Shown here one piece after another: positions 1 through 46,650 of a stretch of DNA of 46,650 nucleotides (the stretch's first letter is position 1; the number at the start of each line of letters is the position of its first letter). The position numbers were made by a program, and so were the translations under genes. The stretch is from a virus. Its lineage: Duplodnaviria; Caudoviricetes. The stretch is from the IMG/VR virus record IMGVR_UViG_3300042814_000019, positions 1 to 46,650 of that record; one strand, 5' to 3'. A model generated the notes under the pieces. It saw nothing but the letters and a program-made list of their open reading frames with translations. It searched no databases and had not been told where the DNA came from.

Positions 1-182
1 ACCTGGCGTGGGCGTCCCGGCTGTACGTCGGCCTCGAGGCGGGTCGGGTCGCCGCCGTGACGCGGAGCGCCCTCGCCGCCTACAATGGCGGCCGCGGGGG
101 GAACGCGCCGACGGGTCCGATCCGCAATCGCGAGTACGCCGACGAGGTGCTCGCTCGGTACCGCAAGATCCGCGGCTCGTAA
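1..182 (+). repeat. Imperfect direct repeat of 45251-45432 (3' end of a second SLT endolysin allele); marks circular overlap
   Basis: Base-by-base comparison: 7 mismatches in 182 bp (positions 14, 23, 47, 49, 155, 164, 167), mostly synonymous; same TAA stop. Confidence 0.95.
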
Positions 183-206
183 ACAACCAATCAGCAGGGG
201 GCACAC

Positions 207-2153
207 GTGCCGAGAATGAACCCGTTCGCCGACGTCATCATGGGCGGCGGCGGAATGCCTGGCAGCATCAATCAACGGCCGTACCCGTTCGCGGCGTTCG
301 GCCGCGGCGCGTTCCGCGATCCGGAGACGGTCCTCGTCGCGCTCGCGGCGGCGGGCGGCGCCGTTCACGCCTGGCGACCGCTCGAGGATCCGAACGGCGA
401 GCGGCTCGAGCTAATCGACGGGCGCGGGTTCAACGCGATCGCGGGCGGCGGCGGCCGGTTCGCCGCGCTCATGGTTCCGCGAGCGCCGGCTCCGCCGGTT
501 CTGTTCGGATCCTTGGGCGACAAAACCGGCGCCGGCGCCGCCGACGTCGCGCCCGACGGGACCATCGTTTACAAAACGAGCTACCACGCCGAACGCGGAC
601 TCACCATTGTCGATCCGTCCGGCGGCGTCGTAGAACTCCCCGACGCGCTCCCCGTCGATGTTCAGGCGCTCGACGGCGGCCGCGCCGTGTGGCGAGGCGG
701 CGCTCACGGGCGCGCGCCGCTCCGTCCGCACCTGGCCGACGCAATGAACACGCGAGTCGCGGAGAACGTCCGCGGCGTCGACGTGCTCGCCTACTGGTCA
801 AACGCCGCCGGCGCGCTCGTGGTCGAGTACGACGGGACCGGACTCGGGTACATGTTTTTCACGGAGAACGGGTTCGATCACGATCTCATCGCGCTCGACG
901 GCGCGGTTATCCTGGCGGCGTCGAGGACCGCCGGCGAGGGCCCGGGCGATCTCGTGAAGATCTCGATCTCACCCGCGGGCCTCCGGTACCTCGTACCGGC
1001 GAACGGCGAGGCGCCGCCATGGTTCCCCGCGGCGGCGTACGGTCCGATTGAACTCCCGATCCCGCCGCTCCGGTTCCCGACGTTCGCGTTCTCGCACCCG
1101 GTCAGCGTCTATCCGTTCAGGGCGGAGGGGAGCGGGCGGCCCGACGTGTTCACGATCGGCACGTACAGCGAGAACCCGACGCCGCCCTCGCCGCTCCCGA
1201 AGGGGCGCCTCCTCCTCGCGCACGATTCCCCGGCCGACTGGACGATCCCCGCGGGCGCGCTCCGCTCGTACGACGCCGTCGGATGGGAGCTCTATCGCGT
1301 CGAGGGCGAGACGCTCGAGCAATCGGGCGCCAGGTGGATCCGCCAGGCGCGCGCGAACCTGGCGCAATGGCCGCGCGACTGTTTCGTGATCCCGATGTTC
1401 TACAACCAATTCAACCCGGCGACTGGCGCCTGGCTGTGGACGGATCAGGAGGTGCTCGACGGCCTCGAGTATCTCGATCAAGTCGTGAACCTCGATCCCC
1501 GGATCAAATTTATGGCGCCGTTCTCGTTCGACCGTACGAACGGGATCAAACCGAACCCGAACCTCCGGCGGGCGTTCGATGATTGCGTCGCGGCGGCCGC
1601 GCGCGCCGGCGAGGCGACACTGACGCCGGTTCCGACCGATCCGCCCATCGATCCGCCCATCGATCCGCCGCACCCTCCGCAACCTCGGAAACTCTCGAAA
1701 GGACTGAAAATGGAAATCGACGGCAAGGTCGTACAGCTCCGCGGCGCCGGACTCCGGCTGATCGCGCCCGACGCGCCCGGGACCGGCATATGGGGAGTAC
1801 TCGACGGGAAACCGTCTGAGTGGCGAGGCGTGCTCTACGTCACCGACGGCGCGAGCGCCGCGCGGTACCGGGCGAAGAAGATCCCCGGCGACCGCTACAC
1901 GTTCACGAACGTCGAGGCGGAGTGTCTCGCCGGCGCGGATCTCGGGCAGTACTCCGCGGGCCTCGACAAACAGGGGTACCACAAACCGACGGGGAACACG
2001 GACGCCGGCGATCTCGAGCAATGGCGCGTCTACGAAGGGAACGAGATCGGAACCATCCAGGCGCAGATCGAGCAAACCTCCGACGCGAACCACCCGGCCG
2101 GCGCGGGGAAAAAGATCGTCGGGTTCCCGCTCACTGTGGAGATCGTCTCGTGA
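207..2153 (+). CDS. Multidomain hypothetical protein, allele A (Gly-rich beta-type N-domain, central domain, Pro-rich linker, C-terminal domain)
   Basis: 648-aa ORF, GTG start after AGGGGG; homologous in-frame copy begins at 45449; DPPI linker. Confidence 0.85.
   Translation: MPRMNPFADVIMGGGGMPGSINQRPYPFAAFGRGAFRDPETVLVALAAAGGAVHAWRPLEDPNGERLELIDGRGFNAIAGGGGRFAALMVPRAPAPPVLFGSLGDKTGAGAADVAPDGTIVYKTSYHAERGLTIVDPSGGVVELPDALPVDVQALDGGRAVWRGGAHGRAPLRPHLADAMNTRVAENVRGVDVLAYWSNAAGALVVEYDGTGLGYMFFTENGFDHDLIALDGAVILAASRTAGEGPGDLVKISISPAGLRYLVPANGEAPPWFPAAAYGPIELPIPPLRFPTFAFSHPVSVYPFRAEGSGRPDVFTIGTYSENPTPPSPLPKGRLLLAHDSPADWTIPAGALRSYDAVGWELYRVEGETLEQSGARWIRQARANLAQWPRDCFVIPMFYNQFNPATGAWLWTDQEVLDGLEYLDQVVNLDPRIKFMAPFSFDRTNGIKPNPNLRRAFDDCVAAAARAGEATLTPVPTDPPIDPPIDPPHPPQPRKLSKGLKMEIDGKVVQLRGAGLRLIAPDAPGTGIWGVLDGKPSEWRGVLYVTDGASAARYRAKKIPGDRYTFTNVEAECLAGADLGQYSAGLDKQGYHKPTGNTDAGDLEQWRVYEGNEIGTIQAQIEQTSDANHPAGAGKKIVGFPLTVEIVS
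1075..1357 (+). repeat. Direct repeat of the window end (about 46368-46650); last 127 bp identical
   Basis: 1231-1357 equals 46524-46650 exactly; upstream part has scattered substitutions. Confidence 0.95.
1637..1669 (+). repeat. 12-bp tandem repeat (CGATCCGCCCAT x2.75) encoding the DPPI linker
   Basis: Read directly from sequence. Confidence 0.9.
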
Positions 2154-3532
2154 GGCGCCTCCGCAAGATCAGCGGCGGCGGAGGAGGCGGCGGCGGCGCC
2201 GCGGGTCCGCGCGCCGGAGTCCCGCGGGCGAACGGCGCCGAGATCATCGACGACGTCGGCGCCTGGCGCCCGCTCGGTCTGACGTTCATGTGGTCGCTAC
2301 AGGGCGCCCTCAACGAACCGGATCGGTACCGGCAAAATCTCGAATGGGCGGCGGCTCACGGGTTCGATTTCAAACGGCCGCTTTACGAGGTCGCATGGAA
2401 TCCGCCGCTCACGATCAACCCGGGTCCGGCGAAACCGAACCTCCCGACGTTCCCCGATCACCTGGGCGCCATCGCGCGCGATCTTGATCTCTCGTGGTCG
2501 CTCGGACTCCGGAGCGGGATCACGCTCAGCGGAAAGGGCACCGGCTACGATCTCGAGCGGCTCGCGCGCGACGTCGGCGACGTGATCGCCGCCGGCCGCG
2601 CGGATCGCGTGCTATGCGTCGAGATGCAGAACGAGTACACGAACGGCGGCGATCCCGTCGAGGTGCTCGAGCGGATGGCGCGGGCGATCCGTCCGAAGAT
2701 CCCGAACATGCTCGGCCTCTCGTACTACTCGCCGCCGCCGCGCGAGACGAACGAGGAGCGCGATCGGGATCTCCGCGAGTGGATCGAGAAAACCCGCGGC
2801 GTCGGCGGGATCCTGTTCATCGTTCACACCGAACGCGCCGGCGATGCTGATCACGGATGCCGCGATGCGCGCCAGGATTGGGATCTCAAGAACGGCCGCC
2901 CGCTCATCGGCGTCGATTGGGAGGGCCCGGGCCCTGGCTCGAGCGGCGCCGTTCAGAACCGGCCGATCATCCTGGCGATGAAACGCGCGATCGGGATCAT
3001 GTGCCGCGGGCCGATCTTCGTGCTCCACACGGGAACGGGCGTCTACGGCGACGGTCATCCATCGGGCTCCGGCGCGCCGCGGCCGCCGAACTTTTGGGAG
3101 ATCGAGAACATCGAGGCGATCGTGTCGGCGATCCGCGGCGTCGTCGCGCTCGTTCCGGCGGGCGTCGAGAATTGGCAGCAAGCCAATACGCAATGGCAGG
3201 CGCCGAACCCGGTCGCGCCGTTCCAACCGCATCACCATTGGGAGGGCGACGGCGCCGTCGATGACAGGGGGAACCGGAACGACGGCGTCAACAAAGCGTA
3301 CGCGGCGCTCGCGCCCGACGGCCGCGTCGTTCAGATGCCGCTCGGCGTCCGCGAGTCCGTCCGGCTCACGGCGTCGTACCCGCTCCGCGACGTCACCGTC
3401 TACGATCCGATCACGCTCGCGCCGGTACCGGGTTTCGAGGGCCTGGCGTTCCCGGCGGGCGGCGTGCTCGAGCTCCCGGGCGGCCCGTGGTCGGATCCGA
3501 CCGTTTCGTATATCATCCACGGCGCCCGCTAG
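2150..3532 (+). CDS. Putative glycoside hydrolase, clan GH-A (GH5-like TIM barrel)
   Basis: GTGA overlap with upstream stop, GGAG RBS; RPLGLT strand, 'NLEWAAAHGFDFKR', 'VEMQNEY' (NE acid/base-like) and 'GVDWEG' (nucleophile-like); poly-Gly N-terminal linker. Confidence 0.6.
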   Translation: MRRLRKISGGGGGGGGAAGPRAGVPRANGAEIIDDVGAWRPLGLTFMWSLQGALNEPDRYRQNLEWAAAHGFDFKRPLYEVAWNPPLTINPGPAKPNLPTFPDHLGAIARDLDLSWSLGLRSGITLSGKGTGYDLERLARDVGDVIAAGRADRVLCVEMQNEYTNGGDPVEVLERMARAIRPKIPNMLGLSYYSPPPRETNEERDRDLREWIEKTRGVGGILFIVHTERAGDADHGCRDARQDWDLKNGRPLIGVDWEGPGPGSSGAVQNRPIILAMKRAIGIMCRGPIFVLHTGTGVYGDGHPSGSGAPRPPNFWEIENIEAIVSAIRGVVALVPAGVENWQQANTQWQAPNPVAPFQPHHHWEGDGAVDDRGNRNDGVNKAYAALAPDGRVVQMPLGVRESVRLTASYPLRDVTVYDPITLAPVPGFEGLAFPAGGVLELPGGPWSDPTVSYIIHGAR

Positions 3533-3661
3533 ACCGCGCCAGGGCGCCCAGGACGCGACAGGCGTTCCCGGGCGCCCGTTTCCCGCCGCCGACGCCGGCG
3601 CGCCCGTCCTGGGGCGCCTGGCGCCTGGCGTTCCGCCCTCCGGCCGCGCTCGCGATCCCGC

Positions 3662-3690
3662 CCTCCTGGCGTGTAGAATGCGCCAGGAGG
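3662..3690 (+). promoter_or_regulatory. 10-bp perfect hairpin occluding the AGGAGG RBS of ORF 3700, with -10-like TAGAAT in the loop
   Basis: CCTCCTGGCG (3662-3671) / CGCCAGGAGG (3681-3690); loop TGTAGAATG. Confidence 0.7.
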
Positions 3691-3699
3691 TAGAGACTC

Positions 3700-4173
3700 A
3701 TGAAATTCGACTTTCACAAATTCCTCGCCGTCGTCGCTCAGGTGGGCCCGATCATCCTGGCCGCGACACCTGGCGGCGAGAAGATCCCGACGGATCTGAT
3801 CCCGAAGATCGTCGGCGCCATCGGCGAGGCCCAGGCGATCAAGGGCGCGAGCGGGGCGGAGAAAAAGGCGCACGTGATGAACGTGCTCCGGACGGGCGTC
3901 GAGGTCGCGAACGCAACCGGGAAGGTCAAGCTCGACGCGGATGAGATCCAGTCTGTCGCGAGCACCGGGATCGACAACGTCGTCGCGACCGTGAAGATCG
4001 TCCAGGGCGCGAAGGTCGCCGTCGATCCGGCTGTCGCGCACGCCGCCGGCGTCGGCGTCGAGCACGGCGGGATCGCGGGATCGGTCCCGGGCGTCGATGC
4101 GACGACGAAGGCCAGCGATCTCGGCGACGGACACGCGACACACGGACACGGGTCCGGCGACAACCTCAAGTGA
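3700..4173 (+). CDS. Possible holin (LL-H-like) or holin-associated protein
   Basis: Strong RBS; weakly hydrophobic N-terminus; 'AIGEAQ...SGAEKKAHV' resembles the LL-H holin GxEKK motif; last gene of the lysis block. Confidence 0.4.
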   Translation: MKFDFHKFLAVVAQVGPIILAATPGGEKIPTDLIPKIVGAIGEAQAIKGASGAEKKAHVMNVLRTGVEVANATGKVKLDADEIQSVASTGIDNVVATVKIVQGAKVAVDPAVAHAAGVGVEHGGIAGSVPGVDATTKASDLGDGHATHGHGSGDNLK

Positions 4174-4178
4174 CCGGC

Positions 4179-4212
4179 GGCGCCGGCGGCGCTCCTCGAG
4201 CACGCCGGCGCC
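4179..4212 (+). terminator. GC-rich hairpin after the late operon (no U-tract)
   Basis: GGCGCCGGCG / CGCCGGCGCC inverted repeat just after the stop codon. Confidence 0.45.
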
Positions 4213-4308
4213 CGCTCCCGCCCGCCCTCCGTTCGCGAGGGCTCTAGCGCGCGCGATCTATATAGGCGTTTCAAAAAGCAGCATGAACATTGGGGTTTCC
4301 GCGTCCGC

Positions 4309-4337
4309 TTGACACGCGTTCGCGGATTTGCTAATCT
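4309..4337 (+). promoter_or_regulatory. Sigma70-type early promoter P1 (leaderless)
   Basis: TTGACA-17 bp-TAATCT with TGn extension; ATG 6 nt downstream, no RBS. Confidence 0.85.
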
Positions 4338-4343
4338 CTGTTC

Positions 4344-4586
4344 ATGCACAAGAACACACGCGCCGCCGCCGCCGCCAAAGCCTACAAACCCGCGTTCGTG
4401 GATCACTACCAGTCCGCGACGTACTGCCACGTGATGACACGCGTAGAGGCCGACGGGTCGCTCGTCGCGATCTTCGCCGACGGTCACGAGGCGCCCTCGG
4501 TTTACCCGAACGTCGGCGCGATGCTCCAGGCCGGCGCGAACGACTACCGCGAGCGAATGGTTCCGGTTCAGGAAGGGGGCCGCTAA
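4344..4586 (+). CDS. Early hypothetical protein
   Basis: 80-aa ORF directly after P1; TAATG coupling to next gene. Confidence 0.75.
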   Translation: MHKNTRAAAAAKAYKPAFVDHYQSATYCHVMTRVEADGSLVAIFADGHEAPSVYPNVGAMLQAGANDYRERMVPVQEGGR

Positions 4587-5047
4587 TGTCCGCGTACATC
4601 GTGAACGACGACACGATCGACATGCTCGCGAGCGCCGCGTCGCTCTACAACGTGACGATCAACCTCGACGCCGACGGCGCCCGCGTCCTCAACGGGCGCA
4701 CGGCGACGGCGAAGATCGCGGCAATGCTCCACGCGGAAAACGTGAAGTCGGTCAATCACAAGTACGGCGACACGACGCCGGCGAACGGCTACGAATTCAC
4801 TCGCGTCGTAGCGGAGGCGTTCACCGCCGTCGAGGTGCTCCGCGCCGCGTCCGGCCTCCGGTATCAGTCGTGCGAACATCCGGATTACTGGACGTCCGAC
4901 GCCGCGGAGATCCTGAACGTCATCGAGCGCGCGGCGATCCGGAAACTCCCCGGGTTCGATGACGCGCCGCGGGAGTGGACTCGCGAGCAGGGCGAGAAGA
5001 ACCTGGCCGCGCTCCGCGCCGCCTACGCGAACGGCGGCGGCCGATAG
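4586..5047 (+). CDS. Conserved-looking early phage hypothetical protein
   Basis: Starts MSAYIV; ENxxSV and YQSCE motifs; purine-rich RBS. Confidence 0.8.
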   Translation: MSAYIVNDDTIDMLASAASLYNVTINLDADGARVLNGRTATAKIAAMLHAENVKSVNHKYGDTTPANGYEFTRVVAEAFTAVEVLRAASGLRYQSCEHPDYWTSDAAEILNVIERAAIRKLPGFDDAPREWTREQGEKNLAALRAAYANGGGR

Positions 5048-5502
5048 TGGCCGCCCGCCGGACGATCCGCGCCGCGCAACTGGCGCAGCAACGCCAGGAC
5101 ACGCCCGCGGATGTCCTGGCGCGCCAGATCCGCCAGGTCGCGAGCACGTACGCGATCGAGGATCGGCGCGAGGCGTTCCCGATCCTCGACGAGACAACCG
5201 CCGACGCCGCGATCGCCTATCAGGAGCACGCGCTCGCGTTCCATGTCCGGATGATCCCGCTCCGCCCGAACTGGCGCCGCTCCTATGCCGACGTCGAGCT
5301 CCTCGTACGATCGTACGTCGCGTTCAAACCGTCGGACGGGAAGGCGCTCGAGCTCCTGGCCGCCGTGGTCGAGCGGATTGTCGAGACGGGCGACGACGTG
5401 TGGCACGCGACCGCGCAGATCTCCGGGCGTCCGTGTCCGTGTGCGGGATGCTCGCCGGCCCGCGGATCCGGGTCGCTTGACACGCGTTCGCGAATCCGCT
5501 AA
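5047..5502 (+). CDS. Hypothetical protein with C-terminal CPCAGC
   Basis: GTG overlapping the upstream TAG; phage-typical codon usage. Confidence 0.65.
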   Translation: MAARRTIRAAQLAQQRQDTPADVLARQIRQVASTYAIEDRREAFPILDETTADAAIAYQEHALAFHVRMIPLRPNWRRSYADVELLVRSYVAFKPSDGKALELLAAVVERIVETGDDVWHATAQISGRPCPCAGCSPARGSGSLDTRSRIR

Positions 5503-5505
5503 TAT
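5477..5505 (+). promoter_or_regulatory. Sigma70-type early promoter P2 (leaderless), near-copy of P1
   Basis: TTGACA-17 bp-TAATAT; ATG 7 nt downstream; shares CGCTTGACACGCGTTCGCG with P1. Confidence 0.85.
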
Positions 5506-5512
5506 CTCTCTC

Positions 5513-5776
5513 ATGACGACGCGCGACGAACTCAAGGCGGAATACGACGCGGCCGACGCCGCCGTCGCGATCGCGGCTCGCAATCACCGGAACGCCGCCG
5601 CCCGCCGTCGCAAGGATCCCGCCGCGTTCCTGGCCGCCGACGTCGCGCTCGAGGCCGCCGGCGCCCGCCTGGCGACCGCGGAGGGCGCGCTCGTCGCCGC
5701 CATCGAGCGCGAGGACGCCGCCGCCGCCGCCGCGCTCGAGGCGCCCGATTTCGTAAACCTCGCGTTCAACTTCTAA
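5513..5776 (+). CDS. Ala-rich helical hypothetical protein
   Basis: ATG directly after P2; 87 aa. Confidence 0.7.
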   Translation: MTTRDELKAEYDAADAAVAIAARNHRNAAARRRKDPAAFLAADVALEAAGARLATAEGALVAAIEREDAAAAAALEAPDFVNLAFNF

Positions 5777-5794
5777 AACTGGAAAGGATCCGCA

Positions 5795-5980
5795 ATGAAG
5801 GAAATCGATCCGCTCGACGCGCTCCGTCGGTTCGTCGCGAAACACAAAACGCAGCGCGCCGCCGCCGACGCGCTCGGCGTCTCGCGGCCGTACCTGTCCG
5901 ACATCCTCAACGGGCGCCGCGATTTCTCCGATCCCGTGCTCGAGCGCCTGGGCCTCCGCCGCGTCGTCGTCGCCGCGTAA
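5795..5980 (+). CDS. XRE/Cro-like helix-turn-helix regulator
   Basis: TQRAAADALGVSRPYLSDILNGRR; GAAAGGA RBS. Confidence 0.9.
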   Translation: MKEIDPLDALRRFVAKHKTQRAAADALGVSRPYLSDILNGRRDFSDPVLERLGLRRVVVAA

Positions 5981-5993
5981 ACAGGAGAACATC

Positions 5994-6341
5994 ATGAACA
6001 GCGATCCGATCCTCACCGCCGACGGCGCATTCCTCGCACCTCCGCAGAGCTCGCACGATGAGCGCGCGGCGGGACCGTGGCGCACGAACGCCGACAACCC
6101 GCTCGCGGCTCGACGCGGCCGCGACGTTCGCCAGGCGCTCGCCGGAGAACTCCCGCGGGCGGCGCGTGAGGCCTCTACGATCGAACGGATGAACGCCGCT
6201 CACCCGGGCGCGTCCTGGCATTTCGTGACGCATCCGACCGTCGGCCGGATCCTCGTGAGTGTTCCCGGCGATGATGACGTCGCGCCGGCGCCGCCCTCGC
6301 CGGAGGTGCTCGCGGAGCTCGCGAACGGGCGGCGCGCATGA
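5994..6341 (+). CDS. Hypothetical protein
   Basis: AGGAG RBS; ATGA coupling downstream. Confidence 0.7.
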   Translation: MNSDPILTADGAFLAPPQSSHDERAAGPWRTNADNPLAARRGRDVRQALAGELPRAAREASTIERMNAAHPGASWHFVTHPTVGRILVSVPGDDDVAPAPPSPEVLAELANGRRA

Positions 6342-6556
6342 TCACGGAGTACACGATCCGTCATCGCACGCGCGGCGACGTCGGCGGGTTCACGAGTCAG
6401 ACGGAGGCGACAGTGATCGCGCTCCGGATCGGATGGCCGCTCGAGGATTGGGAGATCGAACCCGTCGAGGGCAATGTCGCCGACGTCGCGCCGTTCGCGG
6501 ATCTCCGTCCGTCGCCGACACGTGATCGCGCGCTCGACAGGTGGGCCCGCTCGTGA
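6338..6556 (+). CDS. Hypothetical protein
   Basis: Coupled at both ends (ATGA, GTGA). Confidence 0.65.
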   Translation: MITEYTIRHRTRGDVGGFTSQTEATVIALRIGWPLEDWEIEPVEGNVADVAPFADLRPSPTRDRALDRWARS

Positions 6557-8538
6557 AGTACTTGAGCGTGTGCAGCGGGATCGAGGCGGCCTCGGTCGCG
6601 TGGGGTCCGCTCGGTTTCGATCCGGTCGCGTTCAGCGAGATCGAAACGTTCCCGTCCGCGGTACTCGCTCACCACTATCCGACCGTCGCCAATTGGGGCG
6701 ACATGACCAATTTCGAGGCGTGGCCTGATGCAACTGTCGATGTTCTCGTCGGAGGAACCCCCTGCCAATCGTTCAGCGTCGCCGGACTCCGCGAGGGACT
6801 GGCGGATCCGCGTGGTTCGCTCATGCTCGTCTATCTTGCAATTGCTCGGCGATATCGGCCCCGATGGTTGGTTTGGGAGAACGTCCCCGGCGTCCTGTCG
6901 AGTGACAACGGACGGGCGTTTGGATCCTTGCTCGGAGGGCTGGGCGAACTCGGGTATGGGTTCGCACACCGCGTACTTGACGCTCAGTACTTCGGACTGG
7001 CCCAGCGACGGAAACGCGTGTTCGTTGTCGGGCATATTGGAGCCAACTGGCGACGTGCCGCGGCGGTTCTTTTTGAGCGCGAAAGCCTGTCAGGGCATCC
7101 TCCGCCGCGCCGAAAAACGCGGGAAGGTGTTGCCGGAACTCTTGGGGGCAGCTCTCAAAGCGGCGGGTTCCGAACGACCGACCTAGACAACTCCGGCGCG
7201 TTCGTCCCGGTCGCGCTCCCGCTCCAGTACATCGAGCAACGCGGCCGCGAGAACCGACAGAACGGAATGGGCGTCGGCGCGCCCGATGATCCGATGTACA
7301 CCCTCGAGTGTCGGCAGCAACACGGGATCGCGATCAACGGGGCGCCGATGCCGTTCGACGGATCGCAGATCACGCACCGCGACAACCGCAGTAAACCGAA
7401 CCCGGGCGATCCGTCGCCGACGCTCGCGCCTGGCGCGCACCCGCCCATGATCGCGTTCTCCTCGAAAGACTACGGCCAGGACGCAATCGAGGATCTCTCG
7501 CCGACGCTCCGCTCCGGAAACGAGATCGACTCGCACGCGAGCGGCGGCGTCGGTCCCGCGATCGCCTACGAAGTACCGATCCCGATTGATCTCCGCCAGT
7601 CATCACGCGGCGAGAAGATGACGAACAATCGCGAGCACGGGAGCGGCGGCGCGCCTGGCGTCGGCGTCGGCAATCAGGGCGATCCCGCGTTCACCGTGAG
7701 CGAGCGAGGACAGGCCGTGGCCTACGGCATCCGTTCCGACGCCGGTCGCGATGGCGAGGCGCGCACGCCCTCGCCGGACGCGGAAGGTCGCGAGCGGCTC
7801 CGCGATGCCGGGTTCAACGTGTACGAGGAGATCGCGCCGACGCTCGACGCCGGTACCGCGCACACGGTCGCGCACGCCGACGGCGCGATCCGGATCGCGT
7901 GCGGATGCGGCGAGGTGTTCGACGGTCAACTCGACACGCCGTGTCCCGCGTGCGGGCGCGTGCGCGATGCTCAGGTGACGTACCCGCCCGACGCCGACGT
8001 CGAGGAGGAGGAACCGCTCGCGTTCCGATGGATGACGGGCGGCGACGAAACGACGTCGCTCCCGATGGAGCGCGATCACTGTCCGACGCTCGACGCCGCG
8101 GGTTCGATGGCGATCGCGTTCGCCGACGTCGCGGATCCTGTCGCCGCCAATCAGGGCCGCACGTACACCCGCGAGGGGTCCAACAATTTTCGTATGTCCA
8201 ACGTCGCGATCGGTTTCGAGCCTCGACACTACACTCGCGACAATAAGACCGGCGGCAAGCCTGGCGACGTCGCCGTTCTCAAGGCCGACGCGAGCAAGGC
8301 GGGCGACTCCGCGCCGCACGTGGCGACGGCGATGAACGTCCGGCGCCTCACGCCGCGCGAGTGTGAGCGGCTCCAGGGGTTCCCCGACGACTACACCTTG
8401 ATCCCGTACCGCGGCAAGCTCGCCGCCGACGGGCCGCGGTACAAGGCGCTCGGAAATTCGATGGCGGTTCCGGTCATGGCGTGGATCGGACGGCGGATCA
8501 TGGAAGTCGACGAACTCGATCACGAGGGGCAATCATGA
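6553..8538 (+). CDS. DNA (cytosine-5) methyltransferase with a very long multi-module variable region
   Basis: Motifs I (CSGIEA), IV (GGTPCQSFS), VI (ENVPG), VIII (QRRKRVF), IX (RRLTPRECERLQGFPD), X (YKALGNSM). Confidence 0.95.
   Translation: MKYLSVCSGIEAASVAWGPLGFDPVAFSEIETFPSAVLAHHYPTVANWGDMTNFEAWPDATVDVLVGGTPCQSFSVAGLREGLADPRGSLMLVYLAIARRYRPRWLVWENVPGVLSSDNGRAFGSLLGGLGELGYGFAHRVLDAQYFGLAQRRKRVFVVGHIGANWRRAAAVLFERESLSGHPPPRRKTREGVAGTLGGSSQSGGFRTTDLDNSGAFVPVALPLQYIEQRGRENRQNGMGVGAPDDPMYTLECRQQHGIAINGAPMPFDGSQITHRDNRSKPNPGDPSPTLAPGAHPPMIAFSSKDYGQDAIEDLSPTLRSGNEIDSHASGGVGPAIAYEVPIPIDLRQSSRGEKMTNNREHGSGGAPGVGVGNQGDPAFTVSERGQAVAYGIRSDAGRDGEARTPSPDAEGRERLRDAGFNVYEEIAPTLDAGTAHTVAHADGAIRIACGCGEVFDGQLDTPCPACGRVRDAQVTYPPDADVEEEEPLAFRWMTGGDETTSLPMERDHCPTLDAAGSMAIAFADVADPVAANQGRTYTREGSNNFRMSNVAIGFEPRHYTRDNKTGGKPGDVAVLKADASKAGDSAPHVATAMNVRRLTPRECERLQGFPDDYTLIPYRGKLAADGPRYKALGNSMAVPVMAWIGRRIMEVDELDHEGQS
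6728..7186 (+). CDS. Overlapping +1-frame gene resembling the M.EcoHK31I beta polypeptide
   Basis: 152-aa ORF inside the MTase with GAGG RBS; WANSGM...CSLSGILE...FFLS...ILRRAEKRGKVLP pattern; codon bias of the main frame is visibly relaxed here. Confidence 0.7.
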   Translation: MQLSMFSSEEPPANRSASPDSARDWRIRVVRSCSSILQLLGDIGPDGWFGRTSPASCRVTTDGRLDPCSEGWANSGMGSHTAYLTLSTSDWPSDGNACSLSGILEPTGDVPRRFFLSAKACQGILRRAEKRGKVLPELLGAALKAAGSERPT

Positions 8539-8801
8539 ATAGAGCGATGGCGCACAAGCTCACCGCACACGAAGCGATCGACGTCGAGACGATCCTCGAG
8601 CTCGCGGCGCCGGAGTCCGGCGAGATGTACCGCGGGACGTTCCGGCTTGATAGGTTCGACGCCGGCGCCGACTATTGCGTCGGCTCGACGGAGCAATGGA
8701 TATGGTCGATTGGGCGGCGCCTGAGCGACGGCGCGATCTTCGCCGCGATCGATTCGCGGTTCTACCAGAACCCGGAATTTCATTGTCTGTTCCTCCGATG
8801 A
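8535..8801 (+). CDS. Hypothetical protein
   Basis: ATGA coupling, GAGGGG RBS. Confidence 0.7.
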   Translation: MNRAMAHKLTAHEAIDVETILELAAPESGEMYRGTFRLDRFDAGADYCVGSTEQWIWSIGRRLSDGAIFAAIDSRFYQNPEFHCLFLR

Positions 8802-8953
8802 TCGCCGCGATCCTCATCGGCGCCGTGTGCGGCGTGGTCGGTCTGATCCTGAACCGCCGCCGCCGTACGGAGGTGCAACGCCAGGCGCGACGGCTCGCGA
8901 GCCTGGGCACCGTCGAGGGCCACCGGGAGGCGAGGCGTCACGATGGCCGATAG
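8798..8953 (+). CDS. Small membrane-anchored protein
   Basis: MIAAILIGAVCGVVGLIL followed by RRRR. Confidence 0.55.
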   Translation: MIAAILIGAVCGVVGLILNRRRRTEVQRQARRLASLGTVEGHREARRHDGR

Positions 8954-9167
8954 CACGGCGGCGATCGTGTTCCCGCGCGTCGGCGCGTTCCCGCACGGGG
9001 CGTACGTCGCTCGATGCCGATGTCTCCCCGACGTCGGCCAGGTTCCGACGACGAACTACCACGGGCACGCGATCGCGGCGCCGACGTGCGGCGGATGCGG
9101 CCGACGTTTCGAGCTCGCGATCGATCTCATGCTCCCGGCGCCGCCGCCGGCGTCGAGGCAACCGTGA
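8943..9167 (+). CDS. Small putative Zn-binding protein
   Basis: CRC...CGGC. Confidence 0.55.
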   Translation: MADSTAAIVFPRVGAFPHGAYVARCRCLPDVGQVPTTNYHGHAIAAPTCGGCGRRFELAIDLMLPAPPPASRQP

Positions 9168-9757
9168 CGCGCACGAGGACGGCGGCGCGTCATTCGATGG
9201 ACTCCCCGGAGTGGTTCACGCCGTCGCCGTACGTCGAGGCGGCGCGCGAGGTGCTCGGCGAGATCGATCTCGATCCGGCATCGCATCGCGAGGCGAACCG
9301 GATCGTCCGCGCCCGCCGGTTCTACACGGAGAAGGGGAACGGACTCCGGCGCCCGTGGTTCGGGCGCGTGTTCATCAACCCGCCAGGCGGCCACGTCGCG
9401 CCGTTCTGGTACCGGCTCATGGTCGCAATCGCCGCGCGCGAGATCACCGCGGCGATCTGGATCGGCTATTCGCTCGAGCAGCTTCAAACGCTCCAGGGGT
9501 ACGAGGTGCGATCCCCGATCCAGTTTCCGATCTGCATTCCGGATCGGCGGATCCCGTTCGTCGAGTCGAGCGCGAAGCGTGAACTCCGGCGCCTGGCGCT
9601 CGTCGAGGAGAACCGCGGGCGCCGCCGCGAGGGGCACGAGCTCAAGCCATGGAAGGAAGCCGCGCAACCGTCACACGCGAACTACATCACGTACATCGGG
9701 CGAGCGCCGGCCCGGTTCGCCCGCGTGTTCGGGGCGTTCGGCGAGGTGCGTCGATGA
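9164..9757 (+). CDS. Phage Dam-like DNA N6-adenine methyltransferase (NPPG variant)
   Basis: EWFTP, IDLDPAS, 'NGL..PWFGRVFINPPGG'. Confidence 0.8.
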   Translation: MTRTRTAARHSMDSPEWFTPSPYVEAAREVLGEIDLDPASHREANRIVRARRFYTEKGNGLRRPWFGRVFINPPGGHVAPFWYRLMVAIAAREITAAIWIGYSLEQLQTLQGYEVRSPIQFPICIPDRRIPFVESSAKRELRRLALVEENRGRRREGHELKPWKEAAQPSHANYITYIGRAPARFARVFGAFGEVRR

Positions 9758-9808
9758 GGAGTAGGATCGGCGAGCGCCAGGACGGCGCCCTCGAGATCTG
9801 AGACACGA

Positions 9809-9845
9809 ACGCCGCCGGATCCTGGCGAGGGAAACCCGGCGGCGT
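9809..9845 (+). other. Intergenic 10-bp inverted repeat
   Basis: ACGCCGCCGG / CCGGCGGCGT. Confidence 0.6.
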
Positions 9846-9871
9846 CGTTAGCACGAAAGGACCGAAACCCG

Positions 9872-10180
9872 ATGAGCGATTGCCATTCTACACGATCACG
9901 TTTTACTGTCGGAAATCCACACTACCGCGAGCACGCCCGGGCGTCGATCGCCGTCGCTCGATCAGGCGGCGCGCCGTCGCACGAGCAAACCGTCGCGCTC
10001 GAGCGGATCGCCGTCCGGATCCACGGGCGGGCGAACCGTCACGAGCTCGGCACCTGGCGCGAGGATCCGGCGACGACCGCGGGCGAGATCCTCGCGTGCT
10101 CGACGTGCGGGGCCCGGGCGTTCCTGTCGCGCACGACGGGCGCCGCCGTCATCACGGAGATCCTCGAGGCCTGCAAGTGA
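9872..10180 (+). CDS. Hypothetical protein (H...CxxC)
   Basis: GAAAGGA RBS; GTGA coupling. Confidence 0.6.
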   Translation: MSDCHSTRSRFTVGNPHYREHARASIAVARSGGAPSHEQTVALERIAVRIHGRANRHELGTWREDPATTAGEILACSTCGARAFLSRTTGAAVITEILEACK

Positions 10181-10602
10181 GCGCCCGGTTCCGCGGGACG
10201 TTCGGCGCGTTCCGGAGCACGGAGGGCGCCGGCGCTCGGCGACCGCTCCCGTCCTGTTTCAAACACTACGACCGCGTCCTCGTCGGGGCCGATCGTGCAC
10301 CTGGCCGGCTCCTGAAATGCGAGAAGAAAGCGCCCGGGACCGGGTTCTACTTCAAAGTCAAAACCGACGCGGGCGACTGGCGATGGCCCGACGTCCTCAT
10401 CCTCGCCGGTACCGGCGCGAACGTCGCGACGTGCGAGGCCGGCGAGGGGCGGTTCATGACCGATCAGACCGGCGACGGACTCCTCTGTCCGAAACATAAC
10501 GCGGAGATCTTCGGCTCCGCGGAGGAGCACGCGCTCGACGCCGCCGATCCGGTTCGGAATCGCGGCAACTCTCACAAGTGGAAACCCGGGAGGCGCCGAT
10601 GA
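10177..10602 (+). CDS. Hypothetical protein
   Basis: Coupled start and stop. Confidence 0.6.
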   Translation: MSARFRGTFGAFRSTEGAGARRPLPSCFKHYDRVLVGADRAPGRLLKCEKKAPGTGFYFKVKTDAGDWRWPDVLILAGTGANVATCEAGEGRFMTDQTGDGLLCPKHNAEIFGSAEEHALDAADPVRNRGNSHKWKPGRRR

Positions 10603-10925
10603 AACGGGAGATCCGGATCGTGATCGACGGCCCGCAGATCGCGCGCCACATGATCGCCGCGTTCGATCCCTGGGCCGCCGCGTTCCTGGCGGCCGCCGAC
10701 GCTATCGGCGATCTGAATCTCTCGCTCCGCGCGCTCCGTCGAGCAGAGACGCGCCGACGTCGCCGCGCACGCTACGAAATCCGCGAGGCGATCCTCGCGC
10801 GCCGCCTGGGCATCACGCCGGAACCCTGGCGGGGAGAATGCCGACGGGAACGGACACCGGACGAAGCGACGCCACCGCACGCACCGGATCCGAACCCGTC
10901 GGCAGATCAACGGAGGGGCAATTGA
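10599..10925 (+). CDS. Hypothetical protein
   Basis: GGAGG RBS, ATGA coupling. Confidence 0.6.
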   Translation: MKREIRIVIDGPQIARHMIAAFDPWAAAFLAAADAIGDLNLSLRALRRAETRRRRRARYEIREAILARRLGITPEPWRGECRRERTPDEATPPHAPDPNPSADQRRGN

Positions 10926-11368
10926 ACGATCTCAAGTCGCGGTACCTCAACGATCCGATCTTCCATTGCGTCGTCGATCACATGCGGAACATCATCCGCT
11001 CGGCAACGCTCACGCCGTCGGAGGTGCGCGAGGCGGCGATGACGGCGTGTGTGATCGAGGAGATGTACAACCCGCGGCCGCCGTTCTCGACGTCGGACGC
11101 CGATCTCGATCTCGTTCGCCAGGTGCTCGCCCGAACGCCGACGTCGCCGCCGCCGCCGCCAGGCGAGCGGATCGTGAACTGTGAGAAATGCCAGATCAAG
11201 ATCCCCGAACGACTCGCGACGTTCGACGTCGGCGTTCGCGGCGGGACGGCGGCCAGGTGTGCGGCGTGCAACCCGCAACCCGGGCCAACGGGCGAGGCGA
11301 ACCGAAACGAAGTGATCGCGCTCCGCCGTGCGCGCTCGCTCCACAACTCCGATCAACACGAAGGATAG
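10922..11368 (+). CDS. Hypothetical protein with CxxC...CxxC
   Basis: TTG start after GGAGG; CEKC and CAAC. Confidence 0.65.
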   Translation: MNDLKSRYLNDPIFHCVVDHMRNIIRSATLTPSEVREAAMTACVIEEMYNPRPPFSTSDADLDLVRQVLARTPTSPPPPPGERIVNCEKCQIKIPERLATFDVGVRGGTAARCAACNPQPGPTGEANRNEVIALRRARSLHNSDQHEG

Positions 11369-11372
11369 AACC

Positions 11373-11588
11373 ATGGCGAAGGCAGTTATCACCGTCAGTC
11401 TCACGCTCCGCGGCGAACCGCTCGCCGTCGTCGCCGCGCTCGTGAACGGACTCCCGAAGGACGCGCTCGAGGGCATCCGCGACGGGATGCAGCGCGAACT
11501 CGAGGAGCGCCAGAAGAAACCCGCCCGCGGCCGCCGCCGCATGACGATCACCGTGAGCAACCGCAAACGAAAGGACCGCAGCAAATGA
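11373..11588 (+). CDS. Small basic hypothetical protein
   Basis: AAGGA RBS; coupled to next gene. Confidence 0.6.
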   Translation: MAKAVITVSLTLRGEPLAVVAALVNGLPKDALEGIRDGMQRELEERQKKPARGRRRMTITVSNRKRKDRSK

Positions 11589-12673
11589 GCACCGACCGTA
11601 CACCCATCGACGCCGAAGTACTCGACGCCGAACCGAAACACCTGATCCGCCATCCTGGCGCGCCGACGAACCTGAACGAGCTCGCCGCACGAGGCGGCGG
11701 CGCGATCGAGATCATCGAGGCCCGGGTTCAAGTGGTCGAGACGCTCCGGCGCGCCTCGATCCGCATGACGGCGCCGCCGGATTGGCTCCTGTTCAAAGCA
11801 CCCGATGATCAGGGCGGCCAGGTCGTCGGTTACTGCCAGGACTCCGGCGCCGAACGGTTCCGCGATCTGTGGGGGATCGACGTGTTCGACGTGTCGGAAC
11901 CGGACAAGATCACCGGCAACGATCCCGCCGTCTTTACCTACATCGTCCGCGGTTCGGGGCGATGCCGGATCACGGGTCAGACGCTCGAGCAGATCGAGGG
12001 CGCGCGATCCTCGACGGACGATTTCTGTCGCGGCGTTACCGGCGTGGCGCTCGAGGTGCTCGTTCGCAAGGCGGCGCGCGCGAACCTCGACGGCGGCGTG
12101 ACGCGTGAGCTCGCCGGAATGAAGTCCGTTCCGATCGAGGAGATCGTCGCGGCGTGGGAGGGCACGCCGAAAAAGATCGAGAACTGTCGGCACGGGCGCG
12201 GGTTCGGGACTCGCGACGAGCGACTCGGCGCACGCTCGACCAAAGCGCCCGAAGTCGATCCGCCGGTCTGTCCTCACTGTCAATCCGTCGGCGTGTTCCG
12301 CGAGGGGAAGAACGGGCGCCCGGGGTTTTACGGCTGTCCGCGGTACAAGTCGCACGAGGATAAGCGATGGCTCGTCGACGGTCCGGAGTGGGTCGCCGGC
12401 GCCGCCGCACGCGCCGCCGCGGCGGGCGGAGGGGGAACGCCCGCGGCGGGCGCCGCAGGGGCGCCAGGCGCCCAGGCAACGCGCCAGGACGCCGCCGGAG
12501 GGGGAACCGGCAAGCCGGCCGCCCAGGCGGCGAGCACGGGCGCCAGGACGCCCTCGACGCCGCCGGCGGGACGTGTCGAGCGCGAGCTCGGCGCCGATGA
12601 GATGTTCGGGCCGCCGCACGGAACGACGCGGCGCTCGAGCACGCCGCCGCGCGAACCCGGGGAGGAGGGGTAA
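11585..12673 (+). CDS. Putative single-strand annealing protein (Rad52/Erf-like) with C-terminal zinc ribbon and disordered tail
   Basis: DW...Y..DSGAERF...WGI core; CPHC...FYGCPRY ribbon; close to an exonuclease gene. Confidence 0.55.
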   Translation: MSTDRTPIDAEVLDAEPKHLIRHPGAPTNLNELAARGGGAIEIIEARVQVVETLRRASIRMTAPPDWLLFKAPDDQGGQVVGYCQDSGAERFRDLWGIDVFDVSEPDKITGNDPAVFTYIVRGSGRCRITGQTLEQIEGARSSTDDFCRGVTGVALEVLVRKAARANLDGGVTRELAGMKSVPIEEIVAAWEGTPKKIENCRHGRGFGTRDERLGARSTKAPEVDPPVCPHCQSVGVFREGKNGRPGFYGCPRYKSHEDKRWLVDGPEWVAGAAARAAAAGGGGTPAAGAAGAPGAQATRQDAAGGGTGKPAAQAASTGARTPSTPPAGRVERELGADEMFGPPHGTTRRSSTPPREPGEEG

Positions 12674-12676
12674 GCG

Positions 12677-13135
12677 ATGGACAAGCAACTCCTCGACGCT
12701 CGCTCGCACGCGGGCGACGGCGACGGCGCCGCCAGGGAGGCGGGCGCCGCGCTCCCGAACCGCGGATCTCAACGGATGTTCTCCGAACTACAGACCGGCG
12801 CCCGGTTCACGTTCGATCACGATGCCGACTCCGGGCACGAGTGGACGAAAACCGGGCGGCGGGAGTACTCGCGGATCTTGACGAAGCGGATCGGGACGCC
12901 GACGGCGCCGGTTACGCCGGTCGCGCCGGTACCGGATGATGAGGGCGACGCCGTCGTGATGCTCCGCAACGTGGCCACCCTGATCAATTCGCTCCGCGCG
13001 ATCGAGCGGATCAAGCGGGACGGAAACGACGTGATCCCGGCGAGCGACGTCGATGAACTCCTCGCGCACTTCGCACGCGGAGGCCTCGACGCCGCCGACG
13101 TCGCGACGATCGAAAAGATCGTAGGTGGACGATGA
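12677..13135 (+). CDS. Hypothetical protein
   Basis: GGAGG RBS, coupled downstream. Confidence 0.65.
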   Translation: MDKQLLDARSHAGDGDGAAREAGAALPNRGSQRMFSELQTGARFTFDHDADSGHEWTKTGRREYSRILTKRIGTPTAPVTPVAPVPDDEGDAVVMLRNVATLINSLRAIERIKRDGNDVIPASDVDELLAHFARGGLDAADVATIEKIVGGR

Positions 13136-14169
13136 CGGCGCCGGCGCTCGTTCCCGCCGACGTCGCGAAGGGCATCGAAACGGCGTGGGGCGCGTTCCTG
13201 GCGCGCTCCGCCCGTCCGCAGACACCACACCCGTACGCCTACGCGTCCGCGTACCGCACGTGCGAGCGGCGGATGGTGTACGAGATGACGCGCCCGGAGA
13301 AACTCCCGCCCTGGCCGCCGGAGGTGCTCGCACGGTTCCGCCGCGGCGATGATCGCGAGCGGGATCTCCTGTCGGATCTCGGGCGCATCGGGCGCGATGC
13401 GGAGCCATCGTTCAGCGTGATCGGCCAACAGGAGTCGTTCAAACTGAAAGATCGCAAGGGGCGCGTCGCGATCTCCGGCAAGGTCGATGCTCGGATCGCG
13501 ATCGCCGGCGCGCGGCCGCCGCTCGAGGTCAAGGCGTGGTCGCCGATGATGGTCGACCGGATCGAGACGTTCGCGGATCTGTTCGACAACCCATGGACAC
13601 GATCCGGCGCTCACCAATTGCTCGCGTACTTGTGGGGCGCCGGCGAACCGTTCGGGTTCCTCCTCCTCGACCGCAGCGGGATCCCGAAACTCCTCCCCGT
13701 GGAACTCGACGCGCACGTCGACCGGATGGAGGATTTCCTCGCGCGCGCCGAACGGGCGATCGATCACGTCGAGGCGAAAACGCTCCCGTCGTTCCTTGAA
13801 GGCGACGCCGCGGAGTGTAAGCGTTGCGCGTGGTACGGCACGGAGTGTAATCCGCCGCTCATCGCGAAGGGCGCCGTCGTGCTCACCGATCCGGAGCTAC
13901 AGAAGCGGCTCGCCAGGCGCGACGAGCTCGAGGCCGGCGCGAAGGAATTCGACAAGCTCGACAAACAGATCAAGGGCGAACTCCGCGGGATCGAGGAGGG
14001 GATCGCGGGTCCGTTCGTGATCAACGGCAAGTGGCAAAAGAAAACGACGACCGATCTCCCCGCCGACGTGAAAAAGCAGTACACGACGACCGATCCGAAA
14101 GGGTCATTCCGGATCGAGATCGTCCGGCTCGATGGACCGGCGGCGCCGCCGGAGGAGAAAACCGCATGA
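13132..14169 (+). CDS. Cas4-like PD-(D/E)xK exonuclease
   Basis: CERR; SGKVD...LEVK; HQLLAY; CKRCAWYGTEC (4-Cys Fe-S pattern). Confidence 0.85.
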   Translation: MTAPALVPADVAKGIETAWGAFLARSARPQTPHPYAYASAYRTCERRMVYEMTRPEKLPPWPPEVLARFRRGDDRERDLLSDLGRIGRDAEPSFSVIGQQESFKLKDRKGRVAISGKVDARIAIAGARPPLEVKAWSPMMVDRIETFADLFDNPWTRSGAHQLLAYLWGAGEPFGFLLLDRSGIPKLLPVELDAHVDRMEDFLARAERAIDHVEAKTLPSFLEGDAAECKRCAWYGTECNPPLIAKGAVVLTDPELQKRLARRDELEAGAKEFDKLDKQIKGELRGIEEGIAGPFVINGKWQKKTTTDLPADVKKQYTTTDPKGSFRIEIVRLDGPAAPPEEKTA

Positions 14170-14242
14170 TGAAGTACATAGTCGTCCCGCTCGAGGCGAT
14201 CCGGATCGTGCTCGAAATGATCGGCCTGCGGCGGCGGGCGTA

Positions 14243-14983
14243 GTGGCGAAGGACAGCGCGATCGGCTGGACGGATCACACGTTCAACCCATGGTGGGGAT
14301 GCGTCGAGGTGTCGCCGGCGTGTGATGAATGCTACGCCCGGAAATTCGCGAACCGTCTCGGGTACCCGTGGGGCGCGCACGCGCCGCGGCGGTTCTTCGC
14401 CGATCACCATTGGCGCGAGCCTCTCAACTGGAACGCGGCCGCCGTGCGCGACGGGAAACGCGCTCGCGTGTTCTGTGCGTCGATGGCCGACGTTTTCGAG
14501 GTGCGCGAGGATCTCGACGACTCGCGGCGCCGACTGTGGGAACTGATCGAGGCAACGCCCGCGCTCGATTGGCTCCTCCTCACGAAGCGCGCCCGCGAGA
14601 TCCGGCGGATGGTCCCGGCGGCCTGGCTCGAGGCGCCGCTCGCGCACGTCTGGTACGGAACGACGGTCGAGGGGCCCGACTACTTGTGGCGGCTCGAGGA
14701 ACTCCGGCGCGTTCCCGCGGCGCTCCGGTTTATCTCGTACGAACCGGCGCTCGCCGACGTGACGTGGCCGCTCGACGGGATCGACTGGCTCATCGCGGGC
14801 GGCGAAAGCTCGCCCGGGTTCCGCCCGCCCGATCCGGACTGGATCCGATCGTCACGCGATCAGGCGCTCGCCGCCGGCGTCGCGTTCTACTTCAAACAAT
14901 GGGGAGGACTCAGACCGACCAGCAAGGGGAACCTCCTCGACGGGCGCGAGTGGCGCCAGGTTCCCCGCTACGCGACCGCGTGA
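14243..14983 (+). CDS. DUF5131 (phage Gp37/Gp68) family protein
   Basis: IGWTDHTFNPWWGC..VSPACDECYA; LLTKR; SYEP; WLIAGGES; FKQWGG. Confidence 0.92.
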   Translation: MAKDSAIGWTDHTFNPWWGCVEVSPACDECYARKFANRLGYPWGAHAPRRFFADHHWREPLNWNAAAVRDGKRARVFCASMADVFEVREDLDDSRRRLWELIEATPALDWLLLTKRAREIRRMVPAAWLEAPLAHVWYGTTVEGPDYLWRLEELRRVPAALRFISYEPALADVTWPLDGIDWLIAGGESSPGFRPPDPDWIRSSRDQALAAGVAFYFKQWGGLRPTSKGNLLDGREWRQVPRYATA

Positions 14984-15012
14984 ACCAATTCAACCCGACA
15001 GGAGATCCGAAC

Positions 15013-15279
15013 ATGGCACGAAAGCGCAATCCCGCCGACGCGGCGATCGAATTCTTCCAAACGGCCGATCTCGGCACGGCCGCGACAATGCTCGACGTCT
15101 GCAAGGGCACCGTCGACCGGCGGCGCCGCGAGATGGCGAAATCACCGACCGCGCTCCACGCCGCCGCGGAGGGCGCCAGGCGTCCCGCCAGGCGAACGCG
15201 GGAAGTCGGGGCGGCCGAAGTATCGACGCCGGAGGGAGGGGCGCCGGCGGGCGACGTGACGACGCGCGGGGAGGCCTGA
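15013..15279 (+). CDS. Hypothetical protein
   Basis: AGGAG RBS. Confidence 0.65.
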   Translation: MARKRNPADAAIEFFQTADLGTAATMLDVCKGTVDRRRREMAKSPTALHAAAEGARRPARRTREVGAAEVSTPEGGAPAGDVTTRGEA

Positions 15280-15281
15280 AC

Positions 15282-16046
15282 GTGTGGGTCAAGCTCGACG
15301 ACGGGATCGCGGATCACCCGAAGTTTTTCGACGCCGGTCGGCACCTCGGCCGGCACGGAATCGCCCGGGCGTTCGCTGTCTACGTCGCCGGCCTCGCCTA
15401 CGCGAACAAGCACCTTACGGACGGGTTTCTATCGGAATCGGTCGTAAAGTCGTTCAAGATCGATCGCAAACCGGGCGAAATCGCGCTCGTTTTGGGTTTC
15501 GCTGATGTCGGATTATGGGATCCGGTTCCTGGCGGCTGGCGGATCCATGACTACCATCACCACAACCCTAAGTCGCAGGATGTAAAGGACAAACGCGACA
15601 GGGACGCCGCCCGTAAGCGCCAGGAACGGGAGGAAAAGGACTCGCGTGTCCGCTCGGACTCCACGCGGAGTCCTCGGCGCTCGCGCGCGCGCGATCCCGT
15701 CCTTGATCCGGATCCCGTCCTCGTAGGGGGAGAAGATCACGCCGCGCTCCGCACGGCGGAACGTGGAAAACCTGTGGAAAACGTTCGCGTCCTCCGGGCC
15801 CTCGTGTGGTCGGAGGTGCGAGCGATGTTCGACGCGGGCGCGCCGATGACGCGGGATCCGGCAACCGGCGCGACGGTCGTCGACAGTTTCGAGATCCGCG
15901 AGCGGCTCAAGGATCGGGCGGCGCGTTCCGGGCTGATCTACGACGTCGAGGATTTCCACAATCAGGCGGAGCTCGCGATCACCCGATGCTCCGCCGGCGC
16001 CGGCGCTCGAGATGAGCGGCGGAACACCTGGCGGCGGGCGCGATGA
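15282..16046 (+). CDS. Putative replication initiator protein
   Basis: WVKLDD...HPK N-terminus; TDGF; GW.IHDY; charged linker with internal repeats; upstream of RusA. Confidence 0.7.
   Translation: MWVKLDDGIADHPKFFDAGRHLGRHGIARAFAVYVAGLAYANKHLTDGFLSESVVKSFKIDRKPGEIALVLGFADVGLWDPVPGGWRIHDYHHHNPKSQDVKDKRDRDAARKRQEREEKDSRVRSDSTRSPRRSRARDPVLDPDPVLVGGEDHAALRTAERGKPVENVRVLRALVWSEVRAMFDAGAPMTRDPATGATVVDSFEIRERLKDRAARSGLIYDVEDFHNQAELAITRCSAGAGARDERRNTWRRAR
15630..15781. other. Candidate replication origin: GGAC/GTCC inverted repeats, (CG)6, GATCCCGTCCT x2, two DnaA boxes
   Basis: GGACTCC-N4-GGAGTCC 15656-15673; repeats at 15693 and 15711; CGTGGAAAA 15762-15770 and TGTGGAAAA 15773-15781. Confidence 0.55.
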
Positions 16047-16576
16047 TCGTCGCTCCTGTCGGCGCTCGCTCGCTCACGTTCACCGTCGACGGGGATCCGC
16101 AAACGAAGGGATCCGCGAAAGCGTTCGTCGTGTTCGGGCACGTGATCGAGGCGTACGAGCGGTTCAGAAAAACCGGGCGGCGGATCGCGCCGCGGGCGTT
16201 CATCACGAACGACAACCCGAACGCGAAAGCCTGGCAGGAAACCGTCATGGACGCCGCGATCAAGGCGCGCCGAACGGGTCCGCTCGTCCAGGGCGAACTC
16301 ATGGCGGGCGCCGTGGTCGTCGATCTCGTGTTCTATCTCGCTCGACCGCAGAAGATCCGGAGCTCGATCGTCGCGCACACGACGCGCCCGGATTTCGACA
16401 AGCTCGTTCGTCCCGTCCTCGACGCCCTCACGGGCGTAATCTACGCCGACGACGGCCAGGTCGTCGCGGGGCGCATCGCAAAGCAGTACGCGCCCATCGA
16501 CGGAAAACCGGGCGTCACGATCACGATCACGGAGGCGGCCGTCGCGGATCCCGTCGCGCCGCCCTTGTTCACGTAG
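16043..16576 (+). CDS. rusA: RusA-family Holliday junction resolvase
   Basis: PQTKGS; RPDFDKLVRPVLDALTGVIYADDGQVV. Confidence 0.92.
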   Translation: MIVAPVGARSLTFTVDGDPQTKGSAKAFVVFGHVIEAYERFRKTGRRIAPRAFITNDNPNAKAWQETVMDAAIKARRTGPLVQGELMAGAVVVDLVFYLARPQKIRSSIVAHTTRPDFDKLVRPVLDALTGVIYADDGQVVAGRIAKQYAPIDGKPGVTITITEAAVADPVAPPLFT

Positions 16577-16588
16577 GAGGAGATCACC

Positions 16589-17257
16589 ATGGCGAAAAAA
16601 GGCAAAAGCGGAAACACTCGGGCGCGTCGAGTCGGGTACGAACTGATCAAACGCGATCACGTCGAGGGGCATCCGATCTATTCGCTCCTCGACGAAATCG
16701 TTCACGAGCACCATGAGGATCTCCGCGAGGCGCGGATCGTCCTCGCGTGGAATCTCACCTGGCAAGCGGACGCCGACGGTCGCGTGAAGCTCGCGGCGTG
16801 CGCTCGAGCGAGCGATCTCGCGCGGGAACTCGCGCCGTTCGATTTCGTGATCCTCCTCCGGAAATCGACATGGAAGGATGAGCGGTTCACCGACGAGCAC
16901 CGTCGCGCCCTCATGGATCACGCGCTCTGTCACGGCGCCCGGGCGTACGACAAAAGCGAGAACGCCGCCGTCGATGAGCGCGGGCGTCCCGTGTGGCGCA
17001 CGCGGAAACCGGACATCGTCGAATTCTCCGAAGTGATCGAGCGACACGGGATCTACTCCCGCGATCTCGAGCGGATCGCCGACGCGCTCCGGAAACAGGG
17101 CGTCGGGCCGTTCGTTCATTGCGACCATTGCGCGCTCACGCCAGGATGGATCGACGTGCTCGTCGGCGGCGTCACGAGGAAAGATCGTTGCGAATGCTGG
17201 AAGGCGTGGACGGAGCGCCGCCAGGAATACAAGGCCGATCAGCGGGCGAGCGCGTGA
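16589..17257 (+). CDS. Phage metallopeptidase-like protein (degenerate HExxH)
   Basis: FDFVI...W...RRALMDHALCH...PDIVEF.EVIERHG; C-terminal CDHC/CEC. Confidence 0.7.
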   Translation: MAKKGKSGNTRARRVGYELIKRDHVEGHPIYSLLDEIVHEHHEDLREARIVLAWNLTWQADADGRVKLAACARASDLARELAPFDFVILLRKSTWKDERFTDEHRRALMDHALCHGARAYDKSENAAVDERGRPVWRTRKPDIVEFSEVIERHGIYSRDLERIADALRKQGVGPFVHCDHCALTPGWIDVLVGGVTRKDRCECWKAWTERRQEYKADQRASA

Positions 17258-17534
17258 TCGCCGGCCTCATCGTGATCGCCGCCGTCGTTCTGATCCTCGC
17301 GCTCGGAACCGGAGGCGAGTCCCGCGGCGACTCGAAACTCCCGTGAGCGCCCGCGGGCACGTGATCCCGTGGTACCGGGCGGAGGATCGCGCGACACGGG
17401 ACGCGCTCGACGTGCAAGCCTGTAAGAATTGCGGCGCCGTACTGTGGCGTCGCGTGATGACGAAGGACCGACCAGCGTATCCGCCCGGGGCGCTCGTCGG
17501 CGATGATTGCCCGGGTTCAGAGGAGAACGACAGC

Positions 17535-17840
17535 ATGGCGAAAAAGGCGGCGAACGGCGGCGGTAGAACGAGGAAACCCAGGCCCGAACAGGTCGATCTC
17601 CCCGGCACGGAGGACAGCGCGATCAAGCCGCTCGAGGACGCGGCGAAGGCGTACGCCCGCGTGCGCGATGAGCGGATGGAGCTCACGATCGAGGAGGGCA
17701 AACGAAAGGCGGCCCTGATCCCGCTGATGCACAAATTCCAGAAAACGACGTACAAGCGACACGGGATCGAGATCAACCTGATCCCCGAAGGCGAGGACGT
17801 CAAGGTGAAGATCGCGAAACCCGGGAGCGAGGAGGAATAG
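17535..17840 (+). CDS. Hypothetical charged protein (the frame is open from 17343)
   Basis: AGGAG RBS before ATG 17535. Confidence 0.7.
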   Translation: MAKKAANGGGRTRKPRPEQVDLPGTEDSAIKPLEDAAKAYARVRDERMELTIEEGKRKAALIPLMHKFQKTTYKRHGIEINLIPEGEDVKVKIAKPGSEEE

Positions 17841-17843
17841 CAC

Positions 17844-18380
17844 GTGAGCACGTTCGATCTCTACCCTGTCGAAAAACATTGGTGGTCGTTCACCGACTAC
17901 CGCGCCGTCCTCGACACGGTTCGCCGCCTGGGCGCGCGGCGCGTTCTGGAATTCGGGCCAGGTTCCTCGACGCTCGCGCTCGTCGAGGGCGGCGCCGATC
18001 AGATCGACACGTGCGAGGACGATCCGAAGTGGTACGACGTTCACCGCTCCCGCGTGGGACGGCAATTCGCGCCGGTCGTTACCGTTCACCGCTACACCTG
18101 GGCGGATCCGCTGTCGATCCCTGAGCTCGACGCCAGGCGCTACGATCTCGCGCTCATCGACGGGCCGCACGATACGCCGCGGCGGCCCGTCGTCCTCGAC
18201 TACTGCATGGCGCGATGTTCCGCCGTGTTGATCCCGACGGAGGATTACAAGGTGTCGTCGCCGCCGCTCCGCCCTCACATTCACCGCGTCGCGGCGGAGT
18301 ACGGCGCCGCCCTCGAGATATGGGACACGGGTCCGACGTCGGGATCGTTCGCGCTCCTGATGAACGAGTCGCGCTCGTGA
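17844..18380 (+). CDS. Class I SAM-dependent methyltransferase (small-molecule/glycan type)
   Basis: VLEFGPGSST; acidic residue after strand 2 (CEDD); YDLALIDGP. Confidence 0.85.
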   Translation: MSTFDLYPVEKHWWSFTDYRAVLDTVRRLGARRVLEFGPGSSTLALVEGGADQIDTCEDDPKWYDVHRSRVGRQFAPVVTVHRYTWADPLSIPELDARRYDLALIDGPHDTPRRPVVLDYCMARCSAVLIPTEDYKVSSPPLRPHIHRVAAEYGAALEIWDTGPTSGSFALLMNESRS

Positions 18381-18561
18381 GGTTCACATGGTTCGCGCTC
18401 CGCCTGGGCGGCGCCCTCCCGGTACCGACGTTCCTCCTCGAGTGGATCGCCGACAGGGATGAACGTCGCTCACGGCGGATCGCGAACGAGCTCTATAGCA
18501 ATCGACGTCGAGGGGTTCGACCGTCGATCACCCGTCGGAACTCGGCACGAAAGGACAAGCA

Positions 18562-18858
18562 ATGGCGAAATCAGCAGTAGTGAGCAAACAGAAGCAACGC
18601 GTCGAGGATCTCGCGGATGCCATCGTCTCGCGAGCGGTCAAGCACGCGAAACGGCTCGACGACTATCTCGAGGGCGACGGCAAGAACGGCACGCAGTACC
18701 AGAAGGCGCGGATCGTGGTCGGCCTCATCGGCGCCGCCGTGCGCGTGTGCGCGACCATAGAGAACAATCGCACGAACGATCTCATCGAGGCCCGCGCCAA
18801 TCAGCTACCGCCGCCGCCGTCGAGCGCCGGCCAGCTACCGCCGGCGTCCCAGGCGTAA
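18562..18858 (+). CDS. Hypothetical protein
   Basis: GAAAGGA RBS. Confidence 0.7.
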   Translation: MAKSAVVSKQKQRVEDLADAIVSRAVKHAKRLDDYLEGDGKNGTQYQKARIVVGLIGAAVRVCATIENNRTNDLIEARANQLPPPPSSAGQLPPASQA

Positions 18859-18862
18859 CGCC

Positions 18863-19516
18863 ATGGCTCGACGGGAAACCCTCACGGAAGCGCGCGCGCG
18901 TGCGGCTCGCGCATCGAACGCAATCAAGGCGGCCACGCCGATCACGCTCACGTGCTCCCGCTGTCATAGCGAATTCGATACCACGATGCTCCGGGCCTCG
19001 GTCAAGTTTTGCGGGGATGACTGTCGCCGCGCGCACGATCGCGAGGAGCGCAACCGATGGAAGCGTGAGAACCGGGAGCGCCACCTGGCGAACCGTCGCC
19101 GCCAGGAGAAGCACGGTAAAACGAAAGAGGCCAAACGTCGGCGAGCGGAACGACTCAGGGCACGACGTCGAGCAGCAACGCCGCCGCGTGTCTGTCGAGA
19201 CTGTCCGACGCACGTCGGCGCGAATAGGATCAGGTGTGATCGTTGTCGCCGGATCAGGGCGAACGCGGAATCGAAACGCGTCTATCACGACAACCTACAG
19301 CGGGAGCGAGCACAATCACGCGAGTACTCGTTCAAGAAGTACCGGGCGGATCCCCTGGCGGGCGCGACCGTCAAGGCCCGCCGGAAGTGGCGGCGCGTGT
19401 ATGGATCGGTTGTCGATCGTCCTGAGATCCTCGCACTCCTCGAGCAACGGCTCGACGCTCACCGCGCGCTCGGCATGTACCAGGCCAGGGGGGGGGGACG
19501 GCAGAGGTTCTTCTAA
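18863..19516 (+). CDS. Very basic Zn-finger-like protein
   Basis: CSRC...FCGDDC and CRDC...CDRC; Arg/Lys-rich helices. Confidence 0.65.
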   Translation: MARRETLTEARARAARASNAIKAATPITLTCSRCHSEFDTTMLRASVKFCGDDCRRAHDREERNRWKRENRERHLANRRRQEKHGKTKEAKRRRAERLRARRRAATPPRVCRDCPTHVGANRIRCDRCRRIRANAESKRVYHDNLQRERAQSREYSFKKYRADPLAGATVKARRKWRRVYGSVVDRPEILALLEQRLDAHRALGMYQARGGGRQRFF

Positions 19517-19610
19517 AACGTGACGCTCAAACGGGCGAGCGAGGCGCAAACGGCCGCTAGTTTTTGATCGGTTTTTGGGTCCGGTTTTTGTGATCCGGTT
19601 CTCCGGATCA
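19505..19610 (+). other. Candidate lambda-like cos packaging site (cosQ/cosN/cosB-like)
   Basis: AGGTTCT...GGGCGAGCGAGG-CGC-N7-CGCTAGTTTTTGA parallels lambda GGGTCCT...GGGCGGCGACCT-CGC-N7-CGCTATTTATGA; T5 tracts; gpA-type terminase in genome. Confidence 0.6.
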
Positions 19611-19620
19611 GGAGGTTCAG

Positions 19621-19758
19621 ATGGCTACGGAAAACGAAGTGAACGACGCAAAGGTTCGGACGCTCGACGCCGCGACGGCGCTCCTCAAGGTGCTCACCAC
19701 GATCGCGGACACCGTCGGCGCCGCGGCGATCGCGGAACTCAAAGGCGGGCGATCGTGA
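19621..19758 (+). CDS. 45-aa hypothetical protein (not in ORF track)
   Basis: AGGAGG RBS; translated by hand as MATENEVNDAKV...GGRS; GTGA coupling. Confidence 0.7.
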   Translation: MATENEVNDAKVRTLDAATALLKVLTTIADTVGAAAIAELKGGRS

Positions 19759-20018
19759 GGATCACCATCACGGAGAAACCCGGCGACGTTCAGGTGTGGG
19801 CCTCGCTCGAGGGCGCCGTCGGAGATCCCGCCAGCATCACGGAAAGTTTTGTGATCGGGAGCGGGGAGAGTCGGGACGCCGCCGTTCGCTCCGCGCTCGA
19901 GGAGCTCGACGCCGCGAGCAAGGAACTCGAGCGGGACGCGGGCACGAGGATCGAGCGGATCCAGCGCAGCGCCGCGGAGGAGACGGATCGCGGGCGCCAG
20001 GCGCGGAGGCAACCGTGA
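19755..20018 (+). CDS. Hypothetical protein
   Basis: Coupled at both ends. Confidence 0.65.
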   Translation: MRITITEKPGDVQVWASLEGAVGDPASITESFVIGSGESRDAAVRSALEELDAASKELERDAGTRIERIQRSAAEETDRGRQARRQP

Positions 20019-20650
20019 ACGCGCCGACGCGTCGGGCGCTCGTGCGGTACCTCGTGAGCTACGCCGCCGCCGGCGGGCGGAGCGACTACGTCGAGCGGAC
20101 GCAACGCGAGATCGAGGAGGCGCTCGCCGCCGATGATCGACGCGTCGAGGATCTCGAGCGGAGGATCTCCACCATCGAGACGATCAACGGGATCGCGTAT
20201 CCGCTCGCGCCCGCGGCGGGCGTGACGCTGAACGCGGAGGCGGCCGCGGCGCTCGAGCGGGATCTCGCGCTCGATGACATCGCGGAGGATCTCGTTCGGC
20301 AACTGTTCACGAACGGCCAGGGCAATCAGGCGGCGCGCCTCATGCTCGTCGACGCCGACGGGCGCGAGCTCGCCGGATGGGGCCCGGGTCCGGTTCGCGA
20401 CCGCGTGCTCGAGGCGCTCCGCAAAGTGACGGCGCCGGCCGCGATCCTCGAGGCCATTCAGGATCAGGAGGCGATCCTCCGCCTGGCGCTCGCGCTCCGC
20501 GCCCTCGGCCGTAACATCGAGTGGGATCAGGCGCCGACGCCCTACTCGATGATCTGGACTCTCGCGGAGTACCTCGAAAAACCGGAGGACGCCCGCGAGG
20601 CGATCGTCCGGGCCGATGAACGCAACGCCAGAATGCGGAGGACACGATGA
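20015..20650 (+). CDS. Hypothetical protein
   Basis: GGAGG RBS, coupled. Confidence 0.7.
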   Translation: MNAPTRRALVRYLVSYAAAGGRSDYVERTQREIEEALAADDRRVEDLERRISTIETINGIAYPLAPAAGVTLNAEAAAALERDLALDDIAEDLVRQLFTNGQGNQAARLMLVDADGRELAGWGPGPVRDRVLEALRKVTAPAAILEAIQDQEAILRLALALRALGRNIEWDQAPTPYSMIWTLAEYLEKPEDAREAIVRADERNARMRRTR

Positions 20651-21297
20651 ACAGTGACAGCAGGGATCCGAACGTCGAGGCGTTCGATCACGTCGGCGCC
20701 AGGGAAACCGCGGCGCCGCCCGCGGCGGGAGTCCTCAAGGTTCAGGTCGTTCGGTTCGGGCCGCCCGCGGACGCCAGGCACGCGGAGATCTACGCGCCCG
20801 GGTCCGTCAAGGCCGCGGGACCGATCCCCGTGACGCGAGCGTTCGACGCGCGCGACGTCATCGGCACCGCGGCGATCGATGAGAAGGGCGCCGCCGTGAT
20901 CGCGTTCGCGCCTGGCATCCAGGCCGGCATAATCCGGAACGTCGGCCTCGGGTTCCGCGTGATCGATAGCACGCTCGACGACGCCGGCGTTCGCACGATC
21001 ACGAAGCTCGATCCGATCTGTCTCGGCGTGGAATTCGCGCCGCCGCTCCCGGTCGTCGGCGGCGTGGGGGAACAGTGGTCGGAGTACCTCACCGCGTGCG
21101 AGATCACCGCGGCGCCGCCCGTGCAACTCGAGGAATTGAAACGGGCGTTCTACGCCGGCGCTCAGGGGATGTACTTCGCCGTGCTCGGCGCCGCGGAGGG
21201 CGAGGACGAAGCGGCGAGCGATGCGCGCCTCGAGGCCCTGGCGCGGGAACTCGGCGACTATCTCCGTCTGTTCAAGTCACGCGAGGGCATCGAGTGA
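20647..21297 (+). CDS. Hypothetical protein
   Basis: GGAGG RBS, coupled. Confidence 0.7.
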   Translation: MNSDSRDPNVEAFDHVGARETAAPPAAGVLKVQVVRFGPPADARHAEIYAPGSVKAAGPIPVTRAFDARDVIGTAAIDEKGAAVIAFAPGIQAGIIRNVGLGFRVIDSTLDDAGVRTITKLDPICLGVEFAPPLPVVGGVGEQWSEYLTACEITAAPPVQLEELKRAFYAGAQGMYFAVLGAAEGEDEAASDARLEALARELGDYLRLFKSREGIE

Positions 21298-21746
21298 GCG
21301 GGCCGCCGATCACGTTCGATGATTTCGTCGCGATTGCGCTCGACGCCGCGGGCGCCTCGACGTGTCGGAGTCAACGCGGCGCCGTCGCGTTCAGCGGACG
21401 CGAGAACGAGACGCGGGAACTCGTCGCCGTCGGGTTCAATCAGAAACCCGGCGGCGATTGCGACGGGTCGGAACGATGTAAGGCCACGTGTCGGCGCGAG
21501 GCGGTTCACGCGGAACAGGCGCTCCTCGCGAGCGGCGTAGATCTCGCGCTCGGCGGATCCGTCGAAGTGATCCACGTGAAGGCGATCGACGGCAAGCTCG
21601 CGCCGTCGGGCGGCCCGGATTGCGTCGAGTGTTCAAAGCTCCTCATGTTCGCGGGCGTCCTGGCCGTGTGGCTGTATCACGCCGACGGATGGCGCCGGTA
21701 CCCGATGGCGGAGTTTCACGCGCTCAGCATCGCGGCGGGTCGATGA
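21294..21746 (+). CDS. dCMP/cytidine deaminase-like protein
   Basis: STC...GAV...GFN; HAEQ; PDCVEC zinc motif. Confidence 0.85.
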   Translation: MSGPPITFDDFVAIALDAAGASTCRSQRGAVAFSGRENETRELVAVGFNQKPGGDCDGSERCKATCRREAVHAEQALLASGVDLALGGSVEVIHVKAIDGKLAPSGGPDCVECSKLLMFAGVLAVWLYHADGWRRYPMAEFHALSIAAGR

Positions 21747-22231
21747 CGGAGGTTCTCTGTGTCACGTGTCGGGTACCGTTCACGCGTCACGGGCCGGCGA
21801 GCGGCTCATCGAATTTCTACAGAACACGCGAGGAAAATGATCGGTGTATTTGCTGTCGCGAGGGCCTCGATCCTGAGACGCTCGCGCCGCTCACGCGAAA
21901 GGTTCAACCGATGAAACCCTGTACCGAAATGACCGACGACGAACTCGGCGAGGCGATCCTCGAGCTCGCGGCGCCGCGCGTGAGGATGGCGGCGCCGGAG
22001 GATCTCCGCAAGGTCGCCGACATGCTCGCGGCGCTCGCCGTCGAGGCCGCCGGACGGATGAAGGAACGATCCACGGATCGCACACTCGGCGCGCTCATGG
22101 GGAAGATCCGGAACGTCGTACTCCACGCCGACGGACGTCTGACGGCGGATCTCACCGTGAACGACGCCGGCGCGGAATTCGTTCGCCAGGTTCGCGGCGC
22201 CGCGACCGACGGGATCGGGTTCCGTTCGTGA
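21743..22231 (+). CDS. Hypothetical protein with N-terminal CxxC pairs
   Basis: ATGA coupling. Confidence 0.55.
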   Translation: MTEVLCVTCRVPFTRHGPASGSSNFYRTREENDRCICCREGLDPETLAPLTRKVQPMKPCTEMTDDELGEAILELAAPRVRMAAPEDLRKVADMLAALAVEAAGRMKERSTDRTLGALMGKIRNVVLHADGRLTADLTVNDAGAEFVRQVRGAATDGIGFRS

Positions 22232-22449
22232 ACGCGCTCGAGCAAACCCGCGGCGGGTTCATTCGATGCTCCTGGGCGTGCGGCGCGTGCGGCGACGGCG
22301 GCGGCGAGCGCGGATCCGTGCGGCCATGGCGGCGCCCTGGCGAGACGGAGGAGGCGGCCGCCGCTCGACTGACTCAGGACACCCGCGGGCGATGCGTCGA
22401 GGGATGCGCGTTCACCGCGACCGCGGACGGCGGATCACCCGATGCGTAA
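22228..22449 (+). CDS. Small Cys-containing hypothetical protein
   Basis: GTGA coupling. Confidence 0.5.
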   Translation: MNALEQTRGGFIRCSWACGACGDGGGERGSVRPWRRPGETEEAAAARLTQDTRGRCVEGCAFTATADGGSPDA

Positions 22450-22825
22450 TATGTCGTTCGCGCTCACGACGCGCCAGGTTCGGCGCCGCGATAAAACCGT
22501 GACGCGCCGAAACGGTTGGACGTTCGCGAAAGTCGGCGACGTCGTGCAACCCGTGATCAAGTCGCAGGGGATCCCGAAGGGCGGGCACGTCGAGAAGATC
22601 GGCGGCCCGATCCGGTTCGTCGAGGTCCGGCGCGAGCGGCTCGACGCGATCACGATCGCGGACGTCGCGCGCGAGGGGTTCCCGAACCTCACGGCGCGCG
22701 CGTTCATCGCGATCTATCTCGACGCGAACGGCGGCGCGCCGGATCAGGTCGTCACCCGGATCGCTTTCGAGTATCTCGAGGCGCACGAGATCCCGACGGC
22801 GCGCCGACGTCGGGCGGCCGCGTGA
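22442..22825 (+). CDS. ASCH (PUA-like) domain protein
   Basis: MSF...KTVTRR.GW...VGD...VRRERLDAIT..DVAREGF. Confidence 0.85.
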   Translation: MRNMSFALTTRQVRRRDKTVTRRNGWTFAKVGDVVQPVIKSQGIPKGGHVEKIGGPIRFVEVRRERLDAITIADVAREGFPNLTARAFIAIYLDANGGAPDQVVTRIAFEYLEAHEIPTARRRRAAA

Positions 22826-23382
22826 GCAAACGCCGCGGCAAGACCAAACCCAAAGGCAAGCGGAAACCCGCGGAGCCCGTCGAGGGGCCCATGTCGATCG
22901 CCGCGTTCGCTCGCGACAGGAACGTCGACGAGAAGGCCATCCGCAAGGGGATCGCGTCCGAACGGATCCCGCCCTCGTGCGTCGGACTCTCGAGCACCGG
23001 GCGCCGCCAAGTGATCACCGACGTCGCCGCCGCGCGCGCCGCGTGGGATGCGAACGCCGCCCGGGTTCCCAACGGTCCCGCCGTCGATGCCGGTCGCTCG
23101 TCGCTCGTCGAGGCGTCGACGCTCACGGCAATGGAGCGCCATCGGCGCCTCAAGATCGACAACGATCTCCGCGAGGGCCTGGCGCTCAGTGTTCCCGCGG
23201 CGAAGCGTGAGGCGTTTGAAAGCTACCGCACGATCCGCGATACCCTCCTGAACGTGTCGGCCCGATACGCGGAGGAGCTCGCCGTGATCACCGATCCCGC
23301 GGAACTCCGCCGGCGCCTCGACGCGATCATCCGCGAGGCGCTCGGCGAATGTGCGGATCGACTCGAGGCGAGCGGGGAGTGA
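22822..23382 (+). CDS. terS: Terminase small subunit (Nu1-like)
   Basis: N-terminal wHTH (SIAAFARDRNVDEKAIRK), coiled coil, directly upstream of TerL. Confidence 0.75.
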   Translation: MSKRRGKTKPKGKRKPAEPVEGPMSIAAFARDRNVDEKAIRKGIASERIPPSCVGLSSTGRRQVITDVAAARAAWDANAARVPNGPAVDAGRSSLVEASTLTAMERHRRLKIDNDLREGLALSVPAAKREAFESYRTIRDTLLNVSARYAEELAVITDPAELRRRLDAIIREALGECADRLEASGE

Positions 23383-25454
23383 GCGACGCCGCCGCCGTCC
23401 GCGTGATCCGCCAGGCGCGGGCCGACGGCATCCGTCCGGAGCGCGTGCTCACCGTGTCGCAATGGGCCGACGAGAAGCGACGGCTCCCGAAGAAGTCGAG
23501 CGCGGAGTCCGGGCCCTGGCGCACCGACCGCACGCCGTACCTCCGCGAGATCATGGACAACTTTTCGTCGACGTCCGACGTCGAGGAAACCGTGTTCATG
23601 AAAGCCTCGCAGATCGGCGGGACGGAGGTTCTCCTGAACGCGCTCGGCTACATCATCGATCACGCGCCCGGGCCCGTGATCATCGTGTGGCCGACGGACG
23701 GCACGGCGAAACGGAACTCCCGTCAACGCGTCGGGCCGCTCACGACGGACACGCCCGCGATCGCGGAGAAGGTCGCGCCGGTCAAGTCCCGCGACTCGAC
23801 GAACACCGTCCTCGAGAAGTCGTTCCCCGGCGGGCACCTCGTGATCGCGGGCGCGAACTCCGCGAACGGTTTGAAGTCGATGCCGGCGCAGTACGCGCTC
23901 ATGGACGAACTCGACGGCTGGCCAATCGACGTCGATGAGGAGGGATCGCCGATCGCGCTCGTCGAGGTGCGACAACGCACGTTCTCCCGTCGGAAGCGAC
24001 TCAAGATCTCGTCGCCGTCGATTGCGGGGCGCTCGGCGATCGAGGCCGCGCACGATCGCGGCGATGCGCGCCGGTTCTTCGTCCCGTGTCCGATCTGTTC
24101 AGAATTTCAGGAACTCACGTTCGACCGGATCGTCTGGACGAAGCTCGGACTCCCGCCGGCCGCCGCCGTGTACGAGTGTGCGGGATGCGGCGGGTACATC
24201 CGCAATCATCAAAAAACGGCAATGCTCGCCGCGGGCGAATGGCGCGCGACACACCCGGGCCGCGGCGGCGGGAAGATCCGGAGCTATCACCTCAACGCCC
24301 TGTACGCGCCGGTCGGTTGGATCTCCTGGGGCGAGATCGCCGTCGATTTCGTCGCGAGCGAAAAGGATCCGGAGAAGCTCCGCGTTTTCATCAATACGAT
24401 CTTGGGCCAGGTGTGGACGTCGAAGGGCGAGGCGCCTGAATGGGAATCGCTCTACAACCGGCGCGACACGTACGCGATCGGGACCGTTCCCCGCGGCGCG
24501 CTCGTACTCACGTGCGGCGTCGACGTGCAGAAGGAACGGCTCGTATACGAGGTCGTCGGATGGGGCCGCGGGAAATCCTCATGGTCGATCGACGCGGGCG
24601 AGATCCCCGGCGATCCCGCCGACATGGAACGGGGTCCGTGGGGCGAACTCGAAAAACTGACGGCGCGATTGTTCCCGCACGAAAGCGGGATCGAGATGCC
24701 GATCCGATTGCTCGCGATCGACTCCGGGTATCAGGATCAACCCGTTCACGCGTGGGTCCGGCGCCCGCACTCGACGCAAGTGATCGCCGTGAAGGGTTTC
24801 GAGTACGGCGGCGCGATCATCGGATCACCGAAGCCGGTCGAAGTCATGATCAGCGGGAAGAAACGGAAGCGAGGCGGGCGCGTCTGGCCGGTCAGCACCT
24901 CGATCGCGAAAACGGAATTCTACGGGTTCCTTCGTCTCGAGCGTGAACCGAACAAACCGGATCCCGCCGGCTACGTTCGATATCCGGAGTACGGCGAGGA
25001 GTGGTTCAAACAGATCACCGCGGAGCAACTCACGGCGACGAAAACCCGCCGCGGGTACATCCGGCTCGAGTGGTCGGTCCTCGCCGGTCGCCAGAATCAC
25101 GCGCTCGACTGTCGCGTCTACGCGCGCGCCGCCGCCGCGCTCGCCGGCCTCGACCGGATGAACGACCGCGATTGGGACGCCCGCGAGAAATTCCTGGGAC
25201 TCCACCAAACGCCCGCCGCCGCCGCCGCGGACGCCGCCGCCGACGCTCGAGCGCGCCGCCCTGGCACGCCGCCGGCGCCCGCCCAGGAGGCGGCGACGTC
25301 GAGCTCGACGCCACCCGCCGCGCCGGCGCCGCTCCGCCCGGGACTCCGCCCGCGTCCGGCGCCCGCCGCGCCGCCGACGCCCGCGGCGCCCAGGAAACCG
25401 GCGCCGCCCGCCTGGGTTCCGTCGCGTCCCGGCTGGCTCAAGCCTCGGTCGTAG
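23379..25454 (+). CDS. terL: Terminase large subunit, lambda gpA family
   Basis: GPWRTDRTPYLREIMD; MKASQIGGTE (Walker A); LMDELD (Walker B); CPIC/CAGC; GVDVQ; NHALDC. Confidence 0.97.
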   Translation: MSDAAAVRVIRQARADGIRPERVLTVSQWADEKRRLPKKSSAESGPWRTDRTPYLREIMDNFSSTSDVEETVFMKASQIGGTEVLLNALGYIIDHAPGPVIIVWPTDGTAKRNSRQRVGPLTTDTPAIAEKVAPVKSRDSTNTVLEKSFPGGHLVIAGANSANGLKSMPAQYALMDELDGWPIDVDEEGSPIALVEVRQRTFSRRKRLKISSPSIAGRSAIEAAHDRGDARRFFVPCPICSEFQELTFDRIVWTKLGLPPAAAVYECAGCGGYIRNHQKTAMLAAGEWRATHPGRGGGKIRSYHLNALYAPVGWISWGEIAVDFVASEKDPEKLRVFINTILGQVWTSKGEAPEWESLYNRRDTYAIGTVPRGALVLTCGVDVQKERLVYEVVGWGRGKSSWSIDAGEIPGDPADMERGPWGELEKLTARLFPHESGIEMPIRLLAIDSGYQDQPVHAWVRRPHSTQVIAVKGFEYGGAIIGSPKPVEVMISGKKRKRGGRVWPVSTSIAKTEFYGFLRLEREPNKPDPAGYVRYPEYGEEWFKQITAEQLTATKTRRGYIRLEWSVLAGRQNHALDCRVYARAAAALAGLDRMNDRDWDAREKFLGLHQTPAAAAADAAADARARRPGTPPAPAQEAATSSSTPPAAPAPLRPGLRPRPAPAAPPTPAAPRKPAPPAWVPSRPGWLKPRS

Positions 25455-25491
25455 TGGAGCGGAGTGGAGCAACCCGGGCGGGATTACAAAA

Positions 25492-25509
25492 GTGTTCCAC
25501 GTGGAACAC
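25492..25509. promoter_or_regulatory. parS: parS-type ParB/Spo0J binding palindrome
   Basis: Perfect 18-bp palindrome GTGTTCCACGTGGAACAC whose core matches the bacterial parS consensus TGTTNCACGTGNAACA; intergenic. Confidence 0.85.
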
Positions 25510-25668
25510 GGGCGCCGACGTCGAGCTCCTCGAAACCGGCTCGCCGCCGCGCCAGGCGCGCCGCCTGTAGGCGCCAGGACGCCCGCCCGCCCGTCTGGCC
25601 CTCCCGCCGACGGCGCCGTTCCTGGGGCACGCCAGGCGCCTCGACCGTTTCCGCCGGATCGCCCGCCG

Positions 25669-25677
25669 TGCTATCCT
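25669..25677 (+). promoter_or_regulatory. Possible extended -10 late promoter
   Basis: TG-C-TATCCT upstream of the gpW-like gene; no clear -35. Confidence 0.35.
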
Positions 25678-25691
25678 CCCGATCAAACCTC

Positions 25692-25901
25692 ATGCCGTGG
25701 ACACAGACCGACGCCGACAACCTACGCCGCGCAATCGCCGACGGCCGCGGCGCCCGGTCGATGTCATTCGGCGATCAGACGGTTGTGTTCAACTCGCTCA
25801 AGGAAATGATCGAGCTCCTCGCCATCATGGAAACCGACGCCGCGACGACCGCGGGCACCCGTCGCGCGTACCGTGTGGCCGTCACGAGCAAAGGCGTTTA
25901 G
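25692..25901 (+). CDS. gpW-like head-tail joining protein
   Basis: WTQTD.D.L..AIA.G...F.D.TV.F.S..EM...SKG pattern; position after TerL. Confidence 0.8.
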   Translation: MPWTQTDADNLRRAIADGRGARSMSFGDQTVVFNSLKEMIELLAIMETDAATTAGTRRAYRVAVTSKGV

Positions 25902-25919
25902 AAGGGTTCGCGCCCGCCC

Positions 25920-26654
25920 ATGGCCGCGCCGCTCCTCGCCGCCGTCTACTTCGGATCCGGCGCCGCGGGCGACGATTTCCGCCGCCTGGCGAACGTCCTC
26001 GAGTATTCGGCGCGACGTCACGCGCCGGCCTGGCGCCTCGACGTCCGACACGTTCCGCCCGCGACCGGCTACCGCTCAACGCTCGGCGTTCCCGCTCATG
26101 AGAACAATTCCGCGAAGCTCGATCACTGGCGCGACGTGATCGCGAGCGCCGCCGACGGCGACCGCGTGCTCCTCATCGACGCCGACACGATGATCACCGG
26201 GTCACTCGATGACGCGTGGGATCGCTCGTTTGATCTCGCGTACACGACCGCGGCGGATCGGCTCCCGCTGAACGCCGGCGTCGTGTTCGTGAACGTGTCG
26301 GATCGCTCGCGCGGGTTCCTCGAGCAATGGGCCGCCGTGAACCGGAGTTTCCTCGGCGATGCGAACGCGCTCCGGCCCTGGCGCAATCGGTACGCGGGGA
26401 TCAATCAGGCGGCGCTCGGGTTCATGCTCGAGCGCGCCGGCCACGGATGCCAGGTCGAGCGGCTCGACGGCGTGATCTGGAATTGCGAGGACTCCAATTG
26501 GCGCCGGTTCGATCCCGACGTCACGCGGATCGTTCACGTGAAGTCGGATCTCCGGCGGGCGATCCTCCGCGGGCACTCGCGGCCGGCGCTCGCGAACATC
26601 GTCACCGCCTGGCACGCCGTCGAGGCCAGCGTGAAAGCAGAGGCCAGGACATGA
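25920..26654 (+). CDS. GT-A fold glycosyltransferase (nucleotide-diphospho-sugar transferase)
   Basis: K..W...VLLIDAD (DxD); LNAGVVF; NQAAL; WN; IVHVK. Confidence 0.85.
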   Translation: MAAPLLAAVYFGSGAAGDDFRRLANVLEYSARRHAPAWRLDVRHVPPATGYRSTLGVPAHENNSAKLDHWRDVIASAADGDRVLLIDADTMITGSLDDAWDRSFDLAYTTAADRLPLNAGVVFVNVSDRSRGFLEQWAAVNRSFLGDANALRPWRNRYAGINQAALGFMLERAGHGCQVERLDGVIWNCEDSNWRRFDPDVTRIVHVKSDLRRAILRGHSRPALANIVTAWHAVEASVKAEART

Positions 26655-28309
26655 CGGCGCCGCTCGTGAGCGTGATTATCCCGACGCACAATCACGCGCA
26701 CGTGATCGGCGAGGCGATCGCGAGCGTGCTCGAGCAGACCGTTCCCGTCGAGGTCATCGTGATCGATGACGGCTCGACCGACTCGACGCCCGACGCGCTC
26801 GCCGGCTACACGGACACGCGGGTCCGCTCGATCCGTCAGCAGCAAAGCGGGCCCTCCGCGGCGCGGAACCTCGGGATCGAGATGGCGCGCGGGGCGTTCG
26901 TGATGTTCCTCGACGCCGACGACGTCATCGCGCCGGAGAAGCTCGAGACGCAACTCCGGGCGTTCGATGCGACGGTCGGTTGGGTTCTGTGCGACGTCGA
27001 GATCAGGGACGCCGCCAAGCACCGAACGATCAACGCGTCGGCGCAATACCGATACGACCGGCTCGATCTCGGCGGATGGATCGCGCCGATCCTCCGAAAC
27101 GGGAACGTGATCCCGATCATGTCGCCGCTCGTGCGACGGTCAACGATCGGCGCGCTCCGGTTCGATGATGCAAAGGTTCCGGAGGACTGGTATTTCTGGA
27201 TCGCGATCGCGGAGGCGGCGCGATGCCGGTACGTTCCGGAGGTGCTCGCGACCTATCGACACGGGATCACCGGGCGCTCGCGGCTCCCGAAGTCGGCGCG
27301 CCTGGCGCATCACGGGATCCGCTCGCCGCTCCGGCTCAATCTCGGATGCGGCAACCCGGCGGATCGCTCCTGGCACCCGCTCGACGGGTTCGTGAATCTC
27401 GACAAGGCGCTCGGTTGGAAGTTTGAACACGGCCTCGGCGAATTCGCGAACGGGACCGTCGCGGGGATCACGATCTCGCACGCGCTCATGTACCTCGCGG
27501 CGCCCGCCTGGCCGACGTTCGTCGATGAGCTCGCCCGCGTGCTCGAGCCTGGCGGCGTGGTTCGGATCACGGAGGACGCGACCGACGACCGGCGATCCCG
27601 ATCGTTCGGCGGATGGAAGGGATCGCAACCGGCGATCACGCTCACGACGCCGGCGTTCGTCCGCGAGCACCTGGCGGCCGCGGCGTTCGACGTCGCCGAT
27701 GTCACGCCGGAGGAGACGCGGTTCCGCGACGGCTCGCTCCGGCAACGGTTCCACGGCGATCCGCCTGATGTCTTTTTCGTCGAGGGCGTCAAGCGGAACG
27801 CGATCCTATTCGCGCCGCACGCCGACGACGAGACGCTATTCGCGGCGTTCACCCTGCAACGCGCCCGCCCGCGGATCGTGATCTGTTTTCCGTCCGTGCG
27901 CGACTACGGCGACACGTACCACCGGGCGGAGGAGTCGCGCCAGGCGGCCGCCATCCTGGGCGCCGGGCCCGTCGTGCAATGGCAGGGCGGCGATCTCGCG
28001 GCGCGGATGCGCGAGCTCGTCGAGGCGCACGGCGCGCCGTCGGAAGTGTGGGCGCCGTCGGCGAACGCATCGCACGCGGATCACGTGGCCGTCGCCGCCG
28101 CGGCGCTCGAGGTGTTCGGCGCCGACGTCCGGAGGTACCAGACGTATCAGGGCGAGGAGCGGGTCCGCGAGGGCCGCGAGGTTCCGCCGCCGACGCCCGC
28201 GGCGATCGAGCGGAAGATCCGCGCGCTCGCGTGCTACACCTCGCAACTCACGCACCCGCGGAGCTCGGCGTTCTTTCTCCACGATCAACGGGAGTACGAG
28301 GAATGCTAA
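26651..28309 (+). CDS. Fusion of GT2 glycosyltransferase, SAM methyltransferase and PIG-L/LmbE-type deacetylase
   Basis: VSVIIPTHN, IDDGSTD, SAARNLG, FLDADD, EDW (GT2); LNLGCG...RVLEPGG (MTase); APHADDETL...HADH (PIG-L). Confidence 0.9.
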   Translation: MTAPLVSVIIPTHNHAHVIGEAIASVLEQTVPVEVIVIDDGSTDSTPDALAGYTDTRVRSIRQQQSGPSAARNLGIEMARGAFVMFLDADDVIAPEKLETQLRAFDATVGWVLCDVEIRDAAKHRTINASAQYRYDRLDLGGWIAPILRNGNVIPIMSPLVRRSTIGALRFDDAKVPEDWYFWIAIAEAARCRYVPEVLATYRHGITGRSRLPKSARLAHHGIRSPLRLNLGCGNPADRSWHPLDGFVNLDKALGWKFEHGLGEFANGTVAGITISHALMYLAAPAWPTFVDELARVLEPGGVVRITEDATDDRRSRSFGGWKGSQPAITLTTPAFVREHLAAAAFDVADVTPEETRFRDGSLRQRFHGDPPDVFFVEGVKRNAILFAPHADDETLFAAFTLQRARPRIVICFPSVRDYGDTYHRAEESRQAAAILGAGPVVQWQGGDLAARMRELVEAHGAPSEVWAPSANASHADHVAVAAAALEVFGADVRRYQTYQGEERVREGREVPPPTPAAIERKIRALACYTSQLTHPRSSAFFLHDQREYEEC

Positions 28310-29007
28310 CGGTCCTAACGTGGAAGTGGGGCGCGAAGTTTTCCGCCCGTCACGTGAACACGCTCCGCTCGATGCTCGCGCGCCGGCTCGCGCTCGAGCA
28401 CCGCGTCGTGTGCGTCACGGATGACGCCGCGGGGATCGACTCCGACGTCGAGACGATCCCGCTCCCTGGTCGACACTCCGACTCGCCGCGATGCCGTCGC
28501 CGTATGCGGGCGTTCGATGCGACGTGGGCCCGCGGGATCGGCGAGCGGATCCTCGCGCTCGATCTCGACGTCGTGATCACCGACGATCTCACGCCGGTCG
28601 TCGACCGTCCGGATCCGCTCGTGTGCTGGCGCGTCGGGTACGCGGGCGTGTTCTCCGGCTCCGTGATCCTGATGAACGCCGGCGTCCTCGATCCGCTGTG
28701 GCGGGCGTTCGACAAGGATCCCGCCGGCTACGCCAGGCGCGCCTCGCCGCGCGGCGTCGGCAGCGATCAGGCGATGCTCAATTTCTACTTGGGGCAATCG
28801 ACGACGAAGCTCCGGCCCGGCGTGTGGACGGAGGCCGACGGGTTCGTGACGTTCTTCGGCGCGGGATACGAACGGCTCGAGCGCCGCGGCGTAGGGCCTG
28901 GGAATCCGAAGCTCCCGCCAGGCGCGCGGATCGTCGTCCTGGGGAGTGATGATCTCTACGTGCTCGAGCAGGGCGAGCACTATCCATGGATCAGCGAATG
29001 GCGATAG
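28303..29007 (+). CDS. GT-A fold glycosyltransferase-like protein
   Basis: KWG.KF...V..L..M; VCVTDD; LDLDVVI (DxD); SDQ. Confidence 0.8.
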   Translation: MLTVLTWKWGAKFSARHVNTLRSMLARRLALEHRVVCVTDDAAGIDSDVETIPLPGRHSDSPRCRRRMRAFDATWARGIGERILALDLDVVITDDLTPVVDRPDPLVCWRVGYAGVFSGSVILMNAGVLDPLWRAFDKDPAGYARRASPRGVGSDQAMLNFYLGQSTTKLRPGVWTEADGFVTFFGAGYERLERRGVGPGNPKLPPGARIVVLGSDDLYVLEQGEHYPWISEWR

Positions 29008-29624
29008 AGCTCGTGACGTTCGTTCCGTTCGATCTCGAGGCAAACCTGGGGCGCGCCTACAATCACGCGATGGCGCTCCTCCCGCCGGACGCCTGGGCGG
29101 TTCTGTTCGATCACGACGCGATGCCGACGACGCGGGAATGGTACCGGCAGATCACCGAAGTGATCGAGCACCGGCCCGACGTCGGACTACTCACGGCGAC
29201 GACGAACCGGATCGCGTCGCCGTGGCAGCGCGCCGCGGAGTCCGATCTGAACAATCACGACATGGCGTATCACCGGAAGCTCGGCGCCGCGCGCCTCGAG
29301 CGCCGGACGCTCCTCGACGTCACCGACACGAAGGGCCTCGGCGGCGTGCTCATGGTGCTGTCGAGGCGAACCTGGGAACGCGTCGGCGGGTTCGTCGACG
29401 GAATGCTCTGTGTCGATCACATGATGCACTTCGCCGTCGCGCGCGCAGGCCTCAGGGTCTACGTCGTCGATAGTCTGTACGTCTACCATTGGCGCCGCGC
29501 ACACGGCGACGAACTCCCGGCCAGCGTGCCAAAGGCCAAACGCTGTCCATGTCGAGGGCCTGAACCGACGCCGACGCGGCGGATCCCGATCGTTCCGGAA
29601 GGGGCAACGAATGAGACTCGATAG
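28998..29624 (+). CDS. GT2-like glycosyltransferase
   Basis: NLGRAYN; FDHDA (DxD); W..VGGF; VD; YVYH. Confidence 0.8.
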   Translation: MAIELVTFVPFDLEANLGRAYNHAMALLPPDAWAVLFDHDAMPTTREWYRQITEVIEHRPDVGLLTATTNRIASPWQRAAESDLNNHDMAYHRKLGAARLERRTLLDVTDTKGLGGVLMVLSRRTWERVGGFVDGMLCVDHMMHFAVARAGLRVYVVDSLYVYHWRRAHGDELPASVPKAKRCPCRGPEPTPTRRIPIVPEGATNETR

Positions 29625-31200
29625 AATCGATCCCGAACCCGCTCGGCGGCGCCGCACGTTCGGCGATCACCTCGACACGATCACCGCGCCGATCGCGCCG
29701 CGATGGACGCTGAACCGGCAGCGCGCCCGCTACGCCGGCGAGATTCTCAAGCGACATTACGAGGGCGCCGCGACGACGGCGCGGACGCAGAATTGGCGCA
29801 AGCCTGGGACCGATGCGAACGCCGCCGTCGGTCCCGCGGCGGCGAACCTCCGGAACGCCGTCCGCGATCTCATTCGCAACAATCCGTACGCCGCCGCGTC
29901 GCTCGCGTCGATCGTGAACGAGGCGATCGGTTGGGGGATCGTGGCGGAGTCGCCGAACGCCCGGGCGATGAAACTCTGGCGGAAGTGGGCGGAGTCGAAG
30001 GCGTGCGACGCGAACGGCGTTCACGATATCTACGGACTGCAAAAGCTCGTCCTCCGTGCGACCGCGCAGGATGGCGAGGTGCTCGTTCGTCGGCGGTTCC
30101 GGCTCCCGTCCGACGGACTCCCGATCCCCGTGCAATTGCAAGTCCTCGAGATCGATCACCTCGACACGACGAAGGATCAGATCACGACGCCGAACGGCGG
30201 GCAGATCGTTCAAGGGATCGAGTTTTCCCCGATTGGCGAGCGGGTCGCGTACTGGCTGTTCAAGGAACACCCGGGCAGCATCCGCGGATCGTACGCGCCG
30301 TCGGTTCGGATCCCGGCGGAGGGCGTGCGTCACATATTCCGCGGCGAACGTCCCGGCCAGGTGCGCGCCGTCTCGTGGTACGCGCCCTCGCTCCTCGCGT
30401 GGAAGGATCTCGACGACTACGACGACGCGACGCTCGTGAAGCAAAAGATCGCGGCGTGCCTGGCCGTGTTCGTGCGCGACGATCTCGACGGCGGCGGCGC
30501 GCCGCTCGGCGAACCGAACGACGTCCCGACGCCGGCGATCGACACGCTCACGCCCGGAATGGTGCAGAACCTCCCGGCCGGTCGTCAGATCTCCGTCGTC
30601 GAGCCTCCGCGCGTGAACGATTTCGGCGAGTACATGGATCGAAAGCTCCGCGGACTCGCGAGCGGGCTCCGGGTTCTGTTCTCGAGCATGACCGGGGATT
30701 TCCGCGATCTCTCGTTCTCGGCCGCCAGGATGGAGCGGATCGCGCATCAACCCGACGTCGACGACAACCGATGGCGTCTCCTGATCCCTGGGTTCTGTGA
30801 TCCGGCCTGGGAGTGGGCGATGACGGCGGCCGCGATCGCCGGACTCCTCCCGTCGGCGGAGGTTCCCGACGTCGAGTGGACGCCGCCGCCGCTCGCGTTC
30901 ATCGATCCGGCGAGCGAGGGCCTCGCGATCCTCCGGAACGTGCGCGCAGGGATCACGACGATGCAGGAGGAGCTCCGCGCCCGCGGATTGAACCCGGTCA
31001 AAGTGATCGGGGAAATGAAGGCGTGGAACGCGCTCCTCGACAAGGCCGGCGTCGTGCTCGACAGCGATCCGCGTCGGATGACTCAGGCGGGCATGGCGCA
31101 AAGCGCGATCACGCCCGCGGCGCCGGCTACGCCCGCGGCGCCCGCGGAACCGGCGGCGCCGTCGGAACCCGCGGCGGAGGGCGACGGGGAGGACACGTAA
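29611..31200 (+). CDS. Portal protein, lambda family
   Basis: RDLIRNNPYA; DGEV; VQGIEF...GERVAYW; RPGQVR; SFSAAR; IDP..E. Confidence 0.95.
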   Translation: MRLDRIDPEPARRRRTFGDHLDTITAPIAPRWTLNRQRARYAGEILKRHYEGAATTARTQNWRKPGTDANAAVGPAAANLRNAVRDLIRNNPYAAASLASIVNEAIGWGIVAESPNARAMKLWRKWAESKACDANGVHDIYGLQKLVLRATAQDGEVLVRRRFRLPSDGLPIPVQLQVLEIDHLDTTKDQITTPNGGQIVQGIEFSPIGERVAYWLFKEHPGSIRGSYAPSVRIPAEGVRHIFRGERPGQVRAVSWYAPSLLAWKDLDDYDDATLVKQKIAACLAVFVRDDLDGGGAPLGEPNDVPTPAIDTLTPGMVQNLPAGRQISVVEPPRVNDFGEYMDRKLRGLASGLRVLFSSMTGDFRDLSFSAARMERIAHQPDVDDNRWRLLIPGFCDPAWEWAMTAAAIAGLLPSAEVPDVEWTPPPLAFIDPASEGLAILRNVRAGITTMQEELRARGLNPVKVIGEMKAWNALLDKAGVVLDSDPRRMTQAGMAQSAITPAAPATPAAPAEPAAPSEPAAEGDGEDT

Positions 31201-31204
31201 CGTC

Positions 31205-31435
31205 ATGGGCGACGACCGGATCGTTCAGTGGCCGGATGATCGTCCGCACCGTCGAGGGGCGCCGTCGCTCGAGGCCGCCGTCTCGCCGGCGTGGCTCGCG
31301 TCTCGATGGGGCGTGAACGTGCAAACGATCTACCGCGACATCCGGAAGGGCGCCCTCCGCGCCTACCGGCTCCCGGGCGGAGATCTTCGCATCCGGATCC
31401 GCGATGCGCGCTCGTACGGAAAGCCGGTCGAGTGA
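31205..31435 (+). CDS. Excisionase/MerR-like winged-HTH DNA-binding protein
   Basis: SPAWLASRWGVNVQTIYRDIRKGALRAYRLPGGDLRI. Confidence 0.8.
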   Translation: MGDDRIVQWPDDRPHRRGAPSLEAAVSPAWLASRWGVNVQTIYRDIRKGALRAYRLPGGDLRIRIRDARSYGKPVE

Positions 31436-31507
31436 CTGGCTTTTCGTGATCGTTCGCGGCGGTAGTCACTAGACGCCGCCGCGGCCCCTCCGGCATCCTG
31501 TCGCATC

Positions 31508-33508
31508 ATGTCGCGAGCGGCAACCGGCCAAACGATCGACGTTCCTCCGCTCTCACTCCTCGCCCGTGCCAACGTTGAAACCGTGAACGAGGCGGATCGC
31601 TCCGTCGAGCTCACGTTCTCGACCGGCGCGCCAGTCGAGCGGTACGACTGGATGAAGGACACGCGGTATCTCGAGGCGCTCGAGATCTCGAAAAAGGCGA
31701 TCCGCGTCGGACGCCTGAACACGGCGCCGCTCCTCGACGCGCATTCCGCGTGGTCGATCACCGATCAGATCGGGACGGTCGTCGCCGGTTCATTCCGGAT
31801 CGACGGCACCGACGCGATCGTTCGCGTCCGGTTCTCCGCACGCGAGGCCGTCGCGGGGATCTGGCAGGACGTGAAGGATCGGATCATCCAGAACGTCAGC
31901 GTCGGATATCGCGTTCACAAATTCGAGGAGGACGCGACCGGCGCGATCCCCGTTCGTACGGCCGTCGATTGGGAACCGTACGAGGTGTCAATGGTCCCGA
32001 TGCCGGCCGACGTCGGCGCTCGCGTTCGCAATCACGAGATCGCGACGAATTCCTGTCTCATCATCCGCAAGGAGAGTACCGTGGCTGATCCCGCTCGCCC
32101 GTCCACCGTCGCCGAAGATCCCGCCGTCGTCGCGCTCCGTCTCACCGACGGCGCGCCTGGCGCCCGGCCCGCAGCGGCGCCCGCGGCGGAACCGACGGCC
32201 GCCGACGCCGCTCGCGCAAACGAAACCGCTCGCGTCCAGGGCATCATCACCGCCGCCCGCGGCGGGCGGATGCCGGCCACGTTCGCCGACGATCACATCG
32301 CGCGCGGGACGGCGCTCGAGGAGGTATCGCGGCTCGTGTTCGTCGAGCTCCAGGCGCGGAACGAGCAGACGCGCGGCCCGCAGCCCGGGCCCTCGATCGC
32401 GCTCGGCGAGGATCCGCTCGTTCACGTGCGAACGTCGATCATGGGCGCCCTCTGTCACCGCGTCGCGCCGTCGTTCTTCAAGCTCGAGGATCAGCACCGG
32501 CCGTACCGCGGCCTCACGCTCCTCGACACGGCGCGGGCGTATCTCCACGCCGCCGGCGTGCGAACGTCCGGCATGTCGAAGATGGAGCTCGCCGCGGCGG
32601 CGCTCGGACTCGATCAGCGTGGCGGCCACGGCTACCACACGACGAGCGATTTCGCGTTCCTCCTGGCCGACGTCGCGAACAAGACGATCCGCCGTGCCTA
32701 CGACGAGGCGCCGCAGACGTTCAAGACGATCGCGCGCCAGGTCAACCTCCCCGATTTCAAGCCGGTCTACCGTACGCAGATGGGAGACGCGCCGGCGTTG
32801 CTCGAGGTCAAGGAACACGGCGAATTCAAGCGGGGCACCATCGGCGAGGCGCGCGAGCAGTTTCAACTCGTGACGTACGGCCGCGTGTTCGCCATCACGC
32901 GCAAGGCGCTCGTGAACGACGACGCCGACGCGTTCGGGCGCGTCCCGACGATGTTCGGCCGTGCGGCGCGGACGCTCGAAAGCGATCTCGTGTGGGATCA
33001 GATCACGAGCAATCCCGTGATGGGCGACGGAAACGCCCTGTTCTCGGCGGCTCACCTGAACCTCGACGCGACCGGCGCGGAGATCGACGTCGATTCGCTC
33101 GGCGATGCGCGCGCGGCGATGCGCCAGCAGGTTTCGCTCGACGGCGAGCGGCTGAACATCGCGCCGAAGTACCTCCTCGTCGGGACCGCGCTCGAAACCC
33201 GCGGCGACTCGATCGTCGTCCCGATCACGCCGAACACGTTCACCCAGGTGAACCCGTTCTCCGGCAAGCTCACGGTCGTCGCGGAACCGCGGCTCGATGA
33301 GGAACCGCTCGCGTGGTACCTCGCCGCGGATCCCGCGCAGATCGACATCATCGAGTACGGGTTCCTCGAGGGCGAGGAAGGGCCGCAGATCGAGACGCGG
33401 ATCGGGTTCGACGTCGACGGCATCGAGATCAAGTGTCGCGAGGATTTCGCGGCCAAGGTGCTCGACTGGCGCGGACTCTACAAGAACGTCGGTCACGAAC
33501 ACTCGTAG
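31508..33508 (+). CDS. Prohead protease-major capsid fusion protein
   Basis: PLLDAH, VSVGY, WEPYEVSMV..PAD (HK97-type protease); HTTSDF, DFKP, E.GEFK, TYGR.F.ITR.ALVNDD, DWRGLYK (capsid). Confidence 0.95.
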   Translation: MSRAATGQTIDVPPLSLLARANVETVNEADRSVELTFSTGAPVERYDWMKDTRYLEALEISKKAIRVGRLNTAPLLDAHSAWSITDQIGTVVAGSFRIDGTDAIVRVRFSAREAVAGIWQDVKDRIIQNVSVGYRVHKFEEDATGAIPVRTAVDWEPYEVSMVPMPADVGARVRNHEIATNSCLIIRKESTVADPARPSTVAEDPAVVALRLTDGAPGARPAAAPAAEPTAADAARANETARVQGIITAARGGRMPATFADDHIARGTALEEVSRLVFVELQARNEQTRGPQPGPSIALGEDPLVHVRTSIMGALCHRVAPSFFKLEDQHRPYRGLTLLDTARAYLHAAGVRTSGMSKMELAAAALGLDQRGGHGYHTTSDFAFLLADVANKTIRRAYDEAPQTFKTIARQVNLPDFKPVYRTQMGDAPALLEVKEHGEFKRGTIGEAREQFQLVTYGRVFAITRKALVNDDADAFGRVPTMFGRAARTLESDLVWDQITSNPVMGDGNALFSAAHLNLDATGAEIDVDSLGDARAAMRQQVSLDGERLNIAPKYLLVGTALETRGDSIVVPITPNTFTQVNPFSGKLTVVAEPRLDEEPLAWYLAADPAQIDIIEYGFLEGEEGPQIETRIGFDVDGIEIKCREDFAAKVLDWRGLYKNVGHEHS

Positions 33509-33516
33509 CCGGCGCG

Positions 33517-33552
33517 CGGCGTCGGCAGGACTCGCCGACGCCGTCGTTTTCT
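33517..33552 (+). terminator. Rho-independent terminator after capsid gene
   Basis: CGGCGTCGGC / GCCGACGCCG stem followed by TCGTTTTCT. Confidence 0.7.
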
Positions 33553-33586
33553 CTCTCGGTCGATCAAACGTTCAGGAGATCAGGCG

Positions 33587-33943
33587 ATGAAGAATTTCGT
33601 TCAGCCCGGGGAGTCGGTCGAATTCACGGCGCCGTCGGGCGGCGTGACGTCCGGCGTCGGCGTCCAGATCGGTCAGTTTTTCTGTATCGCGACGATCACG
33701 GCCGCGGTCGGCGTGCGGTTCAATGGCTTGTGCGAGGGCGTCGTGACGCACGCCAAGCCGGGATCGCAGGCCTGGGCGGAGGGCGCCGCGATCTTCTGGG
33801 ATGAGGGCGCGAAGCTCATGACGACCGTGTCGTCGGGCAACCTCCAGATCGGCGTCGCCACGGTCGCCGTCGGCGCGGGCGCCGGCGAAACGACCGGAAC
33901 CGTTCGGCTCGACGGCGTCGGCCGCGCGCACGACGGAACGTAA
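33587..33943 (+). CDS. DUF2190-family capsid cement/decoration protein
   Basis: MKNFVQPG...APSGGV.SG...W..G..IFWD...VRLDG. Confidence 0.85.
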   Translation: MKNFVQPGESVEFTAPSGGVTSGVGVQIGQFFCIATITAAVGVRFNGLCEGVVTHAKPGSQAWAEGAAIFWDEGAKLMTTVSSGNLQIGVATVAVGAGAGETTGTVRLDGVGRAHDGT

Positions 33944-33958
33944 TCGGGGGATCGCCCG

Positions 33959-34345
33959 ATGGATCTCTCGTCGCTCCGTGCGCTCGTTCGGAACCTGAAT
34001 TTCTCCGCGCACGGAGTCGACGCGACCATCGAGTCGGATCCGCCTGGCGTGTTCGACACCATCGCGACGCGCGGAATTTGGGTAACGCCCGACACGGAGA
34101 ACGTTCCGGGCGTCCTCGAGCTCCGCCGTCGCGAACGTTCGTACATCCTGGCCGTTCCGCTCCTCGACGTCCCGCACGGTTCGATCGTGCACGCGCCGGC
34201 CTCGCCAATGTGGGCAGATCTGATCGTCCCGCCGCCCTCGCCTGGCGAGGTGCTCCGATGGACGGTCGACGGGTTCGACGCCATCGAACCCGATCACACG
34301 CGGCTCCGGCTTGTCCTGGCGCCGCTCGAGGATGAGGAGACATGA
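33959..34345 (+). CDS. Putative head-tail joining protein
   Basis: Size and synteny only. Confidence 0.5.
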   Translation: MDLSSLRALVRNLNFSAHGVDATIESDPPGVFDTIATRGIWVTPDTENVPGVLELRRRERSYILAVPLLDVPHGSIVHAPASPMWADLIVPPPSPGEVLRWTVDGFDAIEPDHTRLRLVLAPLEDEET

Positions 34346-34818
34346 TCACGACGACGCGCCGACTCCTGATCCTCCTCCGCCTGGGTCAACTCCTGTCGGT
34401 CATCACGAAGGCGAACGGGTTCACCACGGATGCCGGCCTCAAGATCTACATCGGCGCCGCGCCGGAACTCTCGAGCGCGGATCCCGATGACGCGATCGCC
34501 ATCGTCCCGCGTGATGATCTCCCGACGGAATCCGGGTACCAGTGGACGAAACTCCCGGTCGAGATCCAGGCGATCGGGAAAGCCTCCGTCGAGGACGCAT
34601 GGACGGCGCTCGAGGTGCTCCTGGGCGCCGTGAAGATCGCCGTCGAGGTTCCGGATCGGACGCTCGGCTCGCTCCTCAAGGGCGACATGACGCGAGGCGC
34701 GACGCGGGTCGTCGAGCGCCCGCCAGGTTCCCCGACGATCGGCCTGGGCGTGATCTATGTCTGTTCGTACGTCGAGCCATGGGGCAACCCGACGATCGGC
34801 GTCGAGGAGGACACGTAA
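34342..34818 (+). CDS. Putative tail terminator
   Basis: L..IT.ANGF.TD.G N-terminus; synteny. Confidence 0.55.
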   Translation: MITTTRRLLILLRLGQLLSVITKANGFTTDAGLKIYIGAAPELSSADPDDAIAIVPRDDLPTESGYQWTKLPVEIQAIGKASVEDAWTALEVLLGAVKIAVEVPDRTLGSLLKGDMTRGATRVVERPPGSPTIGLGVIYVCSYVEPWGNPTIGVEEDT

Positions 34819-34819
34819 G

Positions 34820-35401
34820 GTGCTCGCGATCCAATTCCGCACCGACTCGCCCGCCGCCGTCGCGAAGCTCCGCGCGAAAGCGCCAGTCGCGATCGCCCGG
34901 GCGTTGAACCGCTCGATCGCGTCGGCGCAAACGGTCATGCTCCGCGTGATCTCGTCGGATCTGAAAGTGAAGATCGGGGATCTCCGCGACAAGGTCCGCA
35001 TACAGGAGGCGACGCCGTCGCTCCACCGCGCCAGGATCTACGCGAGCGCGAAGCGGATCCCGCTGATCGATTTCGGGGCGAAGGGACCGGAACCGTCACG
35101 AGGCCGCGGCCGCGGCGTGACGGCGAAACTCGGAGGCGGCCGCTCGCGGTACCCGAACGCGTTCATCGCGAAGATGAGCAGCGGACACCGCGGCGTGTTC
35201 ACCCGGGCGGCGAAGGGGAGCACGGAAACCCGCGGGCGGAAGCGGACGCCGATCCGCGAACTGTTCGGCCCGTCGATCGCGCACGTGTTCCAAAAGAACG
35301 AGGCCGTCGGCCTGGCTCGCGCTCAGGAGCAACTCGCGAAGAACCTGAAATCTGAATTCCGTTTCGTTCTCTCAATCGAGGGCACGGCGGCCGCCGCGTA
35401 G
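34820..35401 (+). CDS. gpZ-like minor tail/neck protein
   Basis: AIARALNR; AFIA.M.SGHRGVF.R; PI.ELFGPSI. Confidence 0.75.
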   Translation: MLAIQFRTDSPAAVAKLRAKAPVAIARALNRSIASAQTVMLRVISSDLKVKIGDLRDKVRIQEATPSLHRARIYASAKRIPLIDFGAKGPEPSRGRGRGVTAKLGGGRSRYPNAFIAKMSSGHRGVFTRAAKGSTETRGRKRTPIRELFGPSIAHVFQKNEAVGLARAQEQLAKNLKSEFRFVLSIEGTAAAA

Positions 35402-35426
35402 GCAATCAATTGGAGGAGCTCACGTC

Positions 35427-36035
35427 ATGAGGAATTCCGCACCGCTCGAGGTAATCGCCGCGCCGTTTACGATGTACGTCGCGCCCGTCGGGACCGCGTT
35501 CCCCGAAGTCGATCAGGATCCGGACTCGAGCGACTGGACACTGGTCGGATCGGCGGGTCCGCTGAACTACGACGAAGCGGGGATCAACGTCGAGCACTCG
35601 CAGTCGATGGCGTTCTGGCGCTCGCTCGGCGATGCCGGATCCCGTAAGGTGTTCCGGTCGAGCGAGGATCTCAAGATGGGTCTTTTGCTCGTCGACGTCA
35701 CGCCCGAACAGTACTCGTTCGCGCTCAACGGGAACACCGTCACGACGACGCCCGCCGGCGCCGGCGTCCCTGGCACGAAGAAGATCGGACTCTCGCGCGG
35801 GTTCGTCGTCGACACCCGCGCCGTGCTCCTCCGGGGCCCGTCGCCGGAGATGGAGGACGGCGTCATGCAGTACGAGTGTCCGCGCGCCGCGCAGACCGGC
35901 GAACCGAAGCCGGTTTACACGAAGGACAAGCCGGCGATGCTCGCGATCGAGTGGACCGCGCTCGTCGATCCCGGCGCCGCGGATCCGTCGGAGTACTTCG
36001 GTCGGATCGTCGTGCAGACCGCCGACGCGTCGTAA
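35427..36035 (+). CDS. Major tail tube protein
   Basis: YVAPVGT.FP...W..VG pattern; GGAGG RBS; synteny. Confidence 0.75.
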   Translation: MRNSAPLEVIAAPFTMYVAPVGTAFPEVDQDPDSSDWTLVGSAGPLNYDEAGINVEHSQSMAFWRSLGDAGSRKVFRSSEDLKMGLLLVDVTPEQYSFALNGNTVTTTPAGAGVPGTKKIGLSRGFVVDTRAVLLRGPSPEMEDGVMQYECPRAAQTGEPKPVYTKDKPAMLAIEWTALVDPGAADPSEYFGRIVVQTADAS

Positions 36036-36039
36036 CACC

Positions 36040-36267
36040 ATGGCGACGTCGGTACCGGAGCTCCTCGCGAAGATCTCCGCGGCCCGGGCCGACGTCGCTC
36101 GTCTCAAGGCAACGATCCGCACAACCCGCGAGGCCCTGGGCGCCGCGGCCGCAACGCTCACGGAGCTCGAGCGCGAGGCCGCTCGCCTGGGGATCGCCGT
36201 CATCAACCAATCGGAAGGCGTAGGAGGAATCCATGGCCGACAAGCAAATTCTCGATCTCACAACTGA
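36040..36267 (+). CDS. Small coiled-coil protein
   Basis: Heptad pattern; fills the gap between tail tube and chaperone. Confidence 0.55.
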   Translation: MATSVPELLAKISAARADVARLKATIRTTREALGAAAATLTELEREAARLGIAVINQSEGVGGIHGRQANSRSHN

Positions 36268-36688
36268 AACCGATCGTCCCGTCGTACGGATCGACGGCAT
36301 CGCGTACCCGCTCCGCACCGCGCGCGATCTTACCTTGCAGGATTTCAAAAGCCTCGAGCGACTCTCGATCCGGACGTCGGAACTGATGACGCGCGCCCGG
36401 TCGCTCACGAAGGATGAGAACCGCGAGCTCGCCGTCCGGCTCAAGGAAGTCGCGAAGATCGCGCTCGACGCGCCGCCCGCCGTCCTGGCGAAACTGTCGG
36501 ACGTGCAACGCGTGATGGTGTTCAAGGTTTTCACGGAGCTCTTGACGCCGACGCTGATCATGGCGGCGAGGGCGATCGCGACGGATCAGGCCGCGCTCCG
36601 CTCGAGTGGGACGAAGCAATCCCCCGGCTCCTACGCTTCTACGGCGGGACTCCTCAAACGTGGATCGCGCAAACGCCGACGGGGATAG
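36233..36688 (+). CDS. Tail assembly chaperone (gpG-like)
   Basis: AGGAGG RBS; lies between tail tube and tape measure. Confidence 0.75.
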   Translation: MADKQILDLTTETDRPVVRIDGIAYPLRTARDLTLQDFKSLERLSIRTSELMTRARSLTKDENRELAVRLKEVAKIALDAPPAVLAKLSDVQRVMVFKVFTELLTPTLIMAARAIATDQAALRSSGTKQSPGSYASTAGLLKRGSRKRRRG

Positions 36689-36942
36689 TCGAGGCGTGCC
36701 TTCGATGGCTCCCGCGGCTCCAGGCGGAGGAGGCGATCCTCGGATCGAAAGTGATCGCCGTGGGTACCGGCGCCCTGGCCAACCCGCGCGCGATCTCCGA
36801 CGAGTGGGAACGGATCCGGCGCGGGGATGCGGCGCCGGCGCCGGCGCAACCGGCGGGATCGCCGACACGTCAACCGCGGATGTTCTCCGATGAGGTGTTC
36901 GCGCGCCTCCCGGTTCGCCGCGTAGTCAAGCGGAAGGGGTAA
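36526..36942 (+). CDS. gpT-like -1 frameshift extension of the tail chaperone
   Basis: -1 frame is open past GGTTTTC (36526-36532) and reads WDEAIPRLLRFYGGTP..W...LPRLQAEE up to TAA 36942. Confidence 0.65.
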   Translation, partial: GFHGALDADADHGGEGDRDGSGRAPLEWDEAIPRLLRFYGGTPQTWIAQTPTGIVEACLRWLPRLQAEEAILGSKVIAVGTGALANPRAISDEWERIRRGDAAPAPAQPAGSPTRQPRMFSDEVFARLPVRRVVKRKG

Positions 36943-36946
36943 CGCC

Positions 36947-39900
36947 ATGGCAGACGCCGCCCTCGGGCGCGCCGTCCTCGAGCTCTCGACGGACGATAAG
37001 AAACTCGACGCCGGACTCGCGGACGTCCCGAAAAAAGTACAGAAGGTCGGCGAGTCCGTGAAGGGACTCGCCGGCCCGCTGTCCCAGGTGAACGGGCTCC
37101 TCGGGACGTTCGGCGTCGGTCTGTCCGTCGGCGCCGTCGTCGCGTTCGGCAAGTCGATCCTCGACATGGCCGATAACATCGTGAAGGTTCACGATCGAAC
37201 CGGCCTCGCGACCGATGACGTTCAGCGGCTCCAGTACATCGCGGAGCAATCCGGCAACTCCATAGACGATCTCGCCGGCTCGATCAGCAAGCTACAGGTC
37301 CGGCTCGCCGACGGCAAAGCGAAAGCGGGGATCGAGGCGCTCGGCCTCAACTTCAAAAAGATCCGCGACGAATCTCCGTACGACGCGCTCGCCGAAGTCG
37401 CCGACGCCATAGGGAAGATCGAGAACCCGACGCTCCGCGCGCAACGCGCGGTACAGGTGTTCGGCAAAGCCGGAACGGAAATCCTCCCGACGCTCGTTTC
37501 CAATTTCAAGGAACTCGGCGCCGCGGCGCCCGTGATGAGCGAGGAGACGGTCCTCGCGCTCGACTCCGCCGGCGATGCGATCGCCAGGTTCGGATCGACG
37601 CTCAAGGTGTGGGCCGCGGAGTCCTACAACTACGCCCGCGGGTTTTTCGACAAGCTCGTCGCGGAAGCGTACCGGATGGTGCAACGCCTGTACGAGAACG
37701 CCGCCGGCCTGGCGGCGCTCGCGGCGAAACTCCCCGGCGCGAGCAAGATCGGGATCGATCAGAAGCTCGTCGACTCGCTCAAGGAAAACGCGATCTGGTA
37801 CGGCAACGTCGCAAAGGGGATGGATCAGACGACGGTCGCCGCGAAGAAAACCGCGACGGCTGTCGGCGCGCTCCCGCCGATCCATGAGAAGGCAACCGGC
37901 GCCGCGAAAGCCCAGGCCGACGCGCTCGAGGACATCCGGCGCGCAGCGATCCCGCTCACCGCCGCCCAGGAGGCGACCGCCGTCGCAAACGAGAAGCTCG
38001 GGATCTCGGCGTCGACGACGGCGAAGGCGCTCGGGATCTCCGCGGAGGCCGTGCAGCGGTACCTCGACGGACTCAAAAACGGCGAGCAGATCGCGGAGGT
38101 GTGGGCCGACGCACACGCGAAGATGCTCGACGTATCGAAGAAATTCGTTACGGCCACCGTCGACAACTGGCAGGAGGGCCAGCGGAAGATCGCCGACGCG
38201 TCCTCGAAAGCGATTGTCGATCAGCTCCAGCAGGCCCAGTCGTACGAGCAGCGGCTCGCGGATCTCGGACGCTCCGGCGCCGAACTGCGGATCGTCACCA
38301 TCGAGCGCGAGCGGGACGCGGAGATCGACGCGCTCAACGCGGCGAGCGAGCAGCGCGGCCCGATCTACCAGCGGGATCTCGCGGCGATCAAGGCGTACTA
38401 CAAGAATCAACTCGACGTCGCGACGGGCACGTTCTCGACGATCGAGCAGCGGATGAGGGCCCAGGGCGTACTCACCCGCGAGGAGCTCGCCGCGAACGCC
38501 GACGCGGCGACTCGCGACTATGAGCAAATGCGCGACTCCGGTCTGTACTCCGCCGCGGAGATCCAGGCCGCTTTCGAGCGCATGAACGACGCGATTGAGA
38601 AGTCGAGCGGGAAGATCGTCAATTGGGGATCGGTGCTGTCCCAGGCCGCGGGGATCCTGGGGAACTCGTTCGGGTCCGGCGGCGCGATGGGCGCCGCGAT
38701 CTCCGGTCTGTCCTCGGTCAGCAAAGCGATCGACGTCGCCGCGGCCTCGACAAAGCAATGGGGCAACTCCGCCGGAGTCGCCGCTCCGCTGTTCTCGAGC
38801 AGCGCCACGGGCGCGCAAAAGGCGGCCGCCGCCGTCGCGACGGGCGCCACGGTCGCCGCCGGCGCGATGGACGTTTGGGCGGCGACGAGCGAGAAAACCG
38901 GGAAGGCCGTCGGCGCCCTACACGGCGCCGTCGCGGGCGCGAAAGCCGGCGCCGCATTCGGGCCCTACGGCGTGGCGATCGGCGCCGTGGCGGGCGCCCT
39001 GGTCGGTCTAATCCGGAACCTGAACGCCGGCCGCGATGCCGTCGTGAAATTCGCGCAGTCGTTCGACACGGCCGCCGCGGGTTCCGGGTTCGATGAGCTC
39101 CACGCGAAGCTCCTCAAGGTCGCGGGCGGCGAGCAGCTATGGATCGATCTCACGCAAAAGGTCGCGAAGGGCGACACGAAAGCGGCGGCCAAAGCCATCG
39201 AGGCGATCAACGCCGCCCTGGCCGATCAGGACAATTGGTTACAGCGGCTCCCGGGCGTGCTCGAGAAGTACGGGATCGCATGGACGGAGGCCGGAGTCGC
39301 CGTCAATCAGGCGCGCCTCGACGAAGTCGCGAAGCAACTGATCCAAGACTTCGCCGATCTCTCTCGCGCCGGCGTGTCGGTCGATGTCATCACGACGAAG
39401 ATGAGCGACAGCGTGAACGCGTACATTCAGGACGCGATCCGCACCGGCACGGAGATCCCGCCCGCGATGCGGCCGCTCCTCGAAAAGATGATCGAGCTCG
39501 GCACGCTCACCGACGAGAACGGGAACAAGATCACCGATCTCGAGGGCAGCGGGATCACGTTCGCGCAAACGATGACGGAGGGGTTCCAATCCGTCGTCTC
39601 GGCGATCAAGGAACTCACGCGCGCGCTCGGCGGCGTTCCCGCGGCGCTCGACAAGATCCCAGGCAAAAAGACAATCGAATTTGAGGGGCGTAAAACCGGC
39701 GACTGGCCCGACGGCACGGAGGGCGACAACTCCGGCGGCGAGGACTCCGCGGTTCCCCGCGTGCCGATGGCGAAGGGCGGATCCGGGCGCGTGCTCCGGC
39801 CGACGCTGTTCTACTCGAAAGGCGATGAGGATTTCGCGTTCTCCGGCGAGGGGCGCTCGTTCGGTCTGAACAAGCTCGCATCGCGGCCCATCGAGATCAC

Positions 39901-39994
39901 GAACGTTACCGAACTCGACGGGCGCGTCGTCGCGCGCAATCAGGTACGGCACCTGCCGAACGAACTCGAGCGGGTCGGAATCCGGAGTCGATAG
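36947..39994 (+). CDS. Tail tape measure protein
   Basis: 1015 aa, Ala-rich and helical, hydrophobic Gly/Ala segments, PMAKGG C-terminal motif; synteny. Confidence 0.92.
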   Translation: MADAALGRAVLELSTDDKKLDAGLADVPKKVQKVGESVKGLAGPLSQVNGLLGTFGVGLSVGAVVAFGKSILDMADNIVKVHDRTGLATDDVQRLQYIAEQSGNSIDDLAGSISKLQVRLADGKAKAGIEALGLNFKKIRDESPYDALAEVADAIGKIENPTLRAQRAVQVFGKAGTEILPTLVSNFKELGAAAPVMSEETVLALDSAGDAIARFGSTLKVWAAESYNYARGFFDKLVAEAYRMVQRLYENAAGLAALAAKLPGASKIGIDQKLVDSLKENAIWYGNVAKGMDQTTVAAKKTATAVGALPPIHEKATGAAKAQADALEDIRRAAIPLTAAQEATAVANEKLGISASTTAKALGISAEAVQRYLDGLKNGEQIAEVWADAHAKMLDVSKKFVTATVDNWQEGQRKIADASSKAIVDQLQQAQSYEQRLADLGRSGAELRIVTIERERDAEIDALNAASEQRGPIYQRDLAAIKAYYKNQLDVATGTFSTIEQRMRAQGVLTREELAANADAATRDYEQMRDSGLYSAAEIQAAFERMNDAIEKSSGKIVNWGSVLSQAAGILGNSFGSGGAMGAAISGLSSVSKAIDVAAASTKQWGNSAGVAAPLFSSSATGAQKAAAAVATGATVAAGAMDVWAATSEKTGKAVGALHGAVAGAKAGAAFGPYGVAIGAVAGALVGLIRNLNAGRDAVVKFAQSFDTAAAGSGFDELHAKLLKVAGGEQLWIDLTQKVAKGDTKAAAKAIEAINAALADQDNWLQRLPGVLEKYGIAWTEAGVAVNQARLDEVAKQLIQDFADLSRAGVSVDVITTKMSDSVNAYIQDAIRTGTEIPPAMRPLLEKMIELGTLTDENGNKITDLEGSGITFAQTMTEGFQSVVSAIKELTRALGGVPAALDKIPGKKTIEFEGRKTGDWPDGTEGDNSGGEDSAVPRVPMAKGGSGRVLRPTLFYSKGDEDFAFSGEGRSFGLNKLASRPIEITNVTELDGRVVARNQVRHLPNELERVGIRSR

Positions 39995-40002
39995 GATCAC
40001 CC

Positions 40003-43000
40003 ATGCCGCCGATTCTCCACACCTCGCGACTCGGGATCACGGAGCGGGTCGACGCGTCGTTTCCGTGCGACAGTACGACGCCGACGTCGTTCAATATCTA
40101 CTCCAACAACTTCGGACCGTTCGGCGTGGTCGTCGCCGCGGTCGTGTCCGCGGGCACGCCGCCGCCCGGGCTGGAACCGTTTTTCTGTCAGATCGCTACG
40201 CAGTCGCGCGCGTGGATGGTCGGCACGCCGACGACGATCGGCGTCTATACCTACACCGTCGATATCACCACGGCGGAAGCGACTCACGTGTTCGTCGACA
40301 TCGTCCAGACGATCGCGTTCGTCGGGCCTCCGGCGGGACCGGGCGGCGTCGGCTGTTCCCTGATCACCATCACGCCGACGTCGCCGCTCGATGACGTGTT
40401 CGTCGGCGAACCGATCTCGATCCCGCTCACCGCGAGCGACGGCGCCGCGCCGTACGTGTGGGATCTCCCCGACGGCGAGGAACTCCCCGACGGGATCACG
40501 CTCGACGGCGCCGGCGTGCTCGAGGGCGCCGCGACCGTCGCGGGCGTCTACACGTTCACGATCCGCGCGACGGACTCCGACGATTGTCCCGGCGTGATCT
40601 CGTACTCGCTCACGGTTGTCGAGCCTGACGCGATCATCGTGCATCCGGACGATCCGACGCTCCCGCCTGGCGTCCGCGGCGAGCGGTACGAGCAGACGTT
40701 CACGGCGACCGGCGGGATCGGCGAACCCTACGAATTCACGATCAGCGATGGCGAACTCCCGGCGGGCCTGGCGCTCGACGGCGACGGGTTCCTGGGCGGA
40801 TTGCTGGCCGTCGCCGGTTTGTTCGTGTTCACCGTGCGGGCGACCGACGGCGCCGACAATTTCGGCGAGCGCGAGTACACGCTGATCGTGAGCGGACTCC
40901 GGATCATGATCGCCGGCGAGGACGTGACGATCGAGGTGTCCGACGCGGATCTCGAGCTCGGTCTGAACCGCCAGGCAACCGGGAGCCTCCAGATCGGCGA
41001 CGGGTATATTCCCGCCAGGGCGGCCGACGTGCTCATCTACCGGCGCGACGGCGTAACGCCGATCTTCGGCGGCCTCGTGCTCGTGCGATCCATCGACGGA
41101 ATGACGCCGTCGAGTCCGGCGAACAAGGCGGCCCTCGATCTGGTCGACTACTCGGTTTTTTTCGAGGACGCGGATCCGATCTCCATCGTCACGACGGCGC
41201 CGCAATATCTCGAGGATCTGATCGCGGAGATCGTCGCTCAGGCGCTCGCCATCTACGGGATCACGTACGACGCGGCGCCGACAGGGCAGACGGTTCCCCC
41301 GATCGCCTGGGTCGCGATCACCGTTCCCGACGCGTTCAAGCGGATCAACGATGCTACCGGCGTCGTGATCACCGTCGATCCGATCAAGGGACTCAAGGTG
41401 TTCGTCCCGCTCGACTCGCCGGCACCCGCGACGATCACCGACGCGAACCTGAACTCGTTCGATCTCAAGTGGCGGGATCCGTCCGGCCTCCCGAAGAACA
41501 CCGTAGATCTCACGTGCGGCCCGACGGGGAACGGGATCGCGACGCAGCAATGGGAATCCGACGGGTACGAAAGCTCCTGGGAGGTCGATATCCAGGCCGT
41601 GATCGGCGATGCGTTCCCCGCCAGGCGGGCGAACGCGTATCTCTCGCCGGTCGATGCGACCAATTTCAGCGACGGCGACACCATCGGCGCCGGCGCCTCG
41701 ACGTACACGTTCCGGACGGCGCTCGTCGGCGACGTCGCCGGCGAGGTGCTCATCGGCGCGACGGTCATCGACTCAATCGGAAACCTGAACGCGGCGATCA
41801 ACCTGGCGGGCGGCGGGAACTACGCGCCATCGACCGCGGCGAACGCCGATGTTTCGAGTTTCCTCCGGTACCCGGATCAACTCACGGTCGAGGCGCTCGT
41901 CGCCGGCGCCGCGGGCAACGCGATCACTGTCACGAGCTCGCACGAGGCGATCGCGTTCTGGTACGGCGAGGGCGGGATCCCGCGCGGAACGCTGCAACTC
42001 GGATCCGACGCGACGGGCGCCGCCGGATGGACGCAAGGCTACATCCTCGAGAACGGCACCGTCGCGAGGTCGCTCGGCCCTCCTGGGGATCCGACCGCGT
42101 TCTATTTTTGGGACGTCACCGACGGGCGCGGGACCGTCTCGCTCGGCAACGGCACGCAACCGCCGCAGTACACGACGCTCGAGCTCAAGTACCTCGCCGT
42201 GTTCCCGTTCCACGCCAGGGTACCGGCGAGCCTCCCGCCTGGCACGGCGCCGCGGACGTTCCGCGAGGATCACCCGGAGATCATCGAATACGCCGCGGGG
42301 ATCGCGCTCGCGACTCAGATCCTCATCCGCGAAAGCTCCGACCGGCGCGAGCTCGAGGTGTTCACCGACGTCGAGGGGTTCCTCCCCGGCCAGGCGCTCG
42401 AGGTCGATACGACGTACCGCGGCGGGATCGATGCGACGTTCCTCGTCGCGACCGTGCGGATCAAACTCGTGAACGCCGAACTGTGGGAGTACTCGGCGAC
42501 GTGTCAGCAGACCGACGAATACGCCGGCTCGTACGTCGATCAGTGGAAGGCGCTCACCTCCGGCGGCGGCGGCGGCGCCGCGGCGCAACCGGGCACGCTC
42601 GACACCGGAGGCGCGACGATCTCGGGCGACATCTACAGCGACGGCCGTCAGTCGTTCCGCGCCGATCAGTCGATGGGCGGGCACAAGCTCCGATTCGTCG
42701 ATGATCCCACGGAGGATCAGGACGCGGCGACGAAGGCGTACGTCGATACCGTTCCGGGCGTCATCCGCGCCGACGGCTCAGTCGATTTCACGGCGCCGCA
42801 ATCCATGGGCGGGAACGCGCTCACCGACGTCGAGGATCCGACGAGCGCCCAGGACGCCGCGACGAAAGCGTACGTCGATGCGAGCGCCGGCGGGAGCGCG
42901 GGCGATCGCGGGTTCTTCGGCGTCGGCGGCGGCGCCGCGATCCTCGCCGCGGGGCCGATGCTTGTGAAACCGTCGGGAACGACGCTCACGTTCATCGTCG

Positions 43001-44028
43001 GGATCGGCGCCATCGGCACGGGCGATGCGCTCGTGCTCGCGAACGTGCAACTTACCGATCTCACCCTCGACGACGCGCGCGCCGTGATCAATCGCTCGCT
43101 CGTCTCGTTCGGAGGACAACACCTGTTCGGCCTCGTTCACATCACGGGACTGATCACCGGCAAGGAATACGTCGCAACGCTCCAGTACGCCGCCAGGGTC
43201 AACGCCGCGGCGTTCGGCGGAGGCCCGGGCCCAGGCCAGCCTTTCCTCGTGTGTCTCGACATGGTTACGGCCGCTTTCGCCGCGTCGCTCGAGACGGCGG
43301 AGGCGTCGAGCTCCGGGTCCATGGCTGATCTCGCGACCGCGGGACCGTCCGTGAACCCGACACTCGCGAGCGATGCCGTCGTCGCCGTGATCGCGGGCGA
43401 TTCGGAAAACCGCGTTCAGACCGGAACCTCCTCGCTCGGCATCCTCGTATCGGGCGCGAACACGCTCGCGGCCGTCTCGTTCGTCAACCAATCGACGAGC
43501 GGCGCGCAGAACATCGCGCTCCAGGGCGGGCTCATGCTGTCCCGCCTGGCGTCGGGCGCGACGACGTTCAAGCTCCAGTACGCGAGCGACGGCGGGAGCA
43601 ACACGCGGTACGCCCGATGGATCGCCGTGCTCCTGGGGATCTTCGGCGACACGCCGATCACGTTCGGGATCTCTCAGGTGCTCACCGCAGAGACGCGCGC
43701 GAGCTCGGCGTACGGCGCGCTCACGACCGCCGACTCCGTCACGCTCACGACGGGTACATCCGTGCTCGTACTGTTCTCCGTGAACACGGCCGGCTCCGGC
43801 GTGATCGACGTGTCGGTCGCCGTCGACGTGTCGGGCGCGACAACGATCGCCGCGGCGGATGGCGTCAACAATGCGAAGGCGATCACGGCCACCTCGACGT
43901 ACCACGTCGGCCGCGGCGTCGTGATGACGGTCAACGCGGGATCGAATACGTTCGCGCTCCGCTACAAAGCGAGCACCGGGACGGGCACGTTCTCCGGGCG
44001 CGTGCTCGCCGTGATCCGCCTGAACTGA
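40003..44028 (+). CDS. Giant tail-tip/adhesion protein with N-terminal Ig-like repeats and fibre repeats
   Basis: Repeated 'ELP.G..LDG.G.L.G...VAG...FT.RATD' (putative Ig); two 'QSMGG..L..V.DPT..QDAATKAYVD' repeats; Ser/Thr/Ala-rich beta C-terminus. Confidence 0.8.
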   Translation: MPPILHTSRLGITERVDASFPCDSTTPTSFNIYSNNFGPFGVVVAAVVSAGTPPPGLEPFFCQIATQSRAWMVGTPTTIGVYTYTVDITTAEATHVFVDIVQTIAFVGPPAGPGGVGCSLITITPTSPLDDVFVGEPISIPLTASDGAAPYVWDLPDGEELPDGITLDGAGVLEGAATVAGVYTFTIRATDSDDCPGVISYSLTVVEPDAIIVHPDDPTLPPGVRGERYEQTFTATGGIGEPYEFTISDGELPAGLALDGDGFLGGLLAVAGLFVFTVRATDGADNFGEREYTLIVSGLRIMIAGEDVTIEVSDADLELGLNRQATGSLQIGDGYIPARAADVLIYRRDGVTPIFGGLVLVRSIDGMTPSSPANKAALDLVDYSVFFEDADPISIVTTAPQYLEDLIAEIVAQALAIYGITYDAAPTGQTVPPIAWVAITVPDAFKRINDATGVVITVDPIKGLKVFVPLDSPAPATITDANLNSFDLKWRDPSGLPKNTVDLTCGPTGNGIATQQWESDGYESSWEVDIQAVIGDAFPARRANAYLSPVDATNFSDGDTIGAGASTYTFRTALVGDVAGEVLIGATVIDSIGNLNAAINLAGGGNYAPSTAANADVSSFLRYPDQLTVEALVAGAAGNAITVTSSHEAIAFWYGEGGIPRGTLQLGSDATGAAGWTQGYILENGTVARSLGPPGDPTAFYFWDVTDGRGTVSLGNGTQPPQYTTLELKYLAVFPFHARVPASLPPGTAPRTFREDHPEIIEYAAGIALATQILIRESSDRRELEVFTDVEGFLPGQALEVDTTYRGGIDATFLVATVRIKLVNAELWEYSATCQQTDEYAGSYVDQWKALTSGGGGGAAAQPGTLDTGGATISGDIYSDGRQSFRADQSMGGHKLRFVDDPTEDQDAATKAYVDTVPGVIRADGSVDFTAPQSMGGNALTDVEDPTSAQDAATKAYVDASAGGSAGDRGFFGVGGGAAILAAGPMLVKPSGTTLTFIVGIGAIGTGDALVLANVQLTDLTLDDARAVINRSLVSFGGQHLFGLVHITGLITGKEYVATLQYAARVNAAAFGGGPGPGQPFLVCLDMVTAAFAASLETAEASSSGSMADLATAGPSVNPTLASDAVVAVIAGDSENRVQTGTSSLGILVSGANTLAAVSFVNQSTSGAQNIALQGGLMLSRLASGATTFKLQYASDGGSNTRYARWIAVLLGIFGDTPITFGISQVLTAETRASSAYGALTTADSVTLTTGTSVLVLFSVNTAGSGVIDVSVAVDVSGATTIAAADGVNNAKAITATSTYHVGRGVVMTVNAGSNTFALRYKASTGTGTFSGRVLAVIRLN

Positions 44029-44034
44029 CGCCGC

Positions 44035-44040
44035 TATAAT
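44035..44040 (+). promoter_or_regulatory. Perfect -10 (TATAAT) before the lysis genes
   Basis: Consensus hexamer in a short intergenic gap of a GC-rich genome; no -35. Confidence 0.5.
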
Positions 44041-44056
44041 CACGCGAGGGATCTGA

Positions 44057-44398
44057 ATGGGAATCGACGAGGCAGCGAAGATCGCGAACACTCTCGGCGG
44101 CGTCAGTTTCGCGACGCTCCTCGTGATCGTGCTCATCGGGAACAAGATCCGGATCTGGCGATGGGGTCAGGATTTCGTCGAGCAGGAGGCGCGACACGTC
44201 GCCGCCCTGGCCGACTGTACCGAACGCGCCGCCGCCGAACACGCGATCCTGAGCGAGCAGATCGTTTTCTGGCGCCAGGTCGCGCTCCGGAATACCGGCA
44301 TCCTCGAAACTCAGACGGAGCAACTGATGACCGTCGCGACGCAGGTCGGCGCCGTCAATCGGAAGCTCCTCGCCGGCGGGAACTCCGGCCGCCCGTGA
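44057..44398 (+). CDS. Membrane protein, holin-like
   Basis: One TM segment (VSFATLLVIVLIG) followed by coiled coil; upstream of endolysin. Confidence 0.55.
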   Translation: MGIDEAAKIANTLGGVSFATLLVIVLIGNKIRIWRWGQDFVEQEARHVAALADCTERAAAEHAILSEQIVFWRQVALRNTGILETQTEQLMTVATQVGAVNRKLLAGGNSGRP

Positions 44399-44649
44399 GC
44401 GCCCTCCTCCGACTCCTCCCCGGGTTCGCGTACTACATCGAAGGCATTCCGCCGGAGAAGTGGGACGTCGGACACCCGCGTTTCGGCAAGCCTCGAGCGA
44501 TTGCCGGCCGGTACCTCGGCGCCGTTCAGGGGCGCCGCGAGTGGCATGTTTTCGAGATCTGGATCAACGATCGCGAGGAGGGCGCGATCATCCTAAACCG
44601 AACAGATCTCGAGTCGCTCACAGTGCAAAGATTGGTCGACGATCTATGA
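44395..44649 (+). CDS. Hypothetical protein
   Basis: GTGA/ATGA coupling. Confidence 0.55.
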   Translation: MSALLRLLPGFAYYIEGIPPEKWDVGHPRFGKPRAIAGRYLGAVQGRREWHVFEIWINDREEGAIILNRTDLESLTVQRLVDDL

Positions 44650-44849
44650 AATTCCTCCGCTGGATCTTCACGAGGTGTCCAATGCTCCCGAACACGAACG
44701 GCCACGGCGACCGGCGCAAAGTCTCCCCGGAGGGCCGCGAGCGATACGAGGAATTCACCCGGGAACGCGCCGACGTCGAGGAGCGGCTCCGGCTCGTCGA
44801 CGTTCAGGCCAAAGTGATCGAGCACGTCACGAACCCGGCCAGGCAGTAG
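44646..44849 (+). CDS. Hypothetical protein
   Basis: ATGA coupling; C-terminal coiled coil. Confidence 0.55.
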   Translation: MKFLRWIFTRCPMLPNTNGHGDRRKVSPEGRERYEEFTRERADVEERLRLVDVQAKVIEHVTNPARQ

Positions 44850-44859
44850 GATCAACGCC

Positions 44860-45432
44860 ATGAGGTACAGCGAGGAGATCACCGCGGCCGCCAGGATCCA
44901 CGGCGGGATCGATCCGCCGCTCGTCGAGGCGATCATCGGTCAGGAGTCCGACGGCGAGACGGACGCGTTCAACCCGGAACCGAAGTACCGCTATTTCTGG
45001 AACGTGCGAACGGGCGCACCGTTCCGCGCCGTGTCCGACGTCGAGGTCGCCGCCAAGTTTCCCCCGAAGGATTTCCCGACGCTCGCCGGCGATCCCGATC
45101 AGGAATGGTGGAGTCAGCAAGCCTCATGGGGCCTGATGCAACTCATGGGCGCCGTCGCGCGCGAGCACGGGTTCCGCGGGAAGTACCTCACCCGGCTCTG
45201 TTCCGATCCCGCCCTGAATATCGATCTCGGCTGTCAGCACCTCGCGGGGCACCTGGCGTGGGCCTCCCGGCTTTACGTCGGCCTCGAGGCGGGTCGCGCC
45301 GCCGCCGTGACGCGGAGCGCCCTCGCCGCCTACAATGGCGGCCGCGGGGGGAACGCGCCGACGGGTCCGATCCGCAATCGCGAGTACGCCGACGAGGTGC
45401 TCGCCCGGTACCGTAAAATCCGCGGCTCGTAA
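44860..45432 (+). CDS. Lytic transglycosylase (SLT) endolysin
   Basis: AIIGQES (catalytic Glu), SWGLMQLM, ALAAYNGG. Confidence 0.92.
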   Translation: MRYSEEITAAARIHGGIDPPLVEAIIGQESDGETDAFNPEPKYRYFWNVRTGAPFRAVSDVEVAAKFPPKDFPTLAGDPDQEWWSQQASWGLMQLMGAVAREHGFRGKYLTRLCSDPALNIDLGCQHLAGHLAWASRLYVGLEAGRAAAVTRSALAAYNGGRGGNAPTGPIRNREYADEVLARYRKIRGS

Positions 45433-45448
45433 ATCAGAAGGGGGCCAC

Positions 45449-46650
45449 GTGCCAAAGCTACATCCGATCACCGGCCTCGCGGCGTGCGGGACGGCCGGCG
45501 GCCGCGTCTCGTACGGCTCGAGGAGCGGCGAGCAATTCGTTCTGTGCGACGGCGGTTGTACGTTCTGGCTGAACGCCGACGAGATCGCGTTCCTGGGACC
45601 GCTGAGCGGCTCCTGGGAGGGCACGCCAGCAGGGACGGCGCCGCAGGCCGTGAACATCCACACGGGCGCCAGGCGACCGCTCGAGGCGGTTCCGGCGGGC
45701 GTCCCGCTCCGCGAGGCGTCGTTCCTGGCGGCGACTCCGGCGGGACGATGGCAAGCGGCGATCGCGGGCGCCGGCGCCTCGTTCGGATCGTGCGGGGAAT
45801 TCCCAGGCGGAACCGTCGGGCGCGCCATGACGGACGGACGCGGCGCCGCGGCGCACGACGGCGCGATCGTGCTCGTCGACGTGTATCAGGGCGGCGGGCA
45901 GGGGTTCCGGATCTCGCGGCCCGACGGCGTGATCGTCCCGACGTTCAACCCGCCGGAGGATCGGGAACCCGCGATCGCGGCCGGCTCCGATCCGTATCAC
46001 CTCGAGCTCGTCGACCAGGGACGCGCGATCTGGCCCGCCGCGGGCGCCTGGGGCGTTCACGGCATCACGCCGGCGCCGCTATGGATCCCCGGCTCGCTCC
46101 GCGCGTGCTACGTCGAGATCGGCGGCGTGGCGTATCTCGTTCATTGGCTCGAGGGCGTCGGGACCGTCGCCAGGCGCGCCGACTCCGATCAGGGGAAAGT
46201 ACTCTCGCGCGCCGGCGCGGAATTCCACTACGACGCGATCGCGTGGAACGGCGGGATCCGGATCGCGTGGGCCAGGTTCGACGGCGAACCTCCCGGCTCG
46301 CTCGAAATCGTCGAGTGGGATCTCGTGAGCGGGATCGAAGATCTCACGCCGCCGGCGCCGATCAAATTCCCGACGTTCCGGTTCTCGCATCCGGTCAGCG
46401 TCTATCCGTTCAGGGCGGAGGGGAGCGGACGGCCCGACGTGTTCACCTTGGGCACGTACTCCGAAAGCCCGACGCCGACGTCGCCGCTCCCGAAGGGGCG
46501 GCTCCTCCTCGCGCACGACTCCGCGGCCGACTGGACGATCCCCGCGGGCGCGCTCCGCTCGTACGACGCCGTCGGATGGGAGCTCTATCGCGTCGAGGGC
46601 GAGACGCTCGAGCAATCGGGCGCCAGGTGGATCCGCCAGGCGCGCGCGAA
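45449..46650 (+). CDS. Allele B of ORF 207-2153 (partial; runs off the window end)
   Basis: Translated by hand from GTG 45449 (MPKLHPITG...); stays open and converges on FPTF.FSHPVSVYPF shared with allele A. Confidence 0.85.
   Translation, partial: MPKLHPITGLAACGTAGGRVSYGSRSGEQFVLCDGGCTFWLNADEIAFLGPLSGSWEGTPAGTAPQAVNIHTGARRPLEAVPAGVPLREASFLAATPAGRWQAAIAGAGASFGSCGEFPGGTVGRAMTDGRGAAAHDGAIVLVDVYQGGGQGFRISRPDGVIVPTFNPPEDREPAIAAGSDPYHLELVDQGRAIWPAAGAWGVHGITPAPLWIPGSLRACYVEIGGVAYLVHWLEGVGTVARRADSDQGKVLSRAGAEFHYDAIAWNGGIRIAWARFDGEPPGSLEIVEWDLVSGIEDLTPPAPIKFPTFRFSHPVSVYPFRAEGSGRPDVFTLGTYSESPTPTSPLPKGRLLLAHDSAADWTIPAGALRSYDAVGWELYRVEGETLEQSGARWIRQARA

Follow-up and report, generated by a model that had tools for sequence, protein, structure and literature searches.

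A phage protein joining glycosyltransferase, methyltransferase and de-N-acetylase domains belongs to a head-gene cassette that probably acts on virion glycans

We describe a protein of an uncultured phage, P0001, in which a GT2 glycosyltransferase, a class I SAM methyltransferase and a PIG-L/LmbE de-N-acetylase are joined in a single chain, and which probably helps to coat the particle with a sugar chain that would bear a methylated, positively charged amino sugar. Its gene is one of four in a glycosylation cassette that has the terminase on one side and the portal on the other, and the evidence points to virion proteins as the target of this cassette. The chemistry of a methylated cationic amino sugar on phage virions was not found in print. 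The window, that is the whole stretch of DNA analysed (46,650 nucleotides, positions 1 to 46,650 of IMG/VR record IMGVR_UViG_3300042814_000019), represents a genome that is ∼90% complete and whose terminase has <48% identity to that of any cultured phage. All window genes given with coordinates below are on the plus strand.

Results

The preliminary description of this DNA had recognized three motif sets in one 552-aa frame, and both Pfam and fold matches agree with it, domain boundaries included. The gene (26651-28309) is a single frame without internal stop. Its GT2 domain of GT-A fold (aa 3-205, 26657-27265) carries intact DD, DxD and ED motifs and is followed by a minimal class I SAM methyltransferase domain (aa 225-381, 27323-27793), for which LNLGCG (residues 229-234), SHALMY and RITED are family markers, and by a minimal BshB/MshB-like PIG-L/LmbE deacetylase domain of 170 aa (27797-28306) with HxDD, RxxE and HxDH intact (APHADDE at 388-394, HADH at 475-478). 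Pfam assigns GT2 (PF00535) to aa 7-129 with E 2e-32 (112.9 bits versus a cut-off of 23.3) and PIG-L (PF02585) to aa 386-488 with E 8e-10 (39.7 versus 28.2 bits). The methyltransferase family is absent from the five best Pfam matches of P0001; Methyltransf_11/23/25 are assigned in several of its homologues, and relatives of this domain score above the Methyltransf_11 cut-off.

The model of the full chain (pLDDT 91) matches 5hea for the GT-A fold (Z 25.6), 3dli for the methyltransferase fold (aa 223-381, Z 14.3) and 2ixd for the LmbE-like fold (aa 380-552, Z 18.9); Foldseek output for the whole protein is dominated by the GT2 domain. Modelled alone with AF2, the methyltransferase domain (pLDDT 94.9) adopts a class I SAM methyltransferase fold, its best VIA match being 3dli (Z 14.4, rmsd 2.2, 135 aligned), and it displays a Rossmann-like fold, a glycine-rich motif I and an acidic residue after strand 2 (D251). 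The deacetylase domain aligns to BC1534, TT1542 and BshB1 at the His-Asp-His metal ligands and the catalytic Asp/His residues, and LmbE-fold matches also include a hydratase (GalB, 5cgz, Z 16.7). In all 120 of the 120 homologues listed, the GT2 residues D40, D88, D90, E178 and D179, the methyltransferase residues N230, G234, D251, S276 and H277 and the deacetylase residues H390, D392, D393, R425, H475 and H478 are invariant. Each of the three domains retains an intact fold and intact catalytic motifs. The PIG-L de-N-acetylation step is very probably active. As to the sugar transferred, earlier proposed to be a HexNAc, the structures nearest to the GT2 domain use six different donors (Gal, Fuc, GlcA, GalNAc, GlcNAc or Rha), and this domain reaches no NCBIfam equivalog cut-off.

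A longer ORF of 660 aa from 26327 was considered and rejected: it overlaps the upstream gene, and homologues, ∼550 aa long, have their start codon at the position that corresponds to 26651. An assembly-derived fusion, raised earlier as a possible explanation, was also rejected. P0001 is not an assembly chimera, because many different assemblies contain homologues and because both junctions are bridged by contigs of sequencing runs that are not marked as the source, that of GT2 and methyltransferase (X6, 27064-27471) and that of methyltransferase and deacetylase (X4, 27476-28097, and X5, 27745-27990). Full-length homologues form at least 120 clusters with 54-100% identity in metagenomes, and for this reason the protein is neither an artefact nor a rarity. 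The supposed rarity of the architecture held only in part: there is no full-length match in 50,697 GenBank phage records, but besides the metagenome clusters, an ESM Atlas cluster of 54 members, mostly from Actinomycetota, contains a bacterial GT2, PIG-L and Methyltransf_25 fusion (score 0.85, a lead only). In domain content this fusion resembles P0001, and its chain is longer (724 versus 552 aa). A scan of 1/64 of cellular genome contigs gave 79 loci, with GT2-domain matches only. In phage DLP3, PIG-L is encoded by a gene of its own, with WcaG, WecE, a methyltransferase and a GT4 in its neighbourhood. In searches of the published literature other than Freeman 2023 and supplements, which possibly list such genes, we found neither a phage GT2-methyltransferase-deacetylase fusion nor a deacetylated or N-methylated virion glycan.

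The cassette comprises GTa (25920-26654), a GT8/GT77-like (Nucleotid_trans) glycosyltransferase of 244 aa and a candidate initiator of the sugar chain, P0001, and two glycosyltransferase-like proteins with DxD motifs, GTb (28303-29007, 234 aa, phrog_1962) and GTc (28986-29624, 212 aa, phrog_14179). For GTb, GTc and the YxQDDD family sequence comparison gave no credible solved relative. The only coverage of GTa by RNA is a 258-base piece from a single run, which is not evidence on expression. A putative O-methyltransferase, MT24-like (17844-18380), follows the tri-domain gene directly on its 3' side in many relatives and was moved upstream in the sub-lineage of the window. No transmembrane segment was found in the five cassette proteins (maximal 19-residue hydropathy 0.9-1.5), P0001 thus being predicted soluble, and within the cassette there is neither a Gtr-type membrane flippase or membrane transferase nor a sugar-synthesis gene. 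On the left the cassette is flanked by the large terminase subunit of lambda gpA type (23349-25454) and a 69-aa gene (25692-25901) that gave no family match and that we take, by its size and position, to encode a gpW-like head-tail joining protein; on the right it is followed by the lambda-family portal (29611-31200).

Six virion proteins of the phage have Ser or Thr at the C-terminal end. These are the portal (EDT), the protease-major capsid fusion (31508-33508), which is slightly extended and has Ser as its last residue (HEHS), the cement protein with two head-tail proteins (33587-34818, the latter two at 33959-34345 and 34342-34818), all three ending in Thr, and the tail tube protein (35427-36035, ADAS). 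The capsid fusion and the tail tube are the predicted glycan acceptors. Related capsids bear an extra tail ending in Ser/Thr at 18/18 cassette loci versus 0/19 loci without a glycosyltransferase match in the terminase-to-capsid stretch (37 loci classified of 82 complete), a contrast for which two changes on the tree suffice, with one to two independent pairs and a sign test that is not significant. Residues preceding the terminal Ser/Thr vary freely, and among cassette genes it is GTa that best tracks this tail. Tail tubes end in Ser/Thr in 13 of 14 cases with the cassette and in 0/1 without. Among gpE capsids a Ser/Thr end is about as frequent with GTa (15/15) as without it (9/10, counted by eye) and so is not discriminating, and in the HK97-like lineage no such pattern was seen, again by eye.

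The methyltransferase family is linked to de-N-acetylase genes beyond P0001 as well. At all 31 viral loci of the methyltransferase family (21 of the tri-domain family, 10 others with four PIG-L and six NodB-type partners) a de-N-acetylase is encoded within 3 kb, PIG-L in 25 cases and NodB-type in six, all six confirmed by Pfam, and never both; among GT2-only control loci the count is 0/50, with the reservation that the control profiles were made from cassette members and distant deacetylases may escape them. Where a metagenome locus extends for 3 kb to either side, a de-N-acetylase is likewise present, in 15/15 cases (11 PIG-L, 4 NodB-type). The partner switched at least three times on the tree, and the family is also found fused to DUF2334 and, with either domain first, to PIG-L. 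Four copies have no deacetylase nearby (L462, L484, L486 and the second copy in L485), three of them with a short flank on one side, and many PIG-L cassettes do without this methyltransferase family. The earlier proposal of a transfer, de-N-acetylation and methylation logic is strengthened independently in that the methyltransferase family is tied to a de-N-acetylase of one or the other of two unrelated folds; it has to be modified in that P0001 is part of a cassette of four to five genes and not a stand-alone assembly line, and it had named no target.

A terminase match accompanies 20 of the 21 viral loci carrying the tri-domain family. Gene order in the cassette shuffles, its site being ahead of the terminase, in the interval from terminase to portal or in that from portal to capsid. 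Relatives of the deacetylase domain that are encoded on their own keep company with glycosyltransferases and methyltransferases close to genes for capsid, portal or terminase, in head modules of HK97-like, SU10-like and other types. At three of ten wide metagenome loci of the tri-domain family (L439, L440, L447) neither terminase nor portal is matched within 8 kb and no GTa is seen; these loci follow tail and lysin genes or adjoin DNA methylases.

Discussion

Systems for phage virion O-glycosylation have several glycosyltransferases, often among head genes, and the window has such a set. The closest parallel is found in mycobacteriophages. Cluster O phages are described as having, in the stretch from portal to protease, an O-methyltransferase and three glycosyltransferases (PMC4351075), their enzymes as modifying capsid and tail tube (PMC11600133, citing Freeman 2023), and the modified sites as the C termini of these two proteins (PMC11600133, PMC12619734, PMC11256854). 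Corndog (cluster O, gp35-38) and Che8 (cluster F1) resemble the window in having several glycosyltransferases and a methyltransferase within head genes, while the window phage, a lambda-like one from soil/sediment, has in addition a single chain in which a de-N-acetylase is linked with a methyltransferase. Capsid and tail tube of the window end in Ser, and the Ser/Thr tails of related capsids would fit C-terminal virion glycosylation as in mycobacteriophages. No mycobacteriophage is among the matches listed for the cassette proteins. Another likeness is Tetraselmis viridis virus S20 (NC_020840), where a GTb homologue (35% identity) lies in a head-region glycosyltransferase/methyltransferase cluster between head protease and head closure; S20 has no match to the methyltransferase or deacetylase of P0001.

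In terms of activities P0001 parallels rhizobial NodC (GT2), NodB (CE4 deacetylase) and NodS (SAM N-methyltransferase), the last of which methylates NodBC-deacetylated oligomers (PMC11681206). This is a works-like likeness only: the GT2 domain is short and soluble, with NodC matches in homologues only and far under cut-off, the deacetylase is of PIG-L fold, NodS does not stand out among the structural matches, and acyltransferase and export genes are lacking in the window cassette. Six viral relatives of the methyltransferase, on the other hand, pair with a true NodB-type deacetylase. By fold the deacetylase belongs with BshB1, BC1534, MshB and TT1542 (Z 14-19, with HxDD, RxxE and HxDH aligned), differing in that it has only 170 aa, is fused and is phage-encoded.

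Taken as a route, GTa would put the first sugar on a terminal hydroxyl, and GTb, GTc and the GT2 domain would lengthen the chain using host NDP-sugars. The PIG-L domain would then strip an acetyl group, and the methyltransferase would place between one and three methyl groups on the amine, so that a cationic N-methyl-hexosamine results; O-methylation at another site may be the task of MT24, and the domain fusion would channel the virion-bound intermediate. That the cassette tailors virion O-glycans we regard as quite probable. Methylation of the freed amine, by analogy with NodB/NodS, is suggested by the pairing of the methyltransferase with a PIG-L or NodB-type deacetylase at 31/31 viral loci, and we favour N over O, with some reserve. 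The whole statement, a virion O-glycan with a de-N-acetylated and N-methylated hexosamine, has in our judgement slightly less than an even chance.

The same virion glycan could instead be capped by O-methylation of a sugar hydroxyl, independently of the deacetylase, which would leave a free amino sugar. It is in line with this that fusions of GT2 with Methyltransf_11 that have no PIG-L domain are frequent in both bacteria and viruses (some of the GT2-methyltransferase-only representatives are possibly truncated), that cluster O cassettes carry an annotated O-methyltransferase and that the four copies mentioned above have no deacetylase nearby; fold matches are uninformative on the acceptor, since N-, O- and C-methyltransferases score alike (NodS 3ofj, at rank 46 with Z 10.8, is level with dozens of others), and the Pfam rows listed for methyltransferase relatives include no NodS family. 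Yet the pairing at all viral loci with two unrelated deacetylase folds and at least three switches would be left unexplained, and with MT24 the cassette already has an O-methyltransferase-like gene of its own, so we hold O-methylation by P0001 to be rather unlikely. It is improbable that the cassette glycosylates phage DNA after replication, with a sugar on a hydroxylated pyrimidine deacetylated and methylated against nucleases. HexNAc-adding GT-A DNA glycosyltransferases, TarP-like and with similar DDD and EDY/F motifs, do exist, some of their clusters lying near structural genes (bioRxiv 10.1101/2023.12.21.572611). The window encodes a C5 methylase, and dGTP_diPhyd_N or DNA methylases adjoin the cassettes of L439, L440 and L447. 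Against this, a thymidylate-synthase-family hydroxymethylase had no match in the genome at its 90% completeness (control positive in 10/14), Tet_JBP had none in the window genome and five relatives, three of them complete, in a search without positive control, each of the three P0001 domains has a net charge of -4 to -5, the preprint on DNA glycosyltransferases makes no mention of deacetylases, and the Ser/Thr tails would stay unexplained.

Remodelling of a host surface polysaccharide, for serotype conversion or superinfection exclusion, could be seen in the resemblance of the GT2 domain to GtrB-like PHROGs and TarP/TarS, in one relative that is a provirus with integrase and in the presence of the methyltransferase family at a polysaccharide locus of bacteria that includes Wzt and Wzz (L499). 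However, the cassette has no membrane protein, its genes overlap head to tail inside the late structural run, and a tyrosine integrase is found neither in the window genome nor in four of five relatives; we consider this improbable as well. It is very improbable that the product of P0001 is a small metabolite with an amino sugar, made as bacillithiol or mycothiol would be by a transferase, a BshB/MshB deacetylase and a methyltransferase. The nearest solved deacetylases (BC1534, TT1542, BshB1) and a weak TIGR04001 match are compatible with such a role, but the match is far under the BshB1 cut-off (24.1 versus 182.5 bits). BshA and MshA are GT4 glycosyltransferases, unlike the GT2 of P0001, no cysteine ligase was seen, and three further glycosyltransferases and the head-module position would have no explanation.

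Returning to virion glycosylation with N-methylation, one may tentatively extend it to a widespread class of soil and sediment phages: Nod-factor-like chemistry could give them a permanently cationic coat of N-methyl- to N-trimethyl-hexosamine on a C-terminal Ser/Thr tag of capsid and tail tube, with the tri-domain chain as its compact form and the cassette plus tag as a portable cytoplasmic C-terminal glycosylation system. Virion glycosylation is proven in a few mycobacteriophages and is usually discussed as antibody shielding. The conserved soil/sediment cassette, in which a methyltransferase is coupled to a deacetylase, implies an adjustment of particle surface charge by phages. Such an adjustment is relevant to the way in which particles adsorb to minerals and biofilm, to capsid-sensing defences and to resistance against proteases, glycosidases and grazers. 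If true, this would provide the first substrate for an uncharacterised methyltransferase family and a compact enzyme for producing N-methyl amino sugars.

Architecture and conservation of the tri-domain protein

The tri-domain protein is encoded by a single open frame of 552 aa at window positions 26651-28309 (+). It was initially described from sequence as a GT2, a methyltransferase and a PIG-L deacetylase in one chain, and Pfam, fold matches and invariant catalytic positions agree with this description. Pfam places GT2 at aa 7-129 and PIG-L at aa 386-488, both exceeding the cut-off, while structure prediction and fold comparison assign a class I SAM methyltransferase fold to the middle part. 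Solved GT-A, methyltransferase and LmbE-like chains match the full-length AlphaFold model (pLDDT 91; alignment of 57 sequences from 120 listed homologues) over the three expected ranges. Among the matches listed in the protein search, at least 120 homologues align over 98-100% of the query with 54-100% identity, and none of the catalytic positions of the three domains varies in the 120 listed. Mean conservation is equal across the domains (0.72, 0.76 and 0.71), so no domain shows signs of decay. Both domain junctions are bridged by contigs whose runs are not marked as source; this argues against the assembly-derived fusion that the preliminary description had named as refuting it. The metagenomes holding at least half of the stretch, together with the next two, are from soil and freshwater sediment. 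The protein is real and conserved.

The supposed rarity of the architecture stands for GenBank phages only. None of 50,697 GenBank phage records reaches 80% coverage of the protein, and the methyltransferase and deacetylase domains, which used alone as a query match 231 proteins (7,998 scored), find no match there. Against rarity count the homologues listed and a bacterial cluster of 54 members with the same three Pfam families in one chain, the latter being a lead only.

Genomic context of the cassette

The record is a lambda-like tailed phage, 90% complete. The gene order is terminase, a small gene, GTa (25920-26654, GT8/GT77-like), the tri-domain gene, GTb (28303-29007) and GTc (28986-29624), both of which match a glycosyltransferase PHROG, then portal and protease/capsid. 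The four cassette genes and the portal overlap head to tail, with the GC3 of the structural genes. The GTa family gives weak Nucleotid_trans matches in 13 of 23 members, and GTa matches the Skp1 galactosyltransferase 6mw5 (E 2.6e-5). MT24, a second methyltransferase gene (17844-18380 in the window), usually directly follows the tri-domain gene in relatives. Among 21 viral loci of the tri-domain family, 20 have a terminase match within the locus and 19 a single chain, in one case truncated at the contig end; in the other two a GT2-methyltransferase precedes a deacetylase encoded by its own gene. Cassette genes come in varying order but remain close to terminase, portal and capsid. Three of ten well-flanked metagenome loci (L439, L440 and L447) have no terminase, portal or GTa within 8 kb and count against a fixed head-module location of the family. 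The cassettes of L439 (6895-11966), L440 and L447 come after tail and GH19 lysin genes, or adjoin dGTP_diPhyd_N or DNA methylases.

Distant stand-alone deacetylase relatives mostly belong to clusters that mix glycosyltransferases with methyltransferases and lie close to the head genes of phages of unrelated types. It follows that the tri-domain protein is a compact representative of a wide class. Some 48 viral loci (L183-L230) have a stand-alone PIG-L amid glycosyltransferase and methyltransferase genes near HK97-like, SU10-like and other head genes, often with DUF6625 directly after the deacetylase. An unannotated 180-aa family with a YxQDDD motif (L185:3131-3667, L191:8493-9059, L025:3549-4100 and 14 more; alignment A4) is frequent in phage PIG-L cassettes and is joined to the methyltransferase in L025. 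It has no match in Pfam, NCBIfam or PDB, and is probably a short GT-A enzyme. In the close relatives L237 (3025-5784), L239 and L240, GTa is kept, and a Methyltransf_11 gene, an unknown gene and a GT4 replace the tri-domain gene, GTb and GTc; this looks like cassette exchange around a fixed GTa, a candidate initiator. In the cultured tailed Tetraselmis viridis virus S20 (L510, NC_020840.1), nine glycosyltransferase/methyltransferase genes form a cluster between head genes.

Elsewhere the window encodes a 665-aa C5 DNA methylase carrying a long insertion (6541-8538), a 152-aa ORF that lies within the 5' part of that gene in a different frame (6728-7186), a phage N6-adenine methylase-like gene (9014-9757), a Cas4-like nuclease (13132-14169) and a radical SAM mobile pair A-like gene (14132-14983). 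Two long unannotated ORFs in the first 5000 nt (window 1-5000), at 207-2153 (648 aa) and about 2130-3532, have no Pfam or PHROG match and, should the record be circularly permuted, come after the lysis region.

The methyltransferase and its de-N-acetylase partner

A scan keyed on the methyltransferase domain alone gave 31 viral loci, and all 31 have a de-N-acetylase at most 3 kb away: PIG-L in 25 and NodB/CE4, an unrelated fold, in six, never both. As 21 of these loci are the tri-domain family itself, the informative remainder is ten (4 PIG-L, 6 NodB/CE4, all six CE4 genes confirmed by Pfam). Neither deacetylase occurs in the control, 50 loci found only through the GT2 domain. Among 79 metagenome loci, a deacetylase accompanies all 15 that extend 3 kb or more to each side (11 PIG-L, 4 NodB-type); the 64 shorter ones show it in 34 and not in 30. 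No deacetylase lies near the methyltransferase in L462, L484, L486 or the second copy in L485, whose contexts are apparently cellular. On a tree built from 44 selected domains, PIG-L and NodB-type replace each other as the partner at least three times, and methyltransferase-PIG-L fusions exist in both domain orders. In the distant family members P0222, P0230, P0231, P0233, P0237, P0250 and P0263, the methyltransferase is joined to GINT1_N, a glycoside-hydrolase-like domain.

Such dependence on a reaction rather than on one protein is expected if the methyltransferase substrate is a freed amine. NodS, as stated in an excerpt of PMC11681206, acts after NodBC on such an amine, and by analogy we infer that the substrate here may be the amine freed by de-N-acetylation.

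Candidate acceptors at virion C termini

Excerpts of three sources describe mycobacteriophages with one methyltransferase and three glycosyltransferases between portal and protease (PMC4351075), modification of capsid and tail tube by those enzymes (PMC11600133) and its position at C termini (PMC12619734). In the window the portal, capsid, cement, two head-tail proteins and tail tube each terminate in Ser or Thr. The ends of these six proteins, encoded within 29611-36035, read EDT, EHS, DGT, EET, EDT and DAS, mostly with an acidic residue 1-2 places earlier. This pattern is common to the close sub-lineage, hinting at a common C-terminal acceptor tag.

We surveyed 80 capsid-homologue and 33 tail-tube loci. 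Of 82 complete capsids, 37 were classifiable by cassette presence. A Ser/Thr end is found in 18/18 with a cassette gene versus 0/19 with a glycosyltransferase-free terminase-to-capsid stretch, although on the capsid tree the tail changes only two times, leaving 1-2 independent pairs. In cassette-bearing capsids it is mostly on a variable tail longer by 1-3 residues. Ser/Thr ends also occur in 14 of the 45 unclassified capsids. Tail tubes have them in 13/14 with a cassette versus 0/1 without, and the internal controls, terminase and gpZ, in 1/9 and 1/15. GTa tracks the tail best: L237, L239 and L240 keep both despite replacement of the tri-domain gene. Counted by eye, gpE-type capsids have a Ser/Thr end in 15/15 with GTa but also in 9/10 without it, the longer, uncharged end being confined to those with GTa; HK97-like capsids, likewise counted by eye, show no Ser/Thr pattern with the cassette. 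The Ser/Thr tail is a suggestive sign of virion glycosylation, not proof.

Alternative functions

It is more difficult to separate N-methylation of a de-N-acetylated hexosamine on the virion from O-methyl capping of the same glycan, since fold matches of the methyltransferase domain do not distinguish N- from O- or C-methylation; we regard O-methyl capping as somewhat unlikely. Glycosylation of phage DNA is improbable: known clusters of this kind, according to portions of bioRxiv 10.1101/2023.12.21.572611 and PMC13326640, require a 5-hydroxymethyl or hydroxyl handle, whereas no thymidylate-synthase-family gene was found in the window genome, a search run without a positive control gave no Tet_JBP match there or in relatives, and the domains of the tri-domain protein are acidic. 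Conversion of the host surface seems slightly less credible still, as the cassette has no membrane component and no tyrosine integrase is present in the window or in four of five relatives. Small-molecule synthesis is very hard to credit with a score far under the BshB1 cut-off.

The GT2, methyltransferase and PIG-L domains each belong to a known family, and glycosyltransferase cassettes within head modules are already known. In the openly accessible literature searched, we found no report of a phage GT2-methyltransferase-deacetylase fusion, a deacetylase-linked methyltransferase family, or a deacetylated or N-methylated virion glycan. The tri-domain cassette is probably a variant form of phage virion glycosylation.
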